DNA of 64,000 bases from Gordius albopunctatus (taxonomy: Eukaryota), in NCBI GenBank assembly GCA_964276515.1, contig OZ193909.1:10664001-10728000 (forward strand). The letters run 5' to 3'. The notes beneath the pieces are model-generated. The model did not search any database. It was not told the DNA's origin and worked only from the letters and a program-made list of their open reading frames with translations. Shown piece by piece: positions 1 through 64,000 of this stretch. Numbering within the stretch: the stretch's first letter is position 1; every line of letters starts with the position of its first letter. Position numbers and translations under genes: made by a program.

Positions 1-606
1 TTTTAAGCAATCTAAGAATTTAAAAAGCGAGGGAAATTTTAAATATAAGATTTTTTTAAACTTTTTAAAAAATAAAAATTTTTTAGTAATGCCATCGGAA
101 TTATTTACTTTTGGAGATTCCATTTAATCAAATATATTCAAAGCTAGAGCTAAGTAATTGTTATATAATATCTAATAATAATTTACTTTATTAAAACTAT
201 TGCAAGCTAATTAGCAATGTTGATATTATAAGTTTGTAATAAGTAGGAGAAGTGTAGCTAAAACTAATTAATTATAAAATAAAATTTTTTAATGAATTAC
301 CTTAAAGCTTAAAACAACGTCAATGAGATCTTGGAACAAATATTAAGCAATCTAAGAATTTGAAAAGCGAGCGAAATAATAAATAATGAAGTTAAAAACA
401 AACACTACCTTCTATCCATTCAATTAATTTACTTAATTAGCGAAAAATATAATATTAAATTTTCCCTCAAAATAATACTGTTTAAATAGCAAATTTTTGT
501 TAGAAAAAATAAAATTTTTATCATCAAGATAATCAATGCGTTTTTTTGTGTCAATACTATAATGATAGTATAGAGTTTAATATATTTAAATTTTTTCACT
601 TATCAA

Positions 607-692
607 AGCCCAAGCCCGGCCCGCACTTTTTTTAGTGCTCATTTTCAGGTCCGGCCCAGCCCGCGGGCCGGCCCGGCCCCTTCAGACCTCTA
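607..692. mobile_element. Probable right terminus of a non-autonomous DNA transposon (GC-rich CCCGG subterminal repeats ending ...cttcagacctcta)
   Basis: Cluster of gcccgg/ggcccg motifs in otherwise AT-rich DNA, ending in a TIR-like sequence; a similar motif cluster lies near 5880-5995. Partner end not identified. Confidence 0.4.
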
Positions 693-1049
693 ATTCTGAT
701 TGCCGGCTTATCCTGATTTGAACTGTTTAAAAATTGTTTATCAGTTGTTAGGAGAATATTTATTTTAAATAAATATATAATATTTGCATATATTTTAGCA
801 AAAGTTTACTAATTATATTTTTTAATATTCGACAAAATGCTTTTTGCCTATTTTCATATTTCAGATTTTGCTTGTTAAATTTTTATGAAATGAAATAGCT
901 TTTAAGATTTCAACATGATGGAAAATATTTAAATTTTCAAGACGAAATTATCTTTGTCTATTTAACTTGAAAATAAAGCTAAGATGGAGAAGTTGAGCAA
1001 TTGTACGACATTGTTTCTAATATTTTAGAAGATTTCTACCCTCATAATT

Positions 1050-1225
1050 AATGTTCTTCATAGATATATTATCGGGAATTGTCGAGGGTGTTAAAAAATC
1101 ATACTTATTATAATATTTGGTCCTCATAGAGGACATCATCAGATAAGTAAAATAAATTTATTATAATAATTATAATATTTTTTAACACCCTCGACAATGC
1201 CGATAATATGTCTATGAAGAACATT
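1050..1225. repeat. Short inverted-repeat (MITE-like) element
   Basis: aatgttcttcatagatatattatcgg..attgtcgagggtgttaaaaaa at 1050 pairs with tttttaacaccctcgacaat..ccgataatatgtctatgaagaacatt ending at 1225; arms ~50 bp. Confidence 0.75.
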
Positions 1226-2457
1226 GCTTCTAATCAATTCAATTTCCTAAAGCCATATCTTTTATAGCCCTACAAAATTGCTTTTTATGGCCCGAACCCG
1301 CCTCATGCGTTTTATATCTTTTTTAAGCAAATTTTAGAAAAATTTTGCATATAAAATTTATTTTACCGCTTAAGTGTATAATGAAATTGCTATTAATAGG
1401 TGGCTTAAACAATGAGAGTACTTAATTAAAAATCCAGTTTATCTTGCTACAATTTATAAATTGTCATAATAAAACTTAACTTTAAATGTATAAATTTTCT
1501 ATTCATTGATTAATAAATAATGTTTTCTTTATTTTAAAATCAGAATTTAGTTTGTGGTAAATGGCATCGTCATACACTGAGCCAAGTCGCCCATAACTGC
1601 CCCGACCCCTATTATCTTTTACATTTATATTAGAGTCAATGGAAATATAACGACATTGTTTTTATATTTAGCAACCAAGGAGCGCAGTTTTTAACGCTCA
1701 GGAGATTAATAACCTATTATACAAAATATTATGTCATTTACTGTTATCAAGTTGGATGGTAGGGGGGGGGAGGGAATTCCACATTTTGGGGGTTGGTGAA
1801 ATGAGTGGGAGAAAGGGAGTCAGACATTTTGAGGGGTTCAATGAAGTCCACTATAAAAAGCCAAATGTATGCAATGCACTATATCTTACACACTTAATGC
1901 ATAAGTGTACTAAATTTTCGCTCTGCGCACATTATGAATGCCGCGTTGAGCAGCATCGCAATTCTTTTGTCCATCTAAAGATATATGGGTAGGCCACGCA
2001 TCTAGAGCAATCACTAAAGTTGGGTTGGGTCTTGGTGTTAGTTCTATTTTATAAGCATGTTTATAAAATAAATAATCGGGCCTAATGAGATTGATACAAG
2101 TGGGCGTTTACCAAACTCCGGCTTTGCACCCGATCGTGGATGGCATTTTTTGCCAGATGTTATACAATAAACGTTAACAAATTGAAAGTCTATTGATTAT
2201 AAACTTGTCTTCTTCTTTACATCTCAAGATAAAGAAATTTAATCAAACCTAGAGTCATCAATTATCTTAAGTGTTCAACTTATTTAGTTTTAAGTTATGG
2301 CATCAAAAATGATTTGGTTTAAATAACTTGATAACACATTTCTGTTTGGCATCTGTCTTGTATTTTATTAATGTTGCGCGAGTCTTTATTCATGATAACT
2401 TTATTTAATTATAAACCCTCTTACTTATTAATTGTATATCATACCCTATATATATAG

Positions 2458-4340
2458 ATGATTACGCCGACAACGGTGCAAATTCAAAATTGAATGATGG
2501 CAATAACGAGTTCATAGAAAGACATTCCAAAGCACTCGAAGAGCAGTATTACAAGCGTGCAAGTACACATGGACCTGGATATTTTGTTTTCGCCGTTGAG
2601 CATAATAACTTTCCCGATTATTCTTTTACCGTCGATATCGTGGAAGATACAAACGATACCTTTACCAATAAAAGTCTAAATTCTGAAGACGAAAGTGCCA
2701 CTATTACAACAGTTGAAGAGAAAATAGAAAGTTTTGGCGCCTCAAATTATCCACATGAATTTGGATATAAGAATATGTTGATCACGGGTAGTAGCCCGAT
2801 TGTCATTGCTTCGGATAAGAAGAAAGATAATATACGTGACGATACTTTCGCTACAGCTGCTGTAGTGGGGCTGAGAATAAAATTAGAACGATTTCATGAA
2901 ATATTTTTCAATACCTCTACCATTAATGTATGTTATTAATTTTTAATTTCAATGTCTTAATATTAACGTTTGTAGTGTTTTAGTGAAGGGACTATGTGTT
3001 ATCTTTTGGACGAACATGCATATGTAGTATTGTCATCTACCAAAGATCCAAGACATATAGGAAAATTTTTTGGACAAATTGATGGTCGAACTATGCTAAC
3101 ATTATCCAATCATGTTTACAAAAAGTAAAAGTTTAATTACTGTTTTAACCTTTTAGAATTCAACTTTATGATTTTCAAGCTATGTGCGAAACGCAAGTTT
3201 CTATACGAAGTTTTTCATCCGAAAAATTCAATCTATTTATTACGGCATTTATAAAATCAATCGTGGAATATATGCGAATCGCAATTTCTTACTTTTATAG
3301 TTTATTTAATCATTATTTAAAAAATCACAACATTTTTCAATCATGGAACCAAATTTCAGTATTGTCCCCGATCTCAAGCAGATCTCTTATTGCCTTTAAC
3401 AAGCTTGTTAGGCAATTTATATTCGGATATCTGCTATACCCTAGCTCATTAATCTCGTCATTGCCAATTTCCCCAGATAATTCGAATAATATAGCCCAAT
3501 CTACAACATATGAATCCACTTTAGAAGAAGATGATGAAGAAGATGACAGGAATATAAAGGTGTTTAAGCCTCCTCATCATTGCGAAAAAAAGTTTAATTT
3601 GTTCTTAGTTAACCGAGAATTGCTTGCCAGCGAGGTAATAAATTTTGATTTTTTATCGTTTATGCAATCGATTTATTAGGCAAAATACATTTATTAATTT
3701 TTATTCATGCCAGGGCCCCGTATCTCTTATCTCTAACTGCGCCGGTGCAGCTATTTATACATCGTCTGCCAAAAATTACGATAAAATGAAGTTTTGTGGC
3801 AAACCTTTCACCGTGAGCCTAGTGCCTCACACTAATCTAGTGTTAGTTGTAGTGCGAAAAGCTCAATCCGGATTTTTTGGTGATTCAAATTTAGGCAAGG
3901 AATCAAAAAAGAATATTGAATCGCATCAGGGTGGTCAGGGCACGGAGTACTCTATGTACCGAGATATATGTGCTCAATGTGACGACCTTAAATATAATTA
4001 TCAACCTAGGGCCGTGTCCTTAATTCACGAAGAAGTTCGTAATATTGATGACGAAACAGACACTGACGATTCATCCTTTTCAAATAAAGATGTCAAGAAA
4101 AAGAATAAAGAAGTTGATCTTGAATCTCAGCTCGAGTCAGAAGGTAAAAAAAGAAAGAGGAAAAAGTATAGGTGCTATGGCGTAAAAACTCATGTATACC
4201 GTCGAAGACCAACTACTTGTTATTCTCACAATCAGCTTGAAAATACAGATATATGTGGATCCGCTGTGACCTTGTATAATACCAAAGTCAAATATTTTGT
4301 ATTCTCATTATTCGTTGTTATGTGGTGTATGTATCATTAA
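2458..4340 (+). CDS. CACNA2D: Voltage-gated calcium channel auxiliary subunit alpha2/delta, 3' exons (2458-2927, 2976-3124, 3157-3634, 3714-4340); 5' exons not resolved
   Basis: Spliced translation gives EEQYYKRA..AAVVGLRIKLE..CYLLDEHAYVVLS..IGKFFGQIDG..VYKKIQLYDFQAMC..VPHTNLVLVVV..YRRRPTTCY..ENTDICG and a hydrophobic C-terminus, all typical of alpha2delta. GT-AG introns of 48, 32 and 79 nt keep the frame. Confidence 0.88.
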
Positions 4341-6128
4341 CTGTCGATCACGTTTATTGTAAATGCTTATTTGCAATTATTTGTTGTAATCATCATAATC
4401 ATAATATACACAAAGTGCAATTTTTATTATATATTGCCTATAATTTATAAGAAAATTAAAAATAAAATTATATCAACCTGCACCTTCTTTCTCATTGCGT
4501 GAGCGAAAAGATTTTGTCATGCAAAATTTTCACCAAAAGTAAATAAAACATATGTTTTATATAGATTGAATAATGGTTAAGGCTAATTAATCGTTTGTTT
4601 ATACGTTATCATGATGGTGGCCAAGGGAATGCATGGAGGGACAGCTGTTCCACTTTCCTAATCCATTTTTTTTTAAATTTAACTATTATTTTTACTTTAA
4701 AAAAACCTTTTAAATCATTGTCAAATCCTTTGCCTCTCCTTACCACTAATTATAATTTTGCCTTAAGTGTGGGTTATATTAAAAAAGACAATTTTTTCCT
4801 TAGAAAACATTTCTAATATATAAATAACTTTAAATCGAATTAAAAGAAATTTCTTATGATTTTGTAAAGTTAACAAACATTTACCAAAACAAATATAAAC
4901 AATATTAATATTAAGCTAACTTAACACTAGCCATTTATTTTTATCTAATTAATAATAATCACTTTGTAAATAATATATTTTCGATCAATCACATATTTAC
5001 TCTAATTACACTTTTAATTTTTGAGATTATCAGTTTTAAAAATAATTTAAAAGTTAATATTAATCCCTATGGACCAACATCGCAAATCGCCGACGCCTTG
5101 TTACAAGCATTAGAAAATTTTAATGGATTGTCACATTTTAACGTGTATAATTACAATTTTTGTCTACTATCATGCTCCTGCGGCTTAAAGCCTACTCCAG
5201 TAAAAATATGCTGCGTGAAGGTTTTGAACCTTCTTATTTGTATCTTTGAATCTCCAGCCGCGTAAAATTGATCATAGTATCCTCAAGTCCATCTTTAGAA
5301 GATACAAAATGTAAAAACTTATAGCATATTACATTATAACTCTGAATTGAGATCCATTGTCCAACGTTTGTCGTGGCGATGCAGACGATTATTTTCGCCC
5401 GCGGCAAAAAGCGAACGAAAATAAGATACAAATCATTTTGTACTTTTCGCGCAATAGTTAAAAATTGAATTTGATATGTATGTATTTTTTATATAATTGT
5501 ATGTTTATAGAATAATTACGATCTTATCAATGAATACCATTTATATATGATAAATTTTACGGTGAATATAAAGATATTAATAAAAAATAAAAAGTTTGAT
5601 AAAAAAAAATCAATTCACTTTTTTCGCTTTCGCGCGTCATCTTTACTCATTTTGTTTTTCAATCATAACTATATGACTTCTTCCTGAAATATAAAATGTC
5701 CATATTTAACTAAACCCAGAGCGGTATTTTAGGTTGTATACTTCTATTATTGAATCCATATTAGACGCATCTCTATGAAATTACAAGTCATACACCCCTT
5801 CGTAACGCTTATCATTGTCTTCCGCAATACTAAGCCACCTTTATTATTTTGCCAAAATTGAGTTGGATTAAATAATGGCTCGGGCTTTGTTTTTATGGAT
5901 GCTAAAATTCGGGCCCAAGCCGGGTCTGATTTTTTTCCATTTTAAATTTAGGGCTCGGGCCGGACCTTAAAAAATTGATTTTGCAGGTCTCGCTACCACC
6001 ACTATCAACTTTCCCATCCCCTTTTATTAAAAACGAACAAAAACCGATGAAATTTATCTCTCCTTTGATGTCCCTTCCACCTAACAGATTCCCATCTTTC
6101 TTAACTTTCAGTAAAACTAACCTAAAAT

Positions 6129-6760
6129 TAGAGATGCACCGATACCAAGTATCGGCATGGTATCGGCGCCGATACCTTGCCAAAAGAATCGGCCCGATAC
6201 TTTGCTAGTATCGGCAATTACCAAGCCGATACCTTTTTCAATATGAAACTCAAAAAATAATATTTATAGTATCTCCTACCATTAAAAAATAGAGGACTTT
6301 TTAAATTTTTTGAAAATTGTTTCATTTGATTGGCTATAAATATTTCTATGTGGAGTATAATAAACTCATTGACCATCTGTTCCGAATAACTGCGCTTTTA
6401 AGTATATATTGTTTTATTTTAAAAATTATTATATATTAAGCCTTAGATGGATTCTTTAGATACACTATGGAGTTATTTTGTTGTGTCAGCAGATGAAAAA
6501 TTTGTAATCTGTGAATTATGCAAAGCTAAAATAAGTCGTGGGGGCAAAAACAAATTATAATTACAATTGTTTTATCGTCAAAATTCTGATCTACCAAAAT
6601 TTGGATGTGACTTAATTTATAATATTTAATTTGCATATATTTTTTAGTATAAAAATTTTTTTTATTATAAGTATCGGCATGGTATCGGTATCGGCAAAAA
6701 AATCTTAAGTATCGGCTGGTATCGGTATCGGCATAAAATAGTGGTATCGGTGCATCTCTA
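6129..6760 (+). mobile_element. Non-autonomous hAT element (internal deletion derivative) retaining a BED zinc-finger fragment
   Basis: TIRs tagagatgcaccgatac / gtatcggtgcatctcta; 8-bp TSD cctaaaat / cctaaatt; gtatcgg subterminal repeats; 6447-6560 translates MDSLDTLWSYFVVSADEKFVICELCKAKISRGGKNKL*. Confidence 0.85.
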
Positions 6761-7489
6761 CCTAAATTTACCCTCGTTATTTTCCACTTTCCTTTATAGC
6801 AAGTTTGCAAAACAACATAAGCCACATGCACATACCTCCTTTAAATCCTTCCCCTCTCCCATAATATCTTTGCCTTGCAATAAAAATTCCTGTAAATTAG
6901 TAAACGCAAATTATTTTGTATCCCCGTCGCTTTTTTACCCTGGTAAGCGAAAACAATAACATTTAAATTATATCCCTCCTTAATGCCCCTACCAACCTCG
7001 GCAACAAATTTTTTATTAAATTACAAACCCTCATTACCATTCTCTCCTTTAGAATTTATGGCTACCTAGGCAATTTGAATAAAGCAACTCACATCGGTTA
7101 CCTAGGAAAAAAACTTAACCTTTATTATTCAAGTATTCATACACCTTAATCATAAAAATGAATACATTCAAGTATTTGAATGTCTGACATTTCAACGTTA
7201 TTATTCACACAAATAACCTCGCCAGATGTGTATATAAACGCGATTTTTGAAAAGTATTTATTCATTTTGTTTTGCTTTCTATTATTTGGAAATAAAATAG
7301 TTGTTTGTTCTCCTACATTTCTTTGTTTAATAAATACTATATTTATTTTACTATATAGGACTAAAGCAGCAACAAATAAGGAAAAAATAGTGATATAGTA
7401 ATGCCATCTGCTGCACTATCACGTGTGCCAGCCAGCGAAGAAAAGTGTAAATCCTTCGCTGAAACTGGTACAAAAAAATGTAGATGTAC

Positions 7490-10400
7490 TTGAAGACATC
7501 AATGAGTATGATAGAATAAGCTTTGCGGGAATAAGGGGAGGGATGCATTAAATAAAATTCCGTTTTCTTTAGGTGGATAATAAGAAGGTGGAATTTTTGG
7601 TGGACACAGGTGTGTAAACTTAAATTTTTTGGCCCAAGAGGAAATGGAAGAAACCAAATATTAAAATAAAACAAATGGATGTAGCAGACCAAGGGAAATG
7701 GGTAAAACGACGGAGCAGGTGGAAACCCCTTAAGGATGCCATTTATGGCTTGGACTCTAAAGTCTACCTCTCGCGGAGCTGAAATAGATAGACTATCGGT
7801 AAAATTGGAGTCGGCGGATCAATCGATATCTTCTACCAACACTCGTAATCTTATGAGTGGTCGCGATTCAGTTAGATCCATGAATAGTTAGTCAGGAAGT
7901 CTAAAACTGACGATGGAAAGGTTCAAGTCTATCTTTATAGACAATCTGGGATGCCTAAGGGCATACGAGTAATTTTATTGAAGCCAAACGCTGTACCAAG
8001 GTTTTGGCCAGCACGGAGAATACCATTTGTTTGGAGGGAGAAAGTAGAAGCCATCTTGCTAAAATGGGTAGAACAAGGGATAATCGAGCCGGTGAAATAT
8101 AGCGAATGGGCTACGCCGTTGGTACCCGTCAAAAAAAGCCAGATGAAAGCTTAAGGTTATACGCCGATTACAGGGTTTCCCTTAACCCGTGGGTAGTAGA
8201 AATAAAGTCTTCGCTTACCTTAGAGGTGCAAAATATTTTATTAAGTTAGACTGTGCTAACGCTTATCTCCAAATCAAGTTAAATAATCGCTCATCGTAGT
8301 TGACCACGATAAACACGTCCTTAGGCTTGTTCGCTTTTAAAAGACTGGTCTCAGCCTAAATGCACGCGTGTTTCAGAAGACCATGGCGTTGGTATTTCAA
8401 GGTCTTTCTGGTGTGCTTTACTACTTAGACGACGTTCTTGTAGTGAGAGCTACAATAGAGGAACACGATAATAACTTGTTGGTAGTGTTGGAACGAATCC
8501 AAGAACGAGGATTACGTTTTAAGCGTAGCAAATGCGCTAGGTGGGCGAGAACTAAAATATTTGGAACATCAATTGGGTAATATAGTCGTTCGTTCCTTAC
8601 ATGCAATTCGTAAAATGCGATCACCTAAAAATAATAAAGAGGCGTTATCCTTTCCTGGGTCGGTGAATTACTACAACAAGTTTATGCATAACATAGCGGA
8701 GATAGCGGCACCTTTATACTTGTTGATAACGAATAAAGTAAGATTTGTTTGGCGGACCAAGGAGCAGGAAGCGTTCGAAGCGTTAAAGAAGATTTCGAAT
8801 AGATCCTGTTCTGACCTGCTTTGTTGCCGATCTACCATTAGCAGTAGCTGTGGATGCGTCACAGCTAGGTGTAGGCGGTCTGCTAATGCATGTAATCGGT
8901 CATGAGGAATGCCCAATTCTATATTTTTTACGAACATTTTCAAAATCAGAGCTTAATTACTCAGTGATTGAAAAGGAGGCTTTGGTGGTGATAGTGAGTT
9001 TGACCCGTTGCCTTGAATATTTAATTGGTTGAAGTTTCAATATTTTTACCGACAACAAACCGCTTGTATCACTTTTTGCAAAGGACAACAGGGATCTATT
9101 ATTAAGTCCGAGGCTTCAAAAATGGTTATTAGCGCTGGTAAACTTCAACTCAACTTTAAAACATCGCAAAGGTAAGTCAAATCACTTGCCAGATACATTA
9201 TCAAGATTGGGAAACGATAATGATGACCTAACTTACGAAGAACTAGAAAGCGAAAACTGCGCAAAAGTAATCATAATAACACAAAATTGTGACGATGTCG
9301 ATCTTGCAAAATTAGTCCAAGAGGATCCAGACTTAATTTTGGTGCTAAATTACTTGATGGGAAATAGTACGCTAGAGACGTTACCATCTACTTATCGAAG
9401 GTTGACACATGAATTGGAGCTCAACAACAACGTGTTACTATGCAACGAAAATATAGTAATTCCGTCAGTGTTGCGACCTCGTGTACTCGAATTACTTCAT
9501 GCAGGTCATACGGGCGTAGCCAAGATGAAAGGTCTGGCGAAGAGACACGTCTGGTGGCCCAAGATATCACGAGATATTACCGTGTTCGTAGGACAATGCG
9601 GGCAATGTGGAAAACTTGCCAGGACGCCAAGACACGACAAGAAGGCGAGATGGCCGCCAACAAAACAAGTTTGGTAAAGAATACACCTTGATTTCTTTGA
9701 TTTTGAAGGAAATATAATATATATTATCCTCGTAGATTAGATGCGCACTCCAGTTGGGTAGAATATAAACAAGTGAGCAGGTTATCTGCGGAGGTAGTAA
9801 TCGATTTCTTAAAAAATATTGGTGCTTATGGTCTCCCGAAGACGATTTTATCCGACAACGGCACCGCTTTTGCCAGCGTCGAGTTTAAAGAATTTTTTAG
9901 TAAATAGAGAATAGGGCGTTACTTATCCCTCCGTATTATCCGAGTACAATGGACTCGCAGAAAGGATAGTGGCTATGGTAAAACGATGGTTGAAGAACGC
10001 TAAGGTCGAAAAGGACGGGACATGGCTTTATCGACTACACAATAACGTCGCAACAAGGTTCCCTTCTCGACAACCGGTTAGCGAGATATTTCTGGGTCGT
10101 TTACAACACACGCATGGATGTTACAATCTGCGCGATTAGACACCACATCACATAGCGAAACTAAATATAAAATCGGTGATGCTGTATGAGCGCTTAATTA
10201 TATTGGGAAGGAAAAATGGCTAAAAGCAACGATCCTATCTCAGAAGGGTACAAGAATGTACGAGATAGAAGTACTAGCTTCTCCGGGTTGGCAAGTGCGT
10301 CACATGGAACAATTACGCTCTAGATTTATATAACAATCCTTTTGTGTTTTATATATATGGAATACGTAACCGAGTGGGTAATCGAGGAAGTACGCTTGAG

Positions 10401-10995
10401 AGTAATCGGACGCGAAAGAAGGGGTAGGCCAAGGCCGATCACGTTCGAGAGCCGTGAAAGAAGGCCGATGGAACCCTACTTGAGAGTTCGCCACGAACAT
10501 ACCCTCTCAAATGAAAGGGCGCGGATATACAGGGAACGTGTCGGTATACACCTAGACCTATTACGGATAGACATAGCAACGCGGTATCAAGACACCGTGG
10601 CCTGCACCGAGAGGTAGCCCTGCGCGCAGCCCAAACAACGACGACGCAACGCCCCCAGAATCGCCCAAGATGTCCCAAGGTAATAAAAGAAGAGAGAGCG
10701 AGTACGTCACCCCGTCCGCAAGTTAGAATGAGGCAGACCGGAGCCTTCTGCCGAGAATGTAGCCGTTGTCACCAAATGCCAATGTGTTGGCGAACGATCC
10801 CGTTCATGCCAGCAAGGCTAGACAGGACGCTAGCGCCGATAGAATCGATAGCGCTGGTGGAGTCGGTTGTGGTGGAGATGGTTACGGTGGGCACTACTCA
10901 GGTCGTGGTCAGCCCTGAGGAAGAAATGCACTTATTGGAGAAAACTCCAGGGCAGGAGCTCACGGATCTGGTGGTTCCTCAATTTGAAAGGATGA
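7490..10995 (+). mobile_element. Degenerate Ty3/Gypsy LTR retrotransposon, copy A (protease-RT-RNase H-integrase plus 3' extra ORF); many stops and frameshifts, no LTR seen
   Basis: LVDTG protease motif (~7600), SEWATPLVPVKK, YYLDD, DAS..VIEKEAL, LHAGHTG..WWPKI..CGQC, SDNGT; collinear with copy B at 16300-20150. Confidence 0.92.
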
Positions 10996-11066
10996 GTAAC
11001 CAACAGAACTCCATGCGCTACTTACTATTATTTGATGGTGTAAATGTACCTTTACGTATTTTGTAA
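10357..11066 (+). pseudogene. Disrupted extra ORF downstream of integrase in Gypsy copy A (Arg-rich, C-x2-C-x3-H-x4-C motif)
   Basis: MEYVTEWVIEEVRLR..RRGRPRP..ERRPMEPY..; FCRECSRCHQMPMC..QVVVSPEEE..DLVVPQFERM; homologous to 19453-20153. Confidence 0.65.
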
Positions 11067-11294
11067 CCAATTTTTAGTTACACTTATATATACAATAAAA
11101 TCATTTGTTATATTTTGATTATCCTCCAAAAAATCTCTAATTCTTCGTAAGGTTCCCTTATCCTTAACCCTTTTAGATATCCCTAATCTCTATTCTCCCC
11201 TACTAAATAAACACTCCCCATATCCATGCCTTCCTTTCAACAGCTTTTACAGTAGTAAATATAACTAAAGCATTTCTTGATTACGTTATATCTT

Positions 11295-11611
11295 ATCCTG
11301 CACGATGTGGTAATATCAAATTGGTGGTTAATTAATTTAAATAATTATCCAAGTTAAGCTAAGGTGGTTCGAGATATTTTGAAACCCTTAGCCCCGTCCG
11401 AGCCAAACGACTATTTCCAAACGTTTATTTGACTATTCTAGATTGAATCATTAATTTTCTAGAAGTTATTATGCTTTAACTCATAGTATACCTCATAAAT
11501 TAAAAGACATCATGTCATTACATTGTTTTGTAAACTAGTGTTGGCGGTTGCATTCGAATTTACTATTTCTATAAATGTGGCAATTGTGTGTTAGGAAATA
11601 ACTATTTAATG
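11295..11611 (+). repeat. Dispersed repeat, diverged second copy at ~53715-54086
   Basis: Shared blocks such as atcctgca.gatg, caagttaagctaaggtggttcgagat, ttttctagaagtt.ttatgctt.aact.atagta and ataactatt.aatg. Confidence 0.7.
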
Positions 11612-12680
11612 ACAAAGTTGGCCTCTGGGAATATAAAATATAACCTTAAAATATATCATGATAGTTACCTTTTAGTTATAAGAAATTTTTTCTATTCCAA
11701 CAATAATTCTACTTTAATTGTTGCTTTTACAACGTTCTAATAAGTGTAACTAGTTATTAATTTTATAAATAATATTATTTTTATTAACACTTTGTGGTAT
11801 AAAACGTAAAAACTTGCAATAAACTTTATAGGCTATAATTAATGATGGTAATAACAATGAACTAAAACGTTTGCCTTAAACTATTAAACAAAAAGTCCAT
11901 TTTAAGCTTTAGGCAGTGTTAATAGAGGTTCTCAATTAGCCCGAATTTGAAACCAAGTCAAATATAGGTAAACTTATAAATTTCTTAGTTTACATTTAAC
12001 AGACATATAATTTGATGCAAATGTTATAATCTGCTAAAATTAAAAAATTTAATTATCTATACTTCAAGTTTAATTAATTTTTTTTTGAATTTTCACTTTC
12101 TATAGTTGTAAATACACTGTCGCATTAAATCTTTATCAAGTTTGTATATGATAGTTTTTCAAAAAATAAAATAGTTTGATTTTGGATTTTATCAGGAGAA
12201 ATTTTTAATAACAATTTATAAAAAGTTAAGACAAGTCGAGACGAGACCGAAATTTTTTCAGACCGAGATGAATTTATCATAATTGCACCCGCGACGAGAT
12301 TTTGCTTTTGAGACCGAGGGGAGATCGAGACACTACCTGCAAAACAATTACTGGTGTTTAAAATAATTAATTTCTTCCTTAAAAAACAAATATAGGCATA
12401 TCTAAAAAATAATATACTCTTATTTCACCCCTATACTACAAAACATTATCCCCAGGTCAACCTAACCCCAACCCCGGGTTAAGGTTTAGGTGTATAAAAG
12501 ACTTTAAGGTCATTTTTGGGGTTCCACCCCAGGTTTGGGTTGGGGAAGCTAAAAGACCTTGAAGGTCTTTTTCCAACCTTAACCCAAAACCCACCTCGGG
12601 TTCGACCTCGGGAAAACCCAACCTAGGTTTTGATCATCACTAGGTATAAGTGTCACCAATTAGCGTTTTGTTGTAACCCT

Positions 12681-14794
12681 ATGCCAAAGGTACGAAGGAG
12701 TAAGAAACCTCCACCTGAAGGATGGGAGTTAATTGAACCCACATTAGATGAATTAGAGCAAAAAATGCGAGAAGGTTTGTGTCATCTTTGTCTGTTAAAC
12801 TTTTGTTTAAATAATATTGTCTTAATATATCTATATGTATATTTTCCTTCAATATTTTAGCTGAAACTGATTCTCATGAAGGTAAAAGAAAGGTTGAGGC
12901 TTTATGGCCTATATTTAAAATTCACCATCAAAAAACAAGATACATTTATGACTTATTTTATAAAAGAAAAGCTATATCTAAAGGTAAATTAAAATTTTTG
13001 AATATACAATGTCTTTTAGAGTTATATAATTTTTGCCTTGATGAGGGACTGGCTGACAAAAATTTAATTGCCAAATGGAAAAAAGAAGGCTATGAAAATT
13101 TGTGCTGCTTAAGATGTATACAAACTCGTGACACAAATTTTGGCACTAATTGCATATGCAGAGTTCCCAAAAATAAACTTGAAGCTGTAAGCTTATAAAA
13201 TTTATAAGATAATAATTTTTTATTATATTATGAAAATGATTTCATTTATTCATATACTTATGAATAACATTATGATCATGTTGATAATTGTTTTCTTGTA
13301 AATGATTTTAATAACCGCACAAACATTTTAAACTGAAAATTTCTTTTCATTAATTGCTATAAATATTTTAAGTATGTTAATACATTGCATGCAAATGATA
13401 TTTTGCTGCTCAGTGATTTGTAAACATTTCAGGCCCATGTTTTGCCTCTTTAAAATTTAATCTCACAATATTTATTCTAATTCCTTCCAAAATTTATCAA
13501 CATATCTGTTCTAACCTTTGAAACATTGGTATTGAGATCCTAAGTATTTGTTAGAAAAATGTAAATTTATTCAATTTTTAAAATATTAACTTTTGTACAT
13601 GCCAGCCATATTTGGTTTAGTTTTTTAATCTATTTGACTGAAAATATTTTAAATCAATATCATGCATACAGTTTTTAGTATAGTGATTTTAACTTAGCTT
13701 TACCATTGGGCAACGTTGCAAATTTATGCAATTTCATAAATAGTTTAAATAACAATTTTAGGATGTCTCAAAATAATTTATAATTTTCACTCTTATATTA
13801 TTCTTTTATTAAAAAATATAGTGTATTTACAACTTTTTAAAGCTAAATTTGTGGAAAATTGAAGATTATAAATATAACCCTACGCAGAAACTTATGAATT
13901 TATTTTGTAATGGACCCTGATACACAAATAAGTTTATATCAGTTTTAAATTCATTCTATTGTAATTAAATGTCCATTTGAATTTTCTAAAAAATTGAATA
14001 TTTATCATTGGTTTAAAGCTAACACACAGGTCTAAAAAAAGTCAATACTTTAATTACGTAACTTAATATGCTCTATAATTTTTATTTCAAATTTATTTTG
14101 CCCCCAAATGCATTTTTTAAGACCCAGTCATGTTAGTCTCCTTTCAAATCCATTTATCTTTTTTTACATTTAAATTAAAATAATTATATGGCATAAAGGT
14201 CTGGCACACTTATAGTAACTGACATGGCCGGACCCACAATAAGCCTAAATATATTAATGCTGTTTTGTTCAGATTTCAATATAATTTTAAACTTTTCATT
14301 TGGCATAAACTACAAATTTGATTAAAAATTATAAGAGCAAAAATTTTAGGAAGTTCTAGCTCGAGAGGCACCTATTAAGCATTCCATGTGTTGCTAATGG
14401 TAAAAAGGTTTTGAATAGCCAAATTAAAATTTTGAAAGCCCATTCAAATTTAGTATTAATTATATGATTTTTTCCATCTTATTTTCTAAATTATTTTCTT
14501 TAAATCCATGGTGAGTAACTATACAAATTTGCACATTAATTTGTCCTCAGTTTTCATGCTTATTATAATTTAGTTTTCCTAAAATTGGTTTGTATTTATG
14601 ATTGCTCATTTTAATTAATTATAGCTCCATATTAACTTTCTAATTTAATACGTAGAAAACTTAATAAAATAACATAAATAGCATATAGATTGATATTTTT
14701 ATTTCCAAAATATCAAGTCATTATAACTATGCTTTAAATTTAGGGACGAGTTGTTGAATGTATACATTGTGGATGTCGAGGATGTTCAGGATAA
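12681..14794 (+). CDS. BUD31: Pre-mRNA splicing factor BUD31/G10; exons 12681-12774, 12861-12983, 13020-13186, 14744-14794 (144 aa)
   Basis: [98 protein letters not shown]; all introns GT-AG; exon sum 435 nt. Confidence 0.97.
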
Positions 14795-14977
14795 TATATA
14801 TGATCATTCAATGCCTATTATTGTTTGTAAATATCCTAATCTATGTTATATATTGAACATGTGAATGACATTATAAATACATTTTATTTCAAATCCTTTA
14901 AAGTTTATGTGTTTTTAGCATATTTTAATATAATATTATTGTCTTGTTTATGTGACAAAAAAGTCCAAGTTGATAGC

Positions 14978-15109
14978 CATGGGCGTAGCTGACGTGGGCG
15001 GCCGCCTCCCACCTAAACTCTTAAAAACTCTTATGTTTTGCCCCTTCTACCCCCTAATTGAACTTAAACAACTTTCGTCCCCCTAATCCAAAACCTGCCT
15101 ACGTTCATT
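14978..15109. mobile_element. Small MITE related to the element at 39089
   Basis: Starts catgggcgtagc and ends cctgcctacgttcatt (degenerate inverted termini). Confidence 0.45.
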
Positions 15110-15285
15110 CTGATCCCATATTTTTAAAATATCAAACTGCATCCATTTAGGAAAGCAAATCATATTATAAGCGAGCCGTCCAGTTAAAGCTGACAATCAT
15201 TTTAATATTAATAATTTAATTTAAGGTAAAATTTGTATGTATTTTCCTTCAAATTCGTTTACCTTCTTTTAAACATTAGTCTTTA

Positions 15286-16020
15286 GCGCGTAGCCAGGAT
15301 TTTCTTAAGAGGGGCGAATTTCCGAAATTTATTTTTATAATATAATTAAAATATCAGTTTTGCATAATATACAAAACGTTATAAAAATAATAGCCATTAA
15401 AAACTTCGCCCATAGTTGCATGTGGTTTTGGTGAGACAGGGTATGTATTAAATTAGTCTTTGGGTTATAAATAATTATAAAAGTCGATAATGCGTCAAGA
15501 GCATTCTTGAATTGACAGGTCTCCTAAGTGTGGGGCAATTATACCAAAAATTTAAGTCTACTTTTAGATTTCTATTGTGCCATTTAAATCACCAAATTAA
15601 AGATCGGCCTAAAAATTATTTTTTCCTTTATTTCTGGCAAAATAATTGACGGATCTTTCTGAAACGAGAATTGAAAGGATCTTGGAAATAAGATTAAAAA
15701 GTTAGCTCGAACTTGTTTTTCGAAAAATCATTCATTTGTTAATTACATGAAGGAATCAAGCAGGGTGTAATAAAATACAGATTCTACCTCTTGGCAGATC
15801 TATCTAGGTTACTTTTATCAAAATCATAAAAATTAGTTTTAAGTTCTGCTAAGTAAGAAATTTGATGAAACGTTTTTTCAACATTGTTTCATGTAGATTG
15901 CATCTCAGTTCAAAAAAAGGTGTATTTAAACATTTAAGGAAATTATATTAGAAATTAGTAAATAAATTGCAGGTTAATGATACACTTTAGAAGATAATAA
16001 CAACCCCTTTCAGGAGTGCC
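15286..16020 (-). mobile_element. Degenerate hAT-like transposon remnant
   Basis: gcgcgtagccaggatttt TIR-like end at 15287; the minus strand gives broken transposase-like peptides (e.g. FYYTLLDSF). Weak. Confidence 0.3.
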
Positions 16021-16070
16021 CGCAATTAAATTAAAAGAATACTCTAATTAGCGCCATCTATGTTGTTTTT

Positions 16071-19000
16071 GTGATAGTCCATTCCCCAATAAATGTCCCA
16101 AAACCCCCTCCCAAAATAATTAGCACAATATCCCCTCCCCTAATACAGGTTCCAACCTCCCCTTGCCTACTAGAGATACCAAAACCCCTTACTCTAATAA
16201 GCAGCCCCACCCCCTCAATGTCCCTGCCAACCTCAATAACAAACCTTACAGTGGATAGCAAGCCCTCCTCGGGATGCTTGCCTTTAAAAATAAGGGAAGC
16301 AAGGAATGATGTAGTAAACGCTCCTGGTGAATATAAGGAGGATAGTAGGTTAAGCTTGGCAGGATTAATGGGAGGGTGGTATTTAAATAAAAGTCCGTTA
16401 GCTTGTTTAGGGATAGATAATAAGAAGGTAGAATTTTTGATGCATACGGGTGCGACCATTAGCATTATGGGTGCAACCAAATTTAAAAAATTGTGGCCTA
16501 ATAGACCCTGGGAAAAACCGAATATTAAAATAAAGCAAGTGGATGGGTCAGAGATTGTAGTAATAGGTAAAGTTAAGGTAGAAGTTATTATTGAGAATAA
16601 TAAATTAACTTTACCCCTCTATATCACGTCCGTGGAGATAAGACCGATTCTGGGGTGGGAATGGCTCAAGGTGATAGGGCCGTTGAACAAGTGGTTTGGC
16701 TTGTGCGAAAAAATCCAATGTAATGGACCACAGGAAGAGAGTGGAAAGGATTTTGGCGGAGCAGGTAGGAATCCCTTAAGGATGCCATGTATGGTTTGGG
16801 CTCTAAAGTCTACCTCTCCCGGGGCCGAAATAGACAGACTATCGGTAGTAAAGACGGAGTCGGGGGATCAACCGACATCTTCTACCGACACTCTTAATCT
16901 TATGGGTGGCGATGCAGTCCGTTCCCTGAGTGGTTGGTCAGAAAGTCTACAGCGGATGTTGGAAGGGTTCACGTCTATCTTTATAGACGAGCTAGGATGT
17001 CTAAGGGGATACGAGTATGACATCCTACTCAAGCCAGGCCCTGTACCAGGGTTTTGGCCAGCGCGAAGAATACCATTTGTTTGGCGGGAGAAAGTGGAAG
17101 CCATCTTGCTACAATGGGTAGAGCAAGGAATAATCGAGCCGGTGGAATATAGCGAATGGGCTACGCCACTAGTACCAGTCAAAAAGCCCGACGGCACCTT
17201 GCGCCTTTGCGCGGACTACAGGGTTTCTCTTAACCCGTGGGTAGTAGAAATAAAGTATCCTCTACCCAGAATCGAAGAAATTTTCGCAAATCTCAAGGGT
17301 GCAAAATATTTTAGTAATCTGGACTTTGCTAACGCGTACCTCCAAATCAAGTTAAATAGCCGCTCCTCTAAGTTGACCACAATAAACACATCCTTAGGCT
17401 TGTTCGTGGTTAAAAGACTGCTTTTCGGTCTCAGCCTAAGTGCGCCGGTGTTTCAGAAGACCATGGCGTCAATATTTCAAGGTCTTTCTGTTGTGTTTTA
17501 CTACTTAGACGACGTTCTGGTAGTGGGAGCTACAATAAATGAGCACTACAATAACTTGTTGGCAGTGTTGGAACGCATACAGGAACGAGGTTTACGGGTA
17601 CAGCGTAGTAAATGCGCTATAGGAGTGACAGAACTAAAATATTTGGGGCATCAATTGGGTGATGGAGTCGTTCGTCCCTTACAGAGCAAGGTGGATGCGA
17701 TCCTTAAGATGCGACCACCTCAAAACCAGAAAGAAACCCTATCCTTTCTGGGATCGGTGAATTACTACAACAGGTTTATGCCTCAAATTGCGGGGATAGC
17801 GGCACCTTTGTACTTGTTGACAACCGACAAGGTAATATTTGTATGGCGGACCGAGGAGCAGGAAGCGTTCGATACGTTAAAGAAGATTTTAACGGAAGGC
17901 CCTGTGCTGACATGCTTTGTTCCCGATCTACCATTAGCTGTAGCGGTGGATGCGTCTCAGCTAGGTGTAGGCGGTGTGCTATTGCATGTAATTGGTCAGG
18001 AGGAACACCCAATTTTATACTTTTCACGAAAATTTTCCAATGCAGAACATAATTACTCGGTGATCGAAAAGGAAGCTTTGGTGGTGGTAGTGAGTTTGAC
18101 CCGTTGCCGTGAATACTTGATTGGTCGAGGTTTCGATATTTTTACCGACCACAAACCGCTGGTATCACCTTTTGCAAAGGACAATAGGGATCTATTGTTA
18201 AATCCGAGGCTGCAAAAATGGTTATTGGTGCTGGTAAGTTTCAATGCAACTATAAAATACCGTAAAGGTAAGTCAAATCACTTGCCTTGCCGGACACATT
18301 ATCAAGATTGGGAAACGATAATGATGCCCTAACATTCGAAGAGTTAGAAGGCGAAAACTTTGCAGAAGTAAACTTAATAACAAAAAATTGTGGAGATGTC
18401 GATCTTGCAAAATTAGTCCGAGAGGATCCAGACTTAATTTTGGTGTTAAATTACTTGACGGGGAAGAGTACACTAGAAACGTTACCAGCTACTTATCGAA
18501 GCTTAATAAACGAATTGGAGGTCAACAACAACGTGTTACTACGCAACGAAAATATAGTGATTCCGTTTGTGTTGCGACCTCAAGTACTAGAATTACTTCA
18601 TGCAGGTCATACGGGCATAGCTAAGATGAAAGGTCTAGCGAAAAGACACGTCTGGTGGCCCAAGATATCAAGAGATATTACCTTGTTCGTGGGACAATGC
18701 GGACAATGCGTAAAACTTGCCAGGACGCCAAGACACGACAAGAAGGCGAGATAGCCGTCCACAACACAAGTTTGGGAAAGAGTACACCTGGACTTCTTTG
18801 ATTTTGAAGGAAAACGATATATTATTCTCGTAGATGCTCACTCGAGTTGGGTCGAATATAAGCAAGTGAGCAAGTTGTCTACGAATGTAGTGGTCGAATT
18901 CTTAAAAGATCTTGCAGGGGCTTATGGTATACCGAAGACGATTGTATCCGACAACGGCACTGCTTTTACCAGCGTCGAGTTCAAGGAATTTTATAGTAAA

Positions 19001-19429
19001 TGCGGTATACAGCATTTACTTACACCTCCGTATCATCCGAGTACGAATGGACTCGCGGAAAGGCACGTGGCTGTGGTGAAACGATGGTTGAAGAACGCTA
19101 AGGTCGAAAAGGACGGGACTTGGCTTTATCGACTTTACCAAAACGTCGCATCAAGGTTCTCTTCTCGACATCCGGTTAGCGAGATGTTCTTGGTCCGTTT
19201 GCCACACACGCCTGTTGATATGATGTTACAATCAGCGCAATCGGATACCAGATCACAGGGCGATTCTAAATTTAAAATCGGTGATGCGGTGTGGGCGCGT
19301 AATTATATTGGTCAAGAGAAGTGGTTAGAGGCTAAGATCCTATCTCCGAAAGGTACGAAAATGTACGAGATAGAGGTTCTAGCTTCTCCTGGTAGACACG
19401 TGGAGCAGTTACGCTCTAGATCGATATAA
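16071..19429 (+). mobile_element. Ty3/Gypsy pol, copy B (protease, RT, RNase H, integrase); 5'-truncated, lightly disabled
   Basis: 753-aa ORF with FLMHTGAT (catalytic D changed to H), LRLCADYR, YYLDDVLV, DAS/EKEAL/TDHKPL. A 5-bp ttgcc duplication near 18283 causes a frameshift, there is a TGG>TAG stop at 18752, and then the integrase core SDNGTAF..PPYHPSTNGLAER. Confidence 0.95.
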
Positions 19430-19452
19430 TCATCTTTTTATATTTTATCTAG

Positions 19453-20153
19453 ATGGAATACCGTACCGAATGGGTGGTCGTAGAAGTGCGTTTGAGAGCG
19501 GTAGCCCACGGACGAAGGGGGAGGCCGAGACCTGTCGAGTTTGAGGTCAGAGAGAGGCGGCCTATGGAACCCTACATTAGCGTGCTGCACGAGGACACTC
19601 GCAAGTATGAAAGGGCGTCAGGTCGGCACGGACGGGCAACTCGTCACGAGGCAGCTAGACCTCATTCGGGCAGGGAGAGTGACGCGGTACACAGACACCG
19701 TGGCCAGCCCGAGGTTTAGCTGGACTGGTTGACCTGGGGCAGCAGCAAAGTGTGGCCCCGCCCGCGGTCCGAAATATACCGACGCGAGGTACATCATTTC
19801 GCCAGGGACGTCCTGAGGCAAGGACGGAGGAAAGAAGGAGACCGTCGCGGGATCCGCAGAAAGGACGGCCGGCAGTACCAAGGCAAGCTAGAGCCTTCTG
19901 CAGGTGATGCAGAAGCTGGCACCGTTTGCCAAGGTGTAGACGAGGGATCCCGTCCAGACCGGCAAAGCAAGAAAGGACGGTGGAGCCGGTAGAAACGTTG
20001 ACGACGGTGGAGCCGGTACGTGTGGAAGGGGTTACGATGGACACCAGCCAGGTCGTGGTCAACCCGGAGGAAGAATTGACATTATTAGTAAATACGCCCG
20101 GGCGGGACAGCTTGGACCTGGTGGTCCCTCATTTTGAAAGGATGAGGTGTTAG
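19453..20153 (+). pseudogene. Disrupted extra ORF between integrase and 3' LTR in Gypsy copy B
   Basis: MEYRTEWVVVEVRLR..RRGRPRP..ERRPMEPY; LDLIR..TRYTDTVA; AFCR*CRSWHRLPRC; QVVVNPEEE..DLVVPHFERMRC*; matches copy A across frameshifts. Confidence 0.65.
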
Positions 20154-20499
20154 GATCAGTAACCTTTTCCATGCGTGTATTATTATGATAACTACAATTT
20201 TTGTTTATAATGTAACGAATAGACAAAGTATCTGGTTAAAAAGAATCACGTGTTGTATAATCGCATGTTTTGGATATCACCTTATCTTTTCTATTGTATA
20301 ACCTGATCTATCGCGTGATGTAATTTGAATATTGTTGGGGCGAATCGTTTGGTTGGAATATTGTTCAGCGAGAGAAATTATAATTATTGTTCGGCGAAAT
20401 CATCATTAATATTGTTCGCGATATACTCAGAATAAAATTATAAAGCCCTCAAGGAAGACTAGATTAAATAGTTATTAAAATAAGATTTTTATATAAACA
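20148..20499 (+). repeat. Putative 3' LTR of Gypsy copy B
   Basis: Purine tract gaaaggatgagg followed immediately by TGTTAGG at 20148; AATAAA at 20431; candidate end ...taaaca at 20499. No second LTR in the window to confirm the boundary. Confidence 0.55.
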
Positions 20500-20539
20500 T
20501 TTATACTTCGTGCCCACTTTTTTATAATATAACTACCGT

Positions 20540-20735
20540 AGTCTTGTGTTTTTAAACACACTACTTCTTCCCCTAAAAGTTCTCTCCTTCATATAGCCTA
20601 GACCATCAAATCCCAGGCTACCTCGTCTACTTCCACCACGACAGGAGGCTCTAGGAATTACCTTAATCTAAATCTGAAATTATTAATCATAGTTAATGAC
20701 TTGGTTTACCCGGCTACAAAGCACCATCCACTGTC
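20540..20735 (+). mobile_element. Degenerate LINE AP-endonuclease-like fragment; near-identical segment at 23137-23273
   Basis: Translates VVLCF*T..LDHQIPGYLVY; the ~120-bp block agg.tacctcgtctacttccaccacgacagg..caccatccact recurs at 23137-23273 with an internal indel. Confidence 0.45.
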
Positions 20736-23272
20736 AAAGGAACCTATATTATGCCCAAAATCCTTCTGGCTAGTCAAAAAATATATGTGCTCGCGGCCAC
20801 ACATTATATAAACCACGATCCATGATATACATAATTTCCATGGACCCGACTCAGCGTCTCAAGCATCAGCACTCAATAGTAACGAGGAAATTAATTGATT
20901 AATATATTCAGAGCGATTTAGAAAAGAAATTTAGGATCAAAGGAGTTGGGGAAGTTAGAGATCACATCCCTATGAGAAGCATAAGAAGGATTTCCTCTTC
21001 GAAATCGCCGATGATTGAGATTAATAAAATAAAGTAATTGACATTCTGTCGGAGATTGCTTAAAAAGACTAAAGACTGCATAGTTTAAAACAGATTTGAA
21101 TATCTAAGTAAATAAATCAACAACTTTCATTTGAACCCTCCACCAGCTATGTCGAGGATGACCCTTTAACCTTAAAAGGCAGGGTCTGAGGTTAGAAGTA
21201 GTGAACGCAATTGTATTAGAATGGCAGTGGCGACATGTGGTGTTAATTCGACGAAAATCAGCGGGGAAGAGATAGCTTTAGGTTGGCTTCGAAGTCGTGC
21301 AACCTAGCTAGGTATCTCTGACAACTCCATTAAAATTAATGATAGTTCAAAAGAAGGTTTCTACATCGCTGCCTAAATATTATGAAGTGCCGTAACATCT
21401 GTCCGTCACTAGAATCTTGGCCCATAGACCAAAAGATTGCTTAAATCAAATATATTTATGGATATAAAGTGCTGTCAAAAACGACACCATCCTGAATATC
21501 TACGTAGTTTATACAAAGCGATGGATTGTATTAATAATCATTTATCTTATATTATCTAACCATCTAATTTAATCTTTATAATGATTTGATTTTTATTGCA
21601 AACTATATTAGTTATACAGAATTCAGGGTCATGAGCGCTTAGTCGATTAGTTTTTGTCTTTGAACATAGCTCTCGGTTCATATCCTGCTTTCGGCACCTT
21701 CTTTTAAAATATGCACATTTTATCACATCGTCAACACAGCTGTCAGGCCTGGATAGCCGAGGGTCACCTCACATTCAAATATCTAAAGAAACTCACCAAC
21801 TAATGTGACGGCAGCTATTGGGAATTAATTATGCGGAATCCATTTTAATAAATAGGGTTAAATTGCAAAGCGCTATAAAAGTTAATTTAGAGAAATTTTA
21901 TATTTATATCTGGTGTTTAAATTTAAAGGTCTTAGCTCATATTACCCGGCGTTATTATATCAAAATTAATATGAGTACAGCTGTTAAAGTTCAAAAAAAT
22001 TAGTTCAAGTTCATATTTTTTAAAAAGTAGTTAATTTGAATTGAAGTTCATTTCAGAAAAAACAAACTACAGTTCTTAATTCAAATTTTACAAAATGAAC
22101 TAGAAAAAGTTCTTTATAGTTCTGTTTATTAAAAAAATATATTAAAAAAATTTTGATCCGATCCGAGGAGTTTATGAAAAACGTTTTATCTGATCCAAAA
22201 TCAGTTTTTTTAAATCTAAGTCTGATCCGCAATTTAAAAATTCTATGAGTCCCATTTTTATTGATGATTGAGTAATTATTTAAACTTTTTATTGTTTATT
22301 TTAAATTAGAAATATTCTATTTAAAATCTAATTTAATAAACATTTCTCATATACCAACAAGCTTTTTTTACAAAACTATATCAGCTATATAATTTTGTAA
22401 AATAATTCAATTTGTAAAACTTTTATTAATCATTTCAAATAATATAATAAATATAATTACAATTTATAATAGAAAACAGGGGAGAGTAGATGGGAATTAG
22501 ACTTCAATAAAATATTATTTTCAAAATTATCATTTAATAAAGAAGAACGTTTATCCTTAAAGATAAGTTTTCCAAAACTTAACTATCGATAGGAGCACTA
22601 GATGGAAGGCAAACGTTATATTTAATAAAAATTTATTTTAAATTGGGGAATTCATTATTTATTTCAAACTATTATTCAGTTTTATAAAGTTTTCAATGAT
22701 ATCTTTATTAAAGTTATCACGTCATATCCAATAGCGTTATAAATATTTTCCTGACAGTCTAATCAGATATTAAAGAATCAAGATGCATGTCCAAAATTAT
22801 AACACTTTTTAAAAGAGGCTAAGCAATCCATTAGTCCGTGTCTCGGTCTAGACGACCAAACCATCTATATATTTGACAAAGCATAAGATCTTCCAGACTT
22901 TTCGGCCTTTTTTGATGTTTTAAGCCATTTCACCATACCCAATCCCAGTATTATTATCCAATCATGGACGCCTAACGGCCATGATTGGACCTGTGGGTTC
23001 CGACAGGGCATGCCCTGTTATCCCCCACAGCGTTTATTGATTATAAATCTATAAACTATGTATCGTATTTATCAGGTGTAGTGACGGTAAATAAACATAC
23101 AACAAAAATGACGCGTAAGGTGGCGGTTAAAAAGACAGGTTACCTCGTCTACTTCCACCACGACAGGAGGCTCTAGGAATTACCTTAATCTAAATCCCAA
23201 CCCCTTATCCATTGTTGAAATTATTAATCATAGTTAATGACTTGGTTTACCCGGCTACAAAACACCATCCAC

Positions 23273-23389
23273 TATTGGAATAAATGGGAAAAAGGTGTTA
23301 TAAAGATAAACGTCGAACGCGAATTTCCAAAGAGCGTTTGGTAAACTAGGGTTTCTCTTTATATATGCGTGCATAGTGATGCATGCGGG
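23273..23389 (-). repeat. 3' terminal direct repeat of the retroelement
   Basis: 117 bp with 2 mismatches versus 26038-26154; lies ~20 nt after the RNase H stop codon. Confidence 0.95.
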
Positions 23390-23409
23390 GGTTAGTTAGG
23401 TTCTGCGCC

Positions 23410-25112
23410 TTAATTTATTGAAATTTCGCCACCGGCCCAGGTAGACCAGTCGAAGAGATCTTCTTCGTCGAACACGTCCGGTATCGTTTTGCTTTCCGGG
23501 GGTAGTCCCGATAGGATGGATGGAACTGTATATCTCTCCGGGGGGAGCCAGGTGCACGATGGGTAGTCTGCTGGGTTTTCCTCCGTCGGAATCCATTGAA
23601 TGTTATACCTTATTGCTAGTAGCGCGTTTAGGCCATATTCTTTTACGAATCTTGAGATCAGTTCCTCGATGATCGGTGAGTTTGATCCCCCCTTCATCAG
23701 TACGTAGTACGCAGTGGTAGAGTCCGTGCGGATTCTTGGGAACGGGGTGCCTTCGAACCGAGATACTAGATATCCGTATATTGCTCCCAACGTTTCGCAC
23801 AGCGTGATGTGCGGGTTCGGGGGGAGCGTGAAGTTGAGTGCCGCGGCTGCGTCCTCGAATGTTATGGACAGGTTGTTGCTCCCCCATGTGATCCCAATAT
23901 GTTTGTCTGATGCGTCTGTGTATACGGTCAGGTCCGGTGGTACGTAGAGTGGAATGCGCTGCTTAAGGGATGTAACTATGGCCAGAAGTTTAAAGCATGT
24001 GTGGTTCATGTTAAAAAGCCTTGAGCGATCTAAAAGCTTTGACATGCCCGTTAAGTTGTATAGGAAGTAATTAAGTACCCCTAGCGCTTCCAGCAGGATT
24101 TGGGTAGGTGGCGGTGTATTGGATGCGAAGGCAAAGAACAGAATGTCCGCCGCGTATTCCAACCTGGTGATGACCTGTGGTGAACACCTGATGGAGTGGT
24201 CCATGAATGATAGATGGAGGCCGAGGTATTCGATGTCTCGTCCGGGAAGGATCGACGATTTTCGTGCGTTCACGGTTAGCCCCCATTCCGCTGCGAGGGT
24301 GAATATGGATTCTAAGTCTTCTTGTACGTCGGAGTATGAGGACCCGTAGATGAGTATGTCATCGAGGTACACTTATACTTGCATTTCTGGACCGCTTTCT
24401 TTGTTAGGTCGCAGACTACCATTTGTAAAACGTATGGGGAGTAAGAAGCCCCCATAGGTAGTACCTTGTATCTATATTTTTGTGACTTGTATGTATATGC
24501 GGCAAATTTTTGGGCCGTTATGTTCAGTGGGATACTGAAGAAAGCGGCTTTTAAATCTACCTTGGCTACCCAATTTGCTTTGCTTAGCTGCCTTGACGTT
24601 AAGGGGATGGATGCGAGTTTAACGGGGTAATGTTTATAATTTTTGGATACCTGAGATAGGTCCGTGATTACCCTTGCATCCCCGTTGGCTTTCGGGATAA
24701 AGAATGTTGCCGATTTTATGATGTCCTTGTTTGTGGTTTCTACAACTCCCGCATCGACCATGGTTTGGAAGTATTTTGGCTTTCCCCGCGATATCGCCTT
24801 TCTCCGGGACGTGAGGAATATGCCATTGTGTTCCCGAATTTTTTCCATGTCGAATTTTGGGGTGAATCCCTTCCGTGCTATTCTCCTGGTAAAGGGTGAT
24901 TGGAGGAAGTGCGGTCGGAGTTTGGAGGTATGAATGTCTAGTTGACCGGTGGGAGGTGGAAGTTGTGGTTCTTTGTTCCACCGGAATATGGATTTGTGGA
25001 GGCCAAAAATGGGCATCGTTTCCGAGCCCATCTCCCGGCCGAAGGCGGCCTCCACTTGTTGAATGCGCTGCTCGACTTCGGGGCGAGGAAGAAAATATCG
25101 GAGTATTCCGTG
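23410..25112 (-). pseudogene. Reverse transcriptase-RNase H of the retroelement; one frameshift near 24375
   Basis: YFQTMVDAGVVETT..FFIPKANGDARVITDLSQVSK..KVDLKAAFFSIPL..KVLPMGASYSPYVLQ / VYLDDILIYG..IEYLG..VYTDASD..HITLCETLG..RTDSTT..WIPTEENPADYPS. Confidence 0.9.
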
Positions 25113-26000
25113 TTAGTAGGCAATTGGATCGCCCCCGTCGCCCCTGACGGGAGTTCGGACGGAGAGAATATCCAGCGGCGCGTCTCCCGAATTTGGAATA
25201 TAATACGTGCGAGCCAGCGGGGAGACCCGGATGAATTCCCTCCGTCGAGAAGCGGTACACCCGAGGGCCCGACTTCCCATGATCCTGCCAGTGCCTTCAT
25301 TCTGCGCCTTACTCCTGGCAGAGGCCGGCGTCTTTTTGACGTGGCGGCTCTTTGGGAGGCTTCTGTCTCTGCCAGCGCCAGGAAATAACTGTCTTCTTGG
25401 CTGGACGACCTCTAGATTGGGGATATTCCAGTCTTCCGCGAAAGACTTATCGTTCCTGACGGCCGTGGCCCAATTGAAGTTTATGGCCGTGGCGAGCGTT
25501 GTAAGGCGTGCCGTTGTTTCCTTTAGTAAAGTATCGGGGGAATCCTCCGAGAGGGTATCCGCGACTAGGAATATATATTGGCTTTCCTTTCTATCTCTTT
25601 GCGATACTTTGGTGGGGAATTGGGCCATGAGATCCTTTAGTTTGTTAATTTTATCCTCGATCTCACTGAGCTTCTCCGCTGTGGTCTTGGGGGCCGGTTC
25701 TGGTTGGACTATGTTTATGGCCGGCGGAGGAGCGGCTCTCTGGACGTTGAGTTGTTGAATAAGCGTCGCGATTGTCTGTTGGGATTGGGCGAATTATGCT
25801 TGGGCCCTCCTGTTTTGCTCTGCAATGACTCTGAGGATTTCTGTCATGTCCCCTTGATCGTCCCCTCCCCTACCCGATGGGGTTGGGGAGCCGTCCCTGG
25901 ACGAACTTTCCTCCCGTATATTATTGGCCGGGTTTTGGGGCGGTATTAGGGGCGCTGGTGCTGGTTTACCTAAAGGGTTAGTTCGAGCGGGTCTTACCAT
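25113..26000 (-). pseudogene. ORF1 (gag/core-like) of the retroelement; one internal TAA at 25794-25796
   Basis: ORFs 26000-25794 and 25628-25113 share one frame. Pro-rich N-terminus, Gln-rich/coiled segment, helical region, basic tail; no CCHC knuckle. Confidence 0.7.
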
Positions 26001-26037
26001 TTTTCCTGAATTCCTTGATTAATTTATATATGATTAA

Positions 26038-26154
26038 TATTGGAATAAATGGGGAAAAGGTGTTATAAAGATAAACGTCGAACGCGAATTTCCAAAGAGC
26101 GTTTGGTAAACTAGGGTTTTTCTTTATATATGCGTGCATAGTGATGCATGCGGG
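26038..26154 (-). repeat. 5' terminal direct repeat containing TATATAAA and a small hairpin
   Basis: Minus strand TATATAAA at 26130-26123; hairpin tttaccaaa-cgctc-tttggaaa at 26110-26089. Confidence 0.9.
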
Positions 26155-29100
26155 TGTCACTGGTCAATAGTGCTTGGAAGTATAATCGGTAGATCAGATC
26201 ATTAGCTCCAACGTACTGGCTAAAAGCCTTAGAACTATTATATCCCGCATGTATTTTATTTCTAAATCCGATGAATCCACTCGTATATTAAACTTACCTA
26301 TATGTCATATTTATTTGAAGGTTTACACACTTTCCCTTCATTGATCCTTTTATATTGAATCTAGCGGAATCCATCTAGCAACAATGATTCACATGAAAAA
26401 CACCTTTTTTATATACCCCTAAACCCATTTATCCACTTACTCGAAATACTCCCACTAAGTCCTATCTATGGGCGCTCGCTTCTCCCGCTATAAGTTGCAA
26501 CACATAATGCAGGATCTATATGCTAAGATCTTCTTAAGGTAAATACAATGTACACTTAGATGTCAGCCTTCTCAAGGACTGATGAGAAAGGCTTAGATCT
26601 TAGTACCAAAGCTTTTCTATATCTGAAAAATTAAATTTATTAAACAACAGAAAAAACGATCTTGTCTCCCCAATCATTCCCTCAATTACTTAGAATCATA
26701 TTAACCTAGAAAGACTCCTTACAAACGTTAATAGAATCACCAGAAAGATAAATACAACGTTGCCATCTTTATCCGCTGAACTTCTGCCCAACAAAAATTC
26801 CACATACTTTTATCACACAAATGTCTTGAGAATTACACATCATGGTTTTGAGCTGAACAAAATTCCTATCCCCTCTCTATAACATTTTTAACAAAATACT
26901 CTCTAAATTTGATTTTAAGTGCAAAAATTCATAGAACTTTAAACGGTAAGTGAAGTTATAATGTAGATTTTAATTATAACAATATAATTTATATGAACTA
27001 AAATAAATTAGACAAATGGATGACAAACCTACTCTCAATTTTGCATATCACTTGCACCCGATTCCTTGAAGGTGTTATACCCAAGTAAGTCAAAGCGTGC
27101 AGGAAAATGTCTATCAAATTTAGCTTAGCGATTTTTAGAAGAAAATAAGTAAATCATCATTACTTACTAGTTTCGATAAAACTTGAGTGATCTATTGATT
27201 CTTTTAAATTTGAATGTTTTCAGCTAGCTGCTAAATACAATCCCACCGGGCAATAAATCCATTGTCACCAAACAAACTTTATTAAGAAAACTACAACATA
27301 AGAAGTTACATTTAATAAAAGGGTTAAGGCACGAGGAAAAAAATTGTGGCAAAATAATCAAAAGGCAAACAAATTTTAAATTCAAGTATATTAATTATTA
27401 ATGTACTATTTATCCTAGAATCATAATAAAATAAGAAATTTGCTCATAAATTTTTTAAAAATATTTTCCAAATTATATTGAGGAATATTCTATTTAGGCT
27501 CTTTGGCAGTAAACTATTTACAAAATCTTAAGAGATATTAAAAAAACATGCCGTTTATACAATCTAAAAATGTTCACACTTCTTATATATTCTTTAAGTT
27601 TTATATAATTAAATACAATACAACTCATTATATTGTATTATAAATGTATTTAATTATTTACATCTTACATAGTCTAGCGAAAAATTCATAACATCGATGT
27701 AATGAAAAAGTTGTACTTCGACACATGGACACTAAAAAATTGGAACAACTTAGCCGAGAGTAAGTGTGCCGTATTTGATACATATTGTAATTTATAAATC
27801 CTATTATTTAGTTGCAAAAATGTTAACCCGTTTACTTGTATTTTATTATCAAATCAAATATAAATTTAAAAATTTACAAAAAATTATGTGTTAATATATA
27901 AATTTTACAATTTACACAACTTAAGCGCATTTTTATAGCATATTTTTGTCATCTTACCCATTTAAAAAGTATATATGATAAAATATGTTCATTTAATTAA
28001 TAAATTTTTTTTTGATTTAGGTAATTATATTTTTATTATAAAATTTTTATAAGTAACCTTTAATACAAAATATCTCTATACATTCATACTCCTAGCTAAA
28101 TATCCCATCAATGTAAAAGCCTTGATTATTATTTTTATAGCATTAGAATTTATTACATTTCAATTTTTTAGCCAATGTTCTAAAATTTTATTGTGTTTAT
28201 TGATTTAATTAATCAAGTTTTTAACTCGATAAAGTTGATATTGACTATTTGTCAAAAATGACAATTTTAATTTCTATTCTTTGCTTTGGAAAATACTTTG
28301 TTTTAGATAAGTTTTGAATCTAGCTATTAAAAATGTTACATTAAAAACTTTATATCTTTGATTTGATAATAAAATGAATATGATCATGATGATTGATGTC
28401 AAATATTATACCTTATTTATACTTATGTCATCAGCAGCATTTTTCAGATGCTCATGGCCTAGTTACACTTTTGATGGACACTTGTGATTAACAGCCTTTA
28501 AAAAGTTATAAAGCCAAAAGATTTACATTGTTATTATGCTAATACAACATTTTTGTTGTACTATTCTAACAAAGGTTGGATTTTAACATTTATAATTCTA
28601 CACTTTTTATATTTCATAATATGGCAAAAATGAATTCATATAAAATAAATAATGAATAAAATATTAAAACAAATGCCAATAGTCATAATTAACTTAATAC
28701 CTTCATTGTTTAATAAAAACTATTGCCAATATTAGCAATCTTGCCTTTTTGTTTGATTATTAAGTTCCTATGCATCTTTATAATTCCTTCTTTCCTTGAA
28801 ACCCTAAAAACTCCCATAATTTACTTAGTAATACTTTGTCACCCCTAGCAAATTTGCACATTTACGAGTATAAAGCTTCTCAAGTCTATCCTAAAAATTT
28901 TGGCATTTTGATGAATCCCATTGTACAATTTTAATTACAATCGCAAATAGGATTTTTTATGTTCATTCAAAGCAACCCATAAACACTTTTGCTTGAAGTC
29001 CGATTGGCAAATTGAAGATTTCATTTTACACAAAGACTAGCTAATGACTGCCGGTTTTAATTTTTCCGACCTCGGCGAGCCCAAATACCATTTTTATTTT

Positions 29101-30428
29101 TGTGCCTCGACTGATTACCTTTATATATAAACTTTTGGCAATATGTCTAGCTTGTTGCTTTATACCGAATAATTGCGAAACTGGCTTTATAATTTCCTAC
29201 AAATTTATGACGACCGTTCCTTACTTCTAATTTGTCTGACCTTGGCCTGAGGCCAATATTTTTTTGCCATTATATTTTTGCTGGTTATTTTGGTGAATTT
29301 TTAAAGCTCGCCCCGCATTTAATTTGTCTGACCCCGGCCCCCGGCTCGAGACTTTTGTTCTTTCTTGGGCCTCACTTGATTTTTAATTTTTTGTGGCCGT
29401 TTTTTGAATTTGTCCAATTTGTTGTTTTGGATGACTATATTTAGGCCAAAAATGAATATATATTCATACCCCCTGCTTATAGTTTGATCATTTTTTTAAT
29501 TCCTGTACTTCTTTTTGTGTTCTTATTTTAATTATATGATTTTATCACTCAAAAGTCAAATGTATTATAAAAAGTTGAACCCTCTAAAATAGAACTGTCT
29601 ACTTTTACGTATGACATTAAAGTTTGATGTAATTTGTTATTTTTGTGTGCAATTCTTTATACCAAACGGTAGTATCGTATGCTGCGGCGGTGCTCAAAAG
29701 CGTTTTTTAAACTTAAATAAGTTTCGGCGTCTAAAAATGGCCCAATTCCTTGGCAAAATTTTCAAATGAGTTGACAAAGCGACATAATGCCCAATGATAT
29801 TTAATGATTTTTATAATTTTATTTAGACATCTTTTTTCCCCGTTTATTTTAATGGTCATTAAAAAATGTTTTTTTTATCAATCTATTATAAAATAAAGTT
29901 AAAATTATTGTTTACTTACATTTATATACATCTTGGCGCTTTTTGTATTTTAAAACTGAGAAGGGGGGGGGGGGTATAACAGCGCGATAGTGTATTAGTT
30001 AAATGAGGCCATTACTTTGGCCTCTATACAATGTTCAAATATTTGTCCAAACGTTGCGCTAATTATTCGCTTGGTTGTACGCCTCCGCAACCGAGATCAT
30101 TTCTCCTGCAACTATTGTATTTTCGATGAAATCCATCAAGTCTCTGCCCCAAACATATTATCTATCATTAACCCTTTTCCCTTAAAAATATTTTATTTTA
30201 TATTACTGTTACCTTAAAAAATATATGTCCCCTTTTTAAATCAACTTTTTTGGATTCGCGCATAATGAGCCCCATAAATTGGTAATTATGCAATAAGGTT
30301 AATGTTAAATGCGAATAATTTTGGCAAAGGATGAAAGAGCAGGTCGGAAGGCGCGTCTATCTTGTCCCCGTTTAACCCTTCGCTGGACTTGATTTAACAA
30401 AGGGCTTATTGCTGTTTACACTAAAATT

Positions 30429-31461
30429 TAGTGCTGTAAACATTTGTAAAAAAAATCGAACGCGTTCACGTTCGTCTAAAAAGAAAAGGAACGCGTTCAC
30501 GTTCGTTCAAAAATTTTTGATACATTTTTTTAAAGTTTAATTTAATATAAATAAATGTCTTATATTTTTTAATACAATAAATAGCCATGATAAAAAATAA
30601 TAGTTTTATTTCGACAATATAATTATAAATCAATATAATCTATTTTCTTATTTATTTTTAATAATAATTATTTTTCAAAATTGTCTTCTGATAAGCAGGA
30701 ACGCTTGGCAGTTAATACAGCATTAGCTATACTAAAAACCTGCTCCACAGGGGCAGATGAGGGGATTGGAGTATTATACTTAATTAACAAATTTTTTAAA
30801 GGAGGAAATTTATTTAAAAACTTTTAATGTTTTGTCCCTCGCTTCAAAAAATTGCGACAAGATATCATCCTCCAATGCGCCCTCTACTTCCTCGCCAAAA
30901 AAATGATATCTCGGAATTGACAGCTCTTTCATTATCAATTCTAGGGGTTTCAACCCCTTTTTTCAATAACACTAAAAGTTTATTCTTTATAGGTTCATTT
31001 TAATTATTGAATTTGATCTTTTATATGAAACGAGTGAAAAATATTGTTCATATTTTGGCCATGGCAATTTCAATTCATCTGCTGATTTTGAATATTCAGA
31101 ATCTGAAGATGACGACGATATAATATTATGATTTTCCATATTAACCTATAAATTAAACTATAATTAATAATATAAAACTAATTAACTTTAATCTTATCTT
31201 CTTTTGCACGTTATAGTATGTTAAAAGTATTTCGGCATTGGTAATAGGAAACAGGAAAAACAGCTGATTAAAAAATATAATACTTTTTTGTTAAAAATTC
31301 GGATTGACATTCATTTTCAAATAAATAAAAACAAAAAAGGGTTTTTAAAATTGAACGAACGTTAAATTCGAACGCGTTCATCAAAAAGGAACGCGTTCAC
31401 GTTTAAAGTTCACCAAAAAATAAAAGAACGCTGTTCCTGAACGCGTTCATTTACAGCACTA
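30429..31461 (-). mobile_element. Non-autonomous hAT element retaining the C-terminal dimerisation-domain coding fragment
   Basis: TIRs tagtgctgtaaa / tttacagcacta; perfect 8-bp TSD ctaaaatt; gaacgcgttca subterminal repeats; minus strand ~30800-30672 gives LIKYNTPIPSSAPVEQVFSIANAVLTAKRSCLSEDNFEK. Confidence 0.9.
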
Positions 31462-32678
31462 CTAAAATTATATGAACTTTTGCGCTTAATTGTTGGGCTC
31501 ATAAAATCTATTCATTGATTCAGTTTGGATTTCATATCTACAAGCAAAGTTGCAGATTATTTTTCTTAGGGTATACCATTTATTATTCACTTAAAAATTT
31601 AAGTAATCGTATAAAAATAACGTTAATAAGTTAGTTATAAAGCAAAAAGATCTGAGCCGTAAATATCAATTTTTAACTTTATATTTTTGAACGGTTGCAT
31701 ACACTTATATTACATATCTAAGCCTTTGCTCTCAATTCGAGCCCATTAAGTCTATATTGTGACGATAAGTTTACATATTAAAGCCATATATAGTTTAGCA
31801 GGCAAAATTATAAATTTTTCCATTGTATTCTATTGATTTTTCATCCGAAAATCTAAAGCAATACGATTAATATGAATAATGTTTTGTGATAACATAAGGT
31901 AATTACTGGAAAAATGAACATTATTTAGTTAAAATGTAAAAAAAGAATTGAGGCTTGGCATATATTTTTGTGAAAATTATAGTAAAAATTTGCCTTTGAT
32001 CGTTGCAAAAAATTAAATTGTGAAATTTTCTAGAAAAATTGTGCCTGAATTTTGTTATCGACTTTAGTCGTTATCAGTAAAACACCCAAATATAATTTAC
32101 ATTAGCAGCATAAAATGATTTATGGGCGTTGACAGAATATCTAGTAGCGATTTAAAAGAGAGGTGGGGGGGGGAGTTTAGCTAGCCTTTTCATTGCGCCT
32201 AAGGACTTATTCAAACGATGATTCATAGCACCTAAAAGAGACGTAGGAAAATTCTGTAAATTATGTGCTACTTCTTACTTGTTGGACTCATCTAAAAAGA
32301 ACACATTTTAAACATTCTTCTTGATGATAAAACAAACCAAAAAAATTAACCTATGATTATAAATTAACTTTTTTACTCGAAAGTTAATTTATCATCAGCA
32401 CGTAAAGGACATTAAAGTAAATGCCTAAAACCTATTTAAAAGGACTCAATTTCCTTATGAATTACATGGATAAACGACATCGTGCTACATTGTAATGACC
32501 TATTTTTCGAGCAGTCTACCTACAACATATGCAAATTACAAATTTGTTTAAATTCCCGAGCCTCCCAATCAAATTATTATTAAATTGTTTATCATCTAAG
32601 CTGAACAATTGCGGCCTATGAACCTCGCTCGTTCGTTATAAGCCTTCCTCGCGCCCACCAATCCCATCCCATCCCACG

Positions 32679-35600
32679 ATGCCATCAGCCATACACCTAT
32701 GCCCCCGCCTCCTATCCCCCAAACTCAGGGTATACCTCAATTCTCTCCTCTCCCGCAAAAGCGGTAAAGGGGGGGGGAGGCACAAACACGTCGGACCCTA
32801 CCTCCCCTTCTCCTGCAAATGCCTCTCCCTCTTCGTCCTGGTTTGGGTCGGGGTCCTTTGGTTGTTCCTCGCCTTTACAGCCACCGACGACCCCCTCACT
32901 CCCCCCCGCGATCACGATAAGGCCCTAGATGGGGGCCTCCATAATGCTCACCACTTCACCGGAGGGATTCCCCCTTTTTCGGCCCGCCCGTTACCACAAC
33001 TACAGCCCTTCGACATTCACCGGATCGGCCAAAATATCGTTAATTTACCCAAAAGGTTTTATCAAAATTTTGCCAACGCCGTCGATAATTGGGCCGGCGG
33101 ACAACCGGATCAAGCGGGAGTAGGAGTATTGCCCCCTCCTGACCGCCCCGATACCGTCAATCCCAAAGGCTACGGTACGTGATGTGAAAATTCTCGTAGT
33201 GCTTGGGTGGGTCGGGAATATTTTATCTTTTGAAGATTTTTGTTAGTTTTTGAATTATTTGTACGTTAATTCTAATGTTATGTTTATTAGATACATTTTA
33301 AGGTCACGACGACTATTACTTTAAAGCTTAAGATTTGTCTTCGATAAACTGTCTACTTGGACATTTTTTGGATTGAGAAATGGACATGGACTAGATTATT
33401 TTATATCGTTGTGCCAAATTAGCTTTACGCTATACAAAGTATTTTGTAGGGGACTTATTATTTATACAACAGATGGATATCTAGGTTTCGTGTGTGTTAA
33501 TCATTTAAATTTGCATTTATTTTGAAAACCCTCTACTGAACCTCGATATATTTTATTTGTCCCCGTGTTAATCTAGGAGAAAACGGGGAAGCTGTTGTAT
33601 TTAATAACTTGAATCCTGAGCAACAGAAGGAAATGGACGATGGTTGGCAACGGAACGCCTTTAATCAATATGTGAGCGATAGGATATTTTTGAATCGCTC
33701 TTTGCCCGAAGTCCGAGACCCGGAGTAAGCAAACTTAATTCTCAGTTTAGGAACATTGTTGTAACCTTCTTATGTGAAGTTCTTGCACTTAATTCATTAT
33801 TCCTATTTAATATTATGTAATCAAAGTATGGAGCAATGATTTTTAAAGTAAGTCATATCCCCCTTCCTGTGGGTCGTTAAATATTAGGGGAAGGGGGGAG
33901 AAAGCTAGGGGATCGATGTAATTTTTAACATTTTGAGTGTTTTAATAAAATTTTCAGGTTATATTAAATGTGTAAGTCTACGAGAAATTTATATAAATTA
34001 ACAATTGGGGGGGGGGATTAAGTCCAGTATTTTGTTGCCCTAGAAAATGATGAGATCCAACGGCAGTCCCCAAGTCATCCATTCTCAAGCATTAACCATA
34101 ATCGTAAAATTTTTGGGACACAATTATCCTCTTTATGACTATCACAACCTTTTTGATGTTCCAACGATTTCAACTTTATAAAGGTTTGATTAGGTGGATA
34201 TAAAAATTGAGGTTTGATCGGGATTTCTTAATACTATGTGCGACTCGCTTTTAACTATTTCCATTATTTTTCCCCTCGAACAGATGCCTTAAAGTAGAAT
34301 ACGCTACGAACTTACCCGATACCAGCGTCGTGATGTGCTTCCACAACGAAGCTTGGTCCGTTCTGCTTCGAGGAGTCCATTCCATAATAAATAGAACACC
34401 ACCCTCGTTACTCAAAGAGATCATTTTGGTTGACGATTTTTCCGACATGGGTAGCTAGTTTTCTTAGGATTTTTGATTATAACGAATATATTCCCTTTAA
34501 GTCATGGATGATTAGAGGGTGAATAAAAAGTGTGGAATATTTGTGTAAAACCATGTTTATTTAAAAAAAGATATAAATTTATGATTTTTTTCCTCATTTT
34601 TAGATCATCTTAAGGGGAAACTTGAAATGTACGCCGCCAGGTTGGGTAAAGTTAAGGTAGTGCGAACTAAAAAGCGAGAAGGTCTTATTCGAGCTCGCCT
34701 ATTGGGCGCATCTGTAGCCACCGGAGCCGTTATCACTTTCCTCGACTCTCACATAGAATGTGCCAAAGGTTATCTACTTTGTCGGTCGTTAGTTAAAATG
34801 ATTGTTGTGCGCTATATTAATATGAGGCTTTGATAGACTGCGGAATAGAACTTAACAAGTTTAGTATTAATTAATTTAAAAAATAATTATTGATTTCAAT
34901 TTCGATTTTTATCCTAATTCTGGAATTGTGTGTCAATTTTTTGAAAAAAATTGGCCTCTCTCTCATAGTGAAGATATGCTAAATAACATAAACTCTTCAT
35001 GATAATACCGTTAAAGCAGCTAGCCCTTCGATACAAGGAATTATAAAATGAAATATTCATATTTTTCTCATCTAAACACAAAAAAGAAAGATTAATTTCC
35101 TTTCCATTCTTATTTTGAATAAATAACCTACAATTAATTTTTTTTTCAAATTTAACCAATAATAAGTCCGCCCCCCCTCATTTAAAAACTACGTGAAGCG
35201 GGTATTTATGAAAAATTAAAAAATTTTCCCATGAAAAAAGGCATTTTTTCTTTCGGATTTTTTGCCCAAAATAATTTTAGTCTTATTTGCGATCTTAAAG
35301 TACTTAAAATGGCACATGTTTAACGCCAATTATCTTAAAAGCTAGACTTATTAGGAAAAATAAAATATTATGAATTAGAATAAAAACGATCACAAACGTT
35401 TACAGCCTCCTAAGTAATAAAATTTATTGACCCATGTATCATGATGTATATGATATTTTAAGTTTATTATACTTCATTTGTAAAAGGGCTACCCTACATT
35501 TATAAATTTTTACACAATTCGGATAAAAATGTTAATTATTTTTAATTCCAACAACTTCAGATTATTCAAAATTTATATGATAAAAATGGAATCTCGTCTA

Positions 35601-38109
35601 TGCAAAAAAACATTTAGTCATCTATTAAATATTGCTTACCCAATTGACTCTATATCAATTATGGCATCGTAGAATTCTCTCTTAGCATCACATAAAAACT
35701 CCATATAGTATAGTATAGCAGGGACCTAACTTGAGATTCACAGCAATGTTGCAATTTTTAACGCCTAAGAGCAGCGATTTAAGAGACGCAAATCTTTGCA
35801 TCAGCCTTTATCTTGTACTATATACAATGGCATCGTAAATTTAAAAATGTTTGTAATTAATTTTGATTGACCTAATAAACTTTATGCAATTAGATAATTA
35901 TTATTTTTATAAATTTTATATTTGTTTAAGCTTCTTCCTACATGTTGTTAGTCATCCCCGTGATTTTATAGATTTCCATTTTTAAATTGGCGACACAAAT
36001 ACTTTAGGATGGGCCGAACCGCTTTTGCAACGAATTTACGAAGACAGAAAAAGAGTGGTTTGTCCCGTTATTGATGTCATTGACGATTCGACGTTTAAAT
36101 TTCATTATTCCGGCGCCATCGGTACAAACTTGGGAGGTTTTGATTGGAATTTGCAATTTAATTGGCACCCCATTCCAGAACGGGAAAAACAGAGGCGGAA
36201 AAGTGTCATCGATGCCTTGCAGTAACTTGAGTTGCTTTATAAAGCATTTATATTTTTTAATGGGCTTATCATTTTTAGTTTTTACAGGAATTTAATATCA
36301 ATTATACGACAATTAATATCCGAATCAAAAAGCCCTCTAAGCAAAATTTTTTAACTTTTATTTTCTCTCCAAATCTTATAAGTCCTCTAATTGCAACAGG
36401 TTGCTCTTTGAGCCTCAAAGTCTTGATATTTTTCACGCCTAAAAACACACTAATGATGAATGCTGCTTTTTCAAAACTTTAGCTCACCAACGATGGCCGG
36501 TGGACTCTTTGCTATTGACAGAAGTTATTTTGAAGAAATTGGCACATACGATGCCGAAATGGAAATATGGGGCGGAGAAAATTTGGAATTATCTTTTCGA
36601 GTATCGTTGCCGAGAATTCTTATACGCGCACAACTTCTTTAATTTTTAATCAACTAATAGATATTTTTAAGTTGCTCTCTATATTATATGTGTGATTTGA
36701 GGTGTGGATGTGCGGCGGGACGCTTGAAATAGTACCTTGCTCTCATATCGGCCACATATTTCGTAAACGAAGTCCCTACAAATGGAAGGCCGGTGAAAAT
36801 GTTTTGAAAAAAAATTCTGTTCGCTTAGCCCTCGTATGGTTGGATGACTATGCCAAATATTATCTTCAACGGATAAACAACGACACGGTATTTAGGATTT
36901 CTAACATTATAAAATTTATCCTATATAATCTAATTAATTTTTAAACAGGGTGATTATGGGGATATATCTTCCAGAGTTGAGCTCCGTAAAAAATTGCAAT
37001 GTAAAAATTTTAATTGGTATGTTAACAACGTTTTTCCCGAATTGTTTGTTCCGGGGGATGCCTATTCTAGTGGAGAAGTTAGTCCAATACATTTTTTATA
37101 CGTTTCGACGATGATTTAAAATTTCCTTTTTTAAGATTCGGAATCTGGGAAATAATTCACTCTATTGCTTGGATTCAGCAGCAAATAAACAAAGCGTAAA
37201 TAAACCTGTTAGTATGTATCCTTGCCATAGAAGCGGTGGAAACCAGGTACATGCTTCACTTATTAGCCTCTTTGTAAAAAATATGCTTGAATTTTTTGGC
37301 TATACTGCTATGGCAACAAAGCCGAGGATAATATCCAATATTATTGCATTTTACTTTGGATTCATAAGATAAATATTTAATAGTTGGATTATGATTTTCA
37401 TGTACATTTTTAAATAAGTGCTTAAAATCTACTACTTTAAATTAATATACCCGACCAACTTAAATTTCATGGGAGAAACATTGTAATTTTAATTTTTTTT
37501 ATATAGTATTGGATGATTAGTAAGGACGGAGAAATAAGGAGAGACGATATGTGTATAGATTACGCTGGTAAAGAACCCGTCATTTTCCCTTGTCACCGTC
37601 AAAAGGGGAATCAATTTTGGGTTTACGACCCCACGGTAAATTTTATTCTGATGTAGACTAACACTTTTTACTCCGGTTTGCCGATGGGCTATAAATGTAC
37701 AAAATAACATGCAAACACTATCCGACTACATTTTTCACTATTTTTATATGATTTGGTGTAAGTTAATTCTTTTTGTCGATAATAGCTTTAGTCGGCCTAT
37801 ATTTTGCCCAAATAATACATAAACATTAATTCAAAGAGCAAAAAATCTTTGGTTTCTCAATAATAAAATTAAAATACGCTATGGCTTATCAGTCGTTTTT
37901 ATCGTCTTGCACAAACTCATATTAATTTGTTGTTGCAGAAAAAAACGATACTCCATTACTTCAGTAAAAAATGTTTGGAAATGAACCCTGACGGTCAAAG
38001 CTTAAGAATGGATCTCTGCCACGAAACCCCATTTCAAAAATGGTTCGTGGAAAATTACAAGCACGACAAAGCTTCAAATGAAATAGTTGACTCTTCCAAA
38101 AGCATTTAA
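32679..38109 (+). CDS. GALNT: Polypeptide N-acetylgalactosaminyltransferase (pgant9/gly-5-like); exons 32679-33174, 33577-33724, 34284-34450, 34604-34768, 36008-36221, 36483-36600, 36702-36887, 36949-37077, 37136-37246, 37507-37635, 37939-38109
   Basis: N-terminal TM anchor; [77 protein letters not shown]; ricin repeats [25 protein letters not shown]. Frames are consistent across introns; the start codon is less certain. Confidence 0.95.
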
Positions 38110-38655
38110 GTTTTCCAATTACATTGCACCACTACTGTATGTCCGAAATCATTTCGAACGCGCGCCATATTTTAAAATATTCTCATTTTGTCAAGGTGAT
38201 TCTGTTCAACGCCCATACCTTTTTGGCGTGAATGAAGTTAAGGGTTTTTAGTCATTCAAACTTAAATATGTCTAAAAAAGTGCTTTATCGATATATAATG
38301 GGTTTAACGAAATATTTATAAATATACGAAATATGTATAAAACTAAGCAATATGTTTTATATATGATTGTTGGTTGTTATTTCCTTTTGTCAAATAAATT
38401 TGTAAATAATTTATTTCTTGGTAATTATTGATATATGCCAGCGTTCTTAAGCGGGTTTTTAAATAGAGGTTTTACTTATTGAGCCAGAAATACCTTGTAT
38501 TGGTGGTTGAGCTAGTGTACTCTCGTGATCCAAGAAGCTATAAACACAATTTTTGTGTTTGTTACTGGTGGGGTCACCCTATTGGCGAGGTTCTTGGTGA
38601 AGGGTCAGACTAAAATTTCTTGCCTTTTTGAGGGAGTACTAGTGAAATGGAAGTG

Positions 38656-38826
38656 CTAGATTAAGCCTATCAATACGAGTGGTCTAAAGAAAAGCTTAAT
38701 TCACCAAAATGACGGGATCATAAAGAATAGTAGGAAGTCAAGAGCCAAAATCTAACATAGTTCTGTCAGGCTTGGAAGGCCGGGATATCAATACTCCCTC
38801 ATTCCATATAAACCAAAATGTATACT
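38656..38826 (+). repeat. Copy of the RTE LINE 5' region (matches 54724-54894)
   Basis: 171-bp near-identical block ctagattaagcctatc..ccaaaatgtatact; probably extends upstream to ~38560 (ggtgaagggtcagactaa). Confidence 0.85.
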
Positions 38827-39088
38827 TATTTTTGGCCTCGACTTTAAATATAGGTATTTTTTGTTTTTTAGTTAATACATAGAAAAAATATGTTGACATT
38901 AAGGTTATTTTTCTTACACTCGCGTAAAATGCTTTCGGGTGGGGTCGGGTTGAAAAAAAGTGATCGATTATTTGCTCACAACGGCACAGCTAGGTACCGG
39001 ACTTTATTGCAATTGCAGGGAGTTCATTCGGTTTTTCATGATTATTACAGTAACAAGTGGGCTCGGCTCGTCAATTATATGGCACAAC

Positions 39089-39223
39089 CATAGGCGTAGC
39101 CAGGGGGTGGAGGGGCTGCTTCCCCCGCTTAATAAGAAAAATCCTTTAAAATTTAATATATTTATGGCTCCCCTCCTTGAATAATTATTGCCACCTCTAA
39201 ATCCAATCCTGGCTACTCCCATG
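39089..39223. mobile_element. 135-bp MITE (hAT-type)
   Basis: TIRs cataggcgtagccagg / cctggctactcccatg; degenerate 8-bp TSD ggcacaac / ggctcaag. Confidence 0.7.
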
Positions 39224-42200
39224 GGCTCAAGGCACGCAGAAATGTAGATTGAGGTCGTGGCTAGGAGAACCTCCAGCCCTTAGGTCCCGACCGTGAAGCA
39301 AAAGTACTATGCGTTTAATGTTCCTCCGCAGAAGCGCCAATATAAAAGATTTTAAAGGTCATTCCAACAATTTTGAGTGTTTGCTTCCAAGAAATGAGAG
39401 TTAACGTTGACAAACCTTGCATAGTTGGAAGGCGACATCAAGGATGGCTTCAGGCTGTAATAGTAAATGACAATATTAAGATCATAATTTAATGGACGGT
39501 GCGAAAAGAAAGTTAAAAGGGAACCCGAACCCCCCCCCCAATTTTGTTGGGAAGCAAGTAGATTAAGCATTTATTGTTTCTTCAATTAAAGCCTATAGTA
39601 GTTATATCAACCTTATTAGGCCTCCCCCATGTAAGAACACCGAAGAGGAACAAAAGATATGCATGATTCTCGGAATTTAAAAGACAATTTGTAAGTAGAA
39701 ATATAGGCTTGGTGCGCGGGGAGGTGTTAAAGAGAGCGAAGGGTTAAATGTCGCCGGTTGGCGTTTGAATTAAAATTAATGAGGAAAGAGGAATTTCTTT
39801 GTAAGGGATAAGATGCTGGCTGCTGATGAATGGCGTAGAGAAAATTGAAGTTGAGCGGAAAGAGTGCTTACTAGGGTTTGATAAGACCTTGGTCAAAGTA
39901 ATACCGCATTTTTAAGGTTAAATTGTTCCTAGCAGTGGCCATAATGAATTGCCACGCTGATTACCGTCAGCAGAGTTGATGATACACATTCTTGATGTAA
40001 AATGGAAACAGATTTGCATTAGAAAAGGCACAGTCTTCGCCGAAATATTTTTTTGGTTCGTAGAGGAAGTTGGATTAACTATATAATCAATTTAGGCAAC
40101 TATCGCGAAGTTTCGGGTGTTATTGAAGCTATTTAGCCTCCTCCTTAAACCCCCGACATAGTTTAATTGCGTTGTAGCGTTTCACAACACCTATGCTTTT
40201 GATCCGACTAATTTTACGTTTGCCGCATAGTCTGCGAAGAACATAGCCCAAATCTGTACGCTGAATCAGATATCAGATTTGTTTTAACATTTCTGCCCTA
40301 ACCCGCCCCCGGCTAATTTTTCCTTAAATTAAGTGTCCTCCCGGCCATGCCAAAATCGTAAAAGCTGTCAGAACAGCCCGACCCGAAATGATGGGTTTTT
40401 AATTTTCTGGCAGAATTTTCGTTATACTTCAAGAATTTAAAATCCAATCCTCGATTTCTTATTGTAAAGAACTTTCATTAATAAATATAAAAAAGGATAA
40501 ATAATACACAACAAAATAGTATAATTATTAATTAAATGTAAGCCCGAATTGCCAGAATCTTGTTATGGTGCCCGCTCGAACCTGCCCAAAAATCTAAATT
40601 TACGATAGTTGCAGAGCCGATCCCTGGGTGGGGCTCCGGGCTAAATACCACCATCTAATTTATTGATTTATAAGTGGGACACCGAAAAAATATAAGGCTA
40701 CATTTGGGGTACTAGGCCTTTTTCTTTAGTAAATGAGATTGGTGAGAGCATATGGATTCAATCCCACAGCTAAGATCTACAAATAATTCCCATTTTATGG
40801 ATTTAATTCCATTTTACACTTACTTTTAAAACACCGATACTCCCTCATCATGACTAAACAAAATAAGGAAAACAAATCTGATAACAACCTGGCATATGTG
40901 CCTTAGAACAAACAGTCTCCCTAATACAATCAATACTTATTTAGGTGCATGGGTCGATGCAAAGGATCAGTGTAAAGACTTCTCCCCTATACAATAGAAC
41001 TTCTTCCAACAATTAATATTTCCTGCGCTCTTTGACAGGGGCAGGACTCAACAGCCTACGCGCAGATCTTAATAGAACACTTTACACTTTTCTGAATATG
41101 TAGAAAAATTGTCTAACATATTTTATTTTTAAAAACTTTCGTTATGAATAGCAAATAAAATAATTTTTTTAATAAATGTATCATTTAAATTTTAAATCCA
41201 GAAAGGAAAAAATGCATTTATATATTTGAAAATTTTTCACAATAGTGTTTAAATGTAACCGTTTTTTTATTTTTCAGGGTTTGTCTAACAATCCAAGGAC
41301 TAAATATTTTGTGCAACTAATTATCTAATAAATAAACAGTGACTGGGTTGTTTTTTTAGATTTAAGTTACCATACCCAAAGGACTTTTAAAGTACTGTTT
41401 GAGAAGGTCGACATCAATTGTCAAAAAAATTTGCTTACTACAAGCGTGAGATCAAATTAACTTATCTAGCCAAAAAATATACGGTTTATCAGACACGCGC
41501 ATCACTTCCTAGATACATAAGCAGCCCTTGTATGGAATTAATCCTAAGGCGCTAAAAAGGCAAAGGGACATGTTAAACTATGCCTTTAAATGCATACGCG
41601 GTTAAAAATAAATGTTAAACAAATTTACTAGATTATATAATCCATAATCTCCTATAAAAATCTTGCCTGAACAAAGCCATACTCCAAAACGCTTTATTTA
41701 TAAAAAAAATAGGCTCCGTCTTTATCGTTAAAAATCGATAACGAAGTTCACAACTCCTCAGCTGTATATGCTTAGAATTTTGAGTGGAATTAACGACACA
41801 ATCGTTGTCAAAATTGTAAACGCCGTTAAAAATTCAATAACATTTAATAAGCATTTTTAATTTGTTTTAATGTGTCAACAAAGTAAAAATTTACTATGTA
41901 AAATTGTAAACCGATAAAACCTAGTGATGGTAATTGATTTACAACAAGGAATATAATATAAAAATTGCTGCTTCTGAGACGTAATAATTTGATACATAAC
42001 ATACAACTTTAAATAGGTATATCACATGGGAGATGAGTGGTGAGAACGTAAAAATATTACAGGGTTTTCCAGGAACGTCTATTATGTTTCCCAAAGACTG
42101 TTTTGTCCTAAAAATATTGTGATTCTCGCATCGATGAATTTACAAATTAATCTCCCCTCGTGCAATTCTTATGGAAGAATTCGAGTATTTCTGCGACAAT

Positions 42201-42310
42201 ATTAATCTTTGATTGGAATGCAATAGACATTTGTGGGAAAACCCGTAAATAGGTGACTAAATGTGGCAAAACAAGTGTCGGGGGCTATCTCACGGACGTC
42301 ACATGACAGG

Positions 42311-44881
42311 CTAACAAGCGTGGTTGATCGAAAGCAAAGAATTCGTCTTGTAGCTCTTTATTAAGGGGTACACGGGGATGGGCTGTTGAAGACTATTAGG
42401 AGGGGCGCCCTGCTGCTTCTTCTTCTTATTTTTCCGCCACCTAGCGACGGCCGGTTCAACGAGCATTATTAAGCCAGAGAAGAGTATAAGCGCGCCAGCG
42501 AGATAAAAGGTAGATGCATACGATTTGGTTATGTCGCTCACCCAACCCCCGATAGGTGGTCCGGTGAGGCTGCCGATGCCTTGAGCAGTTAGGAGTAGGC
42601 CGTAACTCGATGTAAATTCTTCCAACCCCATCAAATCGACCAAGATTATGGAGGTGAGACTGTAGTTGGCGCTAATTAAAAAGCCGTACAGGGCTGACAA
42701 TATGCACAAGCTGTAAAAGTCGGAGAAAAAATTGAAGGCGAAACAGCTCAGTCCGCACCCCGCCGTGGCGAAGGTGTAAAGGTAAATAGTGTTGAATTGC
42801 GGTCTATCAGCGAGGTAGCCGAAAAATATTTGACCTATCGTGTTGACGATGCCCATGATGGAGAGTAAAAAACCGGCGCGATAGGGCGATATGCCGTAGG
42901 AAATGGCCCGATCCACGACGTACAAATGTGGTATATCGTCGCAGAGGCAGAGGAGAAAGTTGGAGATGAAGAATAGGAGGTAAGTGATATCCTTCAACAT
43001 GGTGAAGTCGCACATGGCTTTAAGGGTGTCGATCAATTCGCTAAACAACTCGGCTACCGTGTAATTCGCGTTGCCGCGTCTCAAGCTGCTCGTGTACACG
43101 TCGGGACAACTAGAAGCCCTTATCATATATTTGGGGGTGTTGAGCATGCAGCCCCGACTAGTTATGTTAGAACGGTTGAGGCGGAGGAAGCGGTAGCGCT
43201 CGGCCTTACGCATTTTTTCCACGTGCTGGAACCAGAGCTCTTGCGGCGTGCAGTGGTGATGATGCGCTGTGCCACCGGGTTGCTGAGAAATGCTGCTGCG
43301 CCCTTTAACGACGCCATCACTAGCGGCACCCGAAGTTTTGTGCATCGGGGTAGTAGGGGGCGATGTCACCCTGGGCTGGGCTTGGTTGAGGATGTCGGGG
43401 CGAATTAGGGGTAGCAGCTGGATGAGGTTGTCGATGTTGTAATCCTTGTGCAACGATTCGTAAGCTTCGTTAGCGAGTATCGGGTTATTCATTAGGAAGG
43501 TGGGTATGTCCAGGGTCGAGTGAGCGCGATATTTGTCGAGATCTTCCTCCGAAACTGAGTTGGGGGGATAGTAGTCGTTATTTTGTAGATTAATTACGTC
43601 ACCCGTCAACAAGGCGATGTTGCCGTGCTGATCCTTAGTTCGGTCCTGAAAATCGTCAAGCCGGGCTTGATATTTTCGTTTCTTCCGCTCGACGGCTAGA
43701 TTTTCAGGCCATTCCACCGGCCTCATCAGAGCACCCAAAACCACGATGTTGAGGAAGAGGCCGGATAAAAGGAGCGTCACCCCGCGCCAATGGTAGCGTT
43801 GGATAAGAGTTTCGATACAGGCGCCGAAGGCAAAGGCGCCAACGCCCGACCCCGATGTCGAGAGGCCGGTAGCGAATGCGCGTCGCGACTCGAAATAAAA
43901 GGCAACTACAACGATGGAAGCCACGTTAACGAGGGATAGCCCTAGTCCCGTAATCAGGCCCATAGTGACGAAGAGAGCCTCGATGCGCTTGACAAAAACG
44001 CTAGCGCCAAAGCCGATGAACGAAATCAAACCACCGAGAATGGTCATCTTACGACACCCGTACGTATCGATTAGGATACTAGCTACGGGGCCGGCTAGCA
44101 AGGGAACGGCGTAATAGATGGAAACGACGAAGGCTGTTTTACCGCGACTTTGTTGAAAGTGATCCAAGAAGGCAACGTACAAAACACCGAACGCGAATCC
44201 CACCCCGTCCGTAATGAAGTGGGTCATGAAGGAGGCAAAAACTATAACCCAACCCCATCCCCCGTTAGGAGCAGGTGGTATAGTAGATTCGGAAGAGGAT
44301 GAAGAGGTGTCGTCTTCGTCAACATTGACATTAGCACCTATTGCCAAAAATATATATTATTTACTTTGGGTTTGGATATACAAGCAGTTAAAATTTGGTA
44401 CTGACTGGTATAAATACCCAAATCGTTTAATATATGAAGAATGGTTTAAATGTTAATTTTATATAACATGTTGTGAATTACCGTGTGGGCCTCCTTGGTA
44501 GCTGGAATTTTGATTGACTTCGAGTGGGGGCGGCCCGAGGGTAGGTATCCCATTGCAAAAATTGTTTCGAGAATTTTTTTGCAGGGAAAGGGCGGATTGA
44601 TAATGTGCATTACCTCCTTTGGCCATCTCCAAACGTCCGTTTGCTTGGATCCTTGGACGCTGTAAAAATTTTGGACTTGCACCGGGGGAGGACTTACAAT
44701 GCTTCGGTGTAAAGATAAGCTCGACCGAGCGCGAGTGATTTAATTTGGGTTGGTCGTGCCTTGGCATCGTGGAAGATAATAATTTTGATATGAAGGAGCT
44801 ACTCCTAGGCAACATTGGTTTGTATGCAGTATTGGTGTTTGTTTGGTGTTTACTTTTGGCAGAACCAACGTTTGATTCCAT
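42311..44881 (-). CDS. Monocarboxylate transporter (SLC16 family, MFS); exons 44881-44482 and 44337-42311 (~808 aa)
   Basis: PPAPNGGWGWVIVFASF signature, YFESRRAFATGL, ~12 hydrophobic helices with a long central loop (RASSCPD), GPPIGGW; a 144-nt phase-1 GT-AG intron joins the upstream ORF in frame. Confidence 0.92.
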
Positions 44882-46742
44882 TTTACGATGATTTTATTGT
44901 ACAAATGATTGAAAAATTAAAAATACAACCTCTCCGTTGGCGCAATAAAATACATAATCTGGCACCCTAAGAGGTAGGTTAAAAATCATTATATTTATAA
45001 TTGCCATTTTAGGCGCGCAGGAAAAATTTAATTAGCGTTTATAATGAACATTGGTTAAGCGATCAATAAAATTGAGTGTAAAAAACGTTCGGCGACCGCT
45101 GTATATAAAAAGATATGAATGAAGATGTACTGAACACAAATTTAGGCTACAAAAAAATCAAAATAGTTCTTAAATATATGACACACTTATTGCACATAAT
45201 ATAAATCGAAATTGTCTTTACTATCAAAAAATTGAATAATTGTTTATTTTGTAATGGTTACCACCATTAATAAAATGGGCAGAAATGGATATTGGTCTGC
45301 ATGGTTTGGTACTTGCATAGTTAATTTTTGAGTTATTCAAAAATAACTATATAATAAAACTTATTCGAAATAATCATTTAACAATAATTTTTAATTGACA
45401 TTTAACTTTAGTGAAATATTTGCAGCATAAACATTAAAACAAATTTATATTGTAAACTAAAAGAACCAATTTCTATACCACTCTTAATAAATTCCTAAAC
45501 TATAAAAATAACTAAAATGTATACCTCACTACCATACCACAGCATTAACAACAATGGTTTTTAAAATACATTTTATAATAATAAATATTTTTTGATGATA
45601 ACTTTATATAGTAAAAAATTTCAGACTGACTTTAAGCTTGGCTATAAAATATTTGTAATTAAATTTATTTACTACTTAATACAAAGCAAAAATAAATTAA
45701 CAAAAAAGAAAATGTTAAAATAATATAAATTAAATACTTATATATAATTAAATATGAATGCTTTTCATAAATTAGAATGAAATTATGAAAATTATTAATA
45801 GTGGAAAAAAATTACTATTAAAACGCATTTTAAAATTGGCTATTATTTGTTAGCTATAGTCAAAATATGCTTAAAAAAATTATTTTACCTATAAAATAAG
45901 CTCTTGACTGTATTATAAATTAAATAAATTATTGAGATTCACAAAAATGGCATTCATTATGATTAGAATGGCAATAATCCAAAAAGGACAATAACTGTAT
46001 ACATCCAAAAATGAATACAGGGCAATTCGTTCAGGTGACATAACTTTACATTAAAAAAATGGAAATCGTTAAATCCAACACGATTTATGCCATCCGTTTA
46101 GTTATAGCGCGTTTTTATATTTTTTCAGTCGTTTATGTAATTTTTTTGTATAATAAAATATTTATTATTGTTTTAGATTTTATTATAAATATTTACTAAT
46201 TAGTAGGTGGGAGCTTGTTGAAAATTTATGAATGTGCAGAATATACTTAAATCATTTTTTTTCAAATATGGAAAAGGCGTGGCACAACGTAGTTTTCTAA
46301 TATTCAAGAAAAGCATCGAGGTTACAAAAAAAAATGGCATAAGTGTAGTGGTGCTAACATGGGCATTTTATTAATTTATTTGAATTATTTATTATAGAGA
46401 TATATGAATGATAGCATCTACAATATCGGGTCACATTTAATAAAAATATATAGCTTTGCAAATGAATCATTTAATATATTTAAACTATTTGTTGTAAGAA
46501 TAAATATATATGTAGTTTAAATTAATAACACAGGTCTCCAAAAAAATCATCCCGTTATCTAACCTATAATTGAGAATTTTGCACTGATTAATAATGTGTT
46601 TTTAGTTTTTCCCCAAAACCTTCGGTTTTTAAGATAAACGAGGCTGAAGGTGCAAAAAATGCCCATTTTAATCCATTTTGAGGCTCAATAGCCACGAAAT
46701 TTTTAATTTATATCAAAAAAGACATTTGGAAACTCTAAACCT

Positions 46743-46986
46743 TTTTGGGTTGAAATTGGATTACATCAAGAATCTGGTATAAGTCCCTTTTTATTTAATA
46801 TGATTACGGGTACGATAACGAGAGACATTTAAAAGCCATCGCCTTGGTGTATGCTATATGCCGATGATATCGTAATATGCAAAGAAACAATTGAGAAAGT
46901 ATTCGAAGAAGCCGAAGAGTGGTCAAAAAGTTTAGCTGAATATAGCTTAAAGGTCAACCATAGAAAAACGGTATACGTGGAAATGA
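46743..46986 (+). mobile_element. RTE-type LINE reverse transcriptase fragment
   Basis: GLHQESGISPFLFNMI..I*KPSPWCMLYADDIVIC..LKVNHRKTVY; a diverged relative of the RT at 56330-57889. Confidence 0.8.
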
Positions 46987-47669
46987 CCGTTACAGGCACC
47001 CCATCGCTAGATTACCATTGAGTATTCAACCTATGGCGGACTTGATTAACTAGAGGCGATAGGGTATCAACACATTGATTCTCATTATTACTACGATATT
47101 TGATGCCAAACTGATAGTAATTTTAAAAACGTACTAGCATATTATTTATCATTTTGGTAAATCCGGATTGGGTAGTTTAATTCCTTATTAACTTGAGTAG
47201 GGTAAAATTTTTAGTAATCATCATGATGGTAACGTTTAAGATGTCGTTGAAGACCTGAAGTATTGCTATCAGTCTTACTACTTTAAAGCACAATTCACAC
47301 TTCCACATTTTATTTGATTCATCCTTGGATTTTGTCAAATTTTCGAGCAGCTTTCTTTTTTTTGAGATGGATAATGAACTTGTTGCGCATAATTCATTAT
47401 AGGTCTGAAATTTTTATATTATATAATAATGATATACAAATAAGTAATAAATACATAATTAATTGTTCATATACTCTAAGGGCCACATGTCGTCTATTGA
47501 ATAAAATTATATTACAAATTTGAAATTCGCACGAAGCGGATAATTCGGTGCGTAAGTAATTTAGTATCAAAAGTTTCAAATTCATATTAATTTGCATTTA
47601 ATATCCTAAATGTAATAAAATAAAGAATTTTAATTAGCTAAATTAAGTCTCAATAGTTAAAAATAAAAA

Positions 47670-47782
47670 GCCGAGATCTCGACTATAAAATCTCGTCTCG
47701 TCTCTTCTCGGGGTAAAATTTCTCATCTCGATCTCGTTTTACGAGACGAGAACGAGATTTTTCTTGGTTTTGGCGCATCACT
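47670..47782. mobile_element. Right end of a DNA transposon with cgaga subterminal repeats; a left end of the same family starts at 53346
   Basis: ..gagacgagaacgagatttttcttggttttggcgcatcacta versus tagtgatgcgtaaaaaccgagaaaaatctc at 53346; similar motifs at 12235-12335. Confidence 0.55.
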
Positions 47783-48229
47783 AGTGTCGTATCCGAAGAT
47801 TTGTCCCACCCCCCATGCTTATTTAAAAGTTCATTCATTACAAGATTCTTTTGATCTTACGCGCCGCGCCGTACAACATCTGTGTACTGATTATATACAT
47901 AGTACTGAACCCTACCACTTCAAAGGCGGTTGTTATTCCCCCCCCCCACGCGCTTATACGTATTTGTTATTTCTCCCCCTGATATTATTATTGCATGCGT
48001 CATTGATATTGATAACGCGATTCGATAAAATAATATAATTTTTCTTCTCTCTTAGTTTTTTTATAATGAATAAAATAAAATAACCGGCCATGTAAGTGTT
48101 AATAAATTTAAGTAGATATTTAAGCCGGCCCTATTCCCCCATCTCTTAATCCGCCTATATCACCGCTCGGATATATACTTTAAAATAAAAATTAGGAATA
48201 CGAAAACTAGCTTGAACAGTAAACTCGAG

Positions 48230-48911
48230 CAGATAGTAGATTGAATTGCTATTTGTTAAAATTTAGTAACTTACAATATTTGCTTATATTATATACCATA
48301 AATAAATAAAGAACTTTGCCCCCCCCCCTATTTTTTATCCTCTTTCTCACCAGGGGTGAGGGGGGGGCGTATTTTTACTCTCTTTGATAACAGAGGGGAA
48401 GGGGGTGATTTGCCCCCCCCCCCTTTTACCCCCTTTCTTACCAGGGGGAAGAGGGTGAATTGATCCCCCCCTCCTTATTTTTTACTCTCCTTCTTACCAA
48501 AGGGGAGGAAGGTGATTTGCCCCCCCCCCCATTTTTACCCTCTTTCTCGTGATTTGCCACCTTTCCCTATATTTTACTCTAAAAAATAGGGGGGGGGGGA
48601 GATCACCCTCTCCCCCTGGAAAAAAAGAGAAAAAAATTAAGGGGGGCAAATCATACCCCCCCTTCCCATCCGAGTGAGAAAGAGGGTAAAAAATAGAGGC
48701 GGGGGGCAAATTATCCCCCTACCCCCTGGTAAGAAAAATAGTAAAAAGTAAGGTGGGGGGGGGGGGGGGTAAATCACCCCCCCCCCCTTGAGAAAAAGGG
48801 TAATTAGAAAGAGGGTAAAAAATAAGGGGTGCGGGGCAAAGTTCTTAATTAATATGAGCAAATATTGTAAGTTACTAAATTTTAACAAATAGCAATTCAA
48901 TCTACTATCTG
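48230..48911. mobile_element. Foldback-type long inverted-repeat element with internal C-tract/G-tract subrepeats
   Basis: cagatagtagattgaattgctatttgttaaaatttagtaacttacaatatttgct.. is the reverse complement of the segment ending at 48911; the inner arms are repeated tttgcccccccc..ttttaccctctttct units mirrored on the other side. Confidence 0.85.
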
Positions 48912-49092
48912 ACTGTTAAAACTATTGCACCAAACAGCGAACACTCATTATGCTAAACAAGCAAACAGCAAGTGTGTGTGCTCGCATTTGTAGTTGAAGC
49001 TACTTAGCAATTTAACAACACTAGCTTGCACCCTTATATTTATAAACGCTATCAATTGAAAGCAATTCTACCTTCAATTACAAACATATGTT

Positions 49093-52000
49093 ATGGAAAG
49101 TTTGAAAAGCTTATTCAGATGTTACATATGCATGGAGAAAGTAAAAAATGCAAGATTGTGTCCTCATTGTTCTAAACTTTGTTGCTTACACTGTATACAC
49201 TGTTGGATTATTGATCAACATCACTCATTTTGCCCTCACTGTCGAATGCCAATGACTTTAATGAAATTTGTTAATTGTCGCTGGGCAGAAGAGGCAACCC
49301 AACAATTGACTACCTTGCAGGTATCTATTTCAATATAATTATGTGTTTAATTCATATCTAGGTTTCTATTTCTAATAATTTTAAATTTACAACATTGTTT
49401 TATATAATGTGAATTAGGAGAATATACCTTAATATATATTTTATAATGGCAATGTTTGTTACTAAATTTATTAGTTTTTATACATTATTCCATCAGATAA
49501 TTTGCTAATAATTTTAAAGTTTATTTGCTTTAAATTTAGTTTTATTAACTTAATTTATAACTTATTCACTTTGCAGGACATTTATAATATATAAACTAAT
49601 TCCTTGTTCTTATTTATTAATTAAAAGCTTATTTTTATATTATTTTTAAATTGAATTTATGATTTTAGTTGTGAACAAATTTATTAAAAAAATGCTCTCT
49701 TTGTCCACGTAAAATTTTTTGGCTAGAAATTGGTGTGCTATTTTATAGAATTTGATTTAAAGTGCTTTTTAAAACAATAATGGAGACAATCAGTAATATG
49801 ATTTTTATCCTTAATTTTAGACATCTCATAAGTTTGAAATGAATTAAATCTGAAATTATGTGTAGGTTGCAGTCGACTCAATATCTCAAAATTTATCACC
49901 ACCCGATTCAACAATATGCCATATTCACAAAGAGAAATTATCAGTTTATTGCAATACATGTGACAATGTTATATGTCATGAATGTGCTTTGTGGGATAAA
50001 AGGCATAGTGGTCATAATTTTCAACCTCTAGATGAAGTATTAACAACAATTTCATTTAATAAATATTTTTTCACTTTAAAATACATCATAAATCATTGTT
50101 AGGTATATCGAAAACACATTTCACAAATTGAAAGCCAAATAGCAAAGTTGAAAACCAAATTACTAGATATATTTACCTACATAAAAGTTGTGGACAAAAA
50201 CATGGAAGATATTAAAAGTGCCAAAGATGAAGGCGTGAAGGAGCTGACTAACGCGCTAGAACACATGATTAATAGATTGGATTTGACAATGAAGAAAAAG
50301 ATGTGCTCATTAGAATTTGTAAAAAGACAAATGCATTACGAGATGGATCGGCTTGAAACATTTCTCCAAAAAATGGGGTCCGAATTGGGTGCCTTATCCA
50401 AAGCAGATACCATTAAGAGAAGTGCTCAAATAGTGGGAGCTTTCGATCAATTATTACAGGCACCGGGTGATACCATTTCCTTTTTAACACAAAGAATAAA
50501 TTTAGCGAAGTTCTCGGATAACCAGTTAATTTCCACAAATTTTCCCAGTGAAGTAGTGCCCCCCTTCGACTCTGCAGTCTTCGTAATTGAAGACTTCCCC
50601 AAGGCAAGGTATAAAGCTGAACCCATTTACAGTGAACCCCTCAATGTGTTTGGACTGGTGTGGAGGCTAAAAATTTATCCAGATGGAAATGGAGCCGTGC
50701 GGGGACAATATTTATCAGTATTTTTGGAGCTGACATCTTGCGTGTATGGATCACATTCGCAAAAATCACCTAGTCAAATTGAGGAACAAACTGGTGAACG
50801 CAATCAAGAGGTTACCCTCACCGATCCAAGTGAGCAAAATCGTTCGACAAATTTTAATTCGCGTATAGATCCAATAAGCTTTTGCAAGGACCAAATTTCG
50901 GCACCGTCAAAATATGAGTACAAAGTCGAAATGATCAACCAAAAACGCCCGAGCACCAATTTATCCGATAAGCGTTTTAGGAACGTGCAGTTGCACGACA
51001 AAAGAAGTTTGCGGCTCAACAAAACGCAGTACCATCAACATTTTCCATCAGCATCCAATTTATTTTTACCTACCGTCGATAATTACCCTCTTGTTAATAA
51101 TAATTTTAAAATTTTAGGCGGCAATTTTGTGGATGAGAGCGTAGAAGGTGAATCCTCGGATAAAAACTATCTAGATAAATGCGACCTTAAAGAAGTTAAA
51201 AGAAACATCGTCCGAGAATTCGCTTCGGATTTTGAGGTGGGTGAATGTTGGGGTTATAATCGCTTTTTCCGACTAGCCCTACTCGAGTCTGAAGGCTTTC
51301 TCGCGGGCGGACGAACCCTAGAATTGAAGTTTAGCGTGCGGCCTCCGACTTTTTACCAGGCGTGTAGGGATAGGGATCGTTACATTAAATATTTGGAAAA
51401 TCAGATTTGCAGCTTCCCTGACAACGACTCATATTCCCTCGAAACCAATGCTATAAACGGACCTTGTAGCCAGCATACCCCTTCCATATATGAATCCCGT
51501 AGCGAGCTTAAAACTTTGCACCACTCAGCCTTTTCTAACCACACCGATGCTTACCCTCCCAAAATAACGCCAAAGCTATCAAAGAATGACCATTTTATTC
51601 AAATTGGGGGCCAAGTCGACATCATAAATAAACGGTCTAGCGATCTTTGCCGAAATGATAAAGCAAGTACTTCCAAATGTTTTAACGCCGAAACTGATAT
51701 TAATTCTAAGTTAGTAAACAAAGATAGGGCGATTGTAAAATGGAGCTCTTTAACCGATGGACGAAGGTGCTATAAGCTAGAATTTAATTTCAAGCCACAC
51801 GCACTGCCGTTCCTTCTTGACTTTGATAATACGTTGCCCATGTATAAAACGTTTACCGAATTTTCATTTTTCAACCCTTACTTAGTGACACTCATTCTTG
51901 ATAACGTTAATTTTAACAAGGTTATAGATATCCTTATAGGTGATTGCAAGGTCAAATTTCACAATCAAACTTCGCGCAAATCTAATACCACCGAACGCCA

Positions 52001-52148
52001 CAGTCGCGTCAGTGAGTGCAACTCTGTTGCTGCATTAAAACTACCCAAGCGTCCTACCGCTTTAGCATTTACGAATGAGGATGAAAAGTTTATTCGAGAT
52101 TTTGTATCTTCGTTATGCAGGCATTGTGATGATCAATGTGATGGATAA
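49093..52148 (+). CDS. TRIM37: E3 ubiquitin ligase TRIM37 (RING, B-box, coiled coil, MATH); exons 49093-49320, 49866-50036, 50103-52148 (~814 aa)
   Basis: [35 protein letters not shown]-box [81 protein letters not shown]. Confidence 0.95.
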
Positions 52149-54242
52149 ATTTTAACAACAAAACACGCTTTTAACAGAATTTAGATATCAATCTCGATCT
52201 CACAATTTCCTAAATTTGGACGTATTTAATTAAACATAAAATTCCGGTTAAATTATATTTATTTTTATTTATTATAAACACGTATAATATGCTAACTAGT
52301 TATATTTTGTAATTTTTTATTTAATGGTGTAATGTGACCAATAAAATGAATAATTTTAAATAAAGAACTTTTAAATTGATTTTCTATGAAAAATATTCAA
52401 TACTAAAGGACGATATGCGTTTTGTTATAGAAATATATGGTTTTGTCTTAATTTTCATATAAAAGACATGGTCATTAAGATATAACTTTTCTTATTAATT
52501 TGCCTAAGCATATGAAAAAAAAAGATTTATTGGGGGGATTGTCTAAAAGATGGTCGATCGTTATACTAAATATTTTAAGTTAAGGTGTTATTTACTCCTG
52601 ATAAAAATCCTTTTAATTCACGTTAGAAATATGCAATGGGTCGTTTGTAAGGCTCCGTCTTCATACGCGATTCAACTTCAACCCCGCCATTTTTTTGTGT
52701 CCAAATACGCGATTCACGTTTCATGGATTCAACTACAATATTAATCCTTTTACTATGTGAGTATGCCGGGAAAAAATATCTTCTATGAAAAAAAACATGA
52801 GTTTGGGGAATTTCATCATATAATTAAAAATATTTTAAAATAAGTAAAGCTATTTTTTGCTTATTCAAATGCAACCGATCACATTTTATTATATTTTATC
52901 ACAAATTTAAAAAAATATAAATTATTTAAATTCTATAGTTGATTTTATATCTGCAGCATAATGGTTGATAACATTAAAATATGTTCTTGCAAAAGAATAA
53001 CCAATTTGCAATTTAGATATTTGATAAAAGGAGAGTGTTTTAGGCAATTAGTCTTTTCATTTAGGATATTAATAAGAGCTGTGAAGTTGTATCAGCCATA
53101 ATGAATAATTTGATGCCTTTACACACTCCAAAACCCTCTTATGCTGATTGGATAAGAGTAAATATTATTTTCCACTAATTTAAGTAATTTTAAGCATTTT
53201 ATCAAAAAGATCTGGTGTACATGAAAGTCCTAACAAAGCCTAAAAAGATAGTCCAGGCTATTTGTACACTACATAATGTACTGATAGATAAAGATTTGCC
53301 TATATGTGTACCATATGAAATATTATCGAATGATAATAAATAGTTAGTGATGCGTAAAAACCGAGAAAAATCTCCGTCTCGAGATTTTTTCGGGGAGATC
53401 TCGAATTTTTATCGATCGTTAGATTTTAGTTAATTATTGTGTATTATAATTTGCATGATTTACATTTATGTATGTAATATATTTTATATCAAAAAAATTC
53501 CTAAGCGTAGTAAATATTATATATATTTGAAGCGTACTAAATATTATATATTTTTGCAAAAAATTAAAAATTTTGACAATACTTAGGGTATGTGAATAAT
53601 TTTATAATATTTATCACATATTTTTATCCATAGCATTATTAAATATTACAAAAATTTAGGCTTAGAATGAGTTCTGATGGAATAGTAAATATTACTAAAA
53701 TTTCGCAGTTACTCATCCTGCATGATGCTGTAATTATAAATTGGTCGTCAATCAGTTTGAATAATTAGACAAGTTAAGCTAAGGTGGTTCGAGATTTTTG
53801 AGCACCCGCCTAACGTTTTAAACTACAATAGAGTATTTAATCACACCGTAATAGATTAAATATTAAATAATGACTTTTCTAGAAGTTTTTATGCTTCAAC
53901 TAATAGTACACCTCTCAATATTTTGAACCTTAATAAGACAATGTGAATACACACATACTTTTGTCATATGCTTTACGTTTTACATTAAGCTAGGTTGGCA
54001 AGTGCATTCAATTTTACTATAATTTCTATAATTGTTCAACACAAAATATATACACGAATCTAATTCGATAAATAACTATTAAATGGTAAAATTAGTTAGA
54101 ATTGGAAGGTAATTATTTGAACTGTGTATTTGATTATAATGATTTTTGTCATAAATTAAAATACGTGCACTTTAATTTAAAGTTTAAATCCAAATGTTCC
54201 TAATCCTATAATATTGCTGCTTTTCTTGAGTTTTATTCTGCA

Positions 54243-54715
54243 GATTTGGGCTTCCTCGTTATATAGTTAGTGACAATGGTCCTCAATTCACATCATATGA
54301 ATTTACAACTTTCTGCAAAAGAAATGGAATACGACATTTTCGAGGCGCACCGTACCACCCTAGAACAAACGGTCTGATATATACGGACCATAAAGAGCAA
54401 ATTTTTTGCGGGGAGGAGACAAGGCCTGAACGATCGTGAAAATTTATTACAAGTTTTATTTAATATGCGAACGACGGTAAATACTACCACGGGTATTATT
54501 CCGGGGGAAGGTATGTTCAATAGAAGACTTCGAACAACTCTTGATCAATTAAAATGGACACGAAAGGAGAAAATCAGTGATTCCGTTTGGAAACAAAAGT
54601 ATTACAGGAACCGGGGCCTGGAATACCGTGATTTTGCTCCAAATCAAAAATGTTTGGGTAAAAAATGACAGATCTCCAGGGTGGAGAGAAGGTCAAGTCC
54701 TTACAAAAAACAGTT
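54243..54715 (+). mobile_element. Ty3/Gypsy integrase fragment (different family from copies A and B)
   Basis: RFGLPRYIVSDNGPQFTSYEFTTFCKRNGIRHFRGAPYHPRTNGL..PGEGMFNRRLRTTLD. Confidence 0.88.
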
Positions 54716-54723
54716 ACTTGACC

Positions 54724-57700
54724 CTAGATTAAGCCTATCAATACGAGTGGTCTAAAGAAAAGTTTAATTCACCAAAATGACTGCATCATAAAGAATAGTA
54801 GGAAGTCAGGCACCAAAATCTAACATAGTTCTGTCAGGCTTGGAAGGCCGGGATATCAATACTCCCTCATTCCATATAAACCAAAATGTATACTACAACA
54901 AAGACGCAGAATGAAAACCATAGGGCGTCCCCCTTAAGCGACGCGCGCATTCTTCGCCTGGAATGTGTGGGAAATAAACGAAGGCTACCGCTCTCTCAAC
55001 AAACGGAAGCGGTTAAGGACATTAGTTTGCGTAGGATAAAGTTCGGGTTATGGAATATTGGTACAATGACTAGCAAGAGCAGAGAATTGGCAGACGTTCT
55101 AAGGAGGAGAAAAATCGATATCGCTTGTATACAAGAGACCAAATGGAAGGGCGAAAAAGCAAAATACATAGGTGACGGATACAAATTATATTTTTACGGT
55201 ACAGAAACTCACCGGAATGGCATCGGTATAGTTCTATCGGAAGAATTTCAGCAAACTGTCGTCGACGTTAAAAGAATCAATGACAGAATCATGGCGATAC
55301 AGCTTTGTTATAAATCTACTACGATAAACGTTATATCAGCATACCCCCCTCAAAGTGGATGCTCTGAGACGGAAAAAGAGTCTTTTTGGAAGGAGCTTGA
55401 AGATGTTCTATCCCAATTCGGTAAAGAAGGAATAATAATTATCGGAGCGGACCTCAATGGTCATGTGGGAAAATCAAGGGGAGGATTTGAAAGAAATCAT
55501 GGTGGTCGGGGTTACGGCCTAAGAAATGAAGGAGGTAGGGAAATTCTAGAAATTGCTCAAGCTTTTGACCTAGCTATAGGAAATACCTTCTTCAAAAAGA
55601 GACAGGAACATCTTATAACGTACAAAAGCGGCAGCCGTACCACTCAGATAGATTTCTTTCTAGTCAACAGAGTGCACTTAAAGTATGTTCAAAATGTTAA
55701 GGTAATACCGAGTGAAATATTGGCCTGCCAACATAAGCTTTTGGTGATGGACTTTATATAAAAGGGCCTTAAAGGGCAAAAGGTACAAAGAGTAGCCGCT
55801 ACTATACAATGGATGAAACTAAAGGATAATACTCAACATTTTCAGGAACAAGTAATTTAACATGCTGAATTTAAGGAAAATACTTCATGTGAGAATCAAT
55901 GGAATGGTATAGCTGCCACAATGCGAAAAGCGGGACGACAAATACTAGGTGAAAGCAAGCCCACTAAAAGAATTCTCAAGGAGACGTGGTGGTGGAATGA
56001 AGAAGTGCAAAAATGTATCAAGGAAAAGAAGAGATTGTACAAAGTTTGGTAAAAAAGCAAGGATAGTAATGATAAGCAAGCTTACCAAGTAGCTAAAAGA
56101 TCGGCTGAAAAATTCGTAGCGAAAGCTAAAAACAAGGTGTATGACGATATAAATGTAAAACTCAACTCAAAGGAAGGAGAGGGATTGATCTACAAAATCG
56201 CAAAGTCAAGGGCCCGAAATTCTAAAGATTACCTAGAATGCCGGCTAATTAAGGGTCAAAAGGGAGAAATACTAACACACGACAGCCATATACTACAAAG
56301 ATGGTACGAGTATTATAGCGATTTATCAATTGAAAAGGGGGTCCGTAGTCGAAGACACTAACGAGGAAAATACAATAGGAGAATTAAACACAGCGGACTG
56401 GATCACGGAAACGGAAGTGAAAGTTGCTATGGGTAAACTAAAGTCAGGAAAAGCTCTTGGACCCGACAATATACCAATAGAGGGCTTCAAAGCGTTAGGC
56501 AATACTGGTGCACAATTCCTCGCCAACCTTTTCAACAATATCTTGAAAACGGGTAAAATGCCTGACGAGTGGAGGGATAGCTACATGATCCCGATATACA
56601 AGATGAAAGGGGACATTCAGGATTGCAACAATTACAGAGGGATAAAGCTTATGAGTCACACTTTCAAGGTGTGGGAAAAAGTGATCGAAAAACGGCTTCG
56701 GAGTATGGTTCAAATTCGAGATAACCAATTCAGATTTATGCCGGAGAGGTCTACAGCAGACGCCCTAAACAGTGTTAGAAGATTAATGGAACGGTTTAAA
56801 GAAAGGGAAGAGGATTTGCACATGTGTTTCATCGATCTAGAAAAAGCGTTCGATAAAGTTCCTTGTAATTTAGTTTGGAAATGTCTTGAAGAAAGCAATG
56901 TGCCAGAAGCATACGTCAGAGCAATAAAGAATATGTACAAGGGAAATAGAACGTATGTTAGAACAACGGTGGGGACTACAAAGGGCTTCGCCATTAATAC
57001 TGGAGTCCATCAAGGTTCAGCTCTTAGTCCCTTCCTATTCATAATGATAATGGATAATATTACCAAGGATTTGGGCGAGGAAGCTCCTTGGGCAATGATC
57101 TTTGCAGACGATATAATTCTCTGTGTCAAAAGTGAACAAGAATTGGCTAATACTGTAAATAGATGGGTAAATGCAATAGAAGAAAGTGGTCTCAGGGTAA
57201 ATCGAAAGAAAACAGAATACATGAAGACAAAGTTTAAATCGGATGAAAACCAGCAAAGTGCAACCCTTACTTTAGGCGATTGGCAACTTACAAGTGTGGA
57301 TTCCTTCAAATATTTAGGATCAACACTTCAATCGGATGGTGGAATGGATAAAGAAATCCAAGCAAGGATAAATTCCGGATGGCTCAAGTGGAGGGACTTG
57401 ACAGGTGTTCTGTGCGACAAAAACATCCCGAGAAGACTGAAAGGCGCACTGTATAAATCCATCATACAGCCAACAGTCCTGTATAGCTCGGAATCATGGG
57501 CTATACGTAAAAGAGACGAGCAACGTCTTGCGACCATGGAGATGAGAATGCTAAGATGGGTGCTAGGAGTAAGCCAAAAATACCATAGGCGAAATGAAGA
57601 AATAAGAAGAATTTTGGGTACTACATCAATTGCGACAAAGCTCTTAACAAATAGACTAAGATGGTATGGCCATGTCGAAAGAAGGGACGATAGCTACGTA

Positions 57701-57901
57701 GGAAAGAAAATCGAGATGATAAATTTCGCAGGAAAACGAAAGAGAGGAGGATCCAAGCTTACCTGGATTCATAAAATACGGCATGATATGAAAGTCCACA
57801 AGATAAAGAAAGAGCTATTTAAACATAGAAACAAATGGAAACGAATGCTGAAAGGACTGACTACCAGCCTAGGTGACAAGCAGCCATAGAAAGAAGAAGA
57901 A
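54724..57901 (+). mobile_element. RTE-clade LINE (AP endonuclease + RT), near full length, a few stops and one frameshift, (GAA)n tail
   Basis: WNIGTM..IACIQETKW..GADLNGHVG..TQIDF; ETWWWNEEV; NYRGIKL..FIDLEKAFD..QGSALSP..FADDI..FKYLGS..LRWYGHV; aagaagaagaa directly after the stop. Confidence 0.95.
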
Positions 57902-60900
57902 ACAAAACAAAATGCAGTTATGAAAAACAGTAGATCTCAAAGAATAGACGAACAAATCCTACAAAACAATGCAGATATGAGTGTGAAGATGGCCCAAATA
58001 CGTGAATCACAATCGCAAGAGGCACGAGATGGACGAAATCAACAAAGACGACTAAAAAAAGCTCGCCGATTTGTAATCAACACACGTAGAGAAAATGACC
58101 TACACCGCCTACAAGTACATCGAGCATTTAAATCGGCATCCTTCCTTCGACTAGCATTCCACAATGAGCCAGATGTTGAATATTACGCCCATTCCAAAGA
58201 GGTCATTGGTACTATGGACAAGGTATGTCCTCATTGTCTTGCACTTAAATATAAAAATGAGTCGGCCGGGATGTGTTGCGCATCAGGAAAAGTTCGACTA
58301 ACGAAGATTGAAACACCACCTGAACCATTGCACGGTTTACTTATCGGTAAGGATCCTAATTCTAGCCTGTTCCTGAAGTCAATTCGGACATTCAATTCAT
58401 GCTTCCAAATGACATCGTTTGGTGCAACAGAAATAGTTCAAATTAATGCTGCAAACGCTCACCAATTTTATTCAACGTTTAAAATAAAAGGCCAGGTTTT
58501 TCAGAAAGTGTGTTCATTGCTGCCGATGCCAAACGAATCTTATAAATTTTTACAAATTTACTTTATGGGTGGTGACGACTGCGAACGCGCACTCGCTAAT
58601 CGCATGAATGCACGTTGCGGCTACAACAACTTCGATTCACCTTTTGCCAGGCGTATCGTCAGCGAACTGGACATTCTTTTTAATGAGCACAATGAATTAT
58701 TAAAATTATTTAAATCACACATGCCCAAATTACTAAATCACAATTACGCTATTGTCATCGATTCTGATAAAATACCAGTTGGACTTGGAGAGCACATTCG
58801 TAGATTCAATGAACCTGTAGTTGACGACGTTGCCAGAATCATGGTTGGGGACCGTACGGCTTCGCGCCAAATCGTGATTCGAAGAAGAGATAATAATCTT
58901 CAGTTCATTGCTGATACCCACCGTTCATATGACGCTCTCCAATATCCGATAATTTTTTGGGAAGGACAAGATGGATATTGTATAAACATTAAACAACGAG
59001 ATCCCCTAACAGGTACTTTATTCTTTATTAAAAACATGATTATGGGAGACCGGGGCTATCGTAGCCATAAAAAATTAAAGCGCCCTATACAAAAATGTTT
59101 AAACTAATTTAAAGAAATTTTTTCATAAAAATGTTTTTAGTCATAAATTCTATGTTAGAAAATTTTTCCACACTATAGAAATCCCTATTTTTAATTCCAG
59201 AGATGTTTAAAAAAAGCATTTTCTAGAAATCTAAAAAATTCCCGGGGCTATACATGTCTCTTTTTTATTATTTTTTCAGCAACTTCGGTTTTTTCGTATA
59301 TTTTTTATAGAAGGAGAAGCAAAGTTTGTCTAGCTATATCCCTTAACTAATTTTTTGTTTCTTTGCTTAATAAACTTGATTTATGTTTTCATGGGCAAAG
59401 GCAGAAATTAAATAAAAGGCGGGGGGGGGGGAAGCAAAAGTCCGGATATGATTGAATATGAGTGGGTTGAATGAGGATTTTAAAAACTTAACCATTAATT
59501 CATTAAATATATAAAAACTTATAAATTTCGAGGGGGGGGGGGAAATTAAGCGAGAAGATACGTATAGCCACAAGACACGTATAGTTCCGGTCTCCCTACT
59601 AATTTTCAATTAATTGGAATGCACATTATTACAGGATCCGAAACAAACAAGAAGGTTAGCTCGAAGGATTTTTATGCATATCGTTTGATGATTAGACGCA
59701 GTCAAGACAACGTCATACTACGATGTCGTGAGCTTTGCCAACAATTCATGGTCGACATGTATGTGAAGATAGAGAGCAAACGTCTACGATATTTAAGATA
59801 TAACCAACAGAAACTGCGTACGGAACAATACATTCACTTACGAGACGGTATCGCGAACAACGCCGACACTGCTCACATTGGTAACTCTATTATTCTACCG
59901 TCATCGTACATAGGGAGTCTAAGTCACATGCAAGAATGCATACAGGATGCTATGGCTTACGTAGGCGAATACGGACGACCGTGTTTTTTTTATCACGTTT
60001 ACAATCCAAAATGACAGGAGATTACATCGTTGTTATTACCAGGACAAAATTCTATACATCGTCTTAAACAAAAATTAAAGTCTTTCATGAATTACATTAC
60101 AAAATTACATATTTTTGGCCCTGCACGTTGCTGGATGTATTTGGTTGAGTGGCAAAAGCGAGGATTATCTCATGTTCACATTTTGATTTGGTTCGTCGAC
60201 AAAATACGTCCTGAAGACATTGATAGTTTAATTTCTGCATAAATTCCTAATCCTGTGGATATTTAAATCGTTCATCGCCTTGCATGTTAGATGGAAAGTG
60301 TGCAAAGTGTTTTCCTAAAAATTTCATCAATGATACGGTCACAAATGTCGACGGGTATCCTATATATCGTCGAAGAAGTACCGATAATGGCGGACAAATA
60401 TTTACTAAGACTATCAGTAACGTAGCCATTGACATTCACAATCGTTGGGTTGTACCATATTCACCTTTGCTGTGTAAAGCATTCAATGCTCATATTAATG
60501 TTGAGTTCTGCAGTTCGGTGAAGAGCATCAAATATATATGCAAGTATGTGAATAAAAGAAGTGATATGGCTGTATTTAGAATTGATAATACCAATGTGAA
60601 TGCTCTTCCATTGAATAACAATGATCAAATAACTAACTACCAAATTGGCCGGTACATAGCTCCAATGAAGCTGTCATGAACGGGATCCAGCAGTTAATCA
60701 TTTAGCTGTCCATCTAGAAAACGGCCAGCGTGTATTTTTCACGAACGAGACCGCGCTTGATCGTGCTATTAATCCACCAAAAACTACACTCACCGATTTT
60801 TTTTGAATTGTGTAATCGTGCCGATGATTTTGGTGCCTTCGTGCGAACATTACTCTATTCAGAAGTACCCCGCTATTTTACGTGGACTCAATCGAAAAAA

Positions 60901-63139
60901 TGGATGCCTCGCAAGCAAGGCACACCAGTTAATACATGTCCTCGTTTATTCAAATCAAACATTTTGGGTGGTGTATATACAGTGAATCCTAGGCAAACTG
61001 AGTGCTTTTATCTGCGATTGTTGTTGGTAAATATCACCGGCCCATTGTCATTTCACGATATACGTAAAGTAAATGGACATCAGTATCCAACGTATAATGA
61101 TGCATGCCTTCCACTAGGCTTGCTAGAAGATGACAACCATTGGGACAGTATGCTTACTGAAGCAGCATTAAACTCAACAGCAACACAAAATCGTCTACTA
61201 TTCGCTATAGTGTTGACTACATGTTTCCCGACCCGAGCACAACGTTGTGGGATAAGCACAAAGATTCAATTGCTGATGATATATTACACCGATATCGTTC
61301 AAGGTGCAACGATCTATCGATATTATTCAGCGACTCTATGTACAATGAGGCATTGATAGCTATTGAGGATCTTTGCATTGACATTGCCAATTTAAAAATG
61401 AGTCATTTTGGTATGAGTTCACAAAATCGAAAAGTAGCTGATTTACTCAACACTGATATGAGTCTTTAACTGCAATACAATACTTTAGAAATGGCAGCAA
61501 TTGTTACTCGCAATGTCCCACTACTAAATGATGAAAAAAAAACATTTACGACCAAATTATGCTGGCAGTTTCGACAGGACAAGGTGGTTTCTTTTTTTTT
61601 GATGCACCAGGTGGAACTGGCAAAACATTTCTCATTTCGATAATTCTTTCCGAGATACGATCAAAAAATGACATCGCATTATTGCAGCAACTTTATTAGA
61701 TGCAGGTAGAACAGCTCATTCTGCATTTAAGCTGCCACTAAATATCCAAAATAACCCAGAGGCAGTGTGCAACATAAAAAACAATCGTCCATGGCCACAG
61801 TACTCAAACGGTGTAAAGTTATCATCTGAGATGAATGTACTATGTCACACAAACATTCCCTTGAGGCATTGGACAGGACATTGAAGGATATAAAAAACAA
61901 TGACAAAATATTTGGCGGCACTCTGTTACTCCCTTAAGGTGATTTCAGACAAACACTTCCCGTCATTCCACGTTCAACGTACGCTGATGAGATCAAGTCT
62001 TGCTTGAAATCATCGTCCTTGTGGCGTAATGTTGAAAAGTTAGAACTGAAATTAAACATACGCGTTCATATGCTTAAAGATCCATCCGTTTAGATATTGG
62101 TGATGGAAAAGTTGCTTTGTATGAAAATACTGGATGCATAAAATTACCGTCGGATTTTCGCACAATCGTCGACTCGCAAAATGCTCTCATCGACCACATA
62201 TTTCCAGATCTATATACACAATACAAAAATCTTTCCTGGATGTCCGAAAGAGCAATATTTTCAGAAAAGAATGTAGATGTCAATAATTTAAATTTCAAGA
62301 AACAACAGTTGTTGCCATGTGACTTGGTGTCATACAAATCTGTCAATACAGTTTGCGATGCTAACGAAACTGTAAATTATCCAATTGAGTTTTTGAATTC
62401 ATTGGATTTGTCAGGTATGCCACCGCACCTTTTACAATTGAAGGTTGGATCTCCGGTAATTTTGCTTCGTAATTTAAGCCCACCACGGCTGTGCAATGGC
62501 ACACGATTAGTCGTTAAAAAATGCAGGAAGAATCTTCTCGAAGTCACCATTTTGAATGGAAAGTTCCGAGGTGAAAATGTATTGCTGCCACGATCCCTAT
62601 GATTCCCACAGATGTGCCGATTGAATTGAAACGTATTCAATTTCCAATTAGATTGGCATTCGCAATGACAATCATTAAGGCGCAAGGCCAAACGATGTCT
62701 ATTTATAGCTTAGATTTTGCCACACCATGCTTTTCTCACGGACAGCTATATGTGGCATGTTTCGCGTGGATAAATCATCTAGTTTGTTTGTGTTGACTAA
62801 AGACGGACTATCCAAAAATATTATATACTTCATCGCACCTAGAGATTGATGATGAATCATTTTTTAATCTTCATAATTTGATGTATATATAGTTATCAAA
62901 AATGATTTAATAAAGTATAAAGAATGAAATTAATAAATGATTTGTGTATTGTCATTTTATAAACCAACATTGTCACAACGCTCCATTCTTATTTCAATCA
63001 TAACCACATACCCATACACTTATAGTATTTTCTAGATATAAGCTGACCCAAATTCTTTCATATATTTCCTATTGATAGGTACCAATTATTTAGCCAAATA
63101 AGAACTAAGCCAAAGCAACGCTTGGCCGGGCACAGCTAG
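57902..63139 (+). mobile_element. Helitron (RepHel pseudogene), 5' end missing, intact 3' terminus
   Basis: CPHC..MCCASGK zinc finger, YDALQYP, QQFMVDMY, VEWQKRGLSHVHIL (Rep), KYICKY, DAPGGTGKTF, GDFRQ, LLRNL..LCNGTRL, QFPIRLAFAMTI.KAQGQT, FSHGQLYVA; hairpin gccaaagcaacgcttggc at 63109-63126 then CTAG|T at 63136-63140. Confidence 0.95.
59044..59596. mobile_element. MITE inserted in the Helitron intron
   Basis: TIRs gggagaccggggctat / atagttccggtctccc. Confidence 0.75.
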
Positions 63140-63342
63140 TATAATATAAAATTACAATCATGGTTATGTAAAATTATTGAAGTAAGAACAAATAATGTCT
63201 CTAATCTCTCTAGCTTGTTGGGTTTAAGAGTTGTTATCAGGTATTATTCGCTGAGTATTTTTGTTAATCTCATAATCACATTGTTATATCCGAGGGTTTT
63301 TTGTTAAGTTCGGGGATGGGGGAAGGGGTCGCGTGATCCCCC

Positions 63343-63610
63343 TTGGATTTGGGGCCAGGGATTTGTTACTGCTTTTGTGGAGAGGGGAAATAGTATCTTG
63401 AAGTACTAAGATAATTCTGCTTTAAATCGGGGAACCAACTATACTCAATATTAGACTCGTTTCAGTTTAACTCTTTTTGGATTTGGGGCCAGGGATTTGT
63501 TACTGCTTTTGTGGAGAGGGGAAATAGTATCTTGAAGTACTAAGATAATTCTGCTTTAAATCGGGGAACCAACTATACTCAATATTAGAATCGTTTCAGT
63601 TTAACTCTTT
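63343..63610. repeat. Tandem duplication, 2 x 134 bp
   Basis: ttggatttggggccaggg..gtttaactcttt repeated at 63343 and 63477 with one mismatch seen. Confidence 0.95.
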
Positions 63611-64000
63611 ATTAGAATAGGAGTATTGAAAAACTAAGTCAAGAAATGGAAGAAGTAGAATTAGCTCGGGAAGAGTAGGAACAACTTAACCATAAATCGG
63701 GGGAAGGTGAGATAGCTTTTAGGGAGAATTGAAAAGTAAAGTAAAAGGAAGGGAAAGTAAAGTAAAAATTATATTATTTAAAGGGGTTTATTTTCCTATT
63801 TATAGCCCCGGGGATCATTGATCCCCTTAGAGGTTATTGACATATCTTCCTATTTTCTATTGGCCTATGTTATCCCTTTTTATTACCCTTTCCCCCTGCA
63901 CCTACAACCCCTCGTACCTATCCTAAAAAGGAATAGCCATTTAACCAAACTTATCCAAACTTATTTTCCAACCCATTAATCTTAATGGTTAACACAACTA

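What the first reader, a model, noticed from the sequence alone, without database searches (positions are those of the whole stretch)
23273..26154. Hepadnavirus-like/DIRS-like retroelement with no integrase or recombinase, shaped like an integrated ~2.8-kb circle
Seen: a GC-rich 2765-bp unit plus 117-bp terminal redundancy, carrying only ORF1 and RT-RNase H. The RNase H stop is ~20 nt from the repeat, so there is no room for a 3' tyrosine recombinase, and no D-T/S-G protease, DDE integrase or HxxR YR motif appears in the listed ORFs. Established: DIRS RTs typically read DAY / LPFG / N..AD.LSR, whereas hepadnaviral P reads DFSQFSR, SAAFYH, PMGVGLSPFLL and NPADDPSR. This element has DLSQVSK, KAAFFS, PMGASYSPYVL and NPADYPS (hepadna-leaning) together with YLDD and TDAS (DIRS-like). 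Inference: an endogenised relative of HEART/nackednavirus-like elements, or a new YR-less DIRS lineage. The unit size is close to that of nackedna/hepadnavirus genomes.
Basis: partly seen in the sequence, partly recalled or inferred. Interest (0 to 1): 0.88.

Follow-up and report, generated by a model that had tools for sequence, protein, structure and literature searches.

The report
Integrase-less retroelement with hepadnavirus-leaning RNase H
A 2.9-kb mobile element in an animal genome carries a likely capsid-type gene and a reverse transcriptase but no detectable enzyme for inserting itself, has several diverged relatives that stayed under selection, and likely belongs to the poorly understood grade between jumping genes and hepatitis-B-like viruses rather than being such a virus itself.

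Summary
The anatomy is confirmed: a minus-strand unit of 2765 bp plus a 117-bp direct repeat, ORF1, then RT-RNase H ending 18 nt before the repeat. Six-frame scans found no recombinase, integrase, protease or terminal protein. It is a small family, not a one-off. Two DNA runs hold diverged copies, one 12% diverged with the same RNase H-to-repeat junction, and 15 of 21 listed changes in the pol tail are synonymous (23% expected). The hepadnavirus reading is only half right. The RT scores 116 bits on a DIRS/PAT profile against 51 on a hepadnavirus profile, and its tree position is unresolved. The quoted motifs also occur in PAT-like and VIPER-like elements. The RNase H falls sister to hepadnaviruses (92/86, not decisive). 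Terminal protein and DR1/DR2 were not found, so it is not filed as an endogenous nackednavirus. Best reading: a recombinase-less lineage of the DIRS/VIPER/HEART grade that likely copies itself through a terminally redundant RNA and inserts without its own enzyme. HEART, Ngaro and nackednavirus sequences could not be put in the trees, and the outer ends of other copies are untested.

The parts
26038..26154 (-). 5' direct repeat (A), 117 nt; TATATAAA box at 26130-26123; no TG...CA ends
25113..26018 (-). ORF1, probable gag-like gene (first ATG near 25999): Pro-rich start, coiled coil, predicted three-helix bundle, basic tail; broken by a stop at 25794-25796
   Evidence: model pLDDT 85-90 over the bundle; gag-like role is inferred from position
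24312..25112 (-). pol 5' piece, same frame as ORF1 after one TAA: about 135-aa pre-RT region with DIRS-like spacing, then RT motifs up to motif B
24996..25057 (-). Predicted RNA hairpin, -38.1 kcal/mol, three-way, UUCG and GAAA loops, containing the first two ATGs of pol
   Evidence: z -4.86, 0 of 200 shuffles as stable; strongest window of a scan over the whole element
23410..24372 (-). pol 3' piece after the frameshift: YLDD, thumb, RNase H (TDAS, E, TDS, ENPAD), acidic tail; no methyltransferase; AATAAA at 23419-23414 beside the stop
23273..23389 (-). 3' direct repeat (A); TATATAAA at 23365-23358
23136..23272 (+). Left flank: 85% match to 20614-20732. That paralog continues with the same four letters as the right flank at 26156, which suggests insertion with at most a 1-nt overlap and no target-site duplication
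   Evidence: beyond those four letters no homology (score 39 against shuffled mean 36)

Best explanation
This is a decayed but young copy of a small family of retroelements that encode only a likely gag-type protein and RT-RNase H between two 117-bp direct repeats, and that likely belong to the deep grade holding DIRS, VIPER, HEART and hepatitis-B-like viruses. Shown: the anatomy, the family, purifying selection on pol, the same recombinase-less 3' junction in a diverged copy, and no terminal protein. Inferred mechanism: the TATA box in the 5' repeat starts a full-length RNA that ends inside the 3' repeat, possibly using the same TATAAA as poly(A) signal. RT and RNase H copy this terminally redundant RNA inside ORF1 particles and rebuild both repeats by strand transfer. 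The double-stranded DNA (linear or closed into a circle) then enters the chromosome without an element-encoded enzyme, most likely by host break repair, which would give the clean junction without a target-site duplication. Pol is predicted to be made at low level by readthrough or re-initiation controlled by the hairpin over its first ATGs.
For: Family and selection: variant contigs in both runs, up to 57 differences in 411 nt; 15 of 21 listed changes in 23422-23530 synonymous against 23% expected, p 4e-6, and 14 of 18 places at third codon positions. A 105-nt contig with 13 differences bridges repeat and RNase H end (23331-23435) in both runs, and 3 contigs of run X1 show the same repeat-to-leader junction in other copies. 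The repeats differ at 2 of 117 nt, so this insertion is young. No recombinase, integrase, protease, methyltransferase or terminal protein in six frames; no match to a VIPER-like recombinase ORF (best E 0.27); no B repeats or inverted ends. Grade: RT lies outside the gypsy rows (97/95) but unresolved among DIRS/PAT, VIPER-like and hepadnavirus rows; RNase H sister to hepadnaviruses at 92/86 and 84/88; best tblastn hit of the 3' piece among 106 fetched loci is a hepadnavirus contig (E 7e-6, residues 2-272). Kojima 2025 (PMC12440569, passage) says HEART's mobilisation mechanism is unresolved.
Against: The RT profile score favours YR elements (116 bits) over gypsy (91) and hepadnaviruses (51); the RNase H also scores higher on the YR profile (28) than on the hepadnavirus one (18.5, tied with the VIPER-like row at 17.9). 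AU tests reject none of the placements tried (RNase H with YR elements p 0.16; RT with hepadnaviruses p 0.33, with gypsy p 0.11). The query is a long branch at 25% identity to its nearest row. Pfam and PHROGs also missed the recombinase of the VIPER-like control L029, so profile absence is weak; the argument rests on lack of room. No pooled loose end from other copies' outer junctions appears among the 12 of 90 rows shown, so precise shared ends are not shown. No genome assembly was held, so a recombinase-bearing master was not searched for. No primer-binding site or polypurine tract was seen, so priming is unexplained.
Confidence: 0.5

Rival explanations
1. A derivative of a tyrosine-recombinase retrotransposon (VIPER-like order gag-YR-RT/RH, or Ngaro-like) that lost its recombinase long ago, keeps its own RT, and is integrated by a recombinase supplied in trans by a related family.
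For: RT scores best on the YR-element profile and joins those rows in the best mixture-model tree, weakly (64/69). The pre-RT region has DIRS-like spacing, 40 residues against 37-39. The VIPER-like L029 shares PMG, xGFF, ENPAD and an RT-RH gene in last place. A junction with a 1-nt overlap and no duplication fits recombinase insertion (PMC7192593, passage). A more abundant repeat matches about 25270-25400 and could be a helper family. A DIRS copy with no listed recombinase ORF also turned up (L098).
Against: No split repeats, inverted repeats or internal complementary region, which those elements use to rebuild the circle junction (PMC6681497 section 6). No recombinase remnant. RNase H groups with hepadnaviruses, not with the VIPER-like row.
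Confidence: 0.32
2. An endogenised proto-nackednavirus-like virus: a 2.77-kb circular genome with a highly diverged core (ORF1) and terminal protein (the roughly 190 residues before RT), integrated as 1.04 units.
For: Unit size matches the smallest nackednaviruses. By eye, the basal nackednavirus KNDV-Lp-2 shares DLxAAF, LPMGxxxSPYVL and WGLxxNxxKS with this RT (PMC12691608 supplement 4). RNase H tree. Proto-nackednaviruses are reported from rotifers (PMC12691608).
Against: No match to Pfam DNA_pol_viral_N, which hits a control at E 3e-58, nor to a profile of 9 hepadnavirus terminal proteins. The GLY priming motif, present in 9 of 9 controls, is absent. No core match by profile (E 0.45). No DR1/DR2 above chance (17 of 60 shuffles as long). 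YLDD, not YMDD. Several diverged genomic copies.
Confidence: 0.1
3. A gypsy-like LTR retrotransposon that lost protease and integrase, the direct repeats being short LTRs.
For: Two direct repeats with a TATA box; gag and pol in frame; RT scores 91 bits on the gypsy profile; AU test does not reject RT with gypsy (p 0.11).
Against: No TG...CA, primer-binding site, polypurine tract or 4-6 bp duplication. RNase H scores 2.6 bits on the gypsy profile. Gypsy rows form a starred clade without it in all four trees.
Confidence: 0.05

Closest known systems
HEART retroelements (Gong and Han 2018; paper not held, RT rows seen in PMC12691608 supplements 4 and 6)
   Same: Invertebrate genomic RT elements near hepadnaviruses with no resolved mobilisation mechanism (PMC12440569, passage). 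By eye they share the motif-B ending P-x-x-x-Q-M with this RT.
   Different: The Ixodes HEART rows have LPFG and (Y/H)(I/L)DN, this element LPMG and YLDD. Their ends and gene content could not be seen, and they could not be put in a tree here.
VIPER/TATE-like tyrosine-recombinase retrotransposons (PMC6681497; fetched example L029)
   Same: RT-RH is the last gene, RNase H ends in ENPAD, no methyltransferase; their RNase H is reported to group with hepadnaviruses.
   Different: They carry a recombinase ORF between gag and RT and split direct repeats A1...B1-A2-B2; known from kinetoplastids; RT very distant from this one.
DIRS1-like and PAT-like retrotransposons (fetched examples L098, L020, P0004, P0010)
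   Same: Best RT profile and tblastn scores; pre-RT spacing; YLDD, (I)EYLG, TDAS.
   Different: They have a methyltransferase after RNase H, a recombinase, and inverted or split repeats; this element has none of these.
Nackednaviruses and proto-nackednaviruses (PMC5604429, PMC11551314, PMC12691608)
   Same: Genome size about 2.8 kb, two main ORFs, RT-RH at the end of the second, NPAD-type RNase H.
   Different: They have a terminal protein, a core, DR1/DR2, YMDD and an episomal circle; none was found here.

Membership tests
DIRS order (YR retrotransposons) | Tyrosine recombinase ORF | tested here: not met
   No family hit in six frames, no match to a VIPER-like YR ORF, and no room 3' of RNase H or between ORF1 and RT. 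The profile libraries missed the control YR, so room is the main argument. This copy only.
DIRS order (YR retrotransposons) | Inverted repeats plus internal complementary region, or split direct repeats A1...B1-A2-B2 | tested here: not met
   Only one simple direct repeat pair; no B repeat.
DIRS order (YR retrotransposons) | RT-RNase H of DIRS type, no protease | tested here: inconclusive
   Best profile score is YR, but tree support is 64/69 and RNase H goes elsewhere. No Ngaro row was available.
DIRS1-like / PAT-like | Methyltransferase after RNase H | tested here: not met
   pol stops about 50 residues after NPAD; no Dam family hit.
Blubervirales (hepadna-, nackedna-, proto-nackednaviruses) | Terminal protein with GLY priming motif | tested here: not met
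   Controls were hepadnaviruses only.
Blubervirales (hepadna-, nackedna-, proto-nackednaviruses) | Core protein | tested here: inconclusive
   Profile of 22 hepadnavirus core rows gives E 0.45; single-sequence model of mean pLDDT 57 gives only generic helical bundles.
Blubervirales (hepadna-, nackedna-, proto-nackednaviruses) | DR1 in the untranslated region and DR2 in the 3' RNase H region | tested here: not met
   Best match 11 nt with one mismatch, reached by 17 of 60 shuffles, and that place varies among copies.
Blubervirales (hepadna-, nackedna-, proto-nackednaviruses) | Epsilon stem-loop near the 5' end of the RNA | tested here: inconclusive
   No stable fold in the first 12 windows (z above -1.6); the strong hairpin lies about 1050 nt inside; no Rfam hit.
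Blubervirales (hepadna-, nackedna-, proto-nackednaviruses) | Episomal circular genome | not testable with these tools
   Only assembled contigs were available, and a circle junction reads the same as the 3' end of the integrated copy.
HEART | RT clade sister to Blubervirales | not testable with these tools
   HEART sequences were visible only in a paper's supplement and could not be entered; compared by eye only.
LTR retrotransposons (Ortervirales) | DDE integrase, protease, TG...CA LTRs, PBS/PPT, 4-6 bp target duplication | tested here: not met

The most novel reading that the evidence does not exclude
This is a complete, end-defined member of the lineage between recombinase retrotransposons and hepatitis-B-like viruses: a DIRS-type RT, a hepadnavirus-type RNase H, no terminal protein yet and no recombinase any more, replicating through a terminally redundant RNA and a 2.77-kb circle. 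It would show what HEART-grade elements look like whole and how they move.
Probability: 0.25. Interest if true: 0.87.

Novelty: new variant of a known kind. Interest (0 to 1): 0.62.

Why it matters
How hepatitis-B-like viruses arose from retrotransposons is open: the proposed ancestors (HEART) are known from RT fragments, and a 2025 paper calls their mobilisation unresolved (PMC12440569, passage). A young copy with defined ends, a selected family behind it and no integration enzyme makes the question testable: map the RNA ends, look for circles, compare insertion junctions. Even under the main rival it is an unusual architecture, a DIRS-grade RT between simple direct repeats. Seven literature searches listed no paper describing this layout, but the original HEART paper and Repbase were not available, so it may already be described there.

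Tried and rejected
Word-based protein searches found no relative of either pol piece (0 of 1008 and 0 of 2018 candidates); a four-row alignment query returned 19 proteins, all nearer to the other rows. The exhaustive HMMER search of representatives never ran (queue full, ten tries), which leaves the closest natural relatives unknown. The search for related loci in viral contigs found none. A motif scan of metagenome contigs gave 55 loci, of which 16 had an RT-like tblastn match at E under 0.05, mostly gypsy plus one PAT-like family and one VIPER-like element; none was a close relative. The ESM Atlas gave unnamed eukaryotic RT clusters at 0.94-0.96 (Mollusca, Oomycota, Preaxostyla, Chordata), leads only. 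The ORF1 fold search listed no hepadnavirus core among 50 viral rows (best E 0.025) and only generic three-helix bundles in the PDB (Z up to 10.5, rmsd 1.8, 77 aligned), which excludes nothing. The model of the 3' pol piece was too poor to use (pLDDT 37). No RNA holder was listed. Rfam gave nothing. Two internal 12-mer repeats (23401/25300, 23952/25061) were rejected as DR1/DR2: wrong place, and 62 of 300 shuffles hold at least one. Joints 23046-24691 and 23047-23422 were first read as a longer element, then set aside: 22960-23065 is a separate abundant repeat, probably inserted into or beside other copies. Overlapping frames of 220 aa (no ATG) and 157 aa match nothing. Tree rows left out: L073 (unrelated RT) in all trees; 10 or 11 of 18 hepadnavirus rows, and 4 gypsy and 2 YR rows. 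Earlier-scan look-ups by place, sequence and HEART words returned nothing.

Full report
Setting. The window is animal DNA (inferred from gypsy, RTE-type LINE and Helitron ORFs and intron-split host genes recognised by eye; those names come from no call). No assembly is held. Two DNA runs of one study hold about 75% of the element's sampled words; they may be the source sample and are not independent support.

Observation. The 117-nt direct repeat (2 differences), the 2765-bp spacing, the GC contrast and the ORFs are as described. ORF1 has a stop at 25794-25796 and pol a frameshift near 24375. ORF1 and pol share one frame across a single TAA at 25113-25115; whether this is programmed or decay is not known. 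Six frames read with X at stops give RVT_1 only. A hairpin at 25057-24996 covers the first two ATGs of pol (z -4.86, 0 of 200 shuffles); it was picked as the best window of a scan, so the z-score is somewhat flattered.

Ends. The repeat has a TATATAAA box, no TG...CA, no primer-binding site after it and no purine tract before the 3' copy. The left flank matches 20614-20732 at 85%, and that paralog continues with the same four letters as the right flank. This suggests a clean insertion with a 1-nt overlap, but it rests on four letters. There is no B repeat and no inverted end.

Family. Contigs laid on the element include variants with 57 differences in 411 nt, some at about half the depth of unique flanks; depth here is not a copy number. 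In one search a 105-nt contig with 13 differences spans 23331-23435 in both runs, with 59 nt in the repeat and over 40 nt inside, so a second, 12%-diverged copy has the same recombinase-less junction. Of the 40 variant rows shown (6 more not shown), 21 lie in the pol frame: 15 are synonymous against 23% expected, and 14 of 18 places are third positions (changes were classed one at a time and are not independent). The copies therefore diverged as replicating lineages, not by decay after one insertion. Against precise shared ends: none of the 12 loose-end rows shown, of 90, pools host flanks at either outer boundary.

Relationship. References were fetched by motif scans and one alignment search: 18 hepadnaviruses, 8 DIRS/PAT-type proteins, 1 VIPER-like element and 9 gypsy rows. 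Group labels are mine, from domain content; L020 and L029 were selected on a motif like the query's, which biases towards them. RT: 116 bits on the YR profile, 91 gypsy, 51 hepadnavirus, the last within the 19-56 range of the four DIRS/PAT rows printed. RT trees leave it unresolved outside gypsy. RNase H: sister to hepadnaviruses at 92/86 under the mixture model, not starred, and the alternative is not rejected (p 0.16). It ends in NPAD like hepadnaviruses and the VIPER-like row, unlike DIRS/PAT rows. By eye only, the RT shares about as many motif residues with KNDV-Lp-2 as with DIRS rows and slightly fewer with Ixodes HEART rows.

Virus tests. No terminal protein by Pfam or by a custom profile, no GLY motif, pre-RT spacing of 40 residues as in DIRS/PAT rows (37-39) rather than about 25 as in the five avihepadnavirus-type rows printed. 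Core inconclusive. DR1/DR2 at chance level. It is not filed as a blubervirus. It also fails two defining DIRS-order features (recombinase, repeat layout), so it is not filed there either, although its RT works most like theirs.

Mechanism. Shown: gene content, repeats, family, selection. Inferred: promoter in the 5' repeat, RNA ending in the 3' repeat, regeneration of both repeats by strand transfer, insertion without an own enzyme. The YR model needs an internal template of the circle junction (PMC7192593, passages; PMC6681497, section 6), which a simple A-body-A unit lacks; this is why I rank host repair slightly above a recombinase in trans. An AATAAA beside the pol stop could instead end transcripts before the repeat, which would argue against terminal redundancy. 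The primer is unknown.

Literature seen. PMC12691608: main text parts 1-2 of 3; supplement 4 parts 1 and 6 of 20 plus passages; supplement 6 passages; supplement 7 cut; supplement 10 part 1 of 3. PMC5604429: passages and section 8. PMC6681497: passages and section 6. PMC11551314, PMC12440569, PMC12241316, PMC6282271, PMC7192593: passages. Gong and Han 2018: not held, nothing seen; its figures and supplements may describe HEART ends and bear directly on novelty.

Verdict. A real, unusual, multi-copy retroelement without an integration enzyme, from the DIRS/VIPER/HEART grade, with a moderately hepadnavirus-leaning RNase H. New variant of a known kind; interest 0.62. The bridge-to-hepadnavirus reading stays open at about 0.25.

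Noticed in passing
window 25270-25400: A far more abundant repeat matches this part of ORF1 (14-23 contigs share one variant; bin depth about 7-11 times the neighbouring bin). It could be a helper or derivative family or a shared cis-element; unexplained.
   Followed up: no
window 22960-23065: Short abundant repeat with A-rich loose ends, separate from the element; contigs join it to 23422 and 24691 of other copies.
   Followed up: partly
window 7700-11000 and 16035-20400: Two gypsy-type retrotransposon copies about 9.1 kb apart, 72-89% identical; the second has a long protease-RT-RH frame and an integrase.
   Followed up: no
window 54880-57889 and 57890-62602: An RTE-type LINE (endonuclease and RT) followed by Helitron Rep/helicase fragments, named by eye.
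   Followed up: no
window 48230-48911: MITE-like element with 62-nt terminal inverted repeats (98%) and internal G/C-rich subrepeats.
   Followed up: no
window 2415-4340, 12815-13198, 42311-44356, 50103-52148: Host genes recognised by eye: calcium-channel alpha2-delta-like, BUD31-like, a monocarboxylate-transporter-like single ORF of 681 aa, and a TRIM37-like MATH protein.
   Followed up: no
L098 2734-5507: A DIRS1-like gag and RT-RH-methyltransferase pair inside a viral contig, with no recombinase ORF of 120 aa or more listed, within a 6.6-kb duplicated unit.
   Followed up: partly
L029 1-4649: A near-complete VIPER/TATE-like element from a metagenome whose recombinase is missed by Pfam and PHROGs.
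   Followed up: partly
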